Of a DNA stretch of 64,000 bases, positions 1 through 64,000 are shown in pieces; within the stretch, counting starts at the first letter, position 1; every line of letters begins with the position of its first letter. The DNA is from an uncultured delta proteobacterium. Its GTDB lineage: Bacteria > Desulfobacterota > Desulfuromonadia > Geobacterales > DSM-12255. The translations under genes were made by a program, and so were the position numbers. The notes under the pieces are model-generated. The model made no database searches. It worked only from the letters and a program-made list of their open reading frames with translations, and was not told where the DNA came from. The DNA is taken from the NCBI GenBank assembly GCA_963787125.1, contig CAWBBV010000001.1:384001-448000 (forward strand). Reading direction: 5' to 3'.

Positions 1-548
1 CCGTACACCAGCAGCGTTACCAGCCCCTGCAGGACTGCAATGACAACAAATGAACTCCGCCAGCCGAATGCGCCCACGGCAATGGCAAGTGGAACTGTGC
101 CGATAACATTGCCAACGTTGCCGACCGCCACCATCAAGCCGGAGACCCGGCTAAACTCTTTTCTGCTGAACCAGTGGCTGAATATCGTGAAAGTTGCCAT
201 CAGCACTGAAGAGGTGCCGATCCCGATCAAAACCCTGGCGATCATGGCAGTTTCAAGATTAGTTGCAGCAGCAAACAGCCCCCCGCCGATAGTTGTCAGA
301 ACACCGCAGAGACTTATGATCAGCCTGCCCCCCAGGCGGTCAATAAGAGGGCCGAGTGGAATCTGGGCAAGTGCGTACACATAGAAGAGGATGCCGGAAA
401 GTCTGCCGAGATCTGCCGGCGTCAGGGAGAGTTCACGGGAGATATCGCCGGCGACGACCGCCAGCGACACTCTGTAGAAGTAGACAAGTATGTAAATAAG
501 GGCGAGGGTTGAAAAGATGATCCAGCGGCGGCTGTTATTATTCGACAC
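1..548 (-). CDS. MFS transporter (5' part; runs off window)
   Basis: Manual translation from GTG at 548: SNNNSRRWIIFSTLALIYILVYFYRVSLAVVAGDISRELSLTPADLGRLSGILFYVYALAQIPLGPLIDRLGGR; MFS motif A (G-x3-DRxGxR-like). Not in ORF track because truncated. Confidence 0.85.
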   Translation of the reverse strand, partial: MSNNNSRRWIIFSTLALIYILVYFYRVSLAVVAGDISRELSLTPADLGRLSGILFYVYALAQIPLGPLIDRLGGRLIISLCGVLTTIGGGLFAAATNLETAMIARVLIGIGTSSVLMATFTIFSHWFSRKEFSRVSGLMVAVGNVGNVIGTVPLAIAVGAFGWRSSFVVIAVLQGLVTLLVY

Positions 549-1146
549 AGGTTACCGCATCTCTCTGAACGACCTTGATATCACCGGTGGTCATATCATA
601 GACCCAGCCGTGAATTGAGAGTTTATTCTCCCGCATGGCGTTCCTGACAAACGGATATTCACGCAGATGCTCAAGCTGGAGGCGGACATTCTCTTCCACG
701 ACCAGTTGCATCCGCTGCTCGTCGGAAAGTTTGATCCGCAGACTGGCAATCTTTTCATCAACCCGCTCCTTGGCCTTGTAGGCATTATTCAGCCAGATCG
801 GTATATAGCGGTCGTCATGATGCTCTTCATCCATGGCGGCAATGCCGCCGCAGCCGTAATGGCCGCAGACGACGATATCAGGGATCTGGAGGTGATTGAT
901 GGAAAATTCGAGAACAGCCGAAAGATTCCAGTCGTTCGTCGCCACAATGTTGGCAACATTGCGGTGAACAAAAACTTCTCCCGGCCTTGTCTGGGTGATG
1001 GTGTTGACCGGAACACGGGAGTCTGAACAGCCGATCCAGAGCACCGTAGGCCGCTGCATTTTGGCAAGATCCTCGAAGTAATCCCGCTCAACATCGAAGA
1101 CTTCCGTGACAAAGCGTCTGTTGCCGTCGAGAAGAGTGGTTATCAT
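538..1146 (-). CDS. can: Beta-class carbonic anhydrase
   Basis: Zn motifs WIGCSDSRVP and CGHYGCGG, HRNVAN. Confidence 0.95.
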   Translation of the reverse strand: MITTLLDGNRRFVTEVFDVERDYFEDLAKMQRPTVLWIGCSDSRVPVNTITQTRPGEVFVHRNVANIVATNDWNLSAVLEFSINHLQIPDIVVCGHYGCGGIAAMDEEHHDDRYIPIWLNNAYKAKERVDEKIASLRIKLSDEQRMQLVVEENVRLQLEHLREYPFVRNAMRENKLSIHGWVYDMTTGDIKVVQRDAVTCVE

Positions 1147-1172
1147 AACTGCCCTCCATGAACTGCAGGCTG

Positions 1173-1688
1173 CTAAAGAAGCGTTTTAACCGCCCCGATG
1201 ACCGCCGCATAATCCGGTTCAGCGGTGACTTCCGGTACAATTTGAATATATCTGATGATATCATCCGCATCTATGACAAAAACCGAGCGGCAGAGAAGTT
1301 TCAGCTCCTTTATCAAAACGCCGTAGGCTGAGGCAAAGTCGCGTTCCTGATAGTCGGAAAGCGTTGTGACCCGGTCAATTCCGGCTGCGCCGCACCATCT
1401 TTTCTGGGCAAAGGGGAGATCAAGGCTCACCGTCAGCACAACAACATTTTCCGGCAGACCGGCAGCCTCCTGGTTGAAACGGCGGGTTTCGGTGTCGCAG
1501 ACCGGCGTATCCAGCGAAGGGACTGCGCTGATGACCTTGATTTTACCGCTGTAGCTGGCAAGAGTTACCGGTGCAAGGCCATTGTCCACAACCCTGAAAT
1601 CAGGGGCCTTTTCGCCGGCTTTGAGCTCCGGACCAAGCAGTGTAAATGGATTACCTTTAAAGGTTATTATTCCCGTTCTTTCGTTCAT
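1173..1688 (-). CDS. tpx: Thiol peroxidase (atypical 2-Cys peroxiredoxin)
   Basis: VPSLDTPVC, SLDLPFAQKRWCG, EPDY motifs; start chosen at MNERTG. Confidence 0.95.
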   Translation of the reverse strand: MNERTGIITFKGNPFTLLGPELKAGEKAPDFRVVDNGLAPVTLASYSGKIKVISAVPSLDTPVCDTETRRFNQEAAGLPENVVVLTVSLDLPFAQKRWCGAAGIDRVTTLSDYQERDFASAYGVLIKELKLLCRSVFVIDADDIIRYIQIVPEVTAEPDYAAVIGAVKTLL

Positions 1689-1898
1689 GGCATTTTTCTC
1701 CCGTTGTTCTGAAATATTCACCGTTCAAATTGTAGCCGAGGCCGGACAAAAGGCAAGCGGGCGTGTCAGACAAGCGCTGTGCCGCTGTTTTTCATCTTGC
1801 ATTTTCCCGCTGATTCGGGTTTTTATTACTGGTTGCAATTATCATTAGCGAAATGTACTGACAATGTGACTATGCTGTCAACATTCAAAAGAGGATCC

Positions 1899-2378
1899 AT
1901 GCAAAAGAAAACGGCTGAAAAAGAAAACCTTCCGGCTATCGACCTGAGCGGCGAAGACGCCTGGGAGCTGTTCGATGCGCCTTCACTGGTGGGAGAATCG
2001 CTGCGTTTCGTTTCCGGAGACCCGCAAGGGAACCGCTTCAGAGTCCGCTATTACCGCGACGCAGATAAGCACCTTCATGCCAGAATCTGGTTCGGCCCGG
2101 AAACAGAAGGCCCTCCCGGCCATGCCCACGGTGGTTCTGTAGCGGCGGTCATGGATGAAGCGCTTGGTCTGGCAGCCTGGGCAGCAGGCTACGCCATAGT
2201 TGTCGGCAACCTGAACGTCAGTTTTCGCAATCTGCTGCCGCTGCAGCAAGTGGTGACAGTTGAAAGCAGGGTCATCTCGGCAGAAGGGCGTAAAATCATG
2301 GTGCACGGACGGATATTCTGCGGCGAGACAACCTACGCCGAAGGTGAATGTCTCTGCATTACTCTGCCGGGGAAATAG
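1899..2378 (+). CDS. PaaI-family (hotdog) thioesterase
   Basis: GPPGHAHGG...AAVMDE motif; ATG 1899 after GAGGA. Confidence 0.85.
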   Translation: MQKKTAEKENLPAIDLSGEDAWELFDAPSLVGESLRFVSGDPQGNRFRVRYYRDADKHLHARIWFGPETEGPPGHAHGGSVAAVMDEALGLAAWAAGYAIVVGNLNVSFRNLLPLQQVVTVESRVISAEGRKIMVHGRIFCGETTYAEGECLCITLPGK

Positions 2379-2385
2379 GCCTTTT

Positions 2386-3201
2386 ATGACACCGTCTCCT
2401 GATACGTTTCTTGCAACAGCAGTCGGCCTGGCAAAAGAGGCCGGGCTTTATCAGCGCTCAAAGCTCTGGACCCCGCTTCAGATTCAGCACAAGGGGGAGA
2501 TCGATCTTGTCACCGAAGTGGATCAGGAGTCTGAGAAAATCCTGGTGGGCGGCCTGCAGCGGGCCTTTCCCGAGCACGATTTCCTTGCCGAAGAGAACCT
2601 GTATCAGGACAGGGGTAAAAGTCACAAGTGGATCATTGATCCGCTCGACGGCACAACCAATTTTGCCCACGGCTTCCCCTGGTTTGCCGTCTCGATGGCG
2701 CTTGAGATAGAAGGAGAAGTTGTCCTCGGTGTCGTACTCCACACGATGATGGATGAAATCTTCACCGCCGTTAAAGGCCAAGGCGCCTATCTGAACGGAG
2801 TCCGCCTCGCGGTCTCGCCCCGCTCACCGCTGCGCGGCGCTCTCCTGGCGACCGGCTTCCCTTATGACAGCGCCACCGACAGGGAGAACAATTTCGCTCA
2901 TTTCGTCAACTTCCAGATGAGTTGTCGCGGCATACGAAGAGCCGGTGCTGCTGCCCTTGATCTGGCGTATGTAGCTGCCGGACGACTTGACGGCTTCTGG
3001 GAGTGCAAGCTCAAACCGTGGGATGTGGCCGCGGGGCAACTGCTTGTGCTGGAGGCGGGCGGAAGAGTGACCGGCTATGCAGGAGAGCCTTACTCGGTAT
3101 ACAACCACCGGATAGTTGCCGGCAACGGCCTGATCCATGAAGAGATGCTGGCGATGCTCAACAAACCTGCCCCGCTGGATGCGGTCTGCACTTCGAGGTG
3201 A
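2386..3201 (+). CDS. suhB: Inositol monophosphatase family protein
   Basis: DLVTEVD, WIIDPLDGTTNFAHG, WDVAAG motifs. Confidence 0.9.
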   Translation: MTPSPDTFLATAVGLAKEAGLYQRSKLWTPLQIQHKGEIDLVTEVDQESEKILVGGLQRAFPEHDFLAEENLYQDRGKSHKWIIDPLDGTTNFAHGFPWFAVSMALEIEGEVVLGVVLHTMMDEIFTAVKGQGAYLNGVRLAVSPRSPLRGALLATGFPYDSATDRENNFAHFVNFQMSCRGIRRAGAAALDLAYVAAGRLDGFWECKLKPWDVAAGQLLVLEAGGRVTGYAGEPYSVYNHRIVAGNGLIHEEMLAMLNKPAPLDAVCTSR

Positions 3202-3205
3202 AATC

Positions 3206-4132
3206 ATGAAAGTAGCTATTGTCGGCGCCGGTGCGCTCGGACTTTATTACGGCGCCCTTTTGCAGAAAAGCGGCGTTGAAACCCATTTTCTGCTGCGACG
3301 TGATTATGCTGCAGTCAAGGCAGACGGTCTGCGGGTGTATTCGATCAATGGCGACTTTCATCTCCCGCAAGTCCATGCCTGGCGATCACCGGCAGAAATC
3401 GGCCCTGTCGATCTTGTTATCGTCGGCCTGAAGACCTTTGCCAATAATAGCTATTATGAGCTGATTGCACCGTTGCTGAAAAAAGAGACCCGGATACTGA
3501 CCCTGCAAAATGGTCTTGGTAATGAGGAGATGCTGGCAGATCTTTTCGGCGCAGAGCGGATCATCGGCGGGGTCGCTTTCCTCTGCTCCAACCGCGGTAC
3601 ACCGGGGACTGTCCATCATCTCGGGGCAGGAAGAATCGTTCTGGGAGAGTTCATCAGCATGGATGGCAGGCGCCTGGAACAGCTGGCGGAGCTGTTCACT
3701 ACCGCCGGAGTTGATTGTAAAACAACGGCTGACCTGAAACGAGCCCGCTGGGAGAAACTTGTCTGGAACATCCCTTTTAACGGGCTGTCAGCCCTGCTGC
3801 AACAGTCTGTTGACAAACTGCTTGCAGTTGCGGCAACACGAACACTGGTACGGGAGATCATGCTCGAAGTCATAAAAGCCGCAAACGTTCAGGGACTGAA
3901 ACAGCCGATCCCGGATAAATTTGCCGATAGTATGATCGACTTCACCGATAATATGGGAGAGTATCGGCCTTCAATGCAGATTGATCGGGAAGAGGGGCGA
4001 GAGTTGGAAATCGGTTCGATTTTCAGAAATCCTCTTACGTCAGGCGCAGAGAAAAGGATCGAGATGCCGCGAGCAGAGATGCTTGCGACCCTGCTGGAAC
4101 AGTGTCAAACAGGGGCACAAGGCGGCTGTTGA
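3206..4132 (+). CDS. panE: 2-dehydropantoate 2-reductase (ketopantoate reductase family)
   Basis: GAGALG Rossmann motif, LQNGLG, WEKLVWN, SMQID..GRELE. Confidence 0.85.
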   Translation: MKVAIVGAGALGLYYGALLQKSGVETHFLLRRDYAAVKADGLRVYSINGDFHLPQVHAWRSPAEIGPVDLVIVGLKTFANNSYYELIAPLLKKETRILTLQNGLGNEEMLADLFGAERIIGGVAFLCSNRGTPGTVHHLGAGRIVLGEFISMDGRRLEQLAELFTTAGVDCKTTADLKRARWEKLVWNIPFNGLSALLQQSVDKLLAVAATRTLVREIMLEVIKAANVQGLKQPIPDKFADSMIDFTDNMGEYRPSMQIDREEGRELEIGSIFRNPLTSGAEKRIEMPRAEMLATLLEQCQTGAQGGC

Positions 4133-4180
4133 ACGTGTCAGGAGCTGAGGTAACTTCCTTCTTTAAATTATCAGCGACAA

Positions 4181-4888
4181 TCACTTCTTGAGAATTTTCT
4201 CTGCCTCTATCTGCCTGAAAATATCATGGAGCGACTCCGAATAAATCTCTTCACGTTTCCCTTCAAGTGGATAGAACGGATAGGCAAATATCAGCAGCGC
4301 TTCGACCCAGTTGTCGAGAACAGCCTTGCGCTGATAGGTGCGAACCTTTGCCCCTTTTTTATCACGGACCTGGGCGGTAATCGTGTAATCCCAGGAGTAA
4401 GGCATCGGAATTACCGAGAGAGAAAGCAGTGAGACTGTGCCGCTGAAACACTGCTGTTTGAAAGAAGACTCCTCCAGAATCACAATCTCAACAGTGAAGT
4501 CATGGCTGGACTTAAAGTTTCCAAGCTCCTGACGGCGCTTGAGATTGTTAACGTCCTGAGGTGACTCGATGAACGTGTTATAAAGTGCAATATTGGTTAT
4601 TTCAGGGAGTGCATCGCGAAACAAGTTATCAAAATCCTTCACTCCATACGCGTGTAGTTTCGGGATACTGTCAAAACCGTGCTGCTGCACCAGATTTTTG
4701 AAATTGAAAAAAACACTCACCTTCTCCGCGCCCGAATTCTGCTCGACAGGGCGGCTATACTTTCCGGCTATTTCAGATCGTGTAGCAGCGCAGCCGCAAA
4801 GTAAAGCGTTCAAAAGAACCGACAGCAGCAGATATTTTGCAATCTGGCTGGCTCGACCCTTTAACAGGGTGCTTATGCAGTAATCCAT
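4181..4888 (-). CDS. Hypothetical lipoprotein
   Basis: 235-aa ORF with hydrophobic N-region and lipobox-like LLCGC; GGAGG upstream. Confidence 0.65.
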   Translation of the reverse strand: MDYCISTLLKGRASQIAKYLLLSVLLNALLCGCAATRSEIAGKYSRPVEQNSGAEKVSVFFNFKNLVQQHGFDSIPKLHAYGVKDFDNLFRDALPEITNIALYNTFIESPQDVNNLKRRQELGNFKSSHDFTVEIVILEESSFKQQCFSGTVSLLSLSVIPMPYSWDYTITAQVRDKKGAKVRTYQRKAVLDNWVEALLIFAYPFYPLEGKREEIYSESLHDIFRQIEAEKILKK

Positions 4889-5020
4889 TTGACACCTCCA
4901 TCGTTGCTGTTAATATTTGCATTTGATAATAAATAATATCATTAAATGCAATGTCTTCAGCAATTTTCTTTTATCCACTTATGGCTAAATTAGCCGCAAA
5001 CTCAAACAAGGAGACTACCT

Positions 5021-5623
5021 ATGAGAAAGCTTTTTACGTCAATCACAACCATCATCTTTGCCCTGGCTCTGCCGTTACTGGCCTCAGCCTCAACCTGGAA
5101 CATCGACTCGGATCACTCCAATGTAGGGTTCAAGGTCAAGCATCTTATGATTTCCAACGTCAAAGGGAGTTTTGACAAGCATACCGGCACTGTCGAACTG
5201 AATGACAAGGATATCACCAAGTCGAAAGTTGAAGTCAGCATTGAGACTGCTTCAATCAATACCAATGTCCAAAAGCGTGATGAACACTTGAAAAGCATAG
5301 ATTTTTTGGATGTCGCCAAGTACCCGACCATGACATTTGTTTCAAAAAAGGTGGTCAAGGCAGGCAAAGACAAACTTAAAGTGACCGGCGCCCTGACCCT
5401 TCACGGCGTCACAAAAGATGTCGTCCTCAATGTTGACGGCCCGAGCAAGGAGAGCAAAGACCCTTATGGCACCATTCGCAAAGGGGCAACAGCCACAGCA
5501 ACTATCAATCGCAAGGATTTCGGTCTGACCTGGAATGCAGCGCTTGAAACCGGCGGAGTGGTAGTTGGTGACGAGGTGAACATCATTCTTGAGATCGAGT
5601 TGATAAAAGTGAAGGACAAGTAG
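5021..5623 (+). CDS. YceI-family periplasmic lipid/polyisoprenoid-binding protein
   Basis: Signal peptide; WNIDSDHSNVGFKVKH, RDEHLKS.DF, INRKDFG motifs. Confidence 0.92.
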   Translation: MRKLFTSITTIIFALALPLLASASTWNIDSDHSNVGFKVKHLMISNVKGSFDKHTGTVELNDKDITKSKVEVSIETASINTNVQKRDEHLKSIDFLDVAKYPTMTFVSKKVVKAGKDKLKVTGALTLHGVTKDVVLNVDGPSKESKDPYGTIRKGATATATINRKDFGLTWNAALETGGVVVGDEVNIILEIELIKVKDK

Positions 5624-5747
5624 CAGTCCGGCGCTACGATACAGGCAAAAAAGGGAGCGACCGATTAGGCGCTCCCTTTTTTGTTGTTACAAGTGACTTT
5701 CGAATTTTTCAAATAGCCAGCTGTTTCCCCATATCGTGCGGCACAAC
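5500..5747 (+). repeat. Direct repeat copy 1 (~248 bp): yceI 3' end + terminator + degenerate 3' end of giant gene
   Basis: Aligns colinearly with 9124-9370 with scattered substitutions. Confidence 0.95.
5647..5682. terminator. Bidirectional intrinsic terminator
   Basis: AAAAAAGGGAGCG-loop-CGCTCCCTTTTTT between convergent genes. Confidence 0.9.
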
Positions 5748-5760
5748 TGTTGGCGCAAAC

Positions 5761-6582
5761 TCAGTTCGGATTGCAAACCGGCCAGAGTTGCAGGTAACTT
5801 AAGAGCGGTTTTGGTGTCGAGTTGCCATCTTCAAGATCAACGGCCAATCTGGTCATGTGGCCGGCGGGATTGTCGATTTTATCCGTGGTATCAGTCCAGT
5901 AGTAGTCATTGACAACCCCTTTAAAACCGACAGCGTTAAAATAGTCTGCGGCATATCCATTGCTGCTCTTCCCTTTGTACCCGGCATAAAGGGCATAAGC
6001 CATTATGCCCTTCAATTCACTTTCCCAGGGAAGTCTCCAATCAGAGCAACCGGCAAATCTTTTTGCTGATAATCGGCTGGCGGCCCCTCTTGCATTGCCA
6101 AAACTGACTGCTTTGCCATCCTTTGACACCATCCGCAGCCAGAGCAGACCGGTATTTTTATCACTGGCGGCTAATTCATCGAAGGTAAAAGGGGACTCTT
6201 TCAAGGCTGGCGAAGCTAGCGGCGGTGCGTTCGCTTTTAGCGGCTCTGGAGTGCCAATGGCATCCACATTCCAGGTCACTTCGCCATCAAAACCGGCGGG
6301 GATATCGGTGAGGGTATCCCATACTATCCGCTTGCCAACTCCAGTTTTGACTTTTTTGCCGAAGTCGCCCTTCAGGGTCAGCTTTTCAGCAGCATATTTT
6401 CGACCGGATATGGTCAGTGAGACTGCCACTTCAGTTTCTCTTTCTCCGATTTCGCCACTGAGATCAAAGGTAGCAAAACCCTTGTCACCGCTCTGGCCAA
6501 CCTTGAGATTGATAATTTCGGCGGCAATAAGGGTAACAGGAAGAGCAAGGACAAACGCTAACGTAAAAACAATAAGTTTCAT
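5761..6582 (-). CDS. Secreted DUF1566 (Lcl/C-type-lectin-like) domain protein, paralogue 2
   Basis: Signal peptide MKLIVFTLAF; DKNTGLLW, GCSDWRLP..SEL, YWT, WPVC motifs. Confidence 0.8.
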   Translation of the reverse strand: MKLIVFTLAFVLALPVTLIAAEIINLKVGQSGDKGFATFDLSGEIGERETEVAVSLTISGRKYAAEKLTLKGDFGKKVKTGVGKRIVWDTLTDIPAGFDGEVTWNVDAIGTPEPLKANAPPLASPALKESPFTFDELAASDKNTGLLWLRMVSKDGKAVSFGNARGAASRLSAKRFAGCSDWRLPWESELKGIMAYALYAGYKGKSSNGYAADYFNAVGFKGVVNDYYWTDTTDKIDNPAGHMTRLAVDLEDGNSTPKPLLSYLQLWPVCNPN

Positions 6583-6671
6583 GGGCCTTCTTTTGTAAAA
6601 AGTGAAATAGTCACTGTCGGCATCACCAGAACCAGGGTTTCTGAAATTGTGCGTCGCTTGTGGGCACAATT

Positions 6672-7490
6672 TCAGTCCGGTGTGCAGACCGGCCAATTCT
6701 GCAGGTATTGATCAAGGGCTTTACTGGTCGAGTTACCATCTTCAAGATCAACGGCTAATCGATGTCTCATCTGTTCACCAGGGACAGCAGACTCAGTCCA
6801 GAAGTAATCATTAGCAACCCCGTTAAAGCCGATCATATTGAAGTAGTCTGCCGGATAACCTTTACTCTTTTTCACGTTATACCCCGCTGCAGTCGCATAG
6901 GAAATTATGGTTTTTAACTCCTGCTCAAAGGGAATCCTCCATTCAGAACAACCGGCATATCTTTCTTCCTTAAGTCTTTTTACTACCCCTCTTGCTTTGC
7001 TGATTTTCACACCTTTGCCATCTTTTGACACCATTCGCAACCAGGATAAGCCGGTATTTTTATCACGGGCAACTAACTCCCCGAATATAAAAGGTGATTC
7101 TTTAAGATCTGGCGAAGCTGCCGGCGTTACGTTCACTTTTTGAAGCACTGGAGTGATCTTTACCACCGCATCCACACTCCAAGTTACCTCACCATCATAA
7201 CCGGAGGGGATATCAGTGAGGGTATCCCACACTATCCTTTTGCCGACCCCGGTTTTAACTTTATTGCCAAAGTCGCCTTTGAGAGTCAGCTTGTCAGCAT
7301 CATATTTTCGACCGGAAATGGTCAGGGAGACAGCTACTTCAGTTTCACGTTCCCCGATTTCTCCGCGGAGATCAAAGGTCGCAAAACCCTTGTCGCCGCT
7401 CTGGCCGACTTTGAGGTTACTAACCTCAGCAGCGATAACACCAGTTGGAATAACGAGAATCAGCGCTAATAAACAGATAATTATTTTCAT
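6672..7490 (-). CDS. Secreted DUF1566 (Lcl/C-type-lectin-like) domain protein, paralogue 1
   Basis: Signal peptide; DKNTGLSW, GCSEWRIP..QEL, YFWT, WPVC; N-domain nearly identical to neighbour. Confidence 0.8.
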   Translation of the reverse strand: MKIIICLLALILVIPTGVIAAEVSNLKVGQSGDKGFATFDLRGEIGERETEVAVSLTISGRKYDADKLTLKGDFGNKVKTGVGKRIVWDTLTDIPSGYDGEVTWSVDAVVKITPVLQKVNVTPAASPDLKESPFIFGELVARDKNTGLSWLRMVSKDGKGVKISKARGVVKRLKEERYAGCSEWRIPFEQELKTIISYATAAGYNVKKSKGYPADYFNMIGFNGVANDYFWTESAVPGEQMRHRLAVDLEDGNSTSKALDQYLQNWPVCTPD

Positions 7491-7494
7491 GGAT

Positions 7495-8955
7495 CTACTT
7501 TTTCACAAAGATAAAATCGCCACTATCATGGCCCGAGTTGCGAATAACCTTGTACTCCGGTGTCTGCTGAGCCTTTCCGGACACAGCTTCACGGACTCTG
7601 TTGGTAAGCAGTTCCCCAGCGGTAAAGACAGAACGATCAGGGTTTTTAAGTGAATTAATCAGGACTTCTGCGAAAACTGAGTTCCCGTTACCACCGGAAT
7701 CGGCGACAGGCTCAATTCCGCCTGAAGAGATCAGAACCCGCGACGGTTTTTCCTGGAGTTTCCTTAAATAGTTATCGCGGCTGTCACCACCGAGAAGGTC
7801 GGCCTTGATCTCCCGTGAAATCGCCCCGGAATAACATGAATCAGCAATAATAAGAACCTGCTTCGCAGTTATCCGCTTCAGTTGATCTGTTATCCGTTTT
7901 GTATCAAGCCAGTTGGTGTCATCGGAGAGTTCGGCATCATACGGCAACCAGTAGGACGCATCCGTGACCTTATCCAGAATCCCGTGTCCGGCATAATAGA
8001 TTATCAACCGGTCAGCCGGCGTCAGTCTTGAACGGAGAGAGTTCAACTCCTTCAGGATTGCCGTGTCCGTAGCTTTTTCGTTCAGCAGCAGTCGTGTCTC
8101 GAAACCGTAAAGGTCACGGAGGACTTCTGCCATCTGTTCGGTATCTTTGACTGCGGTTTTCAGCGGGTCAATGTTTTTGTACCTGTTGATACCGATCAGT
8201 AGCGCATAATTCTTGCCTTTGACTTCGGGCAGCGGTTCATCTTTGGGGACCGCTGCAACCTTGCCTGCTGCCCGACTGACTGAAAACTTCTCGGTCGAGC
8301 GGTTCTTGAAAATGTCCACTGCTGTGATAGTAATATCATTCAAACCCGGCTTGAGCAGGAGTTCAGCGGAAAAATTGCCGTTCTCATCGAGTACCGCCGA
8401 CTGGCCATTGACGGTAACTGACGCCACACCGGATAAGTCTGCAGCTTTGCCGGTAACCAGCAGTGTCTCTCCGTGTGCAACTACCTTAACGCCTCGCTTA
8501 ACCTCAGGGGAGGTAACGGTTATAACAGGCGCCGTTGAATCCGTTTCTCTAAGCTCTGCCAACGCTTCCCTGAATATGCTGAATCGCTGGGAAGCAGTGT
8601 TGCGATAAATATCTGTAGCAAGCACAACGACCTGGTTCTCGCCAGGCCTCAGGAGAACTTCACCACTGAAGTTGCCGTTTTCATCAAGAGTTGCCGGTCG
8701 CCCGTTAAACGTGAGTCCGGATACACCGCTGGCATCAATTGCTTTTCCTGAGATGACGATAAAAGAGTCCCTGGTTCGGGCCTTGTTATCCTTTAGCAAC
8801 GGATTGCTGATAATGATGGCAGGAGGGGTAGTATCAAGAGCGGAGGCCGCTTCGTTCCTGGGCTGAACACCCATTCGGGTAGAAGCGGAGGCCGCGAATA
8901 CCGACTCGGTCAAAAGCAGTGACAGCAATAAAAGCTTTGCAACAAATCGCATCAT
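7495..8955 (-). CDS. Secreted caspase-like (peptidase C14) protein with two N-terminal Ig-like repeats
   Basis: YALLIGIN, catalytic dyad YYAGHG and IADSCYSG, QQTP; two D..AP.I.....G...D.SGV repeats; signal peptide from MMRFVAKLL. Confidence 0.88.
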   Translation of the reverse strand: MMRFVAKLLLLSLLLTESVFAASASTRMGVQPRNEAASALDTTPPAIIISNPLLKDNKARTRDSFIVISGKAIDASGVSGLTFNGRPATLDENGNFSGEVLLRPGENQVVVLATDIYRNTASQRFSIFREALAELRETDSTAPVITVTSPEVKRGVKVVAHGETLLVTGKAADLSGVASVTVNGQSAVLDENGNFSAELLLKPGLNDITITAVDIFKNRSTEKFSVSRAAGKVAAVPKDEPLPEVKGKNYALLIGINRYKNIDPLKTAVKDTEQMAEVLRDLYGFETRLLLNEKATDTAILKELNSLRSRLTPADRLIIYYAGHGILDKVTDASYWLPYDAELSDDTNWLDTKRITDQLKRITAKQVLIIADSCYSGAISREIKADLLGGDSRDNYLRKLQEKPSRVLISSGGIEPVADSGGNGNSVFAEVLINSLKNPDRSVFTAGELLTNRVREAVSGKAQQTPEYKVIRNSGHDSGDFIFVKK

Positions 8956-9123
8956 GATCTCCCTGACCCACATCTGCAGGTTAAGTGCAACAACGAAAGT
9001 AAACAGGCAGAATAGTAATCTATTCCAGATATAATTCAAATCATTAAAACAGCAGCCTGTTCTATTTTAACTGCGTGAAAAGCGGTAAAGATCACTTTTT
9101 TGAGAATTTTATGCTCTAACGTA

Positions 9124-9370
9124 AACCATCAACCGCAAGGATTTCGGTTTGACCTGAAACGCAGCGCTTGAAAGCGGCGGAGTTGTTGTTGGTTACGAGG
9201 TGAAGATCATTCTTGAGATCGAACTGATAAAGGTGAAGGACTAGTAGCAGTCCGGCGCTACGGTACAGGCAAAAAAGGGAGCGACCGATTAGGCGCCCCC
9301 TTTTTTTTGTTGCAGGTAACTTTCGAATTTTTCAAATAGCCAGCTATTTCCCCATATCGTGAGGCACAAC
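9124..9370 (+). repeat. Direct repeat copy 2: pseudogenised yceI 3' end + terminator + true 3' end of giant gene
   Basis: Matches 5500-5747; yceI frame carries TGG>TGA (9155) and AAG>TAG (9242). Confidence 0.95.
9271..9308. terminator. Intrinsic terminator (duplicate of 5647-5682)
   Basis: AAAAAAGGGAGCG-loop-CGCCCCCTTTTTTTT. Confidence 0.8.
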
Positions 9371-12300
9371 AACCGTTGTTGATCTGGTTGTTCGGTTCCC
9401 TGCCTGATCCGACACCACCGCAGTTATGGTGTAAACCCTGCCGTCCAGATCATTACCTTCCCGCCACGCCTCCAGCAGCACCGTATCGCCGAATTTAAGC
9501 CCCTGCAGATTGTATTTACCGTACTCATCGGCAACGGAAATGGTCACATCTTTTATATCAGAGCCAAAGGTTGTCACACTACCGGCAATAACTACCGGCA
9601 TCAGCTTCTTGTTCGGCGGCCAGAGAGTCTGCCGGGAAACGCTGACAGACACTTCCGGTGCTTTCGGCACATAAAGAATCGTGGCGGCGGCTGTTGTCTT
9701 GTTGCCTGCCAGATCGTATGCCACAGCCAGCAAACGGTTCTCCCCCTGCGCAAGGCCGCTGATGGGGGCGCGCCAGGTAGTGCCGGCCGGATACTCCACT
9801 GCACCGGCTGTGGCGGTAGCGCAGCTAACGGTTACTGCTATCCCGTTTTCTCTGGTGCCGCTTATAGTCTGGGCTGAGCCGTTCGTCGGCGTAACAACCG
9901 GGTCGATGGTCAGGTTCGGCGGGGTTTTGTCGAAAATGACATTCCTCTGCACGGAGGTCTGCGTTCCCACCTCATTGCTGGCGGTAACGGTTATCGGGTA
10001 GAGCTTTTCGTCTGTGAAGCTGACAATCTGGGAGAAAATACCATCTATCACTGCCGGAGCCATCACATTGCCGTCCATGGCAACAGTAACGCCTACAGCG
10101 GTGTAAGGATCGGAAGCTTTGCCGCTGAGCGTCAGGCTGCTTTTGTTGGTACGGATATCCTGATCCGGTGCGGTTATTGCCAGAGACGGCTTCTGGTCGT
10201 CGAACAGCACGCTCCGCTTCTGGCTGCTCGGGTTACCGGCCAGGTCGGTGGCGGTTATTTCGATGGTGTTCCAGCGGGGTTCGAGTGTTATCGAGGCGGA
10301 GAAGCGGTTGCCATCCATGATCACCGGCTGGATGACTCCATTCAGCTTGGCGGTAACGGTTGAGGTTTCATCCACACCACCCTTGACTTCGATTGGAGAG
10401 GTGGATGTTTTGCTGTTGTCAGCCGGGGTGTCTATGGTTAGGGTTGGCGCGTTCTGGTCAAAGTGAATGGTGCGGCTGTCAACTGCCGTGTTACCGGCCA
10501 AGTCGATGGCATTGACCTCGACAGGATTATCAGCCTTAGTGAGCAACAGCGCCTGGCTGAAAGAGCCGTCAGCGGCAACCGGCACGCTGACGCCGTTGAT
10601 CTCCACCTGGGCGGAGCCGGAGTTGTCCTGCACAGTTCCGGAGACATTAAGGGTTTCCTGATTGGTATAGCTGTTGTTACTCAGGGTTGAGACGGTAAGA
10701 GTCGGGGGAATAGTGTCCTTGATGGTGAACTTGGACCGGGCAACGGCGCTATCGCCGGCTGCCGAGACAAAGCCGAGGAGCAGGTCGTAACCCTTTATCT
10801 CCAATCCGGTGAGCGGGAAGATGAACGTGCCTGCCTTGCTTCCGGCAACCGGCAGCTGTAGAGGGCTTTCCTGGAGAACCTTGGAGATTCCGCTTTGCGG
10901 GTCCCTGATGACCCCTTGCAACTTGCCGTCAAGCGGCACATTGCCGCTGTTGCTGATGGTGTAGAGCGCTTCAAGTGAACTATCCTGAGGGATCTCGGCC
11001 ATAACCGGCCCAATGCTGCCTGATAGTGACGTAGTCGGCACAATGGTAAATGAGGTTGTTGTTGTGGCAAGTTCCGTTGTGCCGCCAACAAGCCGGGCTG
11101 CGACCGTAAAAGTAGTTGGCAGAGTGATGCCGCTGTTCCAGACTTCTGACAGGGTGATGACCGATGCAGGGGCGATGGTTGCGACTCCCCTGTCCGGCAG
11201 ATCGATGATCAAGCCGGATGCAGCGGTCAGGCGCAGCTTCAGGGTGCTGTTTTCCAGAGGGAGGTTCGCTGTCAGATTGGCAAGGCTGACCGTGATTGCC
11301 GCAGCCTCATTGGCAGCGTAAGCGTTTTTGCCGGTTAAAACCGCAAGGCTTGAAGAAGGTAACGAGACAGCAGTCATCCCCCGGTTGTTCCCTTCGATGA
11401 ACTCGACAACGCTGTTGTCGCAATCGGCAAGAGCGAACAGCAGATGGTCGCCGCTCTTGCCGAGCGTATTCCAGGTATAGGGAAGCGTCACCGAGCTCCC
11501 GGCAGGGATGGACGGCACGCTCAGGGTTGTCAGAAGCCCGCCGCCAGTTGCAGGATCGCCGTCGTACAGGGCGGCGCTGCTGGCCGCCGCAGCGGTTTTA
11601 CCCTGATTGTTGACCGTTACCAGAATGGTCATGCTGCTGCCGACCGGAGAGTTGACAGCTACCCTGGCGGTGAGATCAGGCAGGCTGCTGCCGTAGGTAA
11701 AACGTGTCTCCCTGGCAGATGTGAGCCCGCCGACGGTCAGAACCCCCTTCAAGGTATGGAGGCCCGGCGACAGGCTTGCCGCAGGGATGGCCAACGTGTA
11801 GCTTCCCATGCCGTTCAGAGTCACACTGCCGGTATTGATACTCGCACCATCCAGAAATAATTCGATCCCCGCAGCGGTTGTGCCGTACAGATCAGCCTTG
11901 ACAGTTACCGGAGTAGTGACTTCAGGGTAGTCGCTTTTGTCGGTGGCCAGAGAAAGCAGCACCGCTTCGCCGATGTCGAACGCCTTGGCTCCGGAGGCGA
12001 GAAGGAGATCATCCTGGTAGATGCCGTAGACCAGTTTGTGAATCCCCAGAGAGGCGGTTGCGAGTTGGGAGTTTTGAGTTGCAAGTAAAGGCGCAGCGGC
12101 TGTCAGCGCGGCATTGCCGCTTCCGGCTTCAGTGTATACTCCTGCCGGGTCAACGATCCAGGTTCTGATGGTCGCGGCCAGATCGATGTTGCTCTCGATG
12201 GTGAGAGCGAGCTGCATGGTGTCGGTTGCAACATATTTTGTCTTGTCCAGCAGAGCCTCTTTGACCTTCACCTGGATTCCGGCCACGTCGAACGGGTAAG

Positions 12301-15300
12301 AGGCAGTTATGAGTTGTGAGTTTTGAGTTTTGAGTTGGGCATTAAGCTTATAGGTGCCGGCGGTCATGGTTGCGGGGAGGGTGAAGCTTTTGGTTTCAGA
12401 GCCGCTGTAGGCGAAGGTGGTGGTGAAGTCACCGGGGCCGGTCAGAGTCAGGTCGCCGCTGGCGCTCCCCGAAATGGCGGCAGTTACCGTGTCTCCAGGG
12501 TTGTAGAGCTGCTTGTCGGTTGCAAGCGCCAGGACCGCGTCAATCTTGTGAATGTAGATAGTGTTCAGGTGGATGGAGCGCCCCGATTCGGAATAGATGC
12601 CGTAGAAAAGCTTTTCGCCGGTTATCTGGGTCAGCGGCACGTTGAAGACGAGTGTCTGGCTGCCGTTTAAGGTAAAGCTCTGTTTCTCGTTGGAGCCGTT
12701 GTAGTTGACCCTGGCAAAGAGGCCGGGGGCTGCGCCCGCATCTTGTTGGGTTACATTCAGGGTAAGGGTGGCGGTTTCGCCTGGAGCATAACCCGCCTTG
12801 TCGAGGGTAGCTGTTACTGTCAGATTGAGTCCCAGAAGACGGTATTTCACCGTTCCCAGTTCCCTGTTCACAGATCCCGCCTTCAGGTTGTACGAGGCAA
12901 AGTAGTCCTTCTCTTCCAGGTCGTTGGCTGTCTGCAGGGCAAAGGCGATCTCCTTCTCTTCCCCCGGCTTCAGCCATTCAGAGCGAGTGGCGTTGACCAG
13001 GTCGTCGGCCTTGAAAGAGAGTTCGAAGACACCTTCCTGATTGCCGCTGTTCTTTACCTTGAAGGTGAAATCCGAGCTGCCGCCGGAGGGGATGGTACGG
13101 TACTGGGGCAACTGGCTGATGGTTATGGTCGGCCCAAGGAGATTGAACGGCGTTGTTCGTGAGGCCAGTTCTCTGTTGCCGGTATCGAGGAGTTCGGCCC
13201 TGATTGTGTAGGCTCCCTGTTTGAGGGGCGCAAGGTAAATATTGAAAGCAAGGCTATTCGGGACAGGTAGCAGCGCTTGGGGCAGAGTGACCTCCTGCAC
13301 CGAACTCCAGACAGCCGCACCGTTGGAGTCGATCAGGGAGAGGCGGACGCTCCCCTCTATGGACAGATAACCAAGATTGGTGACATTGACAGTCGCCGGG
13401 AGGAGGCTGGCGCTCTGCGCTCCGACGGCCAGGGTCAGCTCTGCTTTGGTCTCCTTCCTGACCTGAAAGGTGGCCGCTATTCCGGCGGCAGGCTTCAGGC
13501 TGGTTGCCGCAAGCTGGTAGCTCCCTTCGGTGAGGTCATAGATTATGGTGTCGGCGCTGCTTCCCCCTTTAGCCAGGAAGTAGCTCTTTGCCTGCTGACT
13601 GATGGGGCTTGTCCCCTGATTCAGTTGATAGTTGATCGTAAACAGGTTATCGATGAGGCCGCTGTTGGTGATGGAAAGGGGCAGGGAGACCTTCCCTTCC
13701 GGGTAGAGCGCCTGGGGTGCAGCGGTCAGGGCGACTGCCGGACCGTATTTGAACGCTTTGGTGATCGTTTGCGTCAGGTCGCCGGAGAGGGTGAAGCTGT
13801 CGGTAGTGTCGGCGCTTATCTGTCGGCTGTACTGGAGTAGTTTCGTCTGCCCGGCAGGAATGGTAACGGTTTCGGGCTGCTGATCGAATGATTTGCCAAC
13901 AGTGATTACTGCCTCGACCTTGCCGCTGTTTTTGAGTTCAAGACCGATGGCGAACGGATCGTTAGCAGCAATGTCAGGCGCTGTCAGCGTAGCGGTTACT
14001 TTGGGGCTGGCAACTTCGTACTGGTCGGCGATTTGCGCCAGGGTCAAGGCGTTCTGCGTAACTGCACCGTTAAGGGCGAAAGCGCCCTCTGCTCCTGCCG
14101 TGGTGATAATGCTGAACGGTCTGCTTCCGTTTGCGGGGATGGTAAAGGTAGCGTTATAAAGCGCCTGCTCTGCGCCACCGGTCGGCTTCCCTTTAAGGTT
14201 GAGAGTGAGGTTAGCCGCCTCGGTCGTGGCAAAGTTCTTCACTTCGCCGCTGATAGTGACTGTCTCGCCCGGCTTGTAGATTCGCTTGTCAGTGGTGAAG
14301 CTGAGCAGCGTGTTCCCTTGTGCCACAAAGAACGGGTACTCTGCCGCTGCGACGCTCTGGCCGGTGCTGGAGGTGAGAGTTCCCTGGAGGTAATACTTCC
14401 CGGCAGAACCGATAGTGCCGATGATATTGCTTAGGTTGGTTGTCGCGCTCGGCGCCAGGTTGGTCGGGACATCAGCCTGCCAGATTATGTCGCCGGGGTT
14501 GTCGCCATAGGTGACAGATATGTCATGGAGCAGCGGGGTAATGTTGGTGTCGCTTGTCTCCAGCGTTGCCTCCACTTCGATCCATCTGCCAGACGGACTT
14601 GTGACCGGCGCACCGCTGGCGGTATAATAGTCGCTCCAGGATGAGGTGTCGAGGCTGGTTTCGTCAGCAGCGGTACGAGTGCGGAACCGGATCGACGTCT
14701 GCACGGGTTGGGTAGTTGAAAACATAATACTTCCCCACTTAGTGCCCGGCACTCCTGAGTCCTGCTTCAGATTAAGTGTTCCGTTGTCGGAATACGTGCC
14801 TGTGTTGGTATAGAAGCTGTCGATATCCGTCTTTACGGCTGGGCTGTTTGCATTAGTAAGCGTGTAAAGCTTTATGGTTATCGGATTAGTCGACATTCTA
14901 CTTTCGGAAAATATATTGGCCCATTGCTCTCCAAGCAAATAATCTGTGAATCCGGTGGTTCCTTCCTTCCGGACACGGAATGAACCGGCGCCTGAAGTGT
15001 ATGCCACCTGACTGCCCGGGAAGTAGTTCCACCCATTTACAAAGGAAATACCCTGAACAGTCTGGCCACCACCTAAGGAACTGACAGTGGAACTTCGATA
15101 AAGGTAGAATCCGGATAGTCCATCTGTTGCCAAGATCTGGTATGATCCCCAATTGCTCATGGCAGGTAGAGCGGAAAAGTTCCTTGTTTTTGATACAGCG
15201 CTGAAATCGCCCTTCAATGGCGCGCGAAGATCAAGTCCATGCCATACTGAAGCTGCGTTGCTCGTCAGATGAAAAACACCGGAAGATTCATCTGCGTCGC

Positions 15301-18300
15301 TTTTTCCCCATAAATTCCACCTATCCCTATTCAATATGCCGTCATCAAAATTGTCGTTGAGCGGCAGCAGTCTTACCGAATCAACAGTCTGGTTCTCGGT
15401 CTTGATCCGACCGGAGTTGACTTTGAAGTTGTCAAAGGCAGCGCTTGCTCCACCAGCCCCTCTATAGACATACATGACAACTGAAGGCGTGTCAGCTATT
15501 TGTGGGCTGCTATAATTGACCAGTTGCGTCCATCCGTTACCGTTCCAGAAATAAGTATCTATGGTTGTACCGGTACGAACCACTCTGAAGCGGCCTGACT
15601 GTGAATAATTTCCTGCGTTGGCTAATCCGACAGTCCCTCCACTAAGCTGAACCCCGCTGATATAGCCTTCATTCTGAGTATTTTTTATGAATATCCAGTT
15701 TAAACCGGAACCGATTCCAAACTCGGCTCCTTGATTGGAAACGCTGATATTCTGACTGAAATCCACCTGAATATCAAAGTCTCCTTCAAGCTGCCATTTA
15801 CTAGTCATAGATGATTGTACCGCGGTACTATTGATGTTAGCAGTTCCCGATTGCGCAGTAACATTACCAACGATTGTCCATTTATCCTGATCGATATTTC
15901 CCTTCTCAAAATCATCATCCGGAATAATCCAGTCATTGACGCCGTAAGTATCCACTCCGTTCCGCACACCCTGCTGGAAGTCGAACTGGCTGGTCCAGGT
16001 CTTCCGCTGCAGGTTGCCGCCAGCGGTGGTTACCTGAAGGTGAAGATTCCCCCCGGTAATGCCGTGCCGCTGTTGGTGATAGTGCTTAGCCCGGTAATGC
16101 TCTCCATATTCAGATAAGACGGTTTGTCGCTGCGCAGGGTGAGCGCTCCCTTGATGCCGCTGACCGTCAACTGCTTCTGCACCATCGCTGCCTGGCTGGT
16201 TATGGTGTTCCGGTATGTGGCAGCGAGGGTGTAAACCCCGTCAATAGCTCCCAGCGGAATGGGGAGGCTCAAGGCAATCGCCGCTCCCGCCGGGACGCTC
16301 GCAGTGGCGCTCTGGTCGGCGATCTGGGCGTACTTCGCATCGTAGAGGGTCAACCGGTACTCTGCAGTCGTGTCTTTCCCGCCGATGTTGCTGATTGTCG
16401 GGGTCACGGTCCCTCCCGCGATGGATGAACTCAGCGTAAGAGAGAAGGCAAGGAGAGACTCGGGGACTGTGATGGAAAACTCCTTCGTAATGGCGGAGCC
16501 GCCCGGCAGCGTGAGGGTGACGGTCACATTGTGCTGCCCGGCGATCATTGAAGCAGGAAGGGGTACGGCATATTGCACGGGCAGGGTTTGTCCCTGCCCG
16601 ATGTTCATGGTCTTTGTGTCCGTATATCCGGCATCCGGTACGGTCATGGTGACGCTGACGTTATTGAGGCTGAACCTGCCGCTGTTGGCAAGGTTTACCG
16701 CCAGGTTCGCCGTCTCCCTGATCCGGTAGGAGGGCTTGTCAAAGTTTGCGGCGATGGAGACACTGTTTGCCAGGGAAACTGAACTGTTTCTCCCTGGCCC
16801 GGCTTCGTCTCCCTGATTGTAGGCAAGGGTGTAAACACCGAACTTGGGTGGCGGGACAGCAAGGGAGAGGTCGAGGTTTTTCGTCTGCCCGACATCGAGG
16901 ATGAACGGCTGGGAAACGCCGGCTACTGTGGCACTATCCGGGTCGGTGAGCGTTACACTGAGAAGACCGGTAGTGACCGGTATGATTCCCAGGTTCACCA
17001 GGTTGAAGCTGAGCTGGTTGGCTCCGGCCTGCCAGCCGGCGGAAAGGCTCGGGGTGATAGCGACCAGCCGCAAGGGGATCTCGAATACTGCGGAATCACC
17101 GCCGATCTTTTTGCCGCTCACGTCAAGTACTTCGCTTGACAGGGTATAAACGCCGCCCTGAGCTGCCTGCGGGAGGGGGAAGGAGAAGCTGCGGGACGCC
17201 CCTCCACTCGCGGGGAGGATCACATCTGTAGTGTTGCTGAAAAAGATACTGTTCGCAGGGTCGGTAACCGTTACCTTCAGCTTGACGGTCGTTGCCAAGC
17301 TGCGGCTGTTGCCCAGGCTTATGCCGAGATCGACCGTTTCGCCTCTGGAGTAGCGCGACTTGACAGTGGCGGTGGTGACGCTGACCTGCGGGAAGACCCC
17401 CTTGAAGCTCAGCATGTAGCTGCCGATCTGCACGTTGTTTTCGTCATACAGGTAGGCATGCAGGGTCTCGAACATATTGTAATCGATGAACGGGTCGGAG
17501 CCGCTGATGGTGGTCTCGCCGTTGGCGGTGGCCGTGACCGGCCGTTCGTGGGTGCGGCCGGTATGGGGAAGCACTGTTTTCAGGGTCAGATTGCGGGTGG
17601 TTGCGGTGTTGTTGAAGATGTGGAAGGTGTAGACGAAGGGTTCGTTGAAGAAGACCTCCTGGTTGGGGGAGGTGATGGAGAGCCAGATATCCTTCTTGAC
17701 CGTGCCTACTTGCGGCGGGTTGCTGACTGCGAAGCGGCCGGAGTCGGTTTCGGCCTGGGGCTGGATGATTGTGTTTGTGACATCCAGGAGGAGGTAGTCG
17801 ATGTGGTAGATGCCGAGAGCCCCGTTGGACGGCGCTTGCCAAGTTACGGTGTTGATGGCGGATTGCCCGGCGGGGAGGGATGTGCTGACTGCCTGTTCCA
17901 GAAGCAGCGTGGAGCGGTCCGGGTTCCAGATCTGGAGCTTGATTGATGATGCGTCCGTGGCGGTGCTGTTGGTAAGGGTCACCGGAACAGTAATGGATTC
18001 TCCCGGCTTGATCTCCGGCAGCGTAGCCGGTTTCTTCGCCCAGGAGAGGATGTCGCGCATCAGGCCAATCTCCTCCTGGGACGCCTGGCCATGGCCATAG
18101 GCCCAGTCGGAGTACATGCTGGTTACGACTACCCGTCCCAGTCCGTGCTCGTACATGAGCAGCGCCGGCTGGCCGTTGGCGGTGCGACGCAGGAGGATGG
18201 TGGAGTTGGCCGGATAGCCGGTAAAGTAGCCGTCCACGTTCAGCGTCGGCGTCGAGCGCGACTGGCCGGACAACATCTGGTGCCAGCTCTCGATGGCGAC

Positions 18301-19713
18301 CGAATCGGCAAAGCAGTTCTGGTCCTCTTCCCAGCCATAGCCGGTGATCGGCCTACCGTCAGGGGTGGGGATAGAGGCGTAGTCGTAACCGTGCTTCTGG
18401 GAAAGGACGATGAGGGTGCCACCCTGCTTGACGTACTCGTCGAGGGAGGCTTTGAGCATGGGGGAGTCGTTGAAGCCGGTCAGCGCGCCGGAAGGAACCA
18501 GCAGCACCGGCTGGTTCTTGAGCAACACAGCAGGATTGAGAGTCTCCTTCACCTCGCGGATCGGCTCCTTCAGCCGCTTCAGCAGCAGCTCGGCGGCATT
18601 GTCCACAAAGGCGTCGGAGAGGAGGGCGACGTCGGCGGAGGCATAGTAGGTGTCTTCGAAGGAGTGCTTGACCTCCTTCTGTGCGCGGCCAGTGACAAGG
18701 TCAAATTGCTGTGCTGCCAAGCTGTAGTCGGCCTCTGTAGTTGTCGCAGCCATTTTGGCATATGATTCGGTTATGGCCTTTTCCAGGAACAGACCGTTGT
18801 ACCCCTTCTTGATACCGGTGCGGCCATAGAGGTCTTTCCATGCCTGCTTGGTAACATCCAGCTGTTCCAGTTCTATCCGACGGGAAGATACATCGAAGTT
18901 GTCATCGGCATGGCCACCGCCTGGTCCGGTGTTATTAGATTGGGGGGGTGTGGTATCACGGTAAAATCTTTCAAGTAGACCGCCACTCATGCGGATGCTC
19001 ATGGGGATAAGAAGTTTCGCTGTGTATTCTGCCTCATAATCACTTATGGTCGAAAAAGCTGAGTCCCAGGGGTAGCCTCCGAAGTATGTCTGTTCCGACA
19101 TAGTATCCATGAAACCAGCCATGTCACCTGCCATGATTCTGTATTTGAACTGTGGGATATTAAATATCTTATCCAGATATCCAGTCTCATTAAAAGTGCT
19201 GAGGTCGGTTATCCAATTATCTGAAACCCACCATTCATAACCCTTCTTTGTTATCGTTGATTGAATTAGGTGTATTCCAGATAGATTTCGATGAACGTGA
19301 GATGGGACTGATACATCTTGTAATAAATGAAGCGCTTTACCAAGACCACTCCAGTCGTTGTTTTTTCGCGCCAAATCGTAATAGCTTATGGCGTAATCTT
19401 TTGCATTTGGTAGTGCACATGAAGTGAAATATACGCTTGTTGACCTATCCTCACCGCTACAGAGATATATTGCTGTAGGGTCGTAGAAATGATGCAGAAG
19501 GTTCCAGGTGGAATCTTCTGCTTGATTTGCACTGTTAATAGAAGTACGCTTAGCTTTTAGCGTAGCCTGTATCTCGTCATTTGCATAAGTTAACTTGTTA
19601 ATCGCAAATGTTGTGATATTCTGATGATCCCCATAGTCATTGGATGAATTATATGCGAATGCCGATACTGCAAGCGATAGATAAATAATAACTACAAAAG
19701 AGTATCTATTCAT
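9344..19713 (-). CDS. Giant secreted multidomain protein (~3456 aa if frameshift repaired): N-terminal Zn-dependent phospholipase C-like domain, Ig-like/CARDB repeats, two lectin-like beta-sandwiches, C-terminal LWPPN...VPHD domain; frameshifted at 16049-16054
   Basis: ORFs 16030..19713 and 9344..15967 join if one G is added to the minus-strand G6 run (...TALPG-G-NLHLQVTTAGGNLQRKTWTSQFDFQQGVRNGVD...). HFYDP and LGKALHLLQDVSVPSH motifs; CARDB-like LPDL...VVEFIEGNN. Confidence 0.85.
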
Positions 19714-20444
19714 TTCATTCTCCCATCGTGCTGTTCAAGCATCTTGATTCCATTATTATATCCTTCTAGGTAAGCAGAGTAGCTTCTGCTTTCATCACGA
19801 CTTAGTGTTAATAAGTTGTTTAATAAATGTCTGTTTAAAATCGAATACGACCTACCATTAATATATCCTTTTAAGTTAGATTCTAAAAATGCTGACATAT
19901 AGTCGTTGAAATAATGCTCGTAGCTATTTGGCACTTTTATGTCATTATATTTCTCAATAAGCCGGATAGTTATATTAGCGTCACTATGCTCGGCTCTTCT
20001 TTTTACAAGCCTGTAATTATCTTTAATAACAATTACGAGTGGATCATTATCAATTCTGCAATATACAGGAAAGAACATTACCGGTATTTCCTTAATTGTC
20101 TTAGACAGGTTAGCAACTCCATTACAGTCTGTTTCAATAATCTCAACCTTGAATGTCTTGTCACTTCCGCCTGCTATATTAAATTCTGTTGACCTGTATT
20201 CAACCATTACAAGAGCATTTGATACTGGAATATTATTTTGATCAACCACAGTTATAGTATTCAACTTGTAATATAATCCTGAAATTCTGTATGAAGCGGG
20301 CACATATATAGAGATTACCAACAGCACACATACAGCTATCAACAGTTTATGGTATAGTAGTAATTTCTTTGACAGCTTTATCAATATTATTGTTATTGCA
20401 ATTGCTAGTGCCGGAATACTTAAAATCAAAATATAACTAATCAT
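19710..20444 (-). CDS. AT-rich membrane-anchored hypothetical protein (candidate immunity/partner of the giant protein)
   Basis: Two N-terminal hydrophobic helices, then VVDQNNIPVSNALV...TDCNG beta-sandwich-like segment; GAGGAGG RBS; ATGA overlap with next gene. Confidence 0.7.
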   Translation of the reverse strand: MISYILILSIPALAIAITIILIKLSKKLLLYHKLLIAVCVLLVISIYVPASYRISGLYYKLNTITVVDQNNIPVSNALVMVEYRSTEFNIAGGSDKTFKVEIIETDCNGVANLSKTIKEIPVMFFPVYCRIDNDPLVIVIKDNYRLVKRRAEHSDANITIRLIEKYNDIKVPNSYEHYFNDYMSAFLESNLKGYINGRSYSILNRHLLNNLLTLSRDESRSYSAYLEGYNNGIKMLEQHDGRMK

Positions 20445-20582
20445 GCGAACTCCCTCCTCGTAGACTCAGAGATACCCAATGGTGTCAGCGTAACCAACGG
20501 CGCTTGCCAGACTAAAAATGCGGGACAAAAAATGCAGAAAAGAATAAACCATAGAATAAACCATAGGGGTCAAGAATAAACC

Positions 20583-21627
20583 ATAGGGGTCAAGTCTCCA
20601 AATATCAAATTACCAGGAAACCCTCTACTTTTTCTACCTCTCCACGCAGATGCTTATCTGTTTCCATCTTCCTCGAAAGCAGGCGACGCGCTTCTGCTAT
20701 TGCGGTTTCGCCAACACCAAACAGTTTGCCGATTTCCCGAAGTTTCTTGCCGCTGCATTTGTGGCAGAGATACATCCCTACCTGACGAGCCAGCCTTTCA
20801 TTTGTTCCAATTACTGCTGCCACTGCCTTCAATATCTCTTCAGGCTCCGGTTTTGACTTGAATTGCCGAATGCCCGGGACAGCTCTGTCTAACTCTTTCT
20901 CCGCGAGATGCGCTTTTGTCAACATCTCTACAAATTCAGTCGTGCCGAGCACCGCTCCGCCAAATGTGTTTTTGAAGGGGCTCTCATATTTTTCCCCAAG
21001 TAGGTTCTCTACAAAGGATCGATACTTCTGTTTTGCTTCAGTTGCATTACTGCTGAAATAATCTAGAACTGTTTCTACCTTCAGCCACGAGGGTGCGACG
21101 CTTTGACCGATGTAGCTGTTATAGCTTGACCAGCGGTATTCTTCCGGACGGGTAACCATTCCAGCTCTTACCGGGTTTAAATGGATATATCGAGAAAGCT
21201 CTAGCGCATATTCGCCGGCTTCAATCAGAATTGCCTTGAACCTCCCTTGAAACAGGTGTCCGGCGCGTCTCCGTTTTACGTTGAAGTATGTGGTGTAGGC
21301 TCCATTAATATGTCGCATAATCTGCGAGAGTTTCCCCTCAGGTGTTTCCAACAGCAGGTGGTAATGGTTGCTGAGAAGGCAGTAGGCATGGATTAAAGCA
21401 CCATACCGCTCGGTTGCCGATGCCAGATATTCAAGAAACTTCTCTCTGTCACGCTGACTCTTGAATACATCTTTTTGTTCATTTCCTCTCGATGTGACAT
21501 GGTAATATGCTCCCGGATAAGTTATGCGTAGCGGTCGCGCCATATAGGACTCCTTTGACTGATAAGATTCTCTTTTATCATTTCAAAGCATACCAGGTAA
21601 TTTGATATTTGGAGACTTGACCCCTAT
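20583..21627 (-). mobile_element. RAYT/Y1-transposase element bounded by perfect 32-bp inverted repeats
   Basis: ATAGGGGTCAAGTCTCCAAATATCAAATTACC (20583-20614) is the exact reverse complement of 21596-21627. Confidence 0.8.
20605..21543 (-). CDS. REP-associated tyrosine transposase-like protein (Y1 HUH) with C-terminal HTH
   Basis: MARPLR...YYHVTSRGN, HUH motif NHYHLL, GHLFQGRFK, YIHLNPVRAG, YRWSSY; C-terminal LREIGKLFG HTH. Confidence 0.92.
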   Translation of the reverse strand: MARPLRITYPGAYYHVTSRGNEQKDVFKSQRDREKFLEYLASATERYGALIHAYCLLSNHYHLLLETPEGKLSQIMRHINGAYTTYFNVKRRRAGHLFQGRFKAILIEAGEYALELSRYIHLNPVRAGMVTRPEEYRWSSYNSYIGQSVAPSWLKVETVLDYFSSNATEAKQKYRSFVENLLGEKYESPFKNTFGGAVLGTTEFVEMLTKAHLAEKELDRAVPGIRQFKSKPEPEEILKAVAAVIGTNERLARQVGMYLCHKCSGKKLREIGKLFGVGETAIAEARRLLSRKMETDKHLRGEVEKVEGFLVI

Positions 21628-22215
21628 AGCTTCCTATAGCTTCTATGACCCCTATAGCTTCTATTGAAACTCCTTCAACCAATGGGGGCGAATGAATAGG
21701 CGACAGATCTATTTTTAGCACAGCAATCAACAAAAAAACCGCCTCCCGGTATTTTCCGGTACAGCGGCTATATTTATTCACAACTTTTATACACATTCAA
21801 ATAACACCCTATGTAACATCACACTAAAATAGAGTTCAAAATACAACCCCGTTTTACAGCTGTCAAAGAAAATTATAAAACCCTTGTTAATGCCGGTGAA
21901 TTAATTCCGTGTTATGGGAAGTCCTCTCTGTTAAATGCATTTTGAGTGTTGATCTCTTTGCTTTTTTCCCCGAATTACTAGTAGGTTAAGCAAAATCGGT
22001 CTATTTAGCTGTAGCATTCAATATGATTTAAGCATGGTTTGGTTTTTTGCGTTCAGAGGTGGTTTTTGTGTGCCAGTCTTCACTACTGGATATTTTATGG
22101 CGGGGGTGATTTGAATAATCTTGACACAATTCACATGCGGAAAACACGTAAGACCCCATTAGGGCCTACATTCCACGAGGGGGCCTTTTAAATTAATGGG
22201 GAAGGAAGTATAACC

Positions 22216-23229
22216 TCAGCAGATCCGCGGCAACTGCTCGCCACTAAGCATCTCCACCCCTCTGATTCCGCCGGAGGTCGTTTCAAGAGCGACCTTCCCG
22301 CTCCCGTTGCCGCTAACAACCCCGATGATGGCGGCATCTACCCCCAAAGGATGTGCCTGCAGAAGCGCCATAGCAGTGGGTGTTGACTCCGGAGCTACGA
22401 AAAGCAGCATCTTCCCCTCATTGGCCACATAGAGCGGATCGAGCCCGAGGATTGCGCAGACCCCATTAACAGCGTCCTGCACCGGCAGGCAATCCTCCTT
22501 CAGCATCAAATCGACAACGGATTGCAGCGCAATCTCCTTGAGGGTGGTCGCCACTCCGCCCCTGGTCGGATCGCGCAGCACGTGCAGGTCATTGCCGAGA
22601 GCCGCGACAAGTTCGAGTACCAGTGAGTTCAGTGCTGCCGAGTCGCTCTGAATGGATGTCTCCAGCTCCAGCCCTTCTCTGCTCGCCATGACCGCGATAC
22701 CGTGATCACCGATAGTACCGCTGACAATGATGCTGTCGCCGACTTTGGCATTGGCGCCGTTAATCACCAGTTCGTGCTCAACCACGCCGATACCGGAGGT
22801 GTTGATGAAGATCCGGTCGGCTTTGCCGCGTGGCACGACTTTGGTGTCGCCGGTGACAATCCTGACCCCGGCACTATCTGCAGCTTGCCGCATTGAACCC
22901 AGGATCTCGGCCAGCTCCTTTTTACTGAAGCCTTCTTCAAGGATCAGACCGACACTCAGCCAGAGCGGTTTTGCCCCCATCATGGCAAGATCGTTGATTG
23001 TGCCGTTGACAGCCAGATCGCCGATATTTCCCCCGGGAAAAAAGACCGGTTGCACAACATAGGAGTCGGTCGTGTAAGCCAGTTTTCCGCCGGCAAATTG
23101 CAGCAGGGCTGCATCGTTCTGTCCGGCTTGTTCAATCCCGGAGAGCGCCGGAATAATCAGCTCGTCAAGTAGTTGATGGGAGAGCCTGCCGCCGCTGCCA
23201 TGGCCGAGAAGGATAAGGTCACTGTTCAT
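22216..23229 (-). CDS. hypE: Hydrogenase maturation carbamoyl dehydratase HypE
   Basis: HGSGG, TTDSYVV, DPTRGG, ANEGK, C-terminal PRIC. Confidence 0.97.
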   Translation of the reverse strand: MNSDLILLGHGSGGRLSHQLLDELIIPALSGIEQAGQNDAALLQFAGGKLAYTTDSYVVQPVFFPGGNIGDLAVNGTINDLAMMGAKPLWLSVGLILEEGFSKKELAEILGSMRQAADSAGVRIVTGDTKVVPRGKADRIFINTSGIGVVEHELVINGANAKVGDSIIVSGTIGDHGIAVMASREGLELETSIQSDSAALNSLVLELVAALGNDLHVLRDPTRGGVATTLKEIALQSVVDLMLKEDCLPVQDAVNGVCAILGLDPLYVANEGKMLLFVAPESTPTAMALLQAHPLGVDAAIIGVVSGNGSGKVALETTSGGIRGVEMLSGEQLPRIC

Positions 23230-23942
23230 GCAATTTTCTCCCGTCGTCTGGCAAGTAGAATGATATTGGCAACCGTAAAGATAGCCCCGCCGGTCAGCGC
23301 CATAATCGCACCCGGCTCCTTGTGAACCTCTATCAGTGCAGCCTTCAGCGGCGGCGGCGCAATGTCCTTAATGTAAACACCGTGCCCCAGGTGAAAGAAC
23401 GGGTGGTTCGGGCTGATGATTGCAGTTTTGACTTTGCCGGCAGTTATGCACTCAAGCGTTGCCGAGTAGGCGGTCGGCATCCCCATTTTGCTGTAGGTTG
23501 CGGCAAAATCCTTGAAAACTACGTCTGATCCGTCCGGGAAGCGTATCGAGGAGCCGGCTTCCACCTGCATCGCCTGCTTGAAGCCGCCGTAGGCGCTCTG
23601 CAGATGGGCGATGATGATAAAGAGGAAGCCGAGATGCATCAACTGCGGTGCAATTCTAACCAAAAAGCTCCCCTTGTCCCATTTCAGCCGGAGCGATTCA
23701 AGGCTGCAGAGCAGCGTATTAAGGGCAAGGACAGCTATGAGGCCGATTGCACCCCAGAGCCACCACGATTCACGCAGCGGCACTTCACGAAGCCAGTCGT
23801 AGAGCGCACCTTCATTGATGCTCGACCCTTCGCCCTGCAAAAAGGAGCCGACTGCCAGCAGCAGCATGACTCCGCCAAGGAGCCAAAGGCCGAGAGTGAG
23901 TGAAGCGAGACGGTTGTAAATATTCTGCAAAACTTCTTTCAT
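23226..23942 (-). CDS. ResB-like cytochrome c biogenesis protein (short)
   Basis: LASLTLGLWLL, LNTLLCS, HLGFLFIII, NHP motifs; next to CcsA. Confidence 0.75.
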   Translation of the reverse strand: MKEVLQNIYNRLASLTLGLWLLGGVMLLLAVGSFLQGEGSSINEGALYDWLREVPLRESWWLWGAIGLIAVLALNTLLCSLESLRLKWDKGSFLVRIAPQLMHLGFLFIIIAHLQSAYGGFKQAMQVEAGSSIRFPDGSDVVFKDFAATYSKMGMPTAYSATLECITAGKVKTAIISPNHPFFHLGHGVYIKDIAPPPLKAALIEVHKEPGAIMALTGGAIFTVANIILLARRREKIA

Positions 23943-23953
23943 ACCAACTCCGT

Positions 23954-24673
23954 CTAAAAACTGTGCGAACTTTTCATCAGCAGGCTGACACCCAGGTAAG
24001 TAAACATCGTCACGCCGAAGCCGATAATCCCGCCCCAGGCGATGGCTTTCTCCCACTTTTGCCCTTTGAGTCTCAGATGAAGATAGCTGCCGTAATAAAG
24101 CCAGAGAATTGACGTCCAGAACTCCTTCGGAGTCCAGAGCCAGTAGGTTCCCCAGGCGTAGTAGCCCCAGATTCCGCCTGAGGTCATGGATGCCGAAAAG
24201 AAGGAAAATCCGACCAGCGCCGCCGTCTGCTGGGCATCCAGAAAAGAGCGTTCCTTTTGCAGCAGAAACAGAGCTCCGAGAATCGCTCCGATGCCGAAAA
24301 GGGCATAGGCAAAGAAAGCCAGGGCAACATGGAGCTCAAACCAAAGAGTGTTCAGGATTGGCGGCATCGGCATGTTGAAGATCGGAAACGGCAGTGCCAT
24401 AAGTGCGGTAGTTGCGGCAAGCAGCGAGACGCCTGTCCGGAAGTGGCCAGAGCTGCGCAGCGATTTATTAAAGAGAAACGGAACTGCCATAAGTGCGCAG
24501 CTGGTAGAGAAAAATGCCAGGGTGTCATGGGGGCCGATAAGGGGAAGCCTGCCAAGCTCAAGGCCGCGACTGGCCAGGTAGACAAGCTCTGCGGTAACGC
24601 CGGCGAGAAAAATTGAACGGCGAAAGCAGCCGCAGAGGTAAAATCCGATTGATAAGCAGAGGAGCCATTTCAT
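23954..24673 (-). CDS. ccsA: Cytochrome c assembly protein CcsA/ResC
   Basis: WWD-type motif GGIWGYYAWGTYWLWTPKE, HVALAF, C-terminal HSF. Confidence 0.88.
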   Translation of the reverse strand: MKWLLCLSIGFYLCGCFRRSIFLAGVTAELVYLASRGLELGRLPLIGPHDTLAFFSTSCALMAVPFLFNKSLRSSGHFRTGVSLLAATTALMALPFPIFNMPMPPILNTLWFELHVALAFFAYALFGIGAILGALFLLQKERSFLDAQQTAALVGFSFFSASMTSGGIWGYYAWGTYWLWTPKEFWTSILWLYYGSYLHLRLKGQKWEKAIAWGGIIGFGVTMFTYLGVSLLMKSSHSF

Positions 24674-24825
24674 GGCTGCAGAGTATAACGGCACTAATTG
24701 CCCGACAAGGGAAAAATTACAAAAAGCTGTTTTAAGTTGAAATCGACACCATACGGGTTTATTATCCCTTTCCCCTTTAAACTTCACTATAACTACATTT
24801 ATAGCGCAAACATGAGGTTTGGAAT

Positions 24826-25665
24826 ATGTACAAGCTCCGCCTCCTTCTGAAAAAAATTCACACTCCTATCACGATCATGCTGATACCCCACTCCCGCTTC
24901 AGCTCGCGGAGCGTCAGGATTCCTGTTGTTGCCGCAGCGCTCTTCTGTCTGTTAGCCTGTGTCGGCGCGGTTTTTTCCCTTTCACTGACGATCCAGGCCT
25001 TTGATTATTATCGAATGAAGAGTGAATACACAAAGATGTCCAAAAACTTCAACGAGATGGAGTCAACCATGGCTTCACTCAAACAGTCGGAATCACAGTT
25101 CAGGAAGCTCTTTTCCCTCGGCTCCCGCAAGGAAGTGCTGAAAAACGTGGATAACAGCAGTGAAGATGGATCTATCGATGTGGAGGCGCTGAAAAAAGAG
25201 ATAACTTCTTCCATGAACGCAGTTGAGGAGATAAAGAAATATCTTGCCAAGGAACAGAATGTTTTCCTGACAAGCCCCAGTGGCTGGCCTGCTCCGGGAA
25301 AGATCAGCTCCGGTTTCGGCATGCGGGAACACCCGAAATACGGGGGGCGGAAACTGCATACCGGGATAGATATAACGATGCCGAAGGGGACCCCCCTGCA
25401 CGCAACGGCTGACGGAATGGTCAGCTTTGCTGATAGAAGCGGCGGCAACGGTAATATTGTGGTTATCGAACATGGCCACGGACTTACCACGGTGTATGCC
25501 CACACTTCTAAAAACTGTGTCAAGCCGGGGCAGGCGGTAAAGCGTGGCGACATAATCGCCTATTCCGGCTCTACCGGGATCTCGACCGGCCCTCATCTCC
25601 ATTATGAAGTCTGGCGTGATGGCCAGAGCATTAATCCGGCGCCTTTTCTGGAAAGCAAGAGTTGA
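24826..25665 (+). CDS. M23-family metallopeptidase
   Basis: HTGID, YAH, STGPHLHYEV motifs; N-terminal TM and coiled coil. Confidence 0.93.
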   Translation: MYKLRLLLKKIHTPITIMLIPHSRFSSRSVRIPVVAAALFCLLACVGAVFSLSLTIQAFDYYRMKSEYTKMSKNFNEMESTMASLKQSESQFRKLFSLGSRKEVLKNVDNSSEDGSIDVEALKKEITSSMNAVEEIKKYLAKEQNVFLTSPSGWPAPGKISSGFGMREHPKYGGRKLHTGIDITMPKGTPLHATADGMVSFADRSGGNGNIVVIEHGHGLTTVYAHTSKNCVKPGQAVKRGDIIAYSGSTGISTGPHLHYEVWRDGQSINPAPFLESKS

Positions 25666-25689
25666 CCGCCAAAAAAGGAGAATAATTTG

Positions 25690-26058
25690 ATGTTCAGCAG
25701 CAAGAAACATCCAAAACTGGAAGTAATAATCGGCAGCGATACAGTCGTGAAGGGTGAGATCAACTCTAAGGGGACGGTCAGGATAGATGGCCGCTTTGAG
25801 GGGAATCTCAACGCTGAAGCGGTTATTATCGGCGAGGGCGCTTATCTTCTTGGTGATATCACTGCCAGGACGCTATTGGCCGCAGGCAGAATTACCGGCA
25901 ATGTGCACTCAAGCGAAAGTGTCGAGATTCAGCCCAAAGGTGAAGTCTGCGGTGATATCTATACATCGAGACTGACTGTTGCTGATGGCGGAGTTTTTGA
26001 AGGGCGCTCGTACATGCAAAAGAGCAGGGAGCTTGAGTATAAACCGTCAGAAGGTTAG
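25690..26058 (+). CDS. Bactofilin (polymer-forming cytoskeletal protein)
   Basis: IIG...VKGEI...RIDGRFEG...G.VFEG beta-helix pattern; adjacent to M23 peptidase, a common pairing. Confidence 0.9.
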   Translation: MFSSKKHPKLEVIIGSDTVVKGEINSKGTVRIDGRFEGNLNAEAVIIGEGAYLLGDITARTLLAAGRITGNVHSSESVEIQPKGEVCGDIYTSRLTVADGGVFEGRSYMQKSRELEYKPSEG

Positions 26059-26082
26059 GGTAAACAGGACAAGGAGCTTACC

Positions 26083-26415
26083 ATGAGTGATAAAACAGAA
26101 AGCCTTATCGGCAGAGCAGTTGAGATGAACGGCTTGGTAGCTTATGCAAGCGGTTCTGTTGTCAGTCGTACTCTGCTTGACAGGAAGGTCGGCACCATAA
26201 CCATTTTTTCATTTGATGCCGATCAAGGACTGAGCGAGCATACTGTCCCATATGATGCCTTTATCGAGATTATTGACGGCGTTGCCGATGTTACCATCGA
26301 CGGTAAGGTTCAAAGGGTCTCCAGCGGCGAGTTCATCATCATGCCGGCCAATATTCCCCATTCCCTTAAAGCGGTCGAAAAGTTCAAGATGATGCTGGTG
26401 ATGATCAGGGCGTAA
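26083..26415 (+). CDS. Cupin domain protein
   Basis: FDADQGLSEHT, MPANIPHSL. Confidence 0.88.
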   Translation: MSDKTESLIGRAVEMNGLVAYASGSVVSRTLLDRKVGTITIFSFDADQGLSEHTVPYDAFIEIIDGVADVTIDGKVQRVSSGEFIIMPANIPHSLKAVEKFKMMLVMIRA

Positions 26416-26417
26416 TT

Positions 26418-27530
26418 TCAGGAAAACCTGATTTCAAGAAAAGTCAGGTCGTCATCCAGACGGATATCGTTTGAATACGTCAATAAAGCTTCGTGTAATG
26501 TTTTGATCTCGATGGGATTTTTTGGATACCCCTGAGATTTAAGAATGTTTATCAAGCCATCAGCTTCTAATAGTTTCCCTGCTGCATCCTGAATCTCGAT
26601 GGCACCGTCGGAGAACATCAGGAGCCGGTCTCCAGAGTCACAAATAAATTCAATCTCATCATAATCGGCATCATCAGCCACCCCGAAAGGCCACCCCGGG
26701 GCTTCGATCACTTTTGTGCATCCATTTGCCTTAAACAGGATCAGCGGCGGCCCGCCGGCAGAGGTAATCCGGACGCTTTTTTGGGAAGCATCCAGAACTC
26801 CGCAGAGCGCCGTCGCAAAAGATTCGTCCTTGACTATCTTGCAGAGTTCACGATTGAGATGCCCGGCGAATTCCGCAGGGTTGACAAGGGTCTGGCTGTA
26901 GCGATCCCAAAGTGAACTCAGATGCATGGTGTAGAGAGCTGCAGCCACTCCGTGTCCCATGACATCCGCGAGAACAAAGCCGTAGCGGTCGGCATCAAGT
27001 TGGCAAATTGCGAAATAATCTCCGCCAACCATGTCGTGTGGTAGATAAATAGTGTCAAAACCGACACGTTCATCTTTTGGCAGTTCATGATTCATGGAGA
27101 GGGTCTGAATTTTTTTCGCGCGCATCAGATTTGCGTAGGTTTCAGAAAAATCGTGAAAAGTTTCGACACCGCCAATTACCCGGCCGTCCGCATCATGCAT
27201 AGGGGCAACAGAAACAGCCATTGGCAGGCGTCCACCCGTACTGGTCAGGCCGAAAACGATGAGCGGTGCGCCACTTTTTTTATCAGTGCGCATGCTGCGA
27301 TGCAGTGGGCAGAACTCCTCACCACAGAGGCGTCTGCCATCTTTATCCACATGGACAAGAACGTTGTCAAGGCAGCGGCGCCCAACAACCTCCTGAGACT
27401 TCCAGCCGGTAATCCTTTCAGCAGCCTTGCTCCAGTAGAGAATTGTGCGGTCAGGATCACAGACATATAACCCCTCGTTCAACGAGTTGAGAATAACATC
27501 TGCATGGGCGAGATTTATTTTTGAGTACAT
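26418..27530 (-). CDS. PAS + SpoIIE/PP2C (RsbU-like) phosphatase
   Basis: PAS (WSKAAERITGW); VGGDYF, ADVMGHG, FSDG, DDLT motifs. Confidence 0.9.
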   Translation of the reverse strand: MYSKINLAHADVILNSLNEGLYVCDPDRTILYWSKAAERITGWKSQEVVGRRCLDNVLVHVDKDGRRLCGEEFCPLHRSMRTDKKSGAPLIVFGLTSTGGRLPMAVSVAPMHDADGRVIGGVETFHDFSETYANLMRAKKIQTLSMNHELPKDERVGFDTIYLPHDMVGGDYFAICQLDADRYGFVLADVMGHGVAAALYTMHLSSLWDRYSQTLVNPAEFAGHLNRELCKIVKDESFATALCGVLDASQKSVRITSAGGPPLILFKANGCTKVIEAPGWPFGVADDADYDEIEFICDSGDRLLMFSDGAIEIQDAAGKLLEADGLINILKSQGYPKNPIEIKTLHEALLTYSNDIRLDDDLTFLEIRFS

Positions 27531-27646
27531 GCTTGACCTCCTGCTATTGCTGTAAGCGTAACATTCCAATCCCCACTGTCAAACTTCTCCTGTCTCGATC
27601 TGGTCACGACGGTCCTGGCTGAACCGGCTCATTTTCTTTGACATCC

Positions 27647-27674
27647 TTGACATAATCCTTTTCCGCTATAAAAT
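27647..27674 (+). promoter_or_regulatory. Candidate sigma70 promoter
   Basis: TTGACA-N16-TAAAAT upstream of the 27833 kinase operon. Confidence 0.45.
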
Positions 27675-27832
27675 GTCTTAACGGGCTGTTTTTTAAGATT
27701 ATTTTGGACATGCTCCCAACTGTTTCCTCACCCTGATAAACAGGATAAGTGCGTTAACGAAGTTATTTTCCGCCTAAAAGCGCAGAAAATAACTCCTAAC
27801 TCACTAAAAGATGAGAAAGAGGTCCGAAAACC

Positions 27833-29785
27833 ATGGAAGAGTCCCTCCGCAAGCAGGAAAAGTTCGCTGAAAAACTGATTGAAAACTCTGCTGCCGCAAC
27901 CTTCGTTCTGGATGCGCACCATAAGGTTATCCTCTGGAACAGGGCCTGTGAAGAGCTGACCGGCATTGCCGCGGCAGCCATGATCGGCACCAGTGATCAT
28001 TGGCAGGCGTTTTATGACCATCAACGGCAGTGCCTCGCGGATGTCGTCATAGACGCGGGTTATAAAGGGCTTGAGGGCCAGTATGCCGACTACGCAAAAT
28101 CAACCCTTGTCCATGATGGTCTGCACGCTGAAGGGTGGTATCAAAATCTCAACGGCAAGGACCGTTATATCCTCTTTGATGCGGCACCCATATATGACAA
28201 CAAGGGGGATCTGCTTGCGGTCATCGAAACCATTCAGGATACAACCGCCAGCAAAAAGTTGGAAGAAACTCACCGCCTCCAAAGCGCGGCACTGCAAGCC
28301 GCCGGCAATGCAATTTTAATTACCGATAAGAACGGCACCATCGAGTGGGTTAACACGGCTTTTACTGCACTCACCGGCTATAGCCCCGAAGAGGTAATCG
28401 GCAGGAATCCAGGGCAGTTTCTCAAGTCGGGCGTCCACGGCGAAGGTTTCTATAAAAGGCTGTGGGACAACATTCTCCAGGGAGAAATCTGGTGTGGTGA
28501 AATAACCAATCGCCATAAAAACGGCGCTCTTTATCCCGAGGAGCAGACCATTACCCCGGTAAAGGATGCCCGTGGCGAGATCACTCATTTCATTGCCATC
28601 AAGCGCGATCTCAGTGAACACCGCAAGCTTGAAGCGCTGCTTAACCAATCCCAGAAAATGGAATCCATCGGTACCCTGGCTGGCGGTATTGCCCATGACT
28701 TCAACAATATTCTCGCCGCCATCATCGGCTATGGTCAATTTACTTTGATGAAAATGCCGGTGGCAGACCCCCTGCGGCACAACATTGAGAGCATGCTCGA
28801 AGCTGCGGATCGGGCAGCCCATCTCACCAAGGAGCTGCTGTTGTTTAGCAGGAAGCAGCCGATTGATAGAAAACCGCTGGACTTGAATCTGGTTGTCGCC
28901 AAGGTGGAAAACTTTCTGAAAAAAATTATCAGCGAGGATATTGCTTACCAGACCACCCTTCACGAAGCCCAACTGCCGGTTTTCGCCGATGAGTATCAGC
29001 TTGAACAGATACTGATGAATCTGGCAACCAATGCCCGTGACGCCCTGCCCCAGGGTGGATCATTTACGGTGACCACGGAAAACGTCACACTGGACAGTGA
29101 GTTCGTCACCACCCATGGCTATGGCAAATCCGGTTCTTACGCGCTGATATCAGTCACAGACACCGGCACAGGCATGGATGAGGCAACGCAGCAGCGGATC
29201 TTCGAACCGTTCTTCACAACCAAGGAGGTCGGCAAAGGCACCGGTCTGGGCCTGGCGGTAACCTACGGCATCATCAAACAGCATGATGGCTACATTACCG
29301 TGCAGAGCCAACCGGGCAGCGGCACTACTTTCAGAATATACCTGCCGATCATTGACGCAAAAACCGAGGAAGAAAGCCTGATAGAGCCGAAAATGTCAGT
29401 GGTTGGCGGTGCGGAGACCATACTTCTCGCCGAGGATGATGAAACCGTAAGGGTGATGACGAAAAAACTGCTGACGGATTTCGGTTATACGGTTATTGCT
29501 GCGGTGAACGGCATGGACGCAGTCAGCAAATTCAGGGAGAACAGCCAGAGCATAGATATGTTGATGTTCGATCTCATCATGCCGCAGATGAACGGTAAAG
29601 AAGCGTTTGATGAAATCCGGCGGGTCAGCCCCGGTATCAAAGCCCTGTTTTACAGTGGCTATGCTCCGGAAGTAATCCGGCAGAAAGTAACCCTGGCTGC
29701 AGGTACCGATCTGATGGCCAAACCTGCTTCTCCGGTTGAGGTTCTGCGAAAAGTGCGCAGTGTGCTGGATGGCGAACGCCATTAA
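27833..29785 (+). CDS. PAS-PAS hybrid histidine kinase (HisKA-HATPase-REC)
   Basis: [38 protein letters not shown]. Confidence 0.95.
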
Positions 29786-29799
29786 GTTATGGGGGTGGT

Positions 29800-30864
29800 A
29801 TGGAAAAGAAACAAGCAGAGCCGCAGGCAACAGTTCTGGTCGTCGATGACGATTTCCAGGTTCTCGAATCGATCCTGCTTGTGCTCGGTGCCCACGGCTA
29901 CCCGGTGGTTACGGCTGGCAGTGCCGCCGAAGCATTGGAGCGGCTGGATGACCGGGAGGTACAGATCGTGCTCACCGACATCAGAATGCCGGGCATGAGC
30001 GGCATCGAACTGGCCGGTAAAATTCACCAACATGATCCGGATTTGCCGGTGCTTATCATGACCGCCTACGCCGAAACCGATGTTGCAGTCAGCGCCCTGA
30101 AAAGCGGTGCTTTCGATTTCATTTACAAGCCGTTCAATCCGGGCCTGCTGCTGCATGCAATCGGTAAAGCGGCAGCATTCAGCCGGATGAAGAATAACGA
30201 AAAAAACTATCGACTGGACCTTGAAGCTGCAGTGAAAAAAAAGACGGAGGAGCTTTGGGATCTGAACAGAGAGGTCATCCGCCGCCTGACCGTGGTCGCC
30301 GAATACCGTGACACGGATACCGGCTGGCACAACTGGCGGATCGGCCGGTTTTCCGGCATTATTGCCGAAGCACTTGGCCTGTCGACCGCTTTTACAGCGA
30401 CTATTCTGCTTGCCAGCACTCTCCATGATATCGGCAAGGTCGCGGTACCTGACAGTATCCTTTTGAAGCCGGGAGCACTGACTACAGATGAGTTTGCAGT
30501 TATCAAGACTCATTCGGCGCTCGGGGCGAAGATGCTGGAAGGCTCTGCTCACGCCGTCATCCAGATGGCCGAAACGATTGCCTTGAACCATCATGAGCGC
30601 TGGGATGGCAGCGGTTACCCCAACGGTCTGCGGGGAGAAGAGACTCCGATAGAGGGGCGGATAGTCATGCTGGCCGATCAATATGACGCCCTGCGGGCAC
30701 GCCGTCCCTACAAGGAGCCTTTCAGTCACGCGGAAGTCTGCCGGATTATTCTTCATGGGGATGGCAGAACGATGCCGGCCCATTTCGATCCGCAGATCCT
30801 TGATATTTTCAGACAGATGGAGGTTGAATTCGCCATTGCTTTTGAATCGCTGCTGGATCACTAG
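29800..30864 (+). CDS. REC + HD-GYP cyclic-dinucleotide phosphodiesterase
   Basis: REC (VVDDD, DIRMP); LHDIGK, HHERWDGSGYP. Confidence 0.95.
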   Translation: MEKKQAEPQATVLVVDDDFQVLESILLVLGAHGYPVVTAGSAAEALERLDDREVQIVLTDIRMPGMSGIELAGKIHQHDPDLPVLIMTAYAETDVAVSALKSGAFDFIYKPFNPGLLLHAIGKAAAFSRMKNNEKNYRLDLEAAVKKKTEELWDLNREVIRRLTVVAEYRDTDTGWHNWRIGRFSGIIAEALGLSTAFTATILLASTLHDIGKVAVPDSILLKPGALTTDEFAVIKTHSALGAKMLEGSAHAVIQMAETIALNHHERWDGSGYPNGLRGEETPIEGRIVMLADQYDALRARRPYKEPFSHAEVCRIILHGDGRTMPAHFDPQILDIFRQMEVEFAIAFESLLDH

Positions 30865-30888
30865 GAATTAAGTTTGGCAGGAGCTGCT

Positions 30889-31257
30889 ATGAAAAAGGTA
30901 CTAGTTATTGATGATGATATTCAGTTCAATAAAATGGTCTGCATGATTCTTGAGGACAGCGGTTATGCAGTCAGGTCGGCCCATGATGGCGTTGCAGGGC
31001 TGAAGATGTTTATGCAGGAGCGCCCTGACCTGGTGATAACGGATCTCTACATGCCTGAAAAAGAGGGGCTGGAGACGATCATGGAGCTGCGTCAGGAAGA
31101 CAGTAAGATTAAAATTCTGGTGATGTCAGGAGGCTCGCCGCACATGAACATGGCGGAAATGTTCAATATGGCCGGGCTGTTCGGTGCTGATGCTGCCCTG
31201 CCCAAACCGTTCTCCATGGGAACGTTCCTTGAGAAAGTTAGTGAGCTGATGGGTTAA
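30889..31257 (+). CDS. Single-domain response regulator
   Basis: VIDDD, DLYMP, SGG, KPF. Confidence 0.92.
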   Translation: MKKVLVIDDDIQFNKMVCMILEDSGYAVRSAHDGVAGLKMFMQERPDLVITDLYMPEKEGLETIMELRQEDSKIKILVMSGGSPHMNMAEMFNMAGLFGADAALPKPFSMGTFLEKVSELMG

Positions 31258-31299
31258 CCGTAGCAGTCCATTCACGGTGAAATTGTTCCGAGGTCATCA

Positions 31300-32832
31300 A
31301 TGAAATCCACGCTCAAAGAACAGCTAAATTCAGGTAGTTCTGAAAACAGTGACGACAAGACAGTGCTCGTTGCGCCGCTCCGTCCGCTCTATCAACTGAT
31401 CCTCCTCTGGACTCTGTTGATAATCGGTTTTGCAGCCTGGAGCAGTTATGATTCTTATCACTCCGAGCTTCAGATTGCCACAGCCGTTGCCCGCTACAAT
31501 TTCAACAAAGATGAGGTTTATCGCAGCTGGGCAACCATGCATGGCGGCGTCTATGTGCCAATAACGGCACGGACTGTCCCAAACCCGTATCTTTCTCACC
31601 TTCCGGAGCGGGACATAACAACCCCTTCAGGCAAGCGGCTTACCCTGATGAACCCGGCGTATATGACCCGCCAAGCGCATGAATTAGGCCTGGAACTGTA
31701 TGGGTTGCATGGCCATATAACCAGCCTCAAGCCAATCCGGCCGGAAAACGCCGCTGACGCCTGGGAGGTTAAAGCGCTTAAAAAATTTGAAAAAGGTGCC
31801 AGCGAGGTCACATCCAAGGAGCTGATTGACGGCAAACCTTATATCCGCTTTATGAAAGCTTTGCTGGTGGAAGAAGGGTGTCTGAAATGTCATGCGACTC
31901 AAGGGTACAAAATAGGCGAGGTTCGCGGTGGCATCAGCGTTTCTGTGCCGTGGGAGCCTTATCAGAAGCAGTTTGTCAGTGCAATGAGCATCGAGTTGGT
32001 AACACACAGCGTTGTCTGGATCATCGGAGTTGGCGGCATCGTCACCGGCCGGCGCAGACTGCTGAGCTATTTCAGTGAGCGAAACAGGGCTGAAAAAGAG
32101 AAGCTGGCGCTGGAGTTGCGTCTACAGCAGGGGCAGAAACTGGAAAGCCTGGGTGTATTGGCCGGCGGGATCGCCCATGATTTTAACAACATCCTGGCAA
32201 CGATCATCGGCCACTGCGGTATTTTGCAGCTCAGGCCGGAAAAGGTTGCGAAATGTGTCCCGGAGATCGAGAGCGCTGCCGAGCGTGCCGCGGCACTCTG
32301 CCGTCAGATGCTGGCCTATGCCGGCAAGAGCCAAACTGTTATGTCCCGGTTCGATATGACAATTCTGGTGGCTGAGATGGTTGCAATGCTGAAAGCGACC
32401 ACCCCGCAGAATGTGGTCATTAACACAAATCTTGCGACTGATGTTTTGCTGGTTAAAGGCGATAGTGAACAGTTCAGGCAGATTATCATCAATCTGCTCA
32501 CGAATGCTGCCGAGGCGATCGGTGCAGCAGAGGGAGAGATACGGGTATCACTGACAAAAACAGAAATAATGGCAGGAGATTTGGTTAAGGATCATCTTGG
32601 CAGGATCATTCCGGCGGGTAGCTATGCCTGTCTTGAGGTAACTGACACCGGCTGCGGCATGGATGCTGAAACCAGCAGCAGGATTTTCGAACCATTTTAC
32701 ACCACCAGGTTTTTTGGCCGCGGCCTGGGGTTGCCCGCGACTCTCGGCATCATTACCGCCCATAAGGGGGCGGTGCAGCTACACAGTCAGCCGGGACAGG
32801 GAACGACGGTCAAGGTCTTTCTGCCCGTATAG
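31300..32832 (+). CDS. Membrane histidine kinase with periplasmic c-type heme sensor (DUF3365-like)
   Basis: Two TMs flanking NPAYMTRQ...SLKPIRPEN...CLKCH...GGISV; HDFNN HisKA and HATPase. Confidence 0.88.
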   Translation: MKSTLKEQLNSGSSENSDDKTVLVAPLRPLYQLILLWTLLIIGFAAWSSYDSYHSELQIATAVARYNFNKDEVYRSWATMHGGVYVPITARTVPNPYLSHLPERDITTPSGKRLTLMNPAYMTRQAHELGLELYGLHGHITSLKPIRPENAADAWEVKALKKFEKGASEVTSKELIDGKPYIRFMKALLVEEGCLKCHATQGYKIGEVRGGISVSVPWEPYQKQFVSAMSIELVTHSVVWIIGVGGIVTGRRRLLSYFSERNRAEKEKLALELRLQQGQKLESLGVLAGGIAHDFNNILATIIGHCGILQLRPEKVAKCVPEIESAAERAAALCRQMLAYAGKSQTVMSRFDMTILVAEMVAMLKATTPQNVVINTNLATDVLLVKGDSEQFRQIIINLLTNAAEAIGAAEGEIRVSLTKTEIMAGDLVKDHLGRIIPAGSYACLEVTDTGCGMDAETSSRIFEPFYTTRFFGRGLGLPATLGIITAHKGAVQLHSQPGQGTTVKVFLPV

Positions 32833-32854
32833 ACCAGTAAACGCCCGCCGTGAT

Positions 32855-34438
32855 TCAGCCTGCCAATACCGCTCTGATTTTTATCGCCAGATCGCTGATG
32901 GAGCACGGTTTCTGGATAAATTGCACCCCTTCTTCCAGCACCCCATGATGGGCGATGACGTCGGCTGTATAGCCTGAGGTGAAAAGGCACTTCATCGCCG
33001 CTCTGGTTGGTCTCAGCTTCTCAGCCAGCGTTCTGCCGTTCATCCCCGGCATCACCACATCAGTTATCAGCAGGTGTATCTCGCCGGGGTGCTCAGCGCA
33101 AAGGTGGATCGCTTTGTCCGGGGAGTCGGCTGCCAGCACCTGATACTCGAGCATTTCCAGAATCTCACAGGTCATCTGTAACAGCGACGGTTCGTCCTCC
33201 ACCAGTAGAACTGTCTCACCACAGCTTTTTGGGACCGCTCTTGAAGCTGTTTCCTCTGCGGCGGGAACCTGCCCCGGATGCCGCGGCAGGTAAATTCTGA
33301 AGGTTGTCCCCTGTCCCGGCTCGCTGTAGACATTGATGAAGCCGTTGTTCTGCTTGACGATGCCGTACACCGTGGCAAGTCCGAGGCCAGTACCTTGTCC
33401 AACCTCTTTAGTGGTAAAGAACGGTTCAAAAATCTTTTCCTGTGTCTCCTTGTCCATGCCACAGCCGGAATCGCTTATGGCAAGCATTACATACTCTCCC
33501 GGAACAAGTTCAGCATGCTTTGCGCAGTCAGCCTCGTTAAAAACAGTATTACCTGTCTCGATAATGAGTTTGCCGACATCAGGAATGGCATCGCGGGCGT
33601 TGACACAGAGATTGGCAAGGATCTGATCTTCCTGGGAAGGATCCAGCTTGACCGGCCAGAGGCCCGCTCCGGGCAGCCAGGTGAGCTCGATGTTTTCACC
33701 GATCAGACGCCGGAGGATTTTCAGCATCGCTTCCACGGTCTCGTTCAGATCAAGTACCTTGGGGACAACTGTCTGTTTTCTGGCAAAAGCCAGCAACTGT
33801 CTGGTGATGCCGGCTGCCCGTTCGGCAGCGTTACTTATGCCGCGCAGCTCTTTTTGCAGCGGGTGATCCGGCGCAATTTTCCGCGTGGCCAGATCGACAT
33901 TCCCCAGAATCACTCCAAGCATATTATTGAAGTCGTGGGCCACACCACCGGCAAGCCGGCCGATTGATTCCATCTTTTGCGCCTGAATAAGCTTGGCTTC
34001 GAGCAAGGCCTTCTCTTCCTCTGCCAACCGGTGTGCAGTCCGCTCCTTGACTTCACTGAGCGCCCGCTCAATCACCATCGAAAGCTTGTCGAGCCGCTCC
34101 TTGGGGAGGTAGTCAGTCGCCCCCTCTTTCAGGAGCTGCACCGCTTTTTCTTCACCAATAGCGCCGGAAACACAGATGAACGGTACTCCGGGGCAGAGCG
34201 ACTTCGTCAGCCGCAGCGCCTCCGTACCCTCGATACCGGGAAGGTGGAAGTCGGCAAGAACCAGGTCGTAGCCGCCGCTATGCAAAAATGCGGTAAACTG
34301 CTGCTCGTTGGCAGCCCAGTCAAGCTGGCAAGAAAAGCCGGCGTCGGTCAGCCGCTCCCTGATAATTTCCGCGTCAAGCGGTGAATCTTCAAGATGCAGA
34401 ATCTTCAGCGAGTTGAGGGCGTCAGTTTCAGCGATCAT
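32855..34438 (-). CDS. REC-HisKA-HATPase-REC hybrid kinase
   Basis: [20 protein letters not shown]-terminal REC DVVMP. Confidence 0.93.
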
Positions 34439-34886
34439 GCGTTGAACCCCCTTGTGGCGGCAGTTCATTCAGCACGGCCCAGAAAACGCCGACATGCCTC
34501 ACCGCCTCGACAAATTCCGAGAATTTGACCGGTTTGACCACATAGGCATTGACCCCCAGATCGTAACTGCGGATCAGATCATGCTCTTCCCGTGAAGAAG
34601 TCAGCATCACCACCGGGATCATTTTCAGCGTTTCATCAGTACGAATTGCCCGCAGAACATCGATGCCGTCCATGCGCGGCATTTTGATGTCCAGAATCAC
34701 CACTGCCGGGTTGCCGGGCTTGCGTCCGCTGTATTTCCCTTCGCAGCGCAGATACTCCATCGCCTCCACGCCGTCCTTGACGTGGGTGACCAGATTGGCC
34801 AGGTTGTTATCGGCCAGGGCCTCCAGAGTCAGTTCGACATCACTGGGGTTGTCTTCTGCAAACAGAATCGGTTTCAGTTCAGTCAT
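34428..34886 (-). CDS. Single-domain response regulator (Rcp1/CphA-partner type)
   Basis: [23 protein letters not shown]...[14 protein letters not shown]. Confidence 0.92.
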
Positions 34887-37800
34887 GGTTTTCTCCTTGT
34901 ATTTTAGGCAATGTGAAGTAAAAACTGGCCCCGCGGTTCAGTTCGGCCTCAGCCCAGATCCGGCCACCATGACGGGCAACGATCCGCTGGACGGTGGCCA
35001 GACCGATACCGGTCCCCTCAAATTCTTCCAGTGTGTGCAGCCGCTGAAAGACGCCAAAGAGTTTGTCGACGTACTTCATATCAAAGCCGACGCCGTTATC
35101 GGCAACGGTGAAGACAATTTCACCGTTCTCCTCGCGGGCGCTGACCTCAATGCGGGCAGACTCTTTTGTCCGGGTATATTTAACCGCATTATCCAGAAGG
35201 TTGACCCAGACCTGGCGAAGCAGGGCGTAATCGCCCCGGACAGACGGCAACTCCCCGATGACCCATTCGATGGCGCGATCTGAATGACTCGCTTTTAGCG
35301 GCGTCAGCACTTCCTGCAGTGACTGGTTCATGTCCAGAGCTTGCCGCCGCATTTCCGCCCGTCCGGTGCGGGAAAACTGCAGCAGGTCGTCAATCAGCAC
35401 CCCCATCTGGCGAGCGGCAGAAGCAATGGTGTCCAGATAGTGCAGCCCTTTATCGCTGAGACCGGCGCGGCAGCGGGAAATCAGCAGCTCCACATAACCG
35501 TCAATATGCCGCAAGGGGGCGCGCAGATCGTGGGAGACGGAGTAGCAAAACGCTTCCAGCTCCTTGTTGGCAGTTTCCAGCTGACCTGTTCGCTCGATAA
35601 CCCGTTTTTCCAGTTCGGCGTTCAAACGGTGGATTTCTGTCTCGGCTTTTTTCCGTTCGCTAATTTCTGCCTTGAGTGATTCGTTGGCAACTTCCAGCTC
35701 TTCCGTTCGCTCTTTTACCCGATGCTCCACCTCGTCATAGGCTTTTTGCAATTCTCCCTGGGTGCGCTCCAGCTTCTCCTTCTCCCGTTGCAGTTCAGTG
35801 TTGACCAGTTGCAGCTGCTGAGGACTGGGGATAGAGAGGAGCCTGGGGAGTACGGGCCAGACAACGATTGCTGTTGCCAGTGAAACCAGGGCAGTGAGAG
35901 TGTCTACGGCTGCCTGCCACCAGTCAACCGGCCACCAGAGACCGACCACATGGACAAGATGGGTCGTACCGCAGGCAAGAATGAAAAGTCCGAAGAGGAC
36001 AATAATCCAGGAAAACGGCAGGTCTTTCCGTTTTCTGACAAACACCACCAGGAAAAAGGGGATGGTCGCGTAGGAGACGGCGATCAAAGCATTGGCAATG
36101 GCCATGGTCATCATCAGAAGCGGGGGCATGGTACCGGCCTTTGCTCCCTGGATTTCCATGGTGCCCGGCATGAAGACCATCGGCGCTATAATGAGAATAG
36201 CCAGAGCGGCTGCCGGGGCGATGACTCTCGGCACAAGTTCCAGCGTTTGCCTTAAAAGAGATTTGGGCGGGGCAAAGGTCTGCACTTTGTAAGCCCGTAA
36301 GCGGAGGCTGTTGGTCACCACGAAAATCGAGCTGAACGCCATGGCTCCGGCAGCGAACATCGGGATGAGCAGGCCATAGGCAGCAACCGGGATGAGGGCA
36401 ATGTTGTAGAACAGGGCCCAGATCAGATTCTGGACAATGGTCTGGGATGTTGCCCGGGAGAGTGAAATAGCCCGGCCGACGCCGGCGAGATCACCGCTGA
36501 TAAGGGTGATGCCGGCAGCGGCCATGGCTATGTCGGTACCGGTGCCGATGGCAATGCCGACATCAGCCTGAGCCAGTGCCGGAGCATCATTGATGCCGTC
36601 ACCGACCATCGCCACGGTAGGCCGGGCAAAATTGCCAAGGCTGCTCACAGCCTGTAACTGTTTTATCGCTTCGGCTTTTTCGCCGGGCAATACTTCGGCC
36701 ACGACCCGGGTTATCCCGACCTGAGCGGCGATCGCGTCAGCAGTGCTCTGGTTGTCACCGGTCAGCATGACAATGTCGAGACCAAGTTGGCGTAGATCGG
36801 CAATTGCTTCCCTGGCGCCCGGTTTCACCGTGTCTGCAACTGCGATCAACCCTATCGGCCTGGCAGGTTCATTGCCCTCCACCCGGCTGACGGCGACGAT
36901 CATGGCGGTCTTGCCTTCGGCTTGCAGTCTCATGATGTCAGTCTGCAGCTTATCTACAGCGATCCCTTCATTTTGCATCATCCGCGGATTGCCGATGATC
37001 ACGGCTGTATCCGCCACTATCGCCCTGATGCCAAAACCGCCGAAAGCACGGAACTGTTCCGGAGAGCCAAGCGCCAAACCCTTATCCTGTCCGGCCTTGA
37101 CGATGCAGCGCCCTAATGGATGTTCCGAGCCAAGTTCAGCGCTGGCCGCCAGGCGGAGAACTTCGTCGGCAGGCAGATCATGGGTAGGGATAATATCGGT
37201 AAGAGCCGGTTCTCCCCGGGTGATGGTGCCGGTTTTATCAAATACAACGATATTGACGCGGCCGGCCCGTTCGAGGATTTCGCTGCTTTTGAAGAGAATC
37301 CCGCTTTGAGCCCCTCTGGAGGTGCCGACCATGATGGCAGTCGGTGTTGCCAGGCCGATGGCGCAGGGGCAGGCGATAACGAGAACCGCAATGGCATTTA
37401 TCATCGCACCGGTCCAGGGGATATGGACGACATAAAGCCAGCCGAAGAAGGTAGCCAGGGCAATAGCGATGATGATCGGCACGAAATATTTGCCGATTTC
37501 GTCGGTCAGCTTCTGGATAGGTGCTTTGCTCCCCTGGGCTTCCTGCACCAGTTTTGCTATCTGTGCCAGGGTACTGTTCTTGCCGACCTTGGTGGCTTCG
37601 AATCTGATCAAGCCTTCGCGGTTGATCGTAGCGCCGATGACTTCATCGCCGGGACCTTTGCTGACAGGCATCGACTCACCGGTGATCATTGCTTCATCAA
37701 AGGCCGAGCGGCCTTCACTGATGATGCCGTCAACAGGGACTTTTTCGCCGGGGCGGACGACCACGCTATCGCCGACCAGAACCTGTTCAACGCTGATCAC

Positions 37801-38715
37801 AGTTTCAACGCCGTTCCGCACTACGCAGGCTGTCTTGGCGCGCAGTCCCATCAACGCCTTCAAGGCCGCCGATGTTTTACCTTTAGCGCGGGTTTCCAGG
37901 TATTTGCCGAGCTTGATGAGAGTGATGATGGCCGCGCCGGTTTCGTAATAAACATTGGGACTGCTGATGATGCCGATGGTAACGAGCAGGCTGGAAAAAT
38001 AGGCGGCCGAAGAGCCCATGGCGATGAGCACATCCATGTTGGCACTACCGAAACGGAGGCTCTTCCAGGCGCCGACGTAAAATTGCCAGCCGACGATAAA
38101 TTGGACGACAGTCGCCGCCAGGAGCATGATAACTTGATCGTATTTAAAAGCGACGCTGATAAAGTCCCGCGCCATGCTGAAGATGATGAGCGGTATCGTA
38201 AAAATGAGCCCGATTATCAGTAAACGCCCCTGTTTTTCCAGTTCGGCGGCGCGCAGTTGAGCTTCTACGTCTTCTACCTCTTCGGATTCACCCGCCTGGA
38301 CAAGATCAAAGCCGGCGCTGCGGATGATTGCGGCCAGTTCGGCAACCGAGGTCACGCCGGGGATATACTCAAGCGCTGCCCGCTCGACACCGTAGCTGAC
38401 AGTGGCGACAAGGACTCCGTTTTGCTTGGCCAGGAGTTTTTCCAGCGTCAAGGCATCGGTATGATCCTGTAACCCGGTAATCGGCAGAGTTATCTTGCCG
38501 GTGGCAACGGCATAGCCGATCTTTTTGACATGGGCAATGATATCGGTTTCGCTCAGCTGGAGCGGGTCAAAACTGATATTCAGTTTTTCACTGGCAAAAT
38601 CGACACTCGCGTCGCTAATACCCGGCAATTTACGCAGATTAGACTCGATTCTCAGGGCGCAGTTGGCACAGGTCATGCCGGTAACAGGCATGGTGGTGCT
38701 CTCGGAAGGGGTCAT
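34879..38715 (-). CDS. Fusion protein: Cu(I) P1B-type ATPase + ETR1-like ethylene-binding TM domain + histidine kinase
   Basis: GMTCANC, TGES, CPC (449-451), DKTGT (D493), [19 protein letters not shown]; then [14 protein letters not shown]...FILACGTTH...[10 protein letters not shown]; then SVSHDLRAP (H1062), NAVKY, DNGVG, GTGIGL. Confidence 0.9.
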
Positions 38716-38752
38716 TCTTACCTCTTGAAATTTCTATGGTGCAGCAAATTAT

Positions 38753-40864
38753 TTAAGCCGTCAGGTGAACTGCGTCACTCCCCAGCAACTCATGCACCTT
38801 GGTCGCCAGAGCCTGTAACGTGTAAGGTTTCTGAATGAAATGCACCCCTGTATCCAGCACGCCATTGTGGGCGATTATGTCGGCCGTATATCCCGACATG
38901 AACAGACATTTCATTTCAGGCCTGAGCGGGCGGATTTTTTCGGCCAGATCCCGACCGTTCATGCCCGGCATCACCACGTCGGTCATCAGCAGGTGAATCA
39001 CCCCCGGATGTTCTGTTGCAATCCGGAGTGCCTCGAACGGGCTGTTTGCGGGTAGTACTACATAGTTATTAAATTCCAGAATCTCCCTGGTCATTTCCAG
39101 GAGTGTCGGCTCATCCTCAACTAAAAGCACAATCTCGCCGTGTCCCATGGCGGCTTCTGCTGCAGCCGGTTCCAAGAGCGTTGCGCCATGGACAGTATGC
39201 CTGGGCAGATAGATGTTGAACGTCGTTCCCTGTCCCGGCTCGCTATAGACATTTATAAAGCCTTTGTTCTGCTTGACGGCGCCATAAACCGTGGCGAGTC
39301 CCAGGCCGGTTCCCTTGCCGGTCTCCTTGGTAGTAAAAAATGGTTCGAAGATATGGGCCAGTGTTTCCCTGTCCATACCGTAGCCGTTGTCGCCGACAGT
39401 CAGCCGCACATACTCTCCGGGGACAAAGTCCGGGTCCTGGGGGGTGTAAAACTGGTCGAAGCTGCTGTTGCCGGTTTCAATGATAATCTTGCCGACGCCG
39501 GAGATCGCATCCCTGGCATTAACACAGAGATTGGCAAGGATCTGATCGATCTGGGACGGATCTGCCATCACCGGCCAGAGCTTTGCGGCCGGCTGCCAAC
39601 TGAGTTGAATGTCTTCGCCGATAAGTCGCTGCAGCATTTTGAGTGTGCTTGCTACCGCGTCATTCAGATCGAGATTTTTCGGGACAATGGTTTGTTTGCG
39701 GGCAAAGGCCAGCAGTTGCCGGGTGAGGTCGGCGGAGTGTCTGGCGGCGGTGCGGATTTCTTCCAGGTCAGCACGCAGAGGCTGGGACGGCTCCAGCTTC
39801 ATTAGCGCCAGATCAGCACGGCCTATAATGACAGTCAGCATGTTGTTGAAGTCATGGGCAACTCCGCCTGCCAATCGACCCACTGATTCCATTTTCTGCG
39901 CCTGCAGCAGCTGGGATTCGAGTTTAGTCCTCTCCTCCTCGGCACGTTTGCGTGCGGTGATATCCTGGATGAAAGCCACTATCTGTCCGTTTTCATCTGA
40001 GCGGTACTGGGCGCTGACTTCGACGTCAAAAACGGTGCCATCCTTGCGGCGCTGCCGCGATTCAAAGCGATCCGCTCCCCGTTCCCTGACTAAGCGGATG
40101 TGAGCAGCTGTTCCTTCGGGCGACTCTTCAATTTCGATATCACTGATACTCATGGACAACAGCTCTGCCATGCTGTAGCCGCTCATCCGGCAATAGGTCA
40201 TATTGACCTCGATAAAGTGCCCCTGGGTGTCTACCAGCCAGATTCCATCCATGGCTGTCTGCAGGATAGTCCGGTGGTGTTCTTCGCTCTTGCGAAGTTC
40301 AGCGGTACGCTCCTCCACCCGCTGCTCCAGTTTCTGCGACTGTTGCTCAATCTGCCGAAAGGCGAGCGAGTTTTTGAGCGCCAGGGTGATCGGCGGGGCA
40401 AGCAGAGTGATGATCCGGTCTGTTTCGCCAATCCGCTCCAATTCCGGCAGATCGAAGAGTAGCAGCATGCCGACCAGTTCACCACCCACCCGCAACGGAT
40501 AGCGTGCCATTGACTTGATGCCGGCCCGCAACAGCTGGCTACGCAAAGGATGATTCAGAGTCAGCTCTTCCGGATAAAACGGTAGCGCTTCGGGACTTGT
40601 TTCAGGACAAAACGTATTCAGTTCAAGTGGGGAAAAGAGCGTGGCTCGCCTTGCCGGGCTGACATTCAACAGTTCGTCTGTTTCAGTTTCTGCGTGGTGG
40701 GCAATAACCATAACTGTTCTGGCTCCGGTCAGTTCGCGCAGATGTTCTGTCAACGCCACGCCCAGTTCATACGGTGAGGTGGAAACCAGCAGTTGCGAGA
40801 TCACCTCGATGGCCATCAACTGGGCAGCAGGTGAGAACTTCTGTTCGTTTTCAAATGCTTTCAT
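38753..40864 (-). CDS. GAF-like/PAS hybrid histidine kinase with REC
   Basis: N-terminal GAF-like segment ([13 protein letters not shown]), PAS, VAHDFNN, REC. Confidence 0.9.
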
Positions 40865-41469
40865 GGCGTCTCCCCGGCAACCCTGCAAAATTTTGCCTCG
40901 GCTCGGGCTGCCAGCAGTGCTGTCAGCATACTGTCCAGTGTTACCGTTTCAACCCGCCAGGGGAGCCCGCTGTAGGTCGAAAATTCTGTCAGCTGCAGTT
41001 CAGGAACCGGCAGCAGGCCGGTATCAAGATATACCAGCACCCTCCGGTTTTCTCCCATGAGCCCCTGCGCAACCTCTTTGTTCAGCCCCAGTTCGCTCTT
41101 CATGATATATTCCCAGCGCCGGGCCCATTCCGGCAGAACCAGAAAGGCCTCTTCACGCATCAGTTGGCGATAGCGATCCCGTCCCAGCAGCAGCTGCGCA
41201 CAGTTGATAACATTGACCCGACCCACCTGAAAACGGCGCACCAGGTCGAGCATCCGGGCGGTGCAATCGCCATAGACGAGCACCAGGCAGCCGGTCTCGT
41301 CAGTTCTCTCAGTAAGCGCTGTGTGCAGCTTCGCTTCGAGTTTCGGGGGGTCCATATGCAGCATAGAGTCGAGAAAAAGCAGTTTGCCGCCGATAAGCCG
41401 GCGGCGGTGCAGCTCCTCCATCTCTGCCCGTACTACGCCGCAACTGAGCCAGACAGTACGCTCCGTCAC
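40861..41469 (-). CDS. DUF1638-like protein
   Basis: SCGVVRAE, LDSMLHMDP..L, VYGDC, NCAQLLLG, YLDTG; GTGA overlap with upstream stop. Confidence 0.75.
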   Translation of the reverse strand: MTERTVWLSCGVVRAEMEELHRRRLIGGKLLFLDSMLHMDPPKLEAKLHTALTERTDETGCLVLVYGDCTARMLDLVRRFQVGRVNVINCAQLLLGRDRYRQLMREEAFLVLPEWARRWEYIMKSELGLNKEVAQGLMGENRRVLVYLDTGLLPVPELQLTEFSTYSGLPWRVETVTLDSMLTALLAARAEAKFCRVAGETP

Positions 41470-42500
41470 TTCCCGCACCCCATCTCCCCGGAATAGTCGG
41501 CAGCGGCAGCCTGCATGGCGCGCAGATTTCCGGGTGGCGTTGCCTGTGGCATATCGGCGCCTGCATTGGCCAGAATGTAGTGCCCGGAAGGCGCAGCCGT
41601 CCGCAGGCATGCCATGCTCAGCGCATACACCTGTTCGGGAGTGGCCGTCGGCATGGTCAGATTGTCCAGGTTGCCGATAATGGTCAGGTCAGGCCCAAGT
41701 AACTGTCTGGCTTCGGCCAGATCATCCTTTGAACCGGCAATAATCCCGACCAGGCCGTCTGTTCCGGGGAGCAGGTCAAGGACGTGATTCATGCGGCCGC
41801 CGGTGCTGCTGATGACTTTGGGGCCATTTATCCGGGTAAAAACAGCCTGGAGGTGCGGCAGGAACTGATCGACAAAGATGCTGCGCGGGGCTACTGCCGA
41901 CGTTGCCATCCCTTCGGTAATGACCAGGCAGTCGGCGCCCGCGTCAAGCAGGGCATTAGCCCAGGCGATTAAAAATGGCGACGTATACTCCAGCAGGCTC
42001 TGAGCCAGCTCTTTATCAAAGAGGACCGCTTCCATCCACTGTTCAATGCCGACAAGCAGAGACGGGAGAATGCCGGGTCCGGGAAGAACGCTGATGATCG
42101 GCGCTTGCCCCTTGTACAGCTCCGCCAGCTGCCGGTTTGTCTCAAGTATCATGGGCAGACGACCGGTGCATAGGATATCCGGAAGCGGTAATGAAAGGGC
42201 GTCAACAGCCTTTCTCGCTGCCGGTCGTTTCATGTTGGGAACCTGATCAGCAGACCAGGCCACCTCGCCCCCAAACGCTTCCGCAATGGCGCTGTAGTCA
42301 AAAGCAGTCATCACCAGATCAAAGCCGAACTCCTTTTGGAGCGCTTTTTGACCGGCCACGTAGGCGGTTGCATCGCTGTACAGAGTCCGCAAATCGGTGT
42401 TTGTCAGCTTGCCACCGTAAGCGCCGAGAACGGCAAAGACCGGCAACCTGTCAACCGGTTGCCCGGAAAGAGTATTCATGACCCGTTGATATGAATTCAT
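41466..42500 (-). CDS. MtaA/CmuA / URO-D family methyltransferase-like protein (Zn ligands absent)
   Basis: G.PVDRLPV, AEAFGG, GRLP.ILE, GNLD, GHYILA. Confidence 0.85.
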   Translation of the reverse strand: MNSYQRVMNTLSGQPVDRLPVFAVLGAYGGKLTNTDLRTLYSDATAYVAGQKALQKEFGFDLVMTAFDYSAIAEAFGGEVAWSADQVPNMKRPAARKAVDALSLPLPDILCTGRLPMILETNRQLAELYKGQAPIISVLPGPGILPSLLVGIEQWMEAVLFDKELAQSLLEYTSPFLIAWANALLDAGADCLVITEGMATSAVAPRSIFVDQFLPHLQAVFTRINGPKVISSTGGRMNHVLDLLPGTDGLVGIIAGSKDDLAEARQLLGPDLTIIGNLDNLTMPTATPEQVYALSMACLRTAAPSGHYILANAGADMPQATPPGNLRAMQAAAADYSGEMGCGK

Positions 42501-43165
42501 GATAGCACCTCTTGCCGGGCTTCACGCTGTAGCCGCATGAAAAGTTCATCGGCGGCAACGGCATTATGGGCGCTGCCATCACCACCTACTTCCGCCACCA
42601 GCTCCGGACGCCAGTTGAAGACTGCACCGCCGACCGCCAATTTAATCCGGCCACTTAATCCTCTGGCGTTGATCAGTTCACGCAGTTTGCAGATGTTCAG
42701 GGCAGTGGTCTGCATCATGGCAGAAGCGCCGATCACACAGGCATTGACCTCAAGCGCCTTTTCCAGAAACTGCTCGGCCGGCACGTCATTGCCCAGGTCG
42801 TAAACATCCCAGCCTGCTGCAGCCAGAAAGAGACCCACGGTTTTGCGGCCAAGACTGTGAAAATCATCCTCGATGTTGCCGATCACAACTGCGCCTTTGC
42901 TGTGACGGTCAGAACTATTATCCGGGACACAGCGAAGCAGAGTGTCTTCCGCAATTTTTGAGGCAACAAAGTTCTGCGCTAACGACATGGTCTCTTCTTC
43001 CCACATCTTGCCGAGTTCGATGATAGCCGGGTCGAGGATACTTTCAATGACCTGCACGGAATCAAGCCCTGTGGCAAGCGCGTTTTCAATAATCCCTTTA
43101 GCACCGGCGCGATCAGCATTTATCATGGCGGTAAGCAACTGTTCACTGAAATCGGCAGGCTTCAT
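42497..43165 (-). CDS. Corrinoid (B12-binding) protein, MtaC/MtbC-like
   Basis: Cap domain then DxHxxG (DFHSLG), DLGNDVP, GASAMM, VGGA. Confidence 0.9.
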   Translation of the reverse strand: MKPADFSEQLLTAMINADRAGAKGIIENALATGLDSVQVIESILDPAIIELGKMWEEETMSLAQNFVASKIAEDTLLRCVPDNSSDRHSKGAVVIGNIEDDFHSLGRKTVGLFLAAAGWDVYDLGNDVPAEQFLEKALEVNACVIGASAMMQTTALNICKLRELINARGLSGRIKLAVGGAVFNWRPELVAEVGGDGSAHNAVAADELFMRLQREARQEVLS

Positions 43166-43383
43166 ACGGCAGACTCCTTAATCTAAGGGAAGAAATAATG
43201 GTTAATCTTGTTCGTCTTTAATCTTAGCAATTTTTTTTTAAAATGTAAGAAGTATTGCTTAACTTTACCCGCTAGATCCATTTTAGTCATTACAATGCCT
43301 GAGGCGAACGGCAAGCAGGCATACTGTTTTATTTACTCCGCATTTCATGCTATTGTTTGCGATATTTCTTACAGGAGACCATT

Positions 43384-44544
43384 GTGCGCACATTATTCTG
43401 CTGTCTGTTTGCCTGGCTGTTTTTTACAGTTTTGCATGTATCTGCTGAAGAGGCGGTGCCGCTTGCTGAAAAAGAGGGCAAATGGTCTTTTTCCATGAGT
43501 GACGATAGTAAAGTCCTGAGCAAGGAGCGCTTTAAAAAGCAGCAGAACTCGCTGCGGGATATCTCCGCCATTATCACTGCATCAGCGGCGATGAATCCTC
43601 CCAAAGGGTTCGAAGCCAGATTCTGGGGGTCAGTCACCGCCAAAGACAGATATGATGCGTGCAGCGGGAAAAAATGTCCGCCGTCACGGCCGACTGCCAC
43701 TCTGGCAATGATGCTGGGCCGCTATGAAGAGAACAACGGCAAGGTCAAAGCGGCCTTTAACACACCAGCAACAATGGATATTTCCATCAACAACCTGGGG
43801 CACCTCTTTGCCAACCTTCCCGTCCTTTTCAAAGATGCGGAAGGGTATCTGCTGCCGGAACCAAAGCCGGACGGTGAGCGTGCCGGGATGCGTACCTACG
43901 CGAACAATGGCCATGCCGTTGCTGTCATGACCAGCAATGACAAACCTCTGTGGCAACCTGTCAGCCGGGAAAGATACCTGAAAGCCGCCATTGCAGCTGC
44001 AGCTAAAAGTGCGGGGATGCCGCCGAAGCCGGTTAAAAAGGGTAAAAAGCAGAAGGCTGTCGAGATCAGCGGCAATCCGGTGATGATAGAAGAGAGCAGG
44101 AGCTGGATCGATCCGGCCGAGGAGAAGCGGTGGGTAGAAAGCAGCCGCTCACTTGCCTTTGAGATGAAGGAGTCGGTTGAGGTGCTGCAAGCCAGGTTGC
44201 AAAAGCTTCAGGCTGAGCTCGAGGCAATGCCGGCGGAACAAAGGAAAATGCCGGCAAGAGTGGAGTTCATCACCGCTGCCGATGGGGAAAGCGCGTCACT
44301 CCTGGCTGCTGACAGCAGCGCAGGGGTTGCTGTTGTAACCCCTGATTTCAGATACTTCAACCAGAAGCTGCCATTTGAGGTAATTCAACTTCTGGTTGTC
44401 CAATGGAAATTTGAGGGTAATCAGCTTTATGACCCTGACAAGCCAGGCATTACCGAAACCCTTAACAATAAAAAACTCCTGGAAACCTACAAGAGTATGG
44501 ATTGGCAGAAACTGCGCAGCAAGGTCACTCGAACTGGGCCTTGA
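43384..44544 (+). CDS. Hypothetical secreted protein
   Basis: GTG after AGGAG; signal peptide; ~386 aa. Confidence 0.7.
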   Translation: MRTLFCCLFAWLFFTVLHVSAEEAVPLAEKEGKWSFSMSDDSKVLSKERFKKQQNSLRDISAIITASAAMNPPKGFEARFWGSVTAKDRYDACSGKKCPPSRPTATLAMMLGRYEENNGKVKAAFNTPATMDISINNLGHLFANLPVLFKDAEGYLLPEPKPDGERAGMRTYANNGHAVAVMTSNDKPLWQPVSRERYLKAAIAAAAKSAGMPPKPVKKGKKQKAVEISGNPVMIEESRSWIDPAEEKRWVESSRSLAFEMKESVEVLQARLQKLQAELEAMPAEQRKMPARVEFITAADGESASLLAADSSAGVAVVTPDFRYFNQKLPFEVIQLLVVQWKFEGNQLYDPDKPGITETLNNKKLLETYKSMDWQKLRSKVTRTGP

Positions 44545-45178
44545 ACGCCTCCATGGTCTCCTTTAAAAGAGCAACTTCATCTTTCAGGGCCGCAACCTCT
44601 GCCTCCAGCGCTGCCATTCGTTCATCTTCAGCCATGACCTTTACCCTGGCAGCTTCAGGAGAAGCTTGCCGCTCCTGAAGCTGCAACTTTGGCTCTCCGG
44701 AAAGCAGATGGGCATAGCGCTGCTCTTTTTGACCCGGCTGACGGGGCAGCAGCATCACCAGTTGCAGTTCAAACTTCTGCAGATCGTTCAACACTTCTTC
44801 AACTGCCGCTATATCAGCGAAAGCTGACATCCGCTCGCATCTCGTCCGCAGCTCACCCAGCGTCTGCGGCCCGCGGAGCAGCAGCTCGGCAATGACTGCC
44901 AGCTCCGGCGGCGGCAGTTTTTCCCCCAGTGAGTGACAATATTTCGGGACTCGCCCGCTTTCTCCGGACAGCCTGGCAAAGCCTTTCATCCGGAGTTTGT
45001 CGAGTCCGCGGACAACATCCTCATCCTGGAGCGTCATGGTCGGCTCACGGTTCGATTTCTGGTTACAGGCGTTTGTAAGCGCATTAAGCGTCAGCGGATA
45101 GTATTCCGGGGTGGTCAACTCTTTTTCTATCAGTGCTCCGAGGATCCGCGCCTCTACCTCGTTAATCGGCATAGTCAT
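44525..45178 (-). CDS. YceH/DUF480 (UPF0502) family protein
   Basis: EARILGALIEKELTTPEYYPLTLNAL..ACNQKSNREP, LLLRGPQT.GEL. Confidence 0.92.
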   Translation of the reverse strand: MTMPINEVEARILGALIEKELTTPEYYPLTLNALTNACNQKSNREPTMTLQDEDVVRGLDKLRMKGFARLSGESGRVPKYCHSLGEKLPPPELAVIAELLLRGPQTLGELRTRCERMSAFADIAAVEEVLNDLQKFELQLVMLLPRQPGQKEQRYAHLLSGEPKLQLQERQASPEAARVKVMAEDERMAALEAEVAALKDEVALLKETMEAFKAQFE

Positions 45179-45302
45179 AGGTGTCTCCATGATTAATGTT
45201 GTCGTTACCGCAGAATTCGTATATTCTGTCTTACTTTGCTGAGAGTCAACAGATTTTCTCGGCAACGGCTATAGCCGAATTAAACAAAGAAAGGTGAAAC
45301 AA

Positions 45303-45815
45303 ATGGCAATTGCAAAAAAAGGTGATTCAGTTCTATTCAACTATACCGGAACTCTTGAAGACGGCACCGTTTTCGATTCTACTTTCGAAGAAGAAGGTTC
45401 CAGTGAAGAGTGCGATGTAGAAGGCTGCGACAGCGGCGAGTGCGACTCGGATGACTGCGGTTGCGGTCATGAAACCGGGCCGATGAAGATCGTGATCGGT
45501 TCGGGAGAATTTTTTCCGCAGATTGAGGAAGCGCTTGCCGGGATGAGCAAAGGGGAGAAGAAGACCGTTCTGATCCCTGCGGCGGAGGCTTTTGGCGAGT
45601 TTGACGACAGTAAGCTCTTTACCGTTCCGGTTGCGGATCTGCCGGAGGATTTCGAGGCCGAGGAGGGTGATGAGCTGATTCTCTCCGGCGAGGATGATGA
45701 AGAGATGGGGGTCACAGTCGTTGAGAAAACTGCTGAAGAGATCACTTTTGATGCCAATCATCCGCTGGCCGGCAATGATCTGACTTTTGAGCTGGAGCTG
45801 GTGGAGATTCTCTAG
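45303..45815 (+). CDS. FKBP-type peptidyl-prolyl isomerase, SlyD-like
   Basis: YTGTLEDGTVFDST, DANHPLAG.DLTF; internal Cys/Asp/Glu-rich insert. Confidence 0.9.
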   Translation: MAIAKKGDSVLFNYTGTLEDGTVFDSTFEEEGSSEECDVEGCDSGECDSDDCGCGHETGPMKIVIGSGEFFPQIEEALAGMSKGEKKTVLIPAAEAFGEFDDSKLFTVPVADLPEDFEAEEGDELILSGEDDEEMGVTVVEKTAEEITFDANHPLAGNDLTFELELVEIL

Positions 45816-45839
45816 AAAGCTCTTCCATAGCAACTGCAT

Positions 45840-45878
45840 AAAAAAAGAGGCGGCCACTTATTGGTCGCCTCTTTTTTG
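45840..45878. terminator. Bidirectional intrinsic terminator
   Basis: AAAAAAGAGGCGGCCA-loop-TGGTCGCCTCTTTTTT between convergent genes. Confidence 0.88.
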
Positions 45879-45892
45879 TGAATTTCACCTTG

Positions 45893-47374
45893 TCAGGGGA
45901 GTTCCGTCGTCCCCATCAGGTAGCGGTCACACTCCCGGGCTGCGCCGCGCCCTTCATTGAAGGCCCAGACAACCAGGCTCTGCCCGCGGCGACAGTCGCC
46001 GGCGGCGAAAATACCGGGGCTGCTGGTAGCGTAGCGGTCGAAATCCGCCTTGATGTTACTGCGGGGGTCGCGTTCCAGTTTCAGTGCTTCCGGCAGCGAC
46101 TGCTCCGGGCCGAGAAAGCCCATGGCCAGCAGCACCAGGCTTGCCGGGCGGGTCTGTTCGGTACCGGCAACCGGCGTCGGCACAAACTGTCCCTTGTCAT
46201 TCTTTTCCCAGGAAACTTCCACCGTCTGCACGGCGGTGACATTGCCGTCGCTGTCACTGTCAAAGCTGGTTGCCGTAGTCAGATAAACCCGGGGGTCGGC
46301 GCCGAACTTCGCGGCAGCCTCTTCCTGACCGTAATCCATTTTGTGGACTTTGGGCCATTCGGGCCAGGGGTTGTCCGTTGCGCGTTCCTCCGGTGACCGG
46401 GGCATGATCTCCAGCTGGAGAACCGATTTGCAGCCGTGGCGCAGAGAGGTGCCGACACAGTCGGTGCCGGTGTCGCCGCCGCCGATAATGACCACGTCTT
46501 TGCCGGCTGCAGAAATGAACTCTGCCCCTGCGTTCAAGAGCGCTTTGGTGTTGGCAGCCAGAAAATCCATGGCAAAGTGAATCCCTGTGAGCGAACGGCC
46601 GGTAATGGGGAGATCCCGCGGCAGGGTCGCTCCGGTTGCGACAATCACGGCGTCGAAAGCCTGGCGGAGTTTCTCTGCCGGATAGTCGGCCCCGCCAACT
46701 TCAGTGTTGCAGACAAAACGAACCCCTTCCGCCTCCAGAAGCTTGATACGGCGCAGTACCACTGCACGCTTGTCCAGCTTCATGTTGGGGATGCCATACA
46801 TGAGCAGTCCGCCGGGGAGATCCGCACGTTCGAAGACCGTGACGCTGTGACCGGCTTTATTGAGCTGGGCGGCGGCAGACAGCCCGGCAGGGCCGGAACC
46901 GACGACGGCTACCTTTTTGCCGGTGCTGGTAGTTGGCGGCACCGGAACAATCCAGCCTTCCTCCCAGCCGCGCTCAACTATGCTGACTTCAATATTCTTG
47001 ATGGTTACGGGCGGATCGTTGATACCGAGAGTACAGGAGCCTTCGCACGGGGCCGGACAGACGCGGCCGGTGAATTCGGGGAAATTGTTGGTGCGATGGA
47101 GACGCTCCAGCGCCTGTCGCCAGTGACCACGGTAGAGCAGATCATTCCACTCCGGGATCAGGTTGTTGATCGGGCAGCCGCAGGCCATGCCGCTGAGCAG
47201 CACACCGGTGTGACAGAACGGGATGCCGCAGTCCATGCAACGCGCCCCCTGCTCCCGGAGTTTGTCCTCCGGCATATGGAGGTGAAATTCGTTCCAGTCG
47301 TTAATACGCTCCTGCGGTTCCCGGTCATTCGGGATTTCGCGGCTGTATTCCATAAATCCGGTAGTTTTTCCCAT
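45893..47374 (-). CDS. gltD: Glutamate synthase small subunit
   Basis: [38 protein letters not shown]. Confidence 0.97.
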
Positions 47375-47447
47375 AGTCGTTTCCTATATCAATATTCTTG
47401 AGGTAATCATGAGTTAACCAATTCTGAATTAAAGCGCCATCTACAAG

Positions 47448-50400
47448 CTAACTACCACAAAGGCGGGCTGCTTCATGGGCGTTCTCCTCAAAAGCCGCAT
47501 TGAGTGCCTCGTCACCGGTAAGTCCGGCAGCTTTGGCCCGTGCCAGCGCCAGCAGTACCCGTTTGTAATCCATCGGCATGACTTTGACAAAGCTGTTCGA
47601 GTACACATTCCAGTTTGCCAGGACAATCGTTGCCCGGGCGCTTTTGGTATACTCTTCATGCTTCTCGATCATGGCCTTGAGGAGAGCTTTGTCAGTGTCA
47701 TCAAGCTGTTCAATGGCGACCATCTGGGTATTACAGTTGGCCGTGAACTCACCGAGAGTGTCAAGAACATAGGCCGTGCCGCCGCTCATGCCGGCTGCAA
47801 AGTTACGGCCGGTGGCGCCGAGAATGACAACCGTCCCGCCGGTCATATATTCGCAGCCGTGATCACCGACCCCTTCAACAACGGCATCAGCACCGGAGTT
47901 CCGGACGCAGAAACGTTCGCCGGCCATGCCGCGGATATAGGCAGTCCCGCTGGTGGCGCCGTACAGGGTCACGTTGCCGACAATGATGTTCTCCTCGGCC
48001 TTGAAGTTGGAGCCGGCCGGGGGGTAAAGGATGATTGTGCCGCCGCTCAGGCCTTTCCCCAGGTAGTCGTTGGCATCGCCGGACAACTCCAGAGTCATCC
48101 CTTTGGGGATAAAGGCGCCAAAACTCTGCCCTGCCGAGCCAAGGAAGCGGAGGCTTACTGTGCCGTCCGGGAGTCCTGCCGGGCCGTGGCTGCGGGTAAT
48201 CTCGTTGCCGACAATGGTGCCGACAACCCGATCAACGTTGGTGATGGGGAGCTCTGCGCTTACCCGCTCGCCCCGCTTGATTGCCGGTTCGCAGATATCC
48301 AGCAGCCGGGTCATATCAATGGATTTATCCAGGCCGTGGTCCTGGGCTTCGGTACAGTAGCGACCGACATGGATGCCAACTTCCGGACGGTAAAGAATGC
48401 TGGAGAAATCAAGACCTTTTGCTTTCCAGTGGGCGATGGCTTTTTTCGGTTCCAGGACGTTGGCGCGGCCGATCATCTCGTTGAAAGTACGTACGCCCAG
48501 CTGGGCCATGATCTCCCTGACCTCCTGGGCCACAAAGCGCATGAAATTGACCACATATTCCGGCTTGCCGGCAAATCTGGCCCGCAGGGCCGGATCCTGG
48601 GTGGCGACCCCTGCCGGGCAGGTGTTGCTATGGCAGACGCGCATCATGATACAGCCGAGGGTTACCAGCGGTGCGGTGGCAAAGCCGAACTCTTCTGCCC
48701 CAAGCAGGGCGGCAATGGCGACATCACGGCCGGTTTTCAGCTGACCGTCGACTTCGATAACGATTCTGCTCCGCAGGTTGTTCAGCAGCAGTGTCTGGTG
48801 GGTTTCAGCAAGGCCCAGCTCCCAGGGGAGACCGGCATGTTTGATGCTGGAAATGGGTGACGCTCCGGTGCCGCCGTCATAGCCGCTGATCAGCACCACG
48901 TCGGCGTGTGCCTTGGCAACCCCGGCGGCAATGGTGCCGACACCGACTTCGGAAACCAGTTTGACACTGATGCGGGCGCGGCGGTTGGCGTTTTTCAGAT
49001 CGTGGATCAATTCGGCCAGATCCTCGATGGAGTAAATGTCGTGGTGCGGCGGCGGGGAAACCAGCCCCACTCCGGGGGTGGTGTGGCGGGTTTTGGCAAT
49101 CCAGGGGAATACCTTGGTGCCGGGGAGTTCGCCCCCTTCACCCGGCTTGGCGCCCTGGGCCATCTTGATCTGAATTTCACCGGCATTGGACAGGTAGTCG
49201 CTGGTGACGCCGAAACGGCCGGACGCAACCTGCTTGATGGCGCTGTTTTTGGAATCCCCCAGCTCGTTGGTCCAGGTGAACCGCTCAGGATCTTCGCCCC
49301 CTTCGCCGGTATTGGACTTGCCGCCGATGCGGTTCATGGCGATGGCCAACGCTTCATGGGCTTCCTGACTGATGGAGCCGTAGGACATGGCACCGGTCTT
49401 GAAGCGTTTCATGATCTCCTCGACCGGTTCAACCTCATCAATGGAGATGGGAACATACTCCTTGAAATCCAGCATGCCGCGCAGGGTGTAGTGTCTGCTG
49501 CTCTGCTCATCGATCAGAGCGGAGAAGACCTTAAACTCCTGGTAATCGCCGGTTCTGGTCGCTTTTTGCAGCGATTGAATGGTGAGAGGGTTGAAGAGGT
49601 GCTCCTCGCCATCCTTGCGCCACTGGTACTGACCGCCCGGATCCAGGGTCGGCTCGGCAACGGTTCGCTGCGGATAAGCCTTGCGGTGGCGGACAAGCAG
49701 TTCGGTGGCAATGCCGTTCAGATCGGTCCCTTCGATACGGGAGGGTGTCCAGGTAAAGTATTTGTCGATAACGGAATGATGCAGACCGACTGCTTCGAAG
49801 ATCTGCGCGCCCCGATAGCTCTGAATCGTCGAGATGCCCATCTTGGCCATGGTCTTGACGACCCCCTTGATGGAGGCCTTGAGAAAGTTTTTCACTGCTT
49901 TCTTGTGGTCGAGACCGGGCAGCATCCCCTGCTCGATCATGTCGTCAATGGATTCAAAAGCCAGGTACGGATTAATGGCGGTGACGCCGTAGCCGAGCAG
50001 CGTGGCAAAGTGATGCACTTCGCGGGGTTCACCTGATTCCAGTATCAACGAAACGCGGGTCCGGGTGGCGGTCCGGATCAGGTGATGATGAAGGCCGGCT
50101 ACTGCCAGGAGGGCCGGGATGGCGGTAAACTCTGCGTTCACCCCCCGGTCGGACAGGATAAGAATGGTCGAGCCGGTTTCAATGAACCTGATGGCAGCAT
50201 TGAACAGGCTTTCCAGGGCTTTTTCCATCCCTTCGGGACCGTCGGCCGCCTTGAAAAGCAAGGAGAGGGTGGTGGTCTTGAAGCCGGACTGGTCAAGATT
50301 ACGCAGTTTTTCAAACTCTTCATTGGAAAGGATCGGCTGCTCCAGCCTGATCACCCGGGCACTGGCGGCCGAAGGTTTGAGCAGGTTGGCCTCGGCGCCG

Positions 50401-52037
50401 ATGCGGACCAGGGTCGAGGTTATGATCTCTTCGCGGATCGGGTCAATGGGAGGATTGGTTACCTGGGCAAACAGCTGCTTGAAGTAGTTGTACAGCAGTT
50501 GGGGCTGATCCGACAAGACTGCCAGCGGGGTGTCGGTTCCCATTGATCCCAGCGGCTGCATGCCGTCAACGGCCATGGGGCCGAGAATGACCCGCTGGTC
50601 TTCAAAAGTGTAGCCGAAAGCCTGCTGTCTTTGCAGTACGGTAAAATGATCGGCTTCATGGGCCAGGGGCGCGTCCGGCAGCTCTTCGAGAAGGAGATGA
50701 TTGTCCTTCAGCCACGCTGCATATGGTTTGGCAGCGGAAAGCTCCTGCTTGATCTCTTCATCGGGGATAATCCGCCCCTGCTCCGTGTCCACGAGGAACA
50801 TTTTGCCCGGTTGCAGGCGCCCTTTCTGCAGTATTTTTTCGGCCGGCACCTGCAAAACGCCGGCTTCGGAGGCCATAATGACCAAGCCATCGTCGGTAAT
50901 GTAGTAGCGGCAGGGCCGCAGGCCGTTCCGGTCCAGTACGGCGCCGATACAGCGCCCGTCGGTAAAGGCGACCGCTGCCGGCCCGTCCCACGGTTCCATC
51001 AGGCAGGAGTGGTATTCGTAGAAAGCCCGCTTATCCTTGTCCATCCCTTCGTGGCTTTCCCACGGCTCCGGCACCATCATCATGATTGCATGGGGGAGAG
51101 AACGGCCGGACATAACCAGTAGTTCCAGACAGTTGTCGAACATGGCCGAATCGGAGCCGTTGGTGTTGATGACCGGCAGTACTTTCTTGATGTCGTCACC
51201 GAACAGTTCACTGGCAAAGAGCGATTGGCGGGCATGCATCCAGTTGACGTTGCCCCGCAGGGTATTGATTTCACCGTTATGGGCAAGGAAGTGGTACGGG
51301 TGGGCCCGATCCCAGCTGGGGAAGGTGTTGGTGGAAAAACGGGAATGCACCAGGGCAATGGCCGATACCATGGCCGGATCACGCAGGTCGGGAAAGTAGC
51401 GGTCCACCTGCACCGGCATCAGCATCCCCTTGTAGATAATGGTGCGGGTGGAAATACTGGAAACATACCAGTACGGATCAACTTCCGCATCACGGATTTC
51501 GTGGATTGCCCGTTGGTTGACAATGTACAGCTTGCGGTTGAACGCCTGCTCGTCGCCGCCGCTGCCGTTCCACTGGAGAAACAGCTGGCGTACCATCGGC
51601 TCGCCCGCTTTGGCCGTATCACCCAAAGAAGAGTTGTCCGTCGGCACAACGCGCCAACCGAGAATCGTCAGCCCCTCTTCCCGCACAATCCGTTCGAGGA
51701 CGTGGCGAGCGCTGGAGCGGTCCGGCGCTTCCGGGGAGGTGAAGACCATGGCAACGCCGTAGCAGCCGGACGCGGGGAGTTCAATTCCCAGCGGAGCACA
51801 GACCTGGCGGAAGAAAGCGTCCGGCATCTGCAGCAGAATGCCGGCGCCGTCACCGGTATTGGGCTCACTGCCGACCGCGCCGCGGTGGTCAAGGTTCTCC
51901 AGGATTGTCAGTCCCTGGCGGATGATCTCATGGGATTTTACCCCTTTGATATTGGCAACGAATCCGACACCGCAGGCATCATGTTCAAATTGAGGATCGT
52001 ACAGTCCCTGTTTCTTTGGCAAACCGATATTTTTCAT
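47448..52037 (-). CDS. gltB: Glutamate synthase large subunit
   Basis: [28 protein letters not shown], 3Fe-4[14 protein letters not shown]. Confidence 0.98.
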
Positions 52038-52089
52038 GTTGCAACCTTTATCTGTAGCTGATTGAGCTTTAATCCAAGGAGAAACCTGT

Positions 52090-52118
52090 AGGCTAATGGA
52101 AATTCGTCAGTAAGTCAA
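52090..52118 (-). promoter_or_regulatory. Candidate sigma70 promoter of gltBD
   Basis: Minus strand TTGACT-N17-TAGCCT about 50 nt before gltB start. Confidence 0.4.
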
Positions 52119-52232
52119 GATGGATACTTAATAGTACGAAACGGGAGTGACGGTTTTTATCCGCCTCCGTTGTTGACTAAGGTGGCAAAAAGATGGAATA
52201 TGGCGAAAACCAAGAAGAAAGGCGCCTAAAAT

Positions 52233-53444
52233 ATGTCTGTAATTAAAATGGTTGTCAGCCCTGAGTCGGTCAGGATGGTGGAGCTCGGTCACCCCTGGAT
52301 TATTGCCGATGGTTGTACGAAGCAGTGGCCGGTCAGCAAGCCGGGCGATTTGCTTGAATTGACAGATCTAAAGGGGCGCTTTCTCGGGATAGCACTCGCG
52401 GATCCCGGCGAGCGGATTGTTGCCAGAATCATCTCCCGCCGGAAGATCCGCTTTAATCTGCAATGGCTCAAGCAGCGCCTGCAGGCAGCAATCAATCTCC
52501 GCCCTAACTATATCAATCAGGAGGATACAAACGTTTTTCGGCTGGTAAACGGCGAAGGTGATTATCTGCCGGGACTCACGATTGACCGGTATGCTGATTA
52601 CCTCATGGTGCAACTTTACGGCAACGTCTGGCGACCGCATCTGCAGCTGCTTGTCCAGGCGTTGAACGAACTTCTTCAGCCGGCAGGTATTTATGAAAAA
52701 TCCCGGCCCCAGAGTACCCGTGAGCTTGAGGCGACAACTGAAAGTAAGAGCTACGGACGGCTTCTTGCCGGGAGAGCTGCTGCTGCCAGGCTTGAAGTTG
52801 CAGAGAATGGTCTGAATTTCCTTGTCAGCCTGGAAAAAGGGCTTGATGCCGGCCTCTTTATGGATCAGCGGCAGAATCGCGCCGAGCTCATGAAAATGAC
52901 GGCCGGGAAGCGTCTCCTCAATCTTTTCTCCTATACCGGCGCATTTTCTGTCGCCGCGGCGGCTGCAGGGGCGGCCAAGGTTACGAGCGTCGATGTCTCG
53001 GCGGCTTACATGGAGTGGGCCAGGGTGAATTTCGGCGCCAACCGGCTCAATCCCAAGCGCCATGAGTTTATTGTAGGGGACTGTTTTGATGCCCTGGCGG
53101 GCTTTGGAAAAGAGGGGCGACGCTATGATATAATCCTGATGGATCCGCCTTCTTTTTCCACTACCACCAAAAGCCGCTTCACGACCCTGGGCGGCACCTC
53201 AGGGCTGGTGGCGGCAGCGCTGGCACTGCTTGAGGATGGGGGCGTCCTGATCTGCTCCTCGAATCATCAGAAAGTCGACACAGCCGATTACCTCAAAGAA
53301 CTCCGCCGGGGGGCGCTGCAGGCCGGCTGCGGACTTCAGGTTATATCTTTATCAGGGCAGCCGGCAGACTATCCATATCCGGTAACCTTTCCCGAGGGAC
53401 GCTATCTCAAATATGCGACCTGTATCAAACGAGCGGAGGTGTGA
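52233..53444 (+). CDS. RlmI/RlmK-type SAM-dependent rRNA methyltransferase
   Basis: GHPWI PUA domain, EGDYLPGL.ID, GLFMDQR, LNLFSYTG, DPPSF. Confidence 0.88.
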   Translation: MSVIKMVVSPESVRMVELGHPWIIADGCTKQWPVSKPGDLLELTDLKGRFLGIALADPGERIVARIISRRKIRFNLQWLKQRLQAAINLRPNYINQEDTNVFRLVNGEGDYLPGLTIDRYADYLMVQLYGNVWRPHLQLLVQALNELLQPAGIYEKSRPQSTRELEATTESKSYGRLLAGRAAAARLEVAENGLNFLVSLEKGLDAGLFMDQRQNRAELMKMTAGKRLLNLFSYTGAFSVAAAAAGAAKVTSVDVSAAYMEWARVNFGANRLNPKRHEFIVGDCFDALAGFGKEGRRYDIILMDPPSFSTTTKSRFTTLGGTSGLVAAALALLEDGGVLICSSNHQKVDTADYLKELRRGALQAGCGLQVISLSGQPADYPYPVTFPEGRYLKYATCIKRAEV

Positions 53445-53445
53445 G

Positions 53446-54297
53446 ATGAAGGAGAAACTGGTTGCTGAAGTTGTCAGATTTATAACTGAAGCCGCTGCCA
53501 ACCGGCTGCCTGACGGCAGCGCGCCTTTTTTTGACACCCCCCTCGTCGGTTTTGCCGCTCTGGACGACCCCCTGTTCACCGCCTACAAAGAGATTATCGG
53601 CGATTTTCATCTGACCCCCGGCGAGCTGTTTGCCGGTGAATTCGGCACGGCGCCTGCTGCCGGCACGGTCATCAGCTGGATTCTGCCGATAACTTTGCCG
53701 GTTCGCACCAGCAACCGCTCCGAGACTGAGTACCCCTCAAAATGGTGGGCGCAGACTCGTAACTTTGGTGAAGGGGTGAACAGCGAGCTGCGCCGCCATC
53801 TGGTCCAGTGGTTAAAATCTCAGGGCTATCAAGGGGCGGCACCACAGCTCACCTCTCAATGGCAGGAGTTTGCCGAAACGCCCAAAGGGCGGGCATCCAC
53901 CTGGTCGGAGCGTCATGCAGCCTATGCTGCCGGGCTCGGAACGTTCAGCTTGAATGATGCGTTGATAACGGCAAAGGGAATCGCCCACCGGTGCGGCAGC
54001 GTCATTACCGACCTCGTCATTGAGCCATCAGAGCGGATTGACAAAGGCTATGCCGACAACTGCCTTTACTACCGGGATGGCAGCTGCGGCGCCTGTATCG
54101 GGCGTTGTCCGGTCGGGGCAATTTCCTTTTCCGGCCATGACAAAGTTCGCTGCTGCGATTATGTGTATACGACTTTGCCGCCTCTGGTTGCCGAAAAATT
54201 TGGAGTGAAAGCGACCGGTTGTGGTCTTTGCCAGACAAGAGTTCCGTGCGAAAGCGGCATCCCGCGGGGCAGAAGGGGAGGGTCAGAACATGGATAA
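53446..54297 (+). CDS. QueG-like (epoxyqueuosine reductase family) Fe-S protein
   Basis: WSERHAAYAAGLGTF, C..CGACIGRCP and CGLCQ..VPC clusters. Confidence 0.75.
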   Translation: MKEKLVAEVVRFITEAAANRLPDGSAPFFDTPLVGFAALDDPLFTAYKEIIGDFHLTPGELFAGEFGTAPAAGTVISWILPITLPVRTSNRSETEYPSKWWAQTRNFGEGVNSELRRHLVQWLKSQGYQGAAPQLTSQWQEFAETPKGRASTWSERHAAYAAGLGTFSLNDALITAKGIAHRCGSVITDLVIEPSERIDKGYADNCLYYRDGSCGACIGRCPVGAISFSGHDKVRCCDYVYTTLPPLVAEKFGVKATGCGLCQTRVPCESGIPRGRRGGSEHG

Positions 54298-54739
54298 CAA
54301 TATAGTGCTGCTGCTCAAGGTATTTTTCTTCAGTGATCTTTCGCCGGACGAACTGCTGGCTATCATGGCGGTAACCAGGCGGGAGCGCTACACCATGGGG
54401 CAGAAAGTTTTCGAGGCGGGTAGCCCCAGTGACTCGCTTTACATCATAAAAAGCGGCTCGATGATGATCAAGAACGGACCGCTTGTGCTGGCAACACTCG
54501 CTATCGGCGATACCATCGGCGAAATGTCGTTTGTGGACAGGGGGAACCGCTCGGCAACTGTTGCTGCAATCGAGGAGACTGAACTGTTAAAGGTCTCATT
54601 CAGCGTGCTTGAGGAGCTTTTTGAGCAGCACCCCCGGATGGCGGTTAAAATATACCGGGCGCTGGTGAAAGTACTCAGCCAAAGACTCCGCGAGATGGAC
54701 GAAAATATCCGGACAAAGTACCAGCCGGTCAAGTTCTGA
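54290..54739 (+). CDS. Cyclic-nucleotide-binding domain protein
   Basis: FFSDL, LYIIKSG, GEMSF...RSATV. Confidence 0.88.
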   Translation: MDNNIVLLLKVFFFSDLSPDELLAIMAVTRRERYTMGQKVFEAGSPSDSLYIIKSGSMMIKNGPLVLATLAIGDTIGEMSFVDRGNRSATVAAIEETELLKVSFSVLEELFEQHPRMAVKIYRALVKVLSQRLREMDENIRTKYQPVKF

Positions 54740-54799
54740 AGACCGGTCATTCCCTCAAAACCGGGGCTTTAACCTGAAACGTGTACTAATCTGCGAAGT

Positions 54800-57496
54800 T
54801 TATTCGTTTTCCCGAATCTTCCGCTCAAGCTGTTGCTCAACACTGCGCCCCTGCTCGTCCTCCTGCACCGCCATGAGATAAAGAAAGCGCTCAGCACAGG
54901 ACTGTTCCCACTGATAACCAACCTGGTTCTTTTCCCGGGAATCATCATTGGTTTTGTAGATTTCACCCTTATACTCAACCACTAAGACGCGGCCATCAGC
55001 CAGTTCACAGACGAAATCAGGATAAAAGTAGTCGGTTGCTGTCGGCAGCCAGAAAGAGAAGCGGTCTTCCTTCTCCACATTGCGTACCCACTGCTTCACA
55101 GCCGGATTGCGGTCAATAGCCTGCGCACAGATAAATTCCTCGGCAGGTTTTCCCTTCGGTGTTTTTTCGTGGAGATCGTGAATGACCGGGTAGTAATGCT
55201 TTCTGAAACGATAGCGCCCTGAATATACCGGCGGCTTGGCCGGGTAATGGGTCGGATGGAAAGTAAAGGCGTAGAGAAAGCTGCTTTCGCGCGGGGGCGC
55301 CGCCAGAAAACCGGGGAGAGATTTCTGAAAACCTGCTTTGATGGCAGTTTTCCGACGGCGCTCGATTTCCCGCCGGATTGCTTCCGCCAGGGGGTATTTA
55401 GTCCGCACCAGCGCAGTGAGAGACATGCCACGGTCTGCCTGTAGATGGCGCATCAAGGCCAGCAGCCACTTGTTGAGAATAGGCCTGCCCACATCTCGCT
55501 GCCGACATTCCCGGTTCAGCCAGTGAACCAGGTCGTTTTCAGAGGTGTGAGAAACGACTTCGTTCAGATGCAGCTGGCCGCTGTCAGCTTCTCCATAGAC
55601 AACTTTACCCCCTTCAACATCGATCTCGAAAGCTGCGCCCCGCTCCACCAGAGAAAACCCGGCCAGGCTGATGGCTTCAGCAAAAAGATCGAAATCTCCC
55701 AAATCGGAAAGGAGCTGCTTTTCAACCGGCTGCAGTTCCCCCTCCCAGTTAAGACAGAGCTGTGGTAGCGGCGCAAACAGTTCACCCCGCGCTGAAGGGG
55801 CCAACAGTGCCGCCTGGCGGCTGCGTTCAATATCAATTGCGTCCTTCACCCCCTGCTGTTGACGGGCATTACAGGCTGACAGCAGGAACTCTTCCACCTC
55901 CTCAGACAGCTCACCGCGCACAATCGCCGTTGCCCCGGAAGTTGTCGGGCGGATTTCCAGAGTCTCTCTCAATGTCTCCGGAATCGGCCCGGCCGGAACT
56001 GCCGGCAGGGAGATAACCGCTTCGGCAGGGCGTGGGCGGGGCTGCTCGCCGTTACCCGGCAGGGGGAGAACGTTCTGCACCGGCGCTATCGCCTGGGCAG
56101 CTTCAAAAGCTTCAAAGCCCATGTTATTCACCAGCCGGTCGGCCAGCTGATCCGCCACCCGCGCAAAACCTTGCGCCACGATGTGGGCATAAGCTTTGCT
56201 CAACTCTATCTGTTGGCGCGGCTTGGCATAAGGCATGCGCAGCACCCGCCCCAGAAGCTGCTCCACGTCTTTGGCGCTCCTGGCATCCTGCAGACTGCAG
56301 AGCACATAGGCGAACGGGCAGTCCCACCCCTCTTTCAGCGCTTCAATGGTGATGACAAAACGGATCGGACAGAGCGGGTCTGCGATGACAACGCCGTCCA
56401 ACTCCTTCTGCTCGCCGGTTGCCACGGCAATCTGTTTTCGTTCCAGCTTTTCACCGTCCGGGCTGATTAAATGCTCCAGCAGCTTTTCTACCGTCACCTC
56501 ACCATTTTTCGCTTCAGCCTGAAACAGCAGCACCGGGCGAATATAATCCGGTTCCCGCGCTGCCAGAATCTCCAGGCGGTCACGGGTCAGGATGGCATCA
56601 CGCACGGCGTCTTTCCAGCCGGTAGGATGCTCCATCAGCACGATTGGCAGCTTGATCATATCTTCCCGCTGCAGGGCACTGGCGCCGACATGATAGATCA
56701 CGTTGCTGCTGGCGGCCGGGGTGGCGGTCATTTCGATCACACAGGCAGGGTGCAGGTTTTTCAAGGTGCGGAACGCCTGATCGGTGCGGTTGTTGTGGGC
56801 CTCATCCACCACGACAATCGGCCGATTGAGGGTCAACCAGTTGGCCAGCGAACTCTTGACCCGGCCAATATCGGCAGCAGTCAGGTAAGGCTGAGCAACA
56901 ATGTCCGCCTCAGTCACCCGGTCAAGCCGCGCTTCCTGCTGCGGAGTCAAACCCTGAAAGTGGCGGTCAAAACTTTCATCAAAAGAATAGACAGTCCGCT
57001 GACTCTTCTCCTTGACGTTGAAAGACTGGATCGTCGCCACGACGATAATAGCCGCTTGTCCCACTTCCTGCGGCCCCACTGTCGCCAGATCATCCAGAGC
57101 ACAAACCCGGACCCGTTCGCCGAAATAGCTGGTGAGCGCCTCGCGGCCCGGCTGGCGCGGCGTGGAAAGCACCGCCAGGGTCTGACTGCGAATAGCGTCG
57201 GACGGCACCAGCCAGAGCGCCACCGGCGCTTCACTGTCCAATAAGGTTTTCCCTACCCGCGCCACCGCATGGGCCGCCAGAAAAGTCTTGCCGCCGCCGG
57301 TCGGGATGCGCACGCAGACAGCCGGGGTATCCCCCAGCGCTTCGGCATTGTAAGCCGCTTGACTGATTTGCCCCTGTTTTTCCAGCTGCGGAGCGCATGC
57401 CTGCCACGCCCCGGCCAGACCGGACAGGCGCAGCTGTCTAAAAAAACCGTCGAGGGCAACCAGCGACTTTTCCTGATAATCCTTGAGTGTGAACAT
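54800..57496 (-). CDS. Type III restriction enzyme Res subunit (SF2 helicase + nuclease)
   Basis: PTGGGKT, DEAH, TAT, LKEGWD, QLLGRVLR, YPDF...VEYKG; start after AGGAG. Confidence 0.9.
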   Translation of the reverse strand: MFTLKDYQEKSLVALDGFFRQLRLSGLAGAWQACAPQLEKQGQISQAAYNAEALGDTPAVCVRIPTGGGKTFLAAHAVARVGKTLLDSEAPVALWLVPSDAIRSQTLAVLSTPRQPGREALTSYFGERVRVCALDDLATVGPQEVGQAAIIVVATIQSFNVKEKSQRTVYSFDESFDRHFQGLTPQQEARLDRVTEADIVAQPYLTAADIGRVKSSLANWLTLNRPIVVVDEAHNNRTDQAFRTLKNLHPACVIEMTATPAASSNVIYHVGASALQREDMIKLPIVLMEHPTGWKDAVRDAILTRDRLEILAAREPDYIRPVLLFQAEAKNGEVTVEKLLEHLISPDGEKLERKQIAVATGEQKELDGVVIADPLCPIRFVITIEALKEGWDCPFAYVLCSLQDARSAKDVEQLLGRVLRMPYAKPRQQIELSKAYAHIVAQGFARVADQLADRLVNNMGFEAFEAAQAIAPVQNVLPLPGNGEQPRPRPAEAVISLPAVPAGPIPETLRETLEIRPTTSGATAIVRGELSEEVEEFLLSACNARQQQGVKDAIDIERSRQAALLAPSARGELFAPLPQLCLNWEGELQPVEKQLLSDLGDFDLFAEAISLAGFSLVERGAAFEIDVEGGKVVYGEADSGQLHLNEVVSHTSENDLVHWLNRECRQRDVGRPILNKWLLALMRHLQADRGMSLTALVRTKYPLAEAIRREIERRRKTAIKAGFQKSLPGFLAAPPRESSFLYAFTFHPTHYPAKPPVYSGRYRFRKHYYPVIHDLHEKTPKGKPAEEFICAQAIDRNPAVKQWVRNVEKEDRFSFWLPTATDYFYPDFVCELADGRVLVVEYKGEIYKTNDDSREKNQVGYQWEQSCAERFLYLMAVQEDEQGRSVEQQLERKIRENE

Positions 57497-57667
57497 AATA
57501 GTGAGGCTCCTAAAATGAATCAATTGCGACTTAACTGGATGATCGGTTATCGAGATTTGTCATCTCTTCACGCCTCGCTAATAAATCCCGTAAATGTAAC
57601 ATTAATTGACCGCAATAAGACAATTCGGAACGCACTGCGTTCCCATTTGGATAGGCATCAGTGAACT

Positions 57668-58714
57668 TTATGGTTCGCCACCCAGTTCCCGTTCAATCTG
57701 CTCAATGCTGGGGAGACTGGTCTGCAAATCCTTGGGCAAAGCGGCAACCAGCTGGTATTCAGCCACGCCGATCGGTTTGTGAGAATCACGCAACGTATAT
57801 TCAGCCACTACCCGGTTTTTGGTTTTGCAGAGCAGCAGCCCAATGGTTGGGTTGTCGCTTTCCGCCTTCATCTGTGCATCCACCGCGCTCAGGTAAAACC
57901 CCAGTTTGCCGGTGTATTCGGGTTTGAACGCCCCGGCTTTCAGTTCAATCACCACATAGCAATGCAGCTTAAGATGATAAAAGAGTAGATCCATGAAGAA
58001 ATCGTCGCCACCCACCTCAAGATGCACCTGCCGCCCGACGAAAGCAAACCCGGCGCCAAGTTCGAGCAGGAAGCGGGTAATGTGCTGGACAATTGCTGAC
58101 TCGATTTCCCGTTCGTCAGCTTCTTTGCCAACACCCAGAAAGTCAAAAATATAGGGGTCCTTCAGAGTATTTCGGGCAAGGTCGGAATGCGGCGCAGGCA
58201 GATTTGCCACAAAATTCGTCACCGCCTGCCCTTTGCGGCCCAACAGCCTCGTTTCGATATTAATATTGAGCACATTTCGCGACCAGCCATGCTCAATAGC
58301 GCTTTCAGCGTAACTTCGGCGGGAATCAGAATCTTTCAGCCTTGTCAGAAGCACTAGATTGTGCCCCCAGGGTAATCGTCCAACAAGCTGTTGGACAATT
58401 ACGGCATCCGGCCATGCCTCGGCAAAGGCGCGCATATAAAGCAGATTGGCGCGAGAAAAACCTTTCATCTCCGGAAAAGCGATACGCAGGTCGTGGGCCA
58501 AACGCTCGATCACCTTGGAACCCCAGCCTTCATTGGCCTGCCGCTCCAGAATGTCACGCCCGATCTGCCAGTAGAGCAGTACCAATTCGCGGTTCACCGC
58601 CAGGCTTGCCCGCTGCTGGGCGGTATGGATGCGGCCTTTCAGCTCCGCCAGCCAGGAACTGTAGCCGCTTGGGGGCTCGGTAAGGGAGACGGGGATTTCG
58701 TTGTCGTTGCTCAT
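57668..58714 (-). CDS. YhcG/DUF1016 PD-(D/E)XK nuclease-domain protein
   Basis: YWQIG, GFS..NL.YMR, KDPY.FDFL, DLLFYH, IELK. Confidence 0.92.
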   Translation of the reverse strand: MSNDNEIPVSLTEPPSGYSSWLAELKGRIHTAQQRASLAVNRELVLLYWQIGRDILERQANEGWGSKVIERLAHDLRIAFPEMKGFSRANLLYMRAFAEAWPDAVIVQQLVGRLPWGHNLVLLTRLKDSDSRRSYAESAIEHGWSRNVLNINIETRLLGRKGQAVTNFVANLPAPHSDLARNTLKDPYIFDFLGVGKEADEREIESAIVQHITRFLLELGAGFAFVGRQVHLEVGGDDFFMDLLFYHLKLHCYVVIELKAGAFKPEYTGKLGFYLSAVDAQMKAESDNPTIGLLLCKTKNRVVAEYTLRDSHKPIGVAEYQLVAALPKDLQTSLPSIEQIERELGGEP

Positions 58715-58744
58715 GCGTGCCTCTGATCGCGACTTTATGAAAAA

Positions 58745-60379
58745 TCAACGCGCCTTGATATCGTAAGGTATCTGTTTGAAGGTGATGCCGGCCTCCCGCA
58801 AGCGGGCTTCACCCAGGCGGGTGGTTTCACCGTAGATGGTCCGCGGGCCGTGGTGCGGAAAGGACTGCTCCAGATACGCCAGAATGGCGGCGGTGAGCAC
58901 ATTGCCACCTTGGGGCCGCCGGTCGCCGAGAATGCCGTTGTAGAGGAGATAGTAGGCAGTGTTGTTGTGAATGCCGAGAAGAGGGGTGGCTATGTTCCCT
59001 TCGACTCCGCTCAGGGAACGGTGGGTGAGCGGAGTCGAACCCCACGGTTCTCCCGTCTCGAAATGCCAGAGATACCCCGCCAGCGCGGCAAAGCGGACAT
59101 TGGGATGAATGCCGCCGTCGGCGTCAAATACCGGCTCGCCCAGAGTATGAAAGCGGAAGCCGCCGCCCCCTTGCCACTCCAGCGCCTTGGAAATTCCTCC
59201 CTGTTCACCGCCGACAACCTTTTCCAGACGCGGCAGGCAGTGAGTAACGGCGTGCTCACCCATTTCAATCCCAATCCAGCGCCGCCCCATTTTATGGGCC
59301 ACGGCAGCGGTGGTGCCGGAGCCGAGGAAGGAGTCGAGGACGAGGTCGTTGAGGTTAGTGGCGATGTGAATTATTCTTTGAATCAGGGCCTCAGGTTTTG
59401 GGGTTCCAAATGGCTCATCATCAGGTGACAGAGCAAGGCTTTCTTTTTTGGAAATCTCAGTGTCGCCGACCTCCGAGGCAAGCCACAATGTCATCGGGAC
59501 AAGTCCCTTTACCTGTTCAGGAAATTGCTTGATTCTCGGCTTACCATCACCCCCTTTTGGGAAGTACACCATTCCCGCAGAAAGATATTTTAAATACTCC
59601 GGTTCGGTGGCACCCCAACACCTTGCTTTTGGTGGAAATACTGTTTTCCCTGTTGGAGTTTCAATACCGTACATCTGATTCGGTCTGTACCCTTGCGCGG
59701 AAAAAGGGATTGAACGCCAAGGCCCTCTTGGATCGTTATCAGGGTTTGAATAGCCTTTCTCTGTTGCAAGTAATAAGTTTCGGGTCTCTTTCCACGCAAC
59801 AGCCCCACACTTGGTGTAAAGCAGGATATGATCGTGCGAGGTGCCTATGGAAGCACGGTTTTCGCGAGATGTTCGTTTCTGCCAAACAACATTCGCCACA
59901 AAATTCCCCCGCCCAAACACCTCATCCATCAGCACCTTCAGATAATGCGCCTCCCGGTCATCAATGGAAACCCAGATACTGCCATTCTCCGCCAGCAACT
60001 CCCGCAGCATCACCAGTCGGGGATACATCAACGAGAGCCACTGGGAATGCTCCAGCTTGTCGTCGTAGTGGGTAAAGGCCGATTGAGTGTTGTAGGGTGG
60101 GTCGATGTAGATGCACTTCACCTGCCCCCGGTAGAACGGGAGCAGAGCTTTCAGCGCCAGGAGGTTGTCCCCTTGAATGAGGAGGTTGTCGTAAACCTTC
60201 CCTTCGGCTCCGCTCAGGGAACTTTCTTTTGGTGGCGCAAAGCCTGGTAGCTGAGGGGACTCGCTTGGTGGCTGAGCGGAGTCGAAGTCATGGGCGGATT
60301 GGAATTGCAGCAGGTGGTAGGGAACAGTAGCGGCGATGTTAGTAGCCTGGCTTTTGTTCACCCAATCAAGAAAAGGCAT
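58745..60379 (-). CDS. Type III RM Mod subunit (adenine methyltransferase)
   Basis: IQGDNL..LK, IYIDPPYNT, TPKPE, DSFLGSGTT. Confidence 0.93.
   Translation of the reverse strand: MPFLDWVNKSQATNIAATVPYHLLQFQSAHDFDSAQPPSESPQLPGFAPPKESSLSGAEGKVYDNLLIQGDNLLALKALLPFYRGQVKCIYIDPPYNTQSAFTHYDDKLEHSQWLSLMYPRLVMLRELLAENGSIWVSIDDREAHYLKVLMDEVFGRGNFVANVVWQKRTSRENRASIGTSHDHILLYTKCGAVAWKETRNLLLATEKGYSNPDNDPRGPWRSIPFSAQGYRPNQMYGIETPTGKTVFPPKARCWGATEPEYLKYLSAGMVYFPKGGDGKPRIKQFPEQVKGLVPMTLWLASEVGDTEISKKESLALSPDDEPFGTPKPEALIQRIIHIATNLNDLVLDSFLGSGTTAAVAHKMGRRWIGIEMGEHAVTHCLPRLEKVVGGEQGGISKALEWQGGGGFRFHTLGEPVFDADGGIHPNVRFAALAGYLWHFETGEPWGSTPLTHRSLSGVEGNIATPLLGIHNNTAYYLLYNGILGDRRPQGGNVLTAAILAYLEQSFPHHGPRTIYGETTRLGEARLREAGITFKQIPYDIKAR
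58994..59039. repeat. REP-like palindromic element inside mod
   Basis: TTCGACTCCGCTCA (59000-59013) / TGAGCGGAGTCGAA (59026-59039), perfect 14-bp inverted pair. Confidence 0.8.
60198..60287. repeat. Second REP-like palindromic element inside mod
   Basis: CTTCGGCTCCGCTCAG (60202-60217) / CTGAGCGGAGTCGAAG (60272-60287), 1 mismatch. Confidence 0.8.
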
Positions 60380-60449
60380 GAGCTATCCTTGTGACGAATA
60401 ATCAGGTAGGGTAGTTGCGGCACGAAATTTCATGGGGAGACGGGTTAAA

Positions 60450-60692
60450 TCATCCCGAAAATGGTTCAGATTTCTCGTAAAGCGTTTCAGGATCAATATC
60501 AATATTTCCAGGCCAGGCCACAGTGCCATTTTCAATAAACGCCCGCTGGAAAAGCGGCTCGGGTTTGAGACGCACCCATGGTTTTTGATCTATGTACGGA
60601 GCCATGTTGAAACGGCGCTTTTCGCCATTCTCGAACTCAATCATCAGGGTATAGGTTGGACCTGGCTGTACATTAACAATATCAAGTAACAT
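60450..60692 (-). CDS. DUF2442-like small protein
   Basis: YTL.IEFENGE.R.F...GTVAWPGNIDIDPETLYE pattern; AAGGAG RBS. Confidence 0.8.
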   Translation of the reverse strand: MLLDIVNVQPGPTYTLMIEFENGEKRRFNMAPYIDQKPWVRLKPEPLFQRAFIENGTVAWPGNIDIDPETLYEKSEPFSG

Positions 60693-60877
60693 TACACGTC
60701 TCCTTACTTGAGATGCAGTATACCTTAAATTTACATTCAGCCAACAGAGCAGAATTCCGGCCGGCCGGAATTCTGTAACATCACGATATCATATAGTATA
60801 GTATTTAAATTTTTGCTTTTCAGCACTCAGCTACGAACCAATGATGGCTGCTTGCCAGCGGACTTTCTACAGTGATT

Positions 60878-61975
60878 TTACTGATACCCTCCATACCTGT
60901 AGGCCGCCGCACAGCTCCCTTCACTGGAAACCATGCAGGCGCCGACCGGATTCTCCGGGGTGCAGAGCTTGCCAAAGAGGGGACAGTCACTTGGCTCTAT
61001 CTTTCCTTTGAGGATCTCGCCGCATGAGCAGCCGGGGTGCTCTCTGGTCGGCTCCACCGTAACCGGCAGCATCTTCAGGGCGTCGAAAGCGCGATACTCC
61101 TCCCGTATTGCCAGCCCGCTCCCCGGAATAACCCCCACGCCTCGCCAGACGGCGTCGTACGGGGTGAACAGCTGCTCCAGAAGCGCTTGCGCTTTCGGGT
61201 TCCCTTCTGGCCGGACAACCCGGCTGTACTGAATTTCCACTCGGCTTTCGCCCTTAAGCAGCTGGCTTGCCAGCATCAAAATCCCTTGCAGCATGTCAGC
61301 AGGTTCAAAACCGGTAATGACGCACGGGGTATGACACTCCTCTGCCAACGGGTTATAGGCGGCAGCACCGATGATGGCGCTGACATGGGCCGGGCAGATA
61401 TAGCCGTCTATGGCCAGTTCCGGATCGGCAGCGAGCACCTGCATCGGTATGGGTATCGTTTTGTTCGCCGCCAGAACAAAGTAGTTGGTCAGCCCCTGCG
61501 CCTGCGCTGCCAGGATGCTGGCGGCAACTGTCGGCGCGGTCGTTTCAAAGCCCACCCCGAGAAATACCACTTTCCTGCCCGGATTTTTTGCCGCAATCGC
61601 CACTGCGTCAAGGGGAGAGTAAACGATCCGGATATCCGCCCCCTTGGCCCGCTCCACCAGGAGCGAAGAGGAGGAGCCGGGTACCCGCATCATGTCGCCA
61701 AATGTCGTGGTGATGACTTCCGGCAGCCTGCAGAGGGCTATGGCCCGATCAAGATAGTCGTTCGGCGTGACACAGACCGGACAGCCGGGCCCGGAAACCA
61801 GCTTAATCTCTGCCGGCAGCAACGATCTGAGTCCGAAGCGGTAGATCGCCATGGTATGGGTGCCGCAGACCTCCATGAAGGTCATATTCCTGCCGCAGCC
61901 GCTTACCAGCCGGCGAAGCCGCTCTGCAATCCCCTGGACCAGCTCTTTCTGTCTGAAATCATCCTGGTAGTTCAT
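60878..61975 (-). CDS. hypD: Hydrogenase maturation protein HypD
   Basis: MEVCGTHT, GPGCPVC, GFETT, GACMVSSEGSC. Confidence 0.97.
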   Translation of the reverse strand: MNYQDDFRQKELVQGIAERLRRLVSGCGRNMTFMEVCGTHTMAIYRFGLRSLLPAEIKLVSGPGCPVCVTPNDYLDRAIALCRLPEVITTTFGDMMRVPGSSSSLLVERAKGADIRIVYSPLDAVAIAAKNPGRKVVFLGVGFETTAPTVAASILAAQAQGLTNYFVLAANKTIPIPMQVLAADPELAIDGYICPAHVSAIIGAAAYNPLAEECHTPCVITGFEPADMLQGILMLASQLLKGESRVEIQYSRVVRPEGNPKAQALLEQLFTPYDAVWRGVGVIPGSGLAIREEYRAFDALKMLPVTVEPTREHPGCSCGEILKGKIEPSDCPLFGKLCTPENPVGACMVSSEGSCAAAYRYGGYQ

Positions 61976-61989
61976 CTTTCCTCCGTTCA

Positions 61990-62109
61990 GTAAGCGCGGA
62001 TTTTTCGCAAGATCAAGGCGCTCAAGGGATGACGCGGAGACGTAGCAACGCTACGTCGCACAAGGAATCACACAGAGCAACGCTGAGATTGCGGAAAAGT
62101 CGCGCTTAC
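61990..62109. repeat. Intergenic palindromic (MITE/REP-like) element
   Basis: Terminal IR GTAAGCGCG.../...CGCGCTTAC with imperfect inner extension and central hairpin GACGTAGC-AAC-GCTACGTC (62039-62057). Confidence 0.65.
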
Positions 62110-62336
62110 GCCATGTCCTCTTCGGTAAAGACCTCTTTCATCATCCGGATAGTCTCGATGGCTTCTTCTTCATCCAGCTTGGAAATGGCAAAGCCGGCAT
62201 GAATGATGAGATAGTCGCCTATCTTGACTTCATCCCCAAGGATCATCAGGCTGGCGCTGCGCCTGACTCCGTCAACTTCGGCAACGATATCATCGCCGTC
62301 AATGCTTACAACCTGCATCGGCACACCTACACACAT
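62106..62336 (-). CDS. hypC: Hydrogenase chaperone HypC
   Basis: MCVGVP start, GDYLIIHAGFAI. Confidence 0.96.
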   Translation of the reverse strand: MCVGVPMQVVSIDGDDIVAEVDGVRRSASLMILGDEVKIGDYLIIHAGFAISKLDEEEAIETIRMMKEVFTEEDMA

Positions 62337-64000
62337 AATAAACTCCTTCCGGCAATCATTGCCTGTCCCAGCGCCAGCCCGCCGTCGTTAGGGGGGACCA
62401 GCCTGTGAGTATATACCCTGAAGCCGTCAGCTTCGAGCAGGGTCACCACCGCTTCACTTAATAGCCTGTTCTGGAAAACTCCACCTGACAGAACAACCCT
62501 GTCAAGACCGCTCATGTTACGGATTTCCCGGCAGACGGCAGCTGCGGCAGCAGCCAGCGACTGATGGAAAGTTGCTGCGATGACAGCTCGTGGCGAGCCG
62601 GCCAACAGTTCTGTTACAATGGCTTGCAGCGCCGGGCGCCAGTCAACTGTCAGCATGCCGTCACAGCTGTCGATCGTGAACGGGTAGTTCTTGCCCGGCT
62701 CCGCCTGCTCCGCCAGCCCTTCAAGCTCTATGGCCGCCTGCCCTTCGTAGCTCATACTGTTTCTCAGCCCGAGCAGTGCGGCAACAGCATCAAAGAGCCG
62801 ACCGCAACTTGAGGTCAGTGGTGAATTTATACCCTTTTGCAGCATCAGGAGAAAGAGCTTTCGCGACTCAGGCGGTATATCTTTTAAAAAAGCCAGCGGC
62901 AGCTCGAAAAGTTCAGCGCCAGCCAGCTGATACAGGAGCGCGAGAGCCATCCTGTATGGCTCCCTGGCGGCTGCATCACCGCCGGGCATGGCCATCTGCC
63001 GCAGATGACCGGCTCGGGTAAAACCGGTGTAGCCGCCGGTCAGAAACTCCCCGCCCCAGATCGTTCCGTCAGCGCCATAGCCGGCGCCATCGAAGATAAT
63101 GCCGATTACCTCGCCCTCAAGGCGGTTCTCAGCCATACATGATGCCAGGTGGGCGTGGTGGTGCTGCACCGGCAGTTTGCTGATATCAGGCAACTGGTTC
63201 GCGAAATTAGCTGAGTGATAGTCGGGATGGAGGTCGTGAGCAACAATTGTGGGGATGATGCCGCTGTTATTTTGTAACGTGGAGATGCTGTCAGCAAAGG
63301 CTGCCATTGTGGCCGCACTCTTTAAGTCACCGAGATGACGGCTTAAAAAAGCCTGATCGCCACTTGCCAGGCAGACAGCAGCTTTCAGCTCGCCACCGGT
63401 TGCCAGGACGCATCCTATCGATTGCCGGGATCAGTGACCGGGCTGGGGACATAGCCTCTGGAGCGCCGCATCATCAGCGGGTGCGTCCGGAAGACCCTGA
63501 TGACCGAGTCGTCAGAGGGTGCGTGGATCTCCCGGTTATGGGTGAGGTAATAGTCTGCAATCCCGGAAAGTTGTTGCAGCGCGTCTGCATCATTGAAGAT
63601 GATCGGCTCATCGGAGATATTGGCGCTGGTCATCACCAGCGCAGTGAAATTATCACGGAGCAGCAGATAGTGGAGCGGCGCAGCAGGGAGCATGACGCCG
63701 AAATAGTCATTGGCAGGGGCAACTTCAGGGGCGATCAGGGTGCCCGGCAGTTTTTTCAGAAGCATTATCGGACGTTCCGGTCCGCCAAGGAGCAGCTCTT
63801 CGCTCCGGCTGATCCGGGCGAAACTTCTTGCGGCTTCAATTGACGCAGTCATGAGGGCAAAAGGTTTTTCATCGCGGCGCTTTCTTCGGCGCAGCTCCAT
63901 GACTGCAGCAGAATTACATGGATCTACCGCCAGATGGTAGCCGCCTACCCCTTTAACCGCAACTATCGACCCTTGACGCAGTTTCATGATCGCCGTCTCC
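62327..64000 (-). CDS. hypF: Carbamoyltransferase HypF (5' end outside window; apparent 1-nt frameshift near 63415-63435)
   Basis: KGVGGYHL, KPFALM, MTSAN, RRSRGY in one frame; VLATGGELK...HLGDL, HDLHPDY, QHHHAH, PPNDGG in another. Confidence 0.92.

What the first reader, a model, noticed from the sequence alone, without database searches (positions are those of the whole stretch)
34879..38715. Copper P-type ATPase fused to an ETR1-type ethylene receptor domain and a histidine kinase (RAN1+ETR1 in one protein)
Seen: one uninterrupted 1278-aa ORF. The first ~810 residues are a complete Cu(I) P1B-1 ATPase ([31 protein letters not shown], MxxSS). Residues ~870-965 (nt ~35810-36120) read [49 protein letters not shown]...[10 protein letters not shown]. 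This matches the ethylene-binding domain of Arabidopsis ETR1 (ISDFFIAIAYFSIP...FIVLCGATHLI...LTAVVSCATA, from memory), with the Cu ligands Cys65/His69 conserved as C915/H919 and the same 40-residue spacing from the Asp25 position. A coiled coil and a complete HisKA/HATPase follow. Established: ETR1-type receptors need a Cu(I) cofactor, which in plants is delivered by the P1B-ATPase RAN1. Inference: a Rosetta-stone fusion in which the pump loads copper onto its own gas/alkene sensor, or the sensor reports copper flux through the pump. I do not know this architecture as described.
Basis: partly seen in the sequence, partly recalled or inferred. Interest (0 to 1): 0.96.

Follow-up and report, generated by a model that had tools for sequence, protein, structure and literature searches.

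The report
Copper pump fused to ethylene-type sensor kinase
A single bacterial gene joins a complete copper-exporting pump to the copper-dependent membrane sensor that plants use to detect ethylene and to a signalling kinase, which suggests the pump loads copper onto its own sensor.

Summary
Window 34879-38715 (-) is one uninterrupted 1278-aa ORF with HMA, a complete P1B-1 Cu(I) pump, Pfam ETR1_N (108.9 bits, cutoff 27), a coiled coil and HisKA/HATPase_c.

It is not an assembly artefact. 111 of the 120 best database clusters carry the same fusion. So do all 25 related genome loci with an intact 5' side, 24 intact and 1 frameshifted, in MAGs labelled as at least six phyla.

- The Asp25-equivalent is Asn (N875) and the Lys91-equivalent is Asp (D938), both in 121 of 121 sequences.
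- An extra adaptor helix restores the membrane topology.
- A Met-rich loop replaces the His/Cys motif that unfused receptors carry.
- The fused gene is the only heavy-metal pump and the only HMA gene in this genome.

Best reading (about 0.6): a self-metallating Cu(I) gas sensor kinase that signals to a co-transcribed receiver. The ligand may be ethylene, but probably with altered affinity. The main rival is a copper-flux sensor.

Nine literature searches found no description of the fusion. An earlier agent in this scan saw the same architecture in another genome. I file it as a new variant of a known kind, interest 0.8.

The parts
34879..38715 (-). Whole fused gene, 1278 aa: copper pump, adaptor helix, ETR1-type sensor, histidine kinase
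38512..38691 (-). N-terminal HMA metal-binding domain (aa 9-68) with CxxC at C16/C19
   Evidence: Pfam PF00403, 68.3 bits. C16 and C19 are present in 109 of 109 family sequences that cover the position.
36280..38268 (-). P1B-1 Cu(I) pump core (aa 150-812): 8 TM helices plus A, P and N domains, with TGES 345, CPC 449-451, D493, HP 532, GDGINDAP 705, YN 770, MxxSS 792
   Evidence: These residues show no substitution wherever the region is present, in 112 to 119 sequences.
36166..36240 (-). Adaptor transmembrane helix (aa about 826-850) that carries the chain from the cytoplasmic end of the pump back to the periplasmic face, so the sensor keeps its N-out, C-in topology
   Evidence: Hydropathy peak 831-849, score 2.54. 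The AlphaFold model has a helix at model residues 671-699, which is protein 820-848. L827, P829, P834, L838, L841, I842 and P845 are at least 90% conserved. Topology is inferred.
36100..36180 (-). Met-rich periplasmic loop and start of helix 1 (aa 846-872): M846, M849, M853, M863, M868, M869, M871
   Evidence: M863, M868 and M869 are in 121 of 121 sequences; M849 and M871 in 120 of 121. Fused loci have 5-7 Met in the 32 residues before N875; unfused loci have 0-2. A role as a Cu(I) relay is inferred.
35830..36117 (-). ETR1-type 3-helix Cu(I)/ethylene-binding-type domain (aa 867-962): N875, Y882, I885, P886, I912, C915, H919, D938
   Evidence: PF25487, 108.9 bits. Alignment to AzoEtr1. All eight residues are in 121 of 121 sequences.
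35554..35829 (-). Coiled-coil linker (aa 963-1054)
   Evidence: Model helix 816-860, which is protein 965-1009, at pLDDT 71-85. Heptad-like sequence. In many relatives PAS or GAF domains are inserted here.
34903..35553 (-). HisKA (aa 1055-1116, H1062) and HATPase_c (aa 1161-1271) kinase core
   Evidence: H1062 is in 121 of 121 sequences. The N, G1 and G2 box residues are invariant.
34428..34886 (-). Single-domain response-regulator receiver, 152 aa. Its start overlaps the stop of the fused gene by 8 nt, so it is the likely phosphoryl acceptor.
   Evidence: PF00072, 72.2 bits. The same gene directly follows the fused gene in 10 of the 28 related loci examined.
32855..34468 (-). Hybrid kinase REC-HisKA-HATPase_c-REC, 537 aa, overlapping the receiver gene. 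Third member of the conserved cassette.
   Evidence: A REC-(PAS)-kinase(-REC) gene is the next gene in 7 related loci.
38753..40888 (-). Upstream hybrid kinase GAF-PAS-HisKA-HATPase_c-REC, 711 aa, same strand, 38 nt from the fused gene
   Evidence: Not conserved across the related loci.

Best explanation
I read this as a self-metallating, copper-dependent small-molecule sensor kinase.

The chain crosses the membrane about 12 times. There are 8 helices of a complete Cu(I) P1B-1 pump. One adaptor helix then brings the chain back to the periplasmic face. A Met-rich periplasmic loop follows, and then the three helices of an ETR1-type sensor. The sensor ends in the cytoplasm in a coiled coil and a HisKA kinase.

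Proposed mechanism:
1. The pump takes cytoplasmic Cu(I), through its CxxC domain and its CPC/YN/MxxSS site, and releases it at the periplasmic face.
2. The Met loop tethered there (MxxM...MMxM) catches one Cu(I) and passes it down helix 1 to Cys915/His919, making the holo-sensor.
3. The Cu(I) site binds a small pi-ligand. Ethylene is the most likely, but with altered and probably faster, lower-affinity kinetics, because Asp25 is Asn here.
4. The change is passed through the N875-D938 contact between helix 1 and helix 3 to the coiled coil, and alters autophosphorylation at H1062.
5. The phosphoryl group goes to the co-transcribed single-domain receiver and on into a relay of hybrid kinases.

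Shown here: the domains, their invariant residues, the recurrence of the fusion and of the cassette, and the covariation of the helix 1 and helix 3 positions.

Inferred: the topology, the copper hand-off and its route, the ligand, and the direction of kinase control.
For: (1) All parts look functional. The pump's transport and catalytic residues show no substitution in the 112 to 119 family sequences that cover them. The Cu ligands C915/H919 and the kinase H1062 are in 121 of 121.

(2) The fusion is selected, not accidental. It is in 111 of the 120 best clusters. It is in 24 intact and 1 frameshifted of the 25 loci with a 5' side, from MAGs labelled Bacteroidota, Ignavibacteriota/Chlorobiota, Thermodesulfobacteriota, Acidobacteriota, Verrucomicrobiota and Sumerlaeota. 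The 25 fused pump cores form one side of a branch against the hosts' own stand-alone CopAs (SH-aLRT 92.7).

(3) The junction carries fusion-specific changes. Unfused receptors carry a PHGxCYxW motif and a His four residues before the Asp (12 of 12 loci). The fused clade has instead an adaptor helix and 5-7 Met, with Met at that -4 position (28 of 28 loci). Met motifs are the usual Cu(I) ligands on the oxidising side of the membrane (recalled knowledge).

(4) Published work. RAN1 is required for ETR1 function, and the ETR1 transmembrane domain binds RAN1 with KD 33 nM (PMC6656775, passages read). The ETR1 membrane domain binds one Cu(I) per monomer with KD about 1e-15 M (PMC6586836, passages read). 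That fits a fixed cofactor better than a reversible signal.

(5) Four of five other host genomes also have at least one stand-alone Cu-ATPase of about 750 aa. There the fused pump is an extra, dedicated copy.

(6) The neighbours are signalling genes, not copper-resistance genes. The window holds a receiver and hybrid kinases. A single receiver follows the fused gene in 10 of 28 loci and a hybrid kinase follows in 7. One locus continues into a REC-PAS-GAF-GGDEF-EAL protein. Most relatives insert 1-5 PAS or GAF domains between sensor and kinase, as multi-input sensors do.
Against: (1) Asn replaces Asp25 in every member. In ETR1, D25N weakens copper complexation and lowers ethylene affinity at least 100-fold (PMC10266040, PMC11971883). 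Lys91 is Asp here, and in ETR1 loss of the basic residue (K91M, K91A) left about 1% of binding (PMC10266040). Ethylene binding therefore cannot be assumed.

(2) In this genome (99.96% complete) and in G405, the fused protein is the only ORF over the Cu-ATPase cutoff. In this genome it is also the only HMA-domain ORF. It may therefore also, or mainly, be the housekeeping exporter.

(3) Thousands of unfused receptors acquire copper without a fused pump: 4209 representative clusters at E <= 1e-10, and nearly all those listed have an N-terminal domain. The fusion is not needed for metallation in general.

(4) In plants, contact with ETR1 was mapped mainly to the cytosolic N-terminal domain of RAN1, not to its lumenal exit (PMC6656775). 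The hand-off could therefore be cytoplasmic, and the Met loop could have another role.

(5) Five of 28 loci have a copper or thiol-redox gene just upstream: DsbD_2+HMA, DsbD_2+cupredoxin (two loci) and thioredoxin-like (two loci).

(6) The AlphaFold model of residues 150-1010 is of low confidence over the adaptor helix and sensor (pLDDT 44-63). It says nothing about how they pack.
Confidence: 0.6

Rival explanations
1. Copper-flux sensor. The pump is the cell's copper exporter. The attached ETR1-type domain binds some of the Cu(I) that passes, so the kinase reports export activity or periplasmic Cu(I) and tunes copper or envelope homeostasis. Copper is the signal, not a cofactor.
For: The fused protein is the only heavy-metal pump and the only HMA protein in this genome, and the only Cu-ATPase in G405. 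The Met-rich periplasmic loop resembles those of known periplasmic Cu(I) binders (recalled). Asn at the Asp25 position is reported to weaken copper complexation in ETR1 (PMC11971883), which would suit reversible binding. DsbD_2+HMA, DsbD_2+cupredoxin or thioredoxin-like genes lie upstream in 5 of 28 loci.
Against: No efflux, oxidase or chaperone gene sits in the window cluster or in most related loci. The partner is a receiver with no DNA-binding domain that feeds hybrid kinases, not an OmpR-type regulator beside resistance genes. Four of five other hosts keep separate CopAs. The ETR1 domain binds Cu(I) at about 1e-15 M (PMC6586836), which is too tight for a reversible signal unless N875/D938 change that greatly. 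The six other ethylene-binding residues are invariant, which copper binding alone would not require. That residue list is partly recalled.
Confidence: 0.22
2. Tethered but independent modules. The pump works as an ordinary CopA and the sensor kinase obtains its copper and ligand as unfused receptors do. The fusion only ensures co-expression, co-localisation or joint horizontal transfer.
For: The fused genes look horizontally mobile. ETR1_N passes its cutoff in only 4 of 401 sampled genomes of the window's phylum, in 0 of 8 same-order and in 0 of 5 same-class genomes, while the gene is 86-87% identical to one in a Geobacter MAG and nests among Bacteroidota copies. Rare pump-less relatives exist (P0086, P0115).
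Against: The His/Cys N-terminal motif of unfused receptors is lost in every fused member and replaced by a conserved adaptor helix and Met loop. That points to a changed route of copper acquisition, not an unchanged one. The adaptor helix and loop are far more conserved than a passive tether needs to be.
Confidence: 0.13
3. Assembly or annotation artefact: two neighbouring genes wrongly joined.
For: None found. No public run holding this exact sequence could be laid across the junction.
Against: The same uninterrupted join occurs in 24 independent assemblies and in 111 of 120 protein clusters from several sources. There is no stop in the window ORF. The junction region is itself conserved.
Confidence: 0.01

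Closest known systems
Arabidopsis RAN1 (HMA7) plus ETR1: a P1B Cu(I) ATPase that supplies the copper cofactor of the ethylene receptor
   Same: The two partners are the same: a CopA/ATP7-type pump with an HMA domain, and a 3-helix Cys/His Cu(I) domain followed by a histidine-kinase module. The plant proteins bind each other directly, KD 33 nM (PMC6656775).
   Different: Here they are one polypeptide joined by an extra transmembrane helix and a Met-rich loop. Asp25 is Asn and Lys91 is Asp. There is no GAF or receiver domain in this member. The host is a bacterium, and the output is a bacterial phosphorelay, not CTR1/EIN2.
Bacterial ethylene receptors SynEtr1 (Synechocystis) and AzoEtr1 (Azospirillum brasilense)
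   Same: The ETR1_N domain is followed by a kinase with an adjacent receiver gene. The window's domain is 39% identical to AzoEtr1 over the aligned segment, with Y, I, P, I, C and H conserved. AzoEtr1 binds labelled ethylene (PMC11819568).
   Different: Those have the domain at the N-terminus with the PHGxC..W motif, Asp25 and Lys91, and no pump.
CopA-type P1B-1 Cu(I) exporters (E. coli, Legionella, Archaeoglobus)
   Same: All signature motifs are present, and TIGR01511 scores over its cutoff.
   Different: The equivalog model for E. coli-type CopA (NF007952) scores 553.7 bits, below its cutoff of 1316. There is a 470-residue C-terminal extension carrying a sensor and a kinase. The second HMA-like segment lacks CxxC (by eye).
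Copper-sensing two-component kinases CusS/CopS, and transporter-coupled kinases such as BceAB-BceS (recalled, not tested)
   Same: They link metal or transport status to a histidine kinase.
   Different: Those sense with a periplasmic domain or through a separate transporter protein. None has an ETR1-type membrane domain or a pump in the same chain.

Membership tests
P1B-1 Cu(I)-transporting P-type ATPase (CopA/RAN1/ATP7 type) | Family profile score over the curated cutoff | tested here: met
   TIGR01511 scores 565.9 bits (cutoff 397) and TIGR01525 scores 622.2 bits (cutoff 346.25)
P1B-1 Cu(I)-transporting P-type ATPase (CopA/RAN1/ATP7 type) | Catalytic motifs: TGES, DKTGT (D493), HP, GDGxNDxP | tested here: met
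   Positions 345, 493, 532 and 705. No substitutions across the family.
P1B-1 Cu(I)-transporting P-type ATPase (CopA/RAN1/ATP7 type) | Transmembrane Cu(I) site: CPC, YN, MxxSS. That this set defines subgroup 1B-1 is recalled. | tested here: met
   C449-P450-C451, Y770-N771 and M792..S795-S796, conserved in 112 to 119 sequences with no substitution
P1B-1 Cu(I)-transporting P-type ATPase (CopA/RAN1/ATP7 type) | N-terminal HMA domain with CxxC | tested here: met
   PF00403, 68.3 bits. C16 and C19.
P1B-1 Cu(I)-transporting P-type ATPase (CopA/RAN1/ATP7 type) | ATP-driven Cu(I) transport | not testable with these tools
   Needs a transport or ATPase assay
ETR1-type ethylene-binding domain (Pfam ETR1_N, PF25487) | Profile match over the gathering score | tested here: met
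   108.9 bits against 27, profile positions 2-97 of 97; 115.5 bits in the genome search
ETR1-type ethylene-binding domain (Pfam ETR1_N, PF25487) | Three transmembrane helices with a cytoplasmic C-terminal output | tested here: met
   Hydropathy peaks. Model helices at protein residues 865-895, 902-925 and 932-960 (low pLDDT). The orientation is inferred.
ETR1-type ethylene-binding domain (Pfam ETR1_N, PF25487) | Copper ligands Cys65 and His69 | tested here: met
   C915 and H919 align with C75 and H79 of AzoEtr1 and are in 121 of 121 sequences
ETR1-type ethylene-binding domain (Pfam ETR1_N, PF25487) | Asp25, needed for high-affinity ethylene binding (PMC10266040) | tested here: not met
   N875 aligns with D35 of AzoEtr1. 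It is Asn in 121 of 121 sequences and in 28 of 28 fused loci.
ETR1-type ethylene-binding domain (Pfam ETR1_N, PF25487) | Lys91, polar partner of Asp25 and signal relay (PMC10266040) | tested here: not met
   D938 aligns with K98 of AzoEtr1 and is Asp in 121 of 121 sequences. The N+D pair covaries as an alternative to D+K.
ETR1-type ethylene-binding domain (Pfam ETR1_N, PF25487) | The other residues required for ethylene binding (Tyr32, Ile35, Pro36, Ile62). This list is recalled from Wang et al. 2006, which could not be read here. | tested here: met
   Y882, I885, P886 and I912 are identical to AzoEtr1 in alignment A2 and are in 121 of 121 sequences
ETR1-type ethylene-binding domain (Pfam ETR1_N, PF25487) | Saturable ethylene binding that depends on Cu(I) | not testable with these tools
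   Needs a labelled-ethylene binding assay and copper determination
HisKA-class sensor histidine kinase | H-box histidine and the N, G1 and G2 boxes | tested here: met
   PF00512 45.2 bits and PF02518 90.7 bits. H1062, N1172/N1176, D1206/G1208/G1210 and G1234/G1236/G1238 are invariant.
HisKA-class sensor histidine kinase | Cognate receiver encoded alongside | tested here: met
   152-aa REC gene whose start overlaps the stop by 8 nt. The same arrangement occurs in 10 of 28 related loci. Phosphotransfer itself was not tested.

The most novel reading that the evidence does not exclude
This would be the first natural case of a P-type ion pump covalently coupled to its own client metalloprotein. 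The pump would act as an in-cis metallochaperone, feeding Cu(I) through a Met relay into an ETR1-type sensor. The whole protein would be a portable, self-sufficient gas sensor that has spread between at least six bacterial phyla, all so far known only from MAGs. If so, it is independent genetic proof that pump-to-receptor copper hand-off is direct and ancient. The Asn/Asp class of the sensor might be tuned to fast, low-affinity ethylene sensing, or to a different small ligand.
Probability: 0.45. Interest if true: 0.9.

Novelty: new variant of a known kind. Interest (0 to 1): 0.8.

Why it matters
How the ethylene receptor obtains its copper is still argued in plants. The open questions include whether copper arrives through the RAN1 exit, its N-terminal domain or soluble chaperones. 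No experimental structure of the ethylene-binding domain turned up: a sequence search of the PDB gave 0 matches.

A natural single-chain pump-receptor gives three things:
- A fusion-based ("Rosetta-stone") argument that the two proteins work as a unit.
- A stable, stoichiometric complex that could be purified for cryo-EM and copper-transfer assays.
- A set of natural variants (a Met relay in place of the His/Cys motif, and Asn/Asp in place of Asp/Lys) that point to the residues on the copper entry path and on the signal path.

It also shows that ETR1-type sensing extends to phyla where ethylene perception has not been considered: Bacteroidota, Ignavibacteriota, Acidobacteriota, Verrucomicrobiota and Geobacter relatives.

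More generally, a primary ion pump fused to a histidine kinase is an architecture that nine literature searches did not find described. In the databases it is named only 'heavy metal translocating P-type ATPase' or 'Cu+-exporting ATPase'.

Tried and rejected
(1) Complex prediction, pump core 150-812 against adaptor plus sensor 822-966 from alignment A1. Result: no answer (ipSAE 0.00 and 0.00, controls not run). This is no evidence either way.

(2) AlphaFold2 on residues 150-1010 with 39 sequences. Mean pLDDT 72.4, pTM 0.60. The pump is modelled moderately well, but the adaptor helix and sensor reach only pLDDT 44-63. I used the helix boundaries and nothing about packing. No fold search was run.

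(3) Reads across the junction. The look-up of sequencing runs listed no run with half or more of the words; the best share was 0.13. There was no RNA holder listed. Read laying on four runs gave mostly contigs under 90% alike from other organisms' CopA genes, plus a few 151-nt near-identical pieces. No piece spans the stretch. This is uninformative for the junction, for habitat and for expression.

(4) PDB sequence search with the sensor segment: 0 hits at E <= 1.

(5) Literature. Nine full-text searches found no paper describing an ethylene-binding domain fused to a P-type ATPase. The word 'ATPase' occurs 0 times in PMC11819568 and 0 times in PMC10266040, which surveyed 1,221 such domains. 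Carlew et al. 2020 (Small Methods) and Wang et al. 2006 (Plant Cell) are not held. Papon and Binder 2019 was not looked up. Any of these, or supplements I did not open, might mention the architecture.

(6) Classifying the pump as efflux-type or cuproprotein-loading-type CopA. I considered it but did not do it, because no named reference sequences of the second type were within easy reach.

(7) Assembly artefact: considered and rejected (see rivals).

(8) Notes of this scan at this place and by words: nothing.

Full report
WHAT IS THERE. Window 34879-38715 (minus strand) is one uninterrupted ORF of 1278 aa. Pfam finds HMA (9-68), E1-E2_ATPase (291-470), the HAD-type hydrolase domain (488-718) and ETR1_N PF25487 (867-962). 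The ETR1_N match has E 1.6e-31 and 108.9 bits against a gathering score of 27, and covers profile positions 2-97 of 97. Pfam also finds HisKA (1055-1116) and HATPase_c (1161-1271). NCBIfam places the first 810 residues in the copper-translocating P-type ATPases: TIGR01511 scores 565.9 bits against a cutoff of 397.

ONE CORRECTION TO THE OBSERVATION. To avoid relying on remembered plant sequence, I recovered an experimentally validated bacterial ethylene receptor. A tblastn of the sensor segment against plasmid records hit Azospirillum brasilense Sp7 plasmid p1. The 525-aa ORF there (L002:2429-4006) begins with the residues encoded by the cloning primer printed in PMC11819568. It has D35, C75, H79 and K98, the residues that paper equates with ETR1 D25, C65, H69 and K91. 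In the alignment, C915 and H919 fall on C75 and H79. N875 falls on D35, and D938 falls on K98. Novosphingobium and Acaryochloris receptors also have Asp at the first position; at the second they have Lys and Gln. So the 'Asp25 position' of this protein is Asn. This matters because ETR1 D25N is functional but binds ethylene at least 100-fold less tightly (PMC11971883 and PMC10266040, passages read).

IT IS A REAL, RECURRENT FUSION.
- A search with residues 780-1278 returned 120 best clusters, all with ETR1_N. 111 of them also carry the E1-E2 ATPase domain, at lengths of 1207-2185 aa.
- In the alignment of these with the window protein, 112 of 121 have both DKTGT and CPC. Seven of the other nine are truncated gene calls that begin inside the pump. 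Two (P0086, P0115) begin at the adaptor helix or Met loop and have no pump.
- A scan of one genome per species gave 44 loci. Thirty of them (L012-L041, 61-86% identical) form the fused clade. All are MAG or metagenome-assembly records, labelled Bacteroidota, Ignavibacteriota/Chlorobiota, Geobacter/Desulfuromonadales/Syntrophobacter, Acidobacteriota, Verrucomicrobiae and Sumerlaeota, plus one labelled Clostridiaceae.
- Of these 30, 24 hold an intact ORF of 1207-1900 aa with CxxC, CPC, DKTGT and GDGxND. Five are cut by a contig end. One (L031) has the pump in an overlapping upstream frame, which indicates a frameshift.
- An earlier agent of this scan reported the same architecture in another genome (e1-3191780).
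- Misassembly is therefore excluded as far as comparison can exclude it. Direct read evidence could not be obtained.

HOW RARE IT IS. A HMMER search of 1.84 billion representatives with residues 816-970 found 4209 proteins at E <= 1e-10 but only 35 at E <= 1e-30. Of the 150 listed, 25 match from query residue 20 or earlier, so they include the adaptor helix. From about rank 36 downward almost all begin at query 47-59 and lie at about residues 10-130 of the hit, which is an ordinary N-terminal domain. The fused form is a small, tight branch of a large family.

WHAT THE FUSION CHANGED.
(a) An extra hydrophobic helix (about 826-850; hydropathy peak 831-849; model helix 820-848) lies between the pump's last helix and the sensor. 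The pump ends in the cytoplasm, and the sensor must start outside to place its kinase inside. So an odd number of added helices is required. This topology is inferred, and basic residues in both cytoplasmic loops support it (read from the sequence).
(b) The loop that follows is Met-rich. M863, M868 and M869 are in 121 of 121 sequences, and M849 and M871 are in 120 of 121. Fused loci have 5-7 Met in the 32 residues before N875, in 28 of 28 loci. Unfused loci have 0-2 Met, in 12 of 12.
(c) Unfused receptors carry PHGxCYxW at this place, and usually a His four residues before the Asp. The fused clade has lost this motif and has Met at -4.
(d) Asn/Asp replace Asp/Lys.

The Asn/Asp pair is not confined to the fusion. 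In 104 of the 150 representatives both positions could be read. The pairs were D+K 73, N+D 27, N+K 1, N+V 1, N+N 1, E+K 1 and D+D 0. Several N+D proteins are ordinary N-terminal receptors that still have PHGxC. The sample is ranked by likeness to the query, so these are not population frequencies. The covariation agrees with the Asp25-Lys91 coupling reported from 1,221 sequences (PMC10266040). It also suggests a second, 'swapped' state of that contact. Its effect on affinity is unknown.

ARE THE PARTS WORKING? Wherever the region is present, the pump's key residues show no substitution: C449/P450/C451 in 112 of 112, D493 in 114 of 114, Y770 in 119 of 119, and M792/S795/S796 in 119 of 119. The same holds for the sensor's C915/H919 and the kinase's H1062, each in 121 of 121. 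The kinase N, G1 and G2 boxes are invariant. All three modules are under purifying selection.

CONTEXT.
- In the window, the gene is followed by a 152-aa single-domain receiver whose start overlaps its stop by 8 nt. Next comes a REC-kinase-REC hybrid. A GAF-PAS-kinase-REC hybrid precedes the gene.
- Further genes in the neighbourhood are a Tll0287-type kinase, a REC-HD protein, a PAS-kinase-REC and a PAS-SpoIIE phosphatase. There is no copper-resistance gene.
- Across the 28 related loci examined, a single receiver directly follows the fused gene in 10. A hybrid kinase comes next in 6, and comes first in 1. One locus continues into a REC-PAS-GAF-GGDEF-EAL protein.
- Five loci have DsbD_2+HMA, DsbD_2+cupredoxin or a thioredoxin-like gene upstream. 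The rest showed other genes, or none by my rule.

THE PUMP IN ITS GENOMES.
- In the window's genome (4.2 Mb, 99.96% complete) the fused protein is the only ORF over the Cu-ATPase cutoff. The other P-type ATPases are KdpB and two P2-type pumps. The fused protein is also the only HMA-domain ORF.
- Of five other host genomes, four also have stand-alone Cu-ATPases of about 750 aa. One (G405) has only the fused copy.
- In a quick maximum-likelihood tree, 22 of 25 fused pump cores form a clade (SH-aLRT 93). None groups with its own host's CopA. With the three longest branches left out, all 25 lie on one side of a branch (92.7). This is consistent with one origin but not strongly proven.
- ETR1_N passes its cutoff in only 4 of 401 sampled genomes of the window's phylum, in 0 of 8 from its order and in 0 of 5 from its class. 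Meanwhile the gene is 86-87% identical to one in a Geobacter MAG and nests among Bacteroidota copies. Horizontal spread is likely. Its direction is not established.

MECHANISM. The best-supported reading is that the pump metallates its own sensor. This rests on four points:
- the invariance of both the pump and the copper ligands;
- the fusion-specific replacement of a His/Cys motif by a tethered Met motif on the side where the pump releases copper;
- the femtomolar copper affinity of the homologous plant domain (PMC6586836), which suits a cofactor;
- the published direct binding of RAN1 to the ETR1 membrane domain (PMC6656775).
The holo-sensor would then bind a small unsaturated ligand and control H1062 phosphorylation and a phosphorelay.

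Ethylene is the default candidate, because six of the seven residues reported as essential are invariant. That list is partly recalled. The Asn/Asp pair means the affinity, the kinetics or even the ligand may differ.

The main rival is a copper-flux sensor. What keeps it alive is that this is the sole copper pump in two of the six genomes examined, together with the weaker copper complexation reported for Asn25. I put the two at about 0.6 and 0.2. Neither docking nor structure prediction helped to decide.

NOVELTY. The components and their functional partnership are textbook. Their union in one chain, the adaptor helix, the Met relay and the link of a primary pump to a histidine kinase are not described in any paper my nine searches reached. 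Databases label these proteins simply as heavy-metal ATPases. I file it as a new variant of a known kind, and of high interest to ethylene-receptor and copper-trafficking research.

Noticed in passing
window 35830-36117 (aa N875 and D938); proteins P0122-P0269: The helix-1 'Asp25' and helix-3 'Lys91' positions of ETR1-type domains covary as two states. The counts were D+K 73, N+D 27, D+D 0 and four odd pairs, among the 104 representatives that could be read. The N+D state also occurs in ordinary unfused receptors. It looks like a relocated acid group and not a simple loss.
   Followed up: partly
L002:2429-2560, L003:3923-4060, L004:2947-3060, L042-L053: Unfused bacterial ETR1-type receptors share an N-terminal PHGxCYxW motif, and usually a His four residues before the conserved Asp. 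This His/Cys set could be their own copper-capture site. It is missing from every fused protein.
   Followed up: partly
P0115 (1388 aa, on a 318-kb contig) and P0086 (1551 aa): Two close relatives keep the Met loop (P0086 also the adaptor helix) and the Asn/Asp sensor, but have no pump in the same protein. Whether a pump gene lies next to them could not be checked.
   Followed up: no
L014:6323-7363, L024:6028-7248, L039:6306-7307, L027:6638-7360, L038:6635-7357: The genes directly upstream of the fused gene encode DsbD_2 fused to HMA, DsbD_2 fused to a cupredoxin-like domain, or a thioredoxin-like DUF255 protein. This may be periplasmic copper or thiol-redox support for the sensor.
   Followed up: no
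L031:7485-11356: In one Ignavibacteriales MAG, whose contig name suggests a long-read assembly, the fused gene is split by a frameshift inside the pump's P domain. This is either a sequencing error or a pseudogene.
   Followed up: partly
window 38296-38493 (aa about 75-140): A second HMA-like segment follows the first but has no CxxC. Its sequence is conserved in the family consensus. Pfam reports only one HMA stretch. I judged this by eye only.
   Followed up: no
window 26418-40888: A dense cluster of two-component genes surrounds the fusion: PAS-SpoIIE phosphatase, PAS-kinase-REC, REC-HD (HD_5), a Tll0287-type kinase, REC-kinase-REC, REC, and GAF-PAS-kinase-REC.
   Followed up: partly
window 40861-43165: DUF1638, a URO-D-family protein and a B12-binding corrinoid protein lie in a row on the minus strand. 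They look like a corrinoid methyltransferase set.
   Followed up: no
window 20605-21543: The lowest-GC stretch of the window (0.415 at 20-22 kb) holds an IS200-like Y1 transposase ORF with a DnaA-type helix-turn-helix tail. It lies about 13 kb from the fused gene.
   Followed up: no
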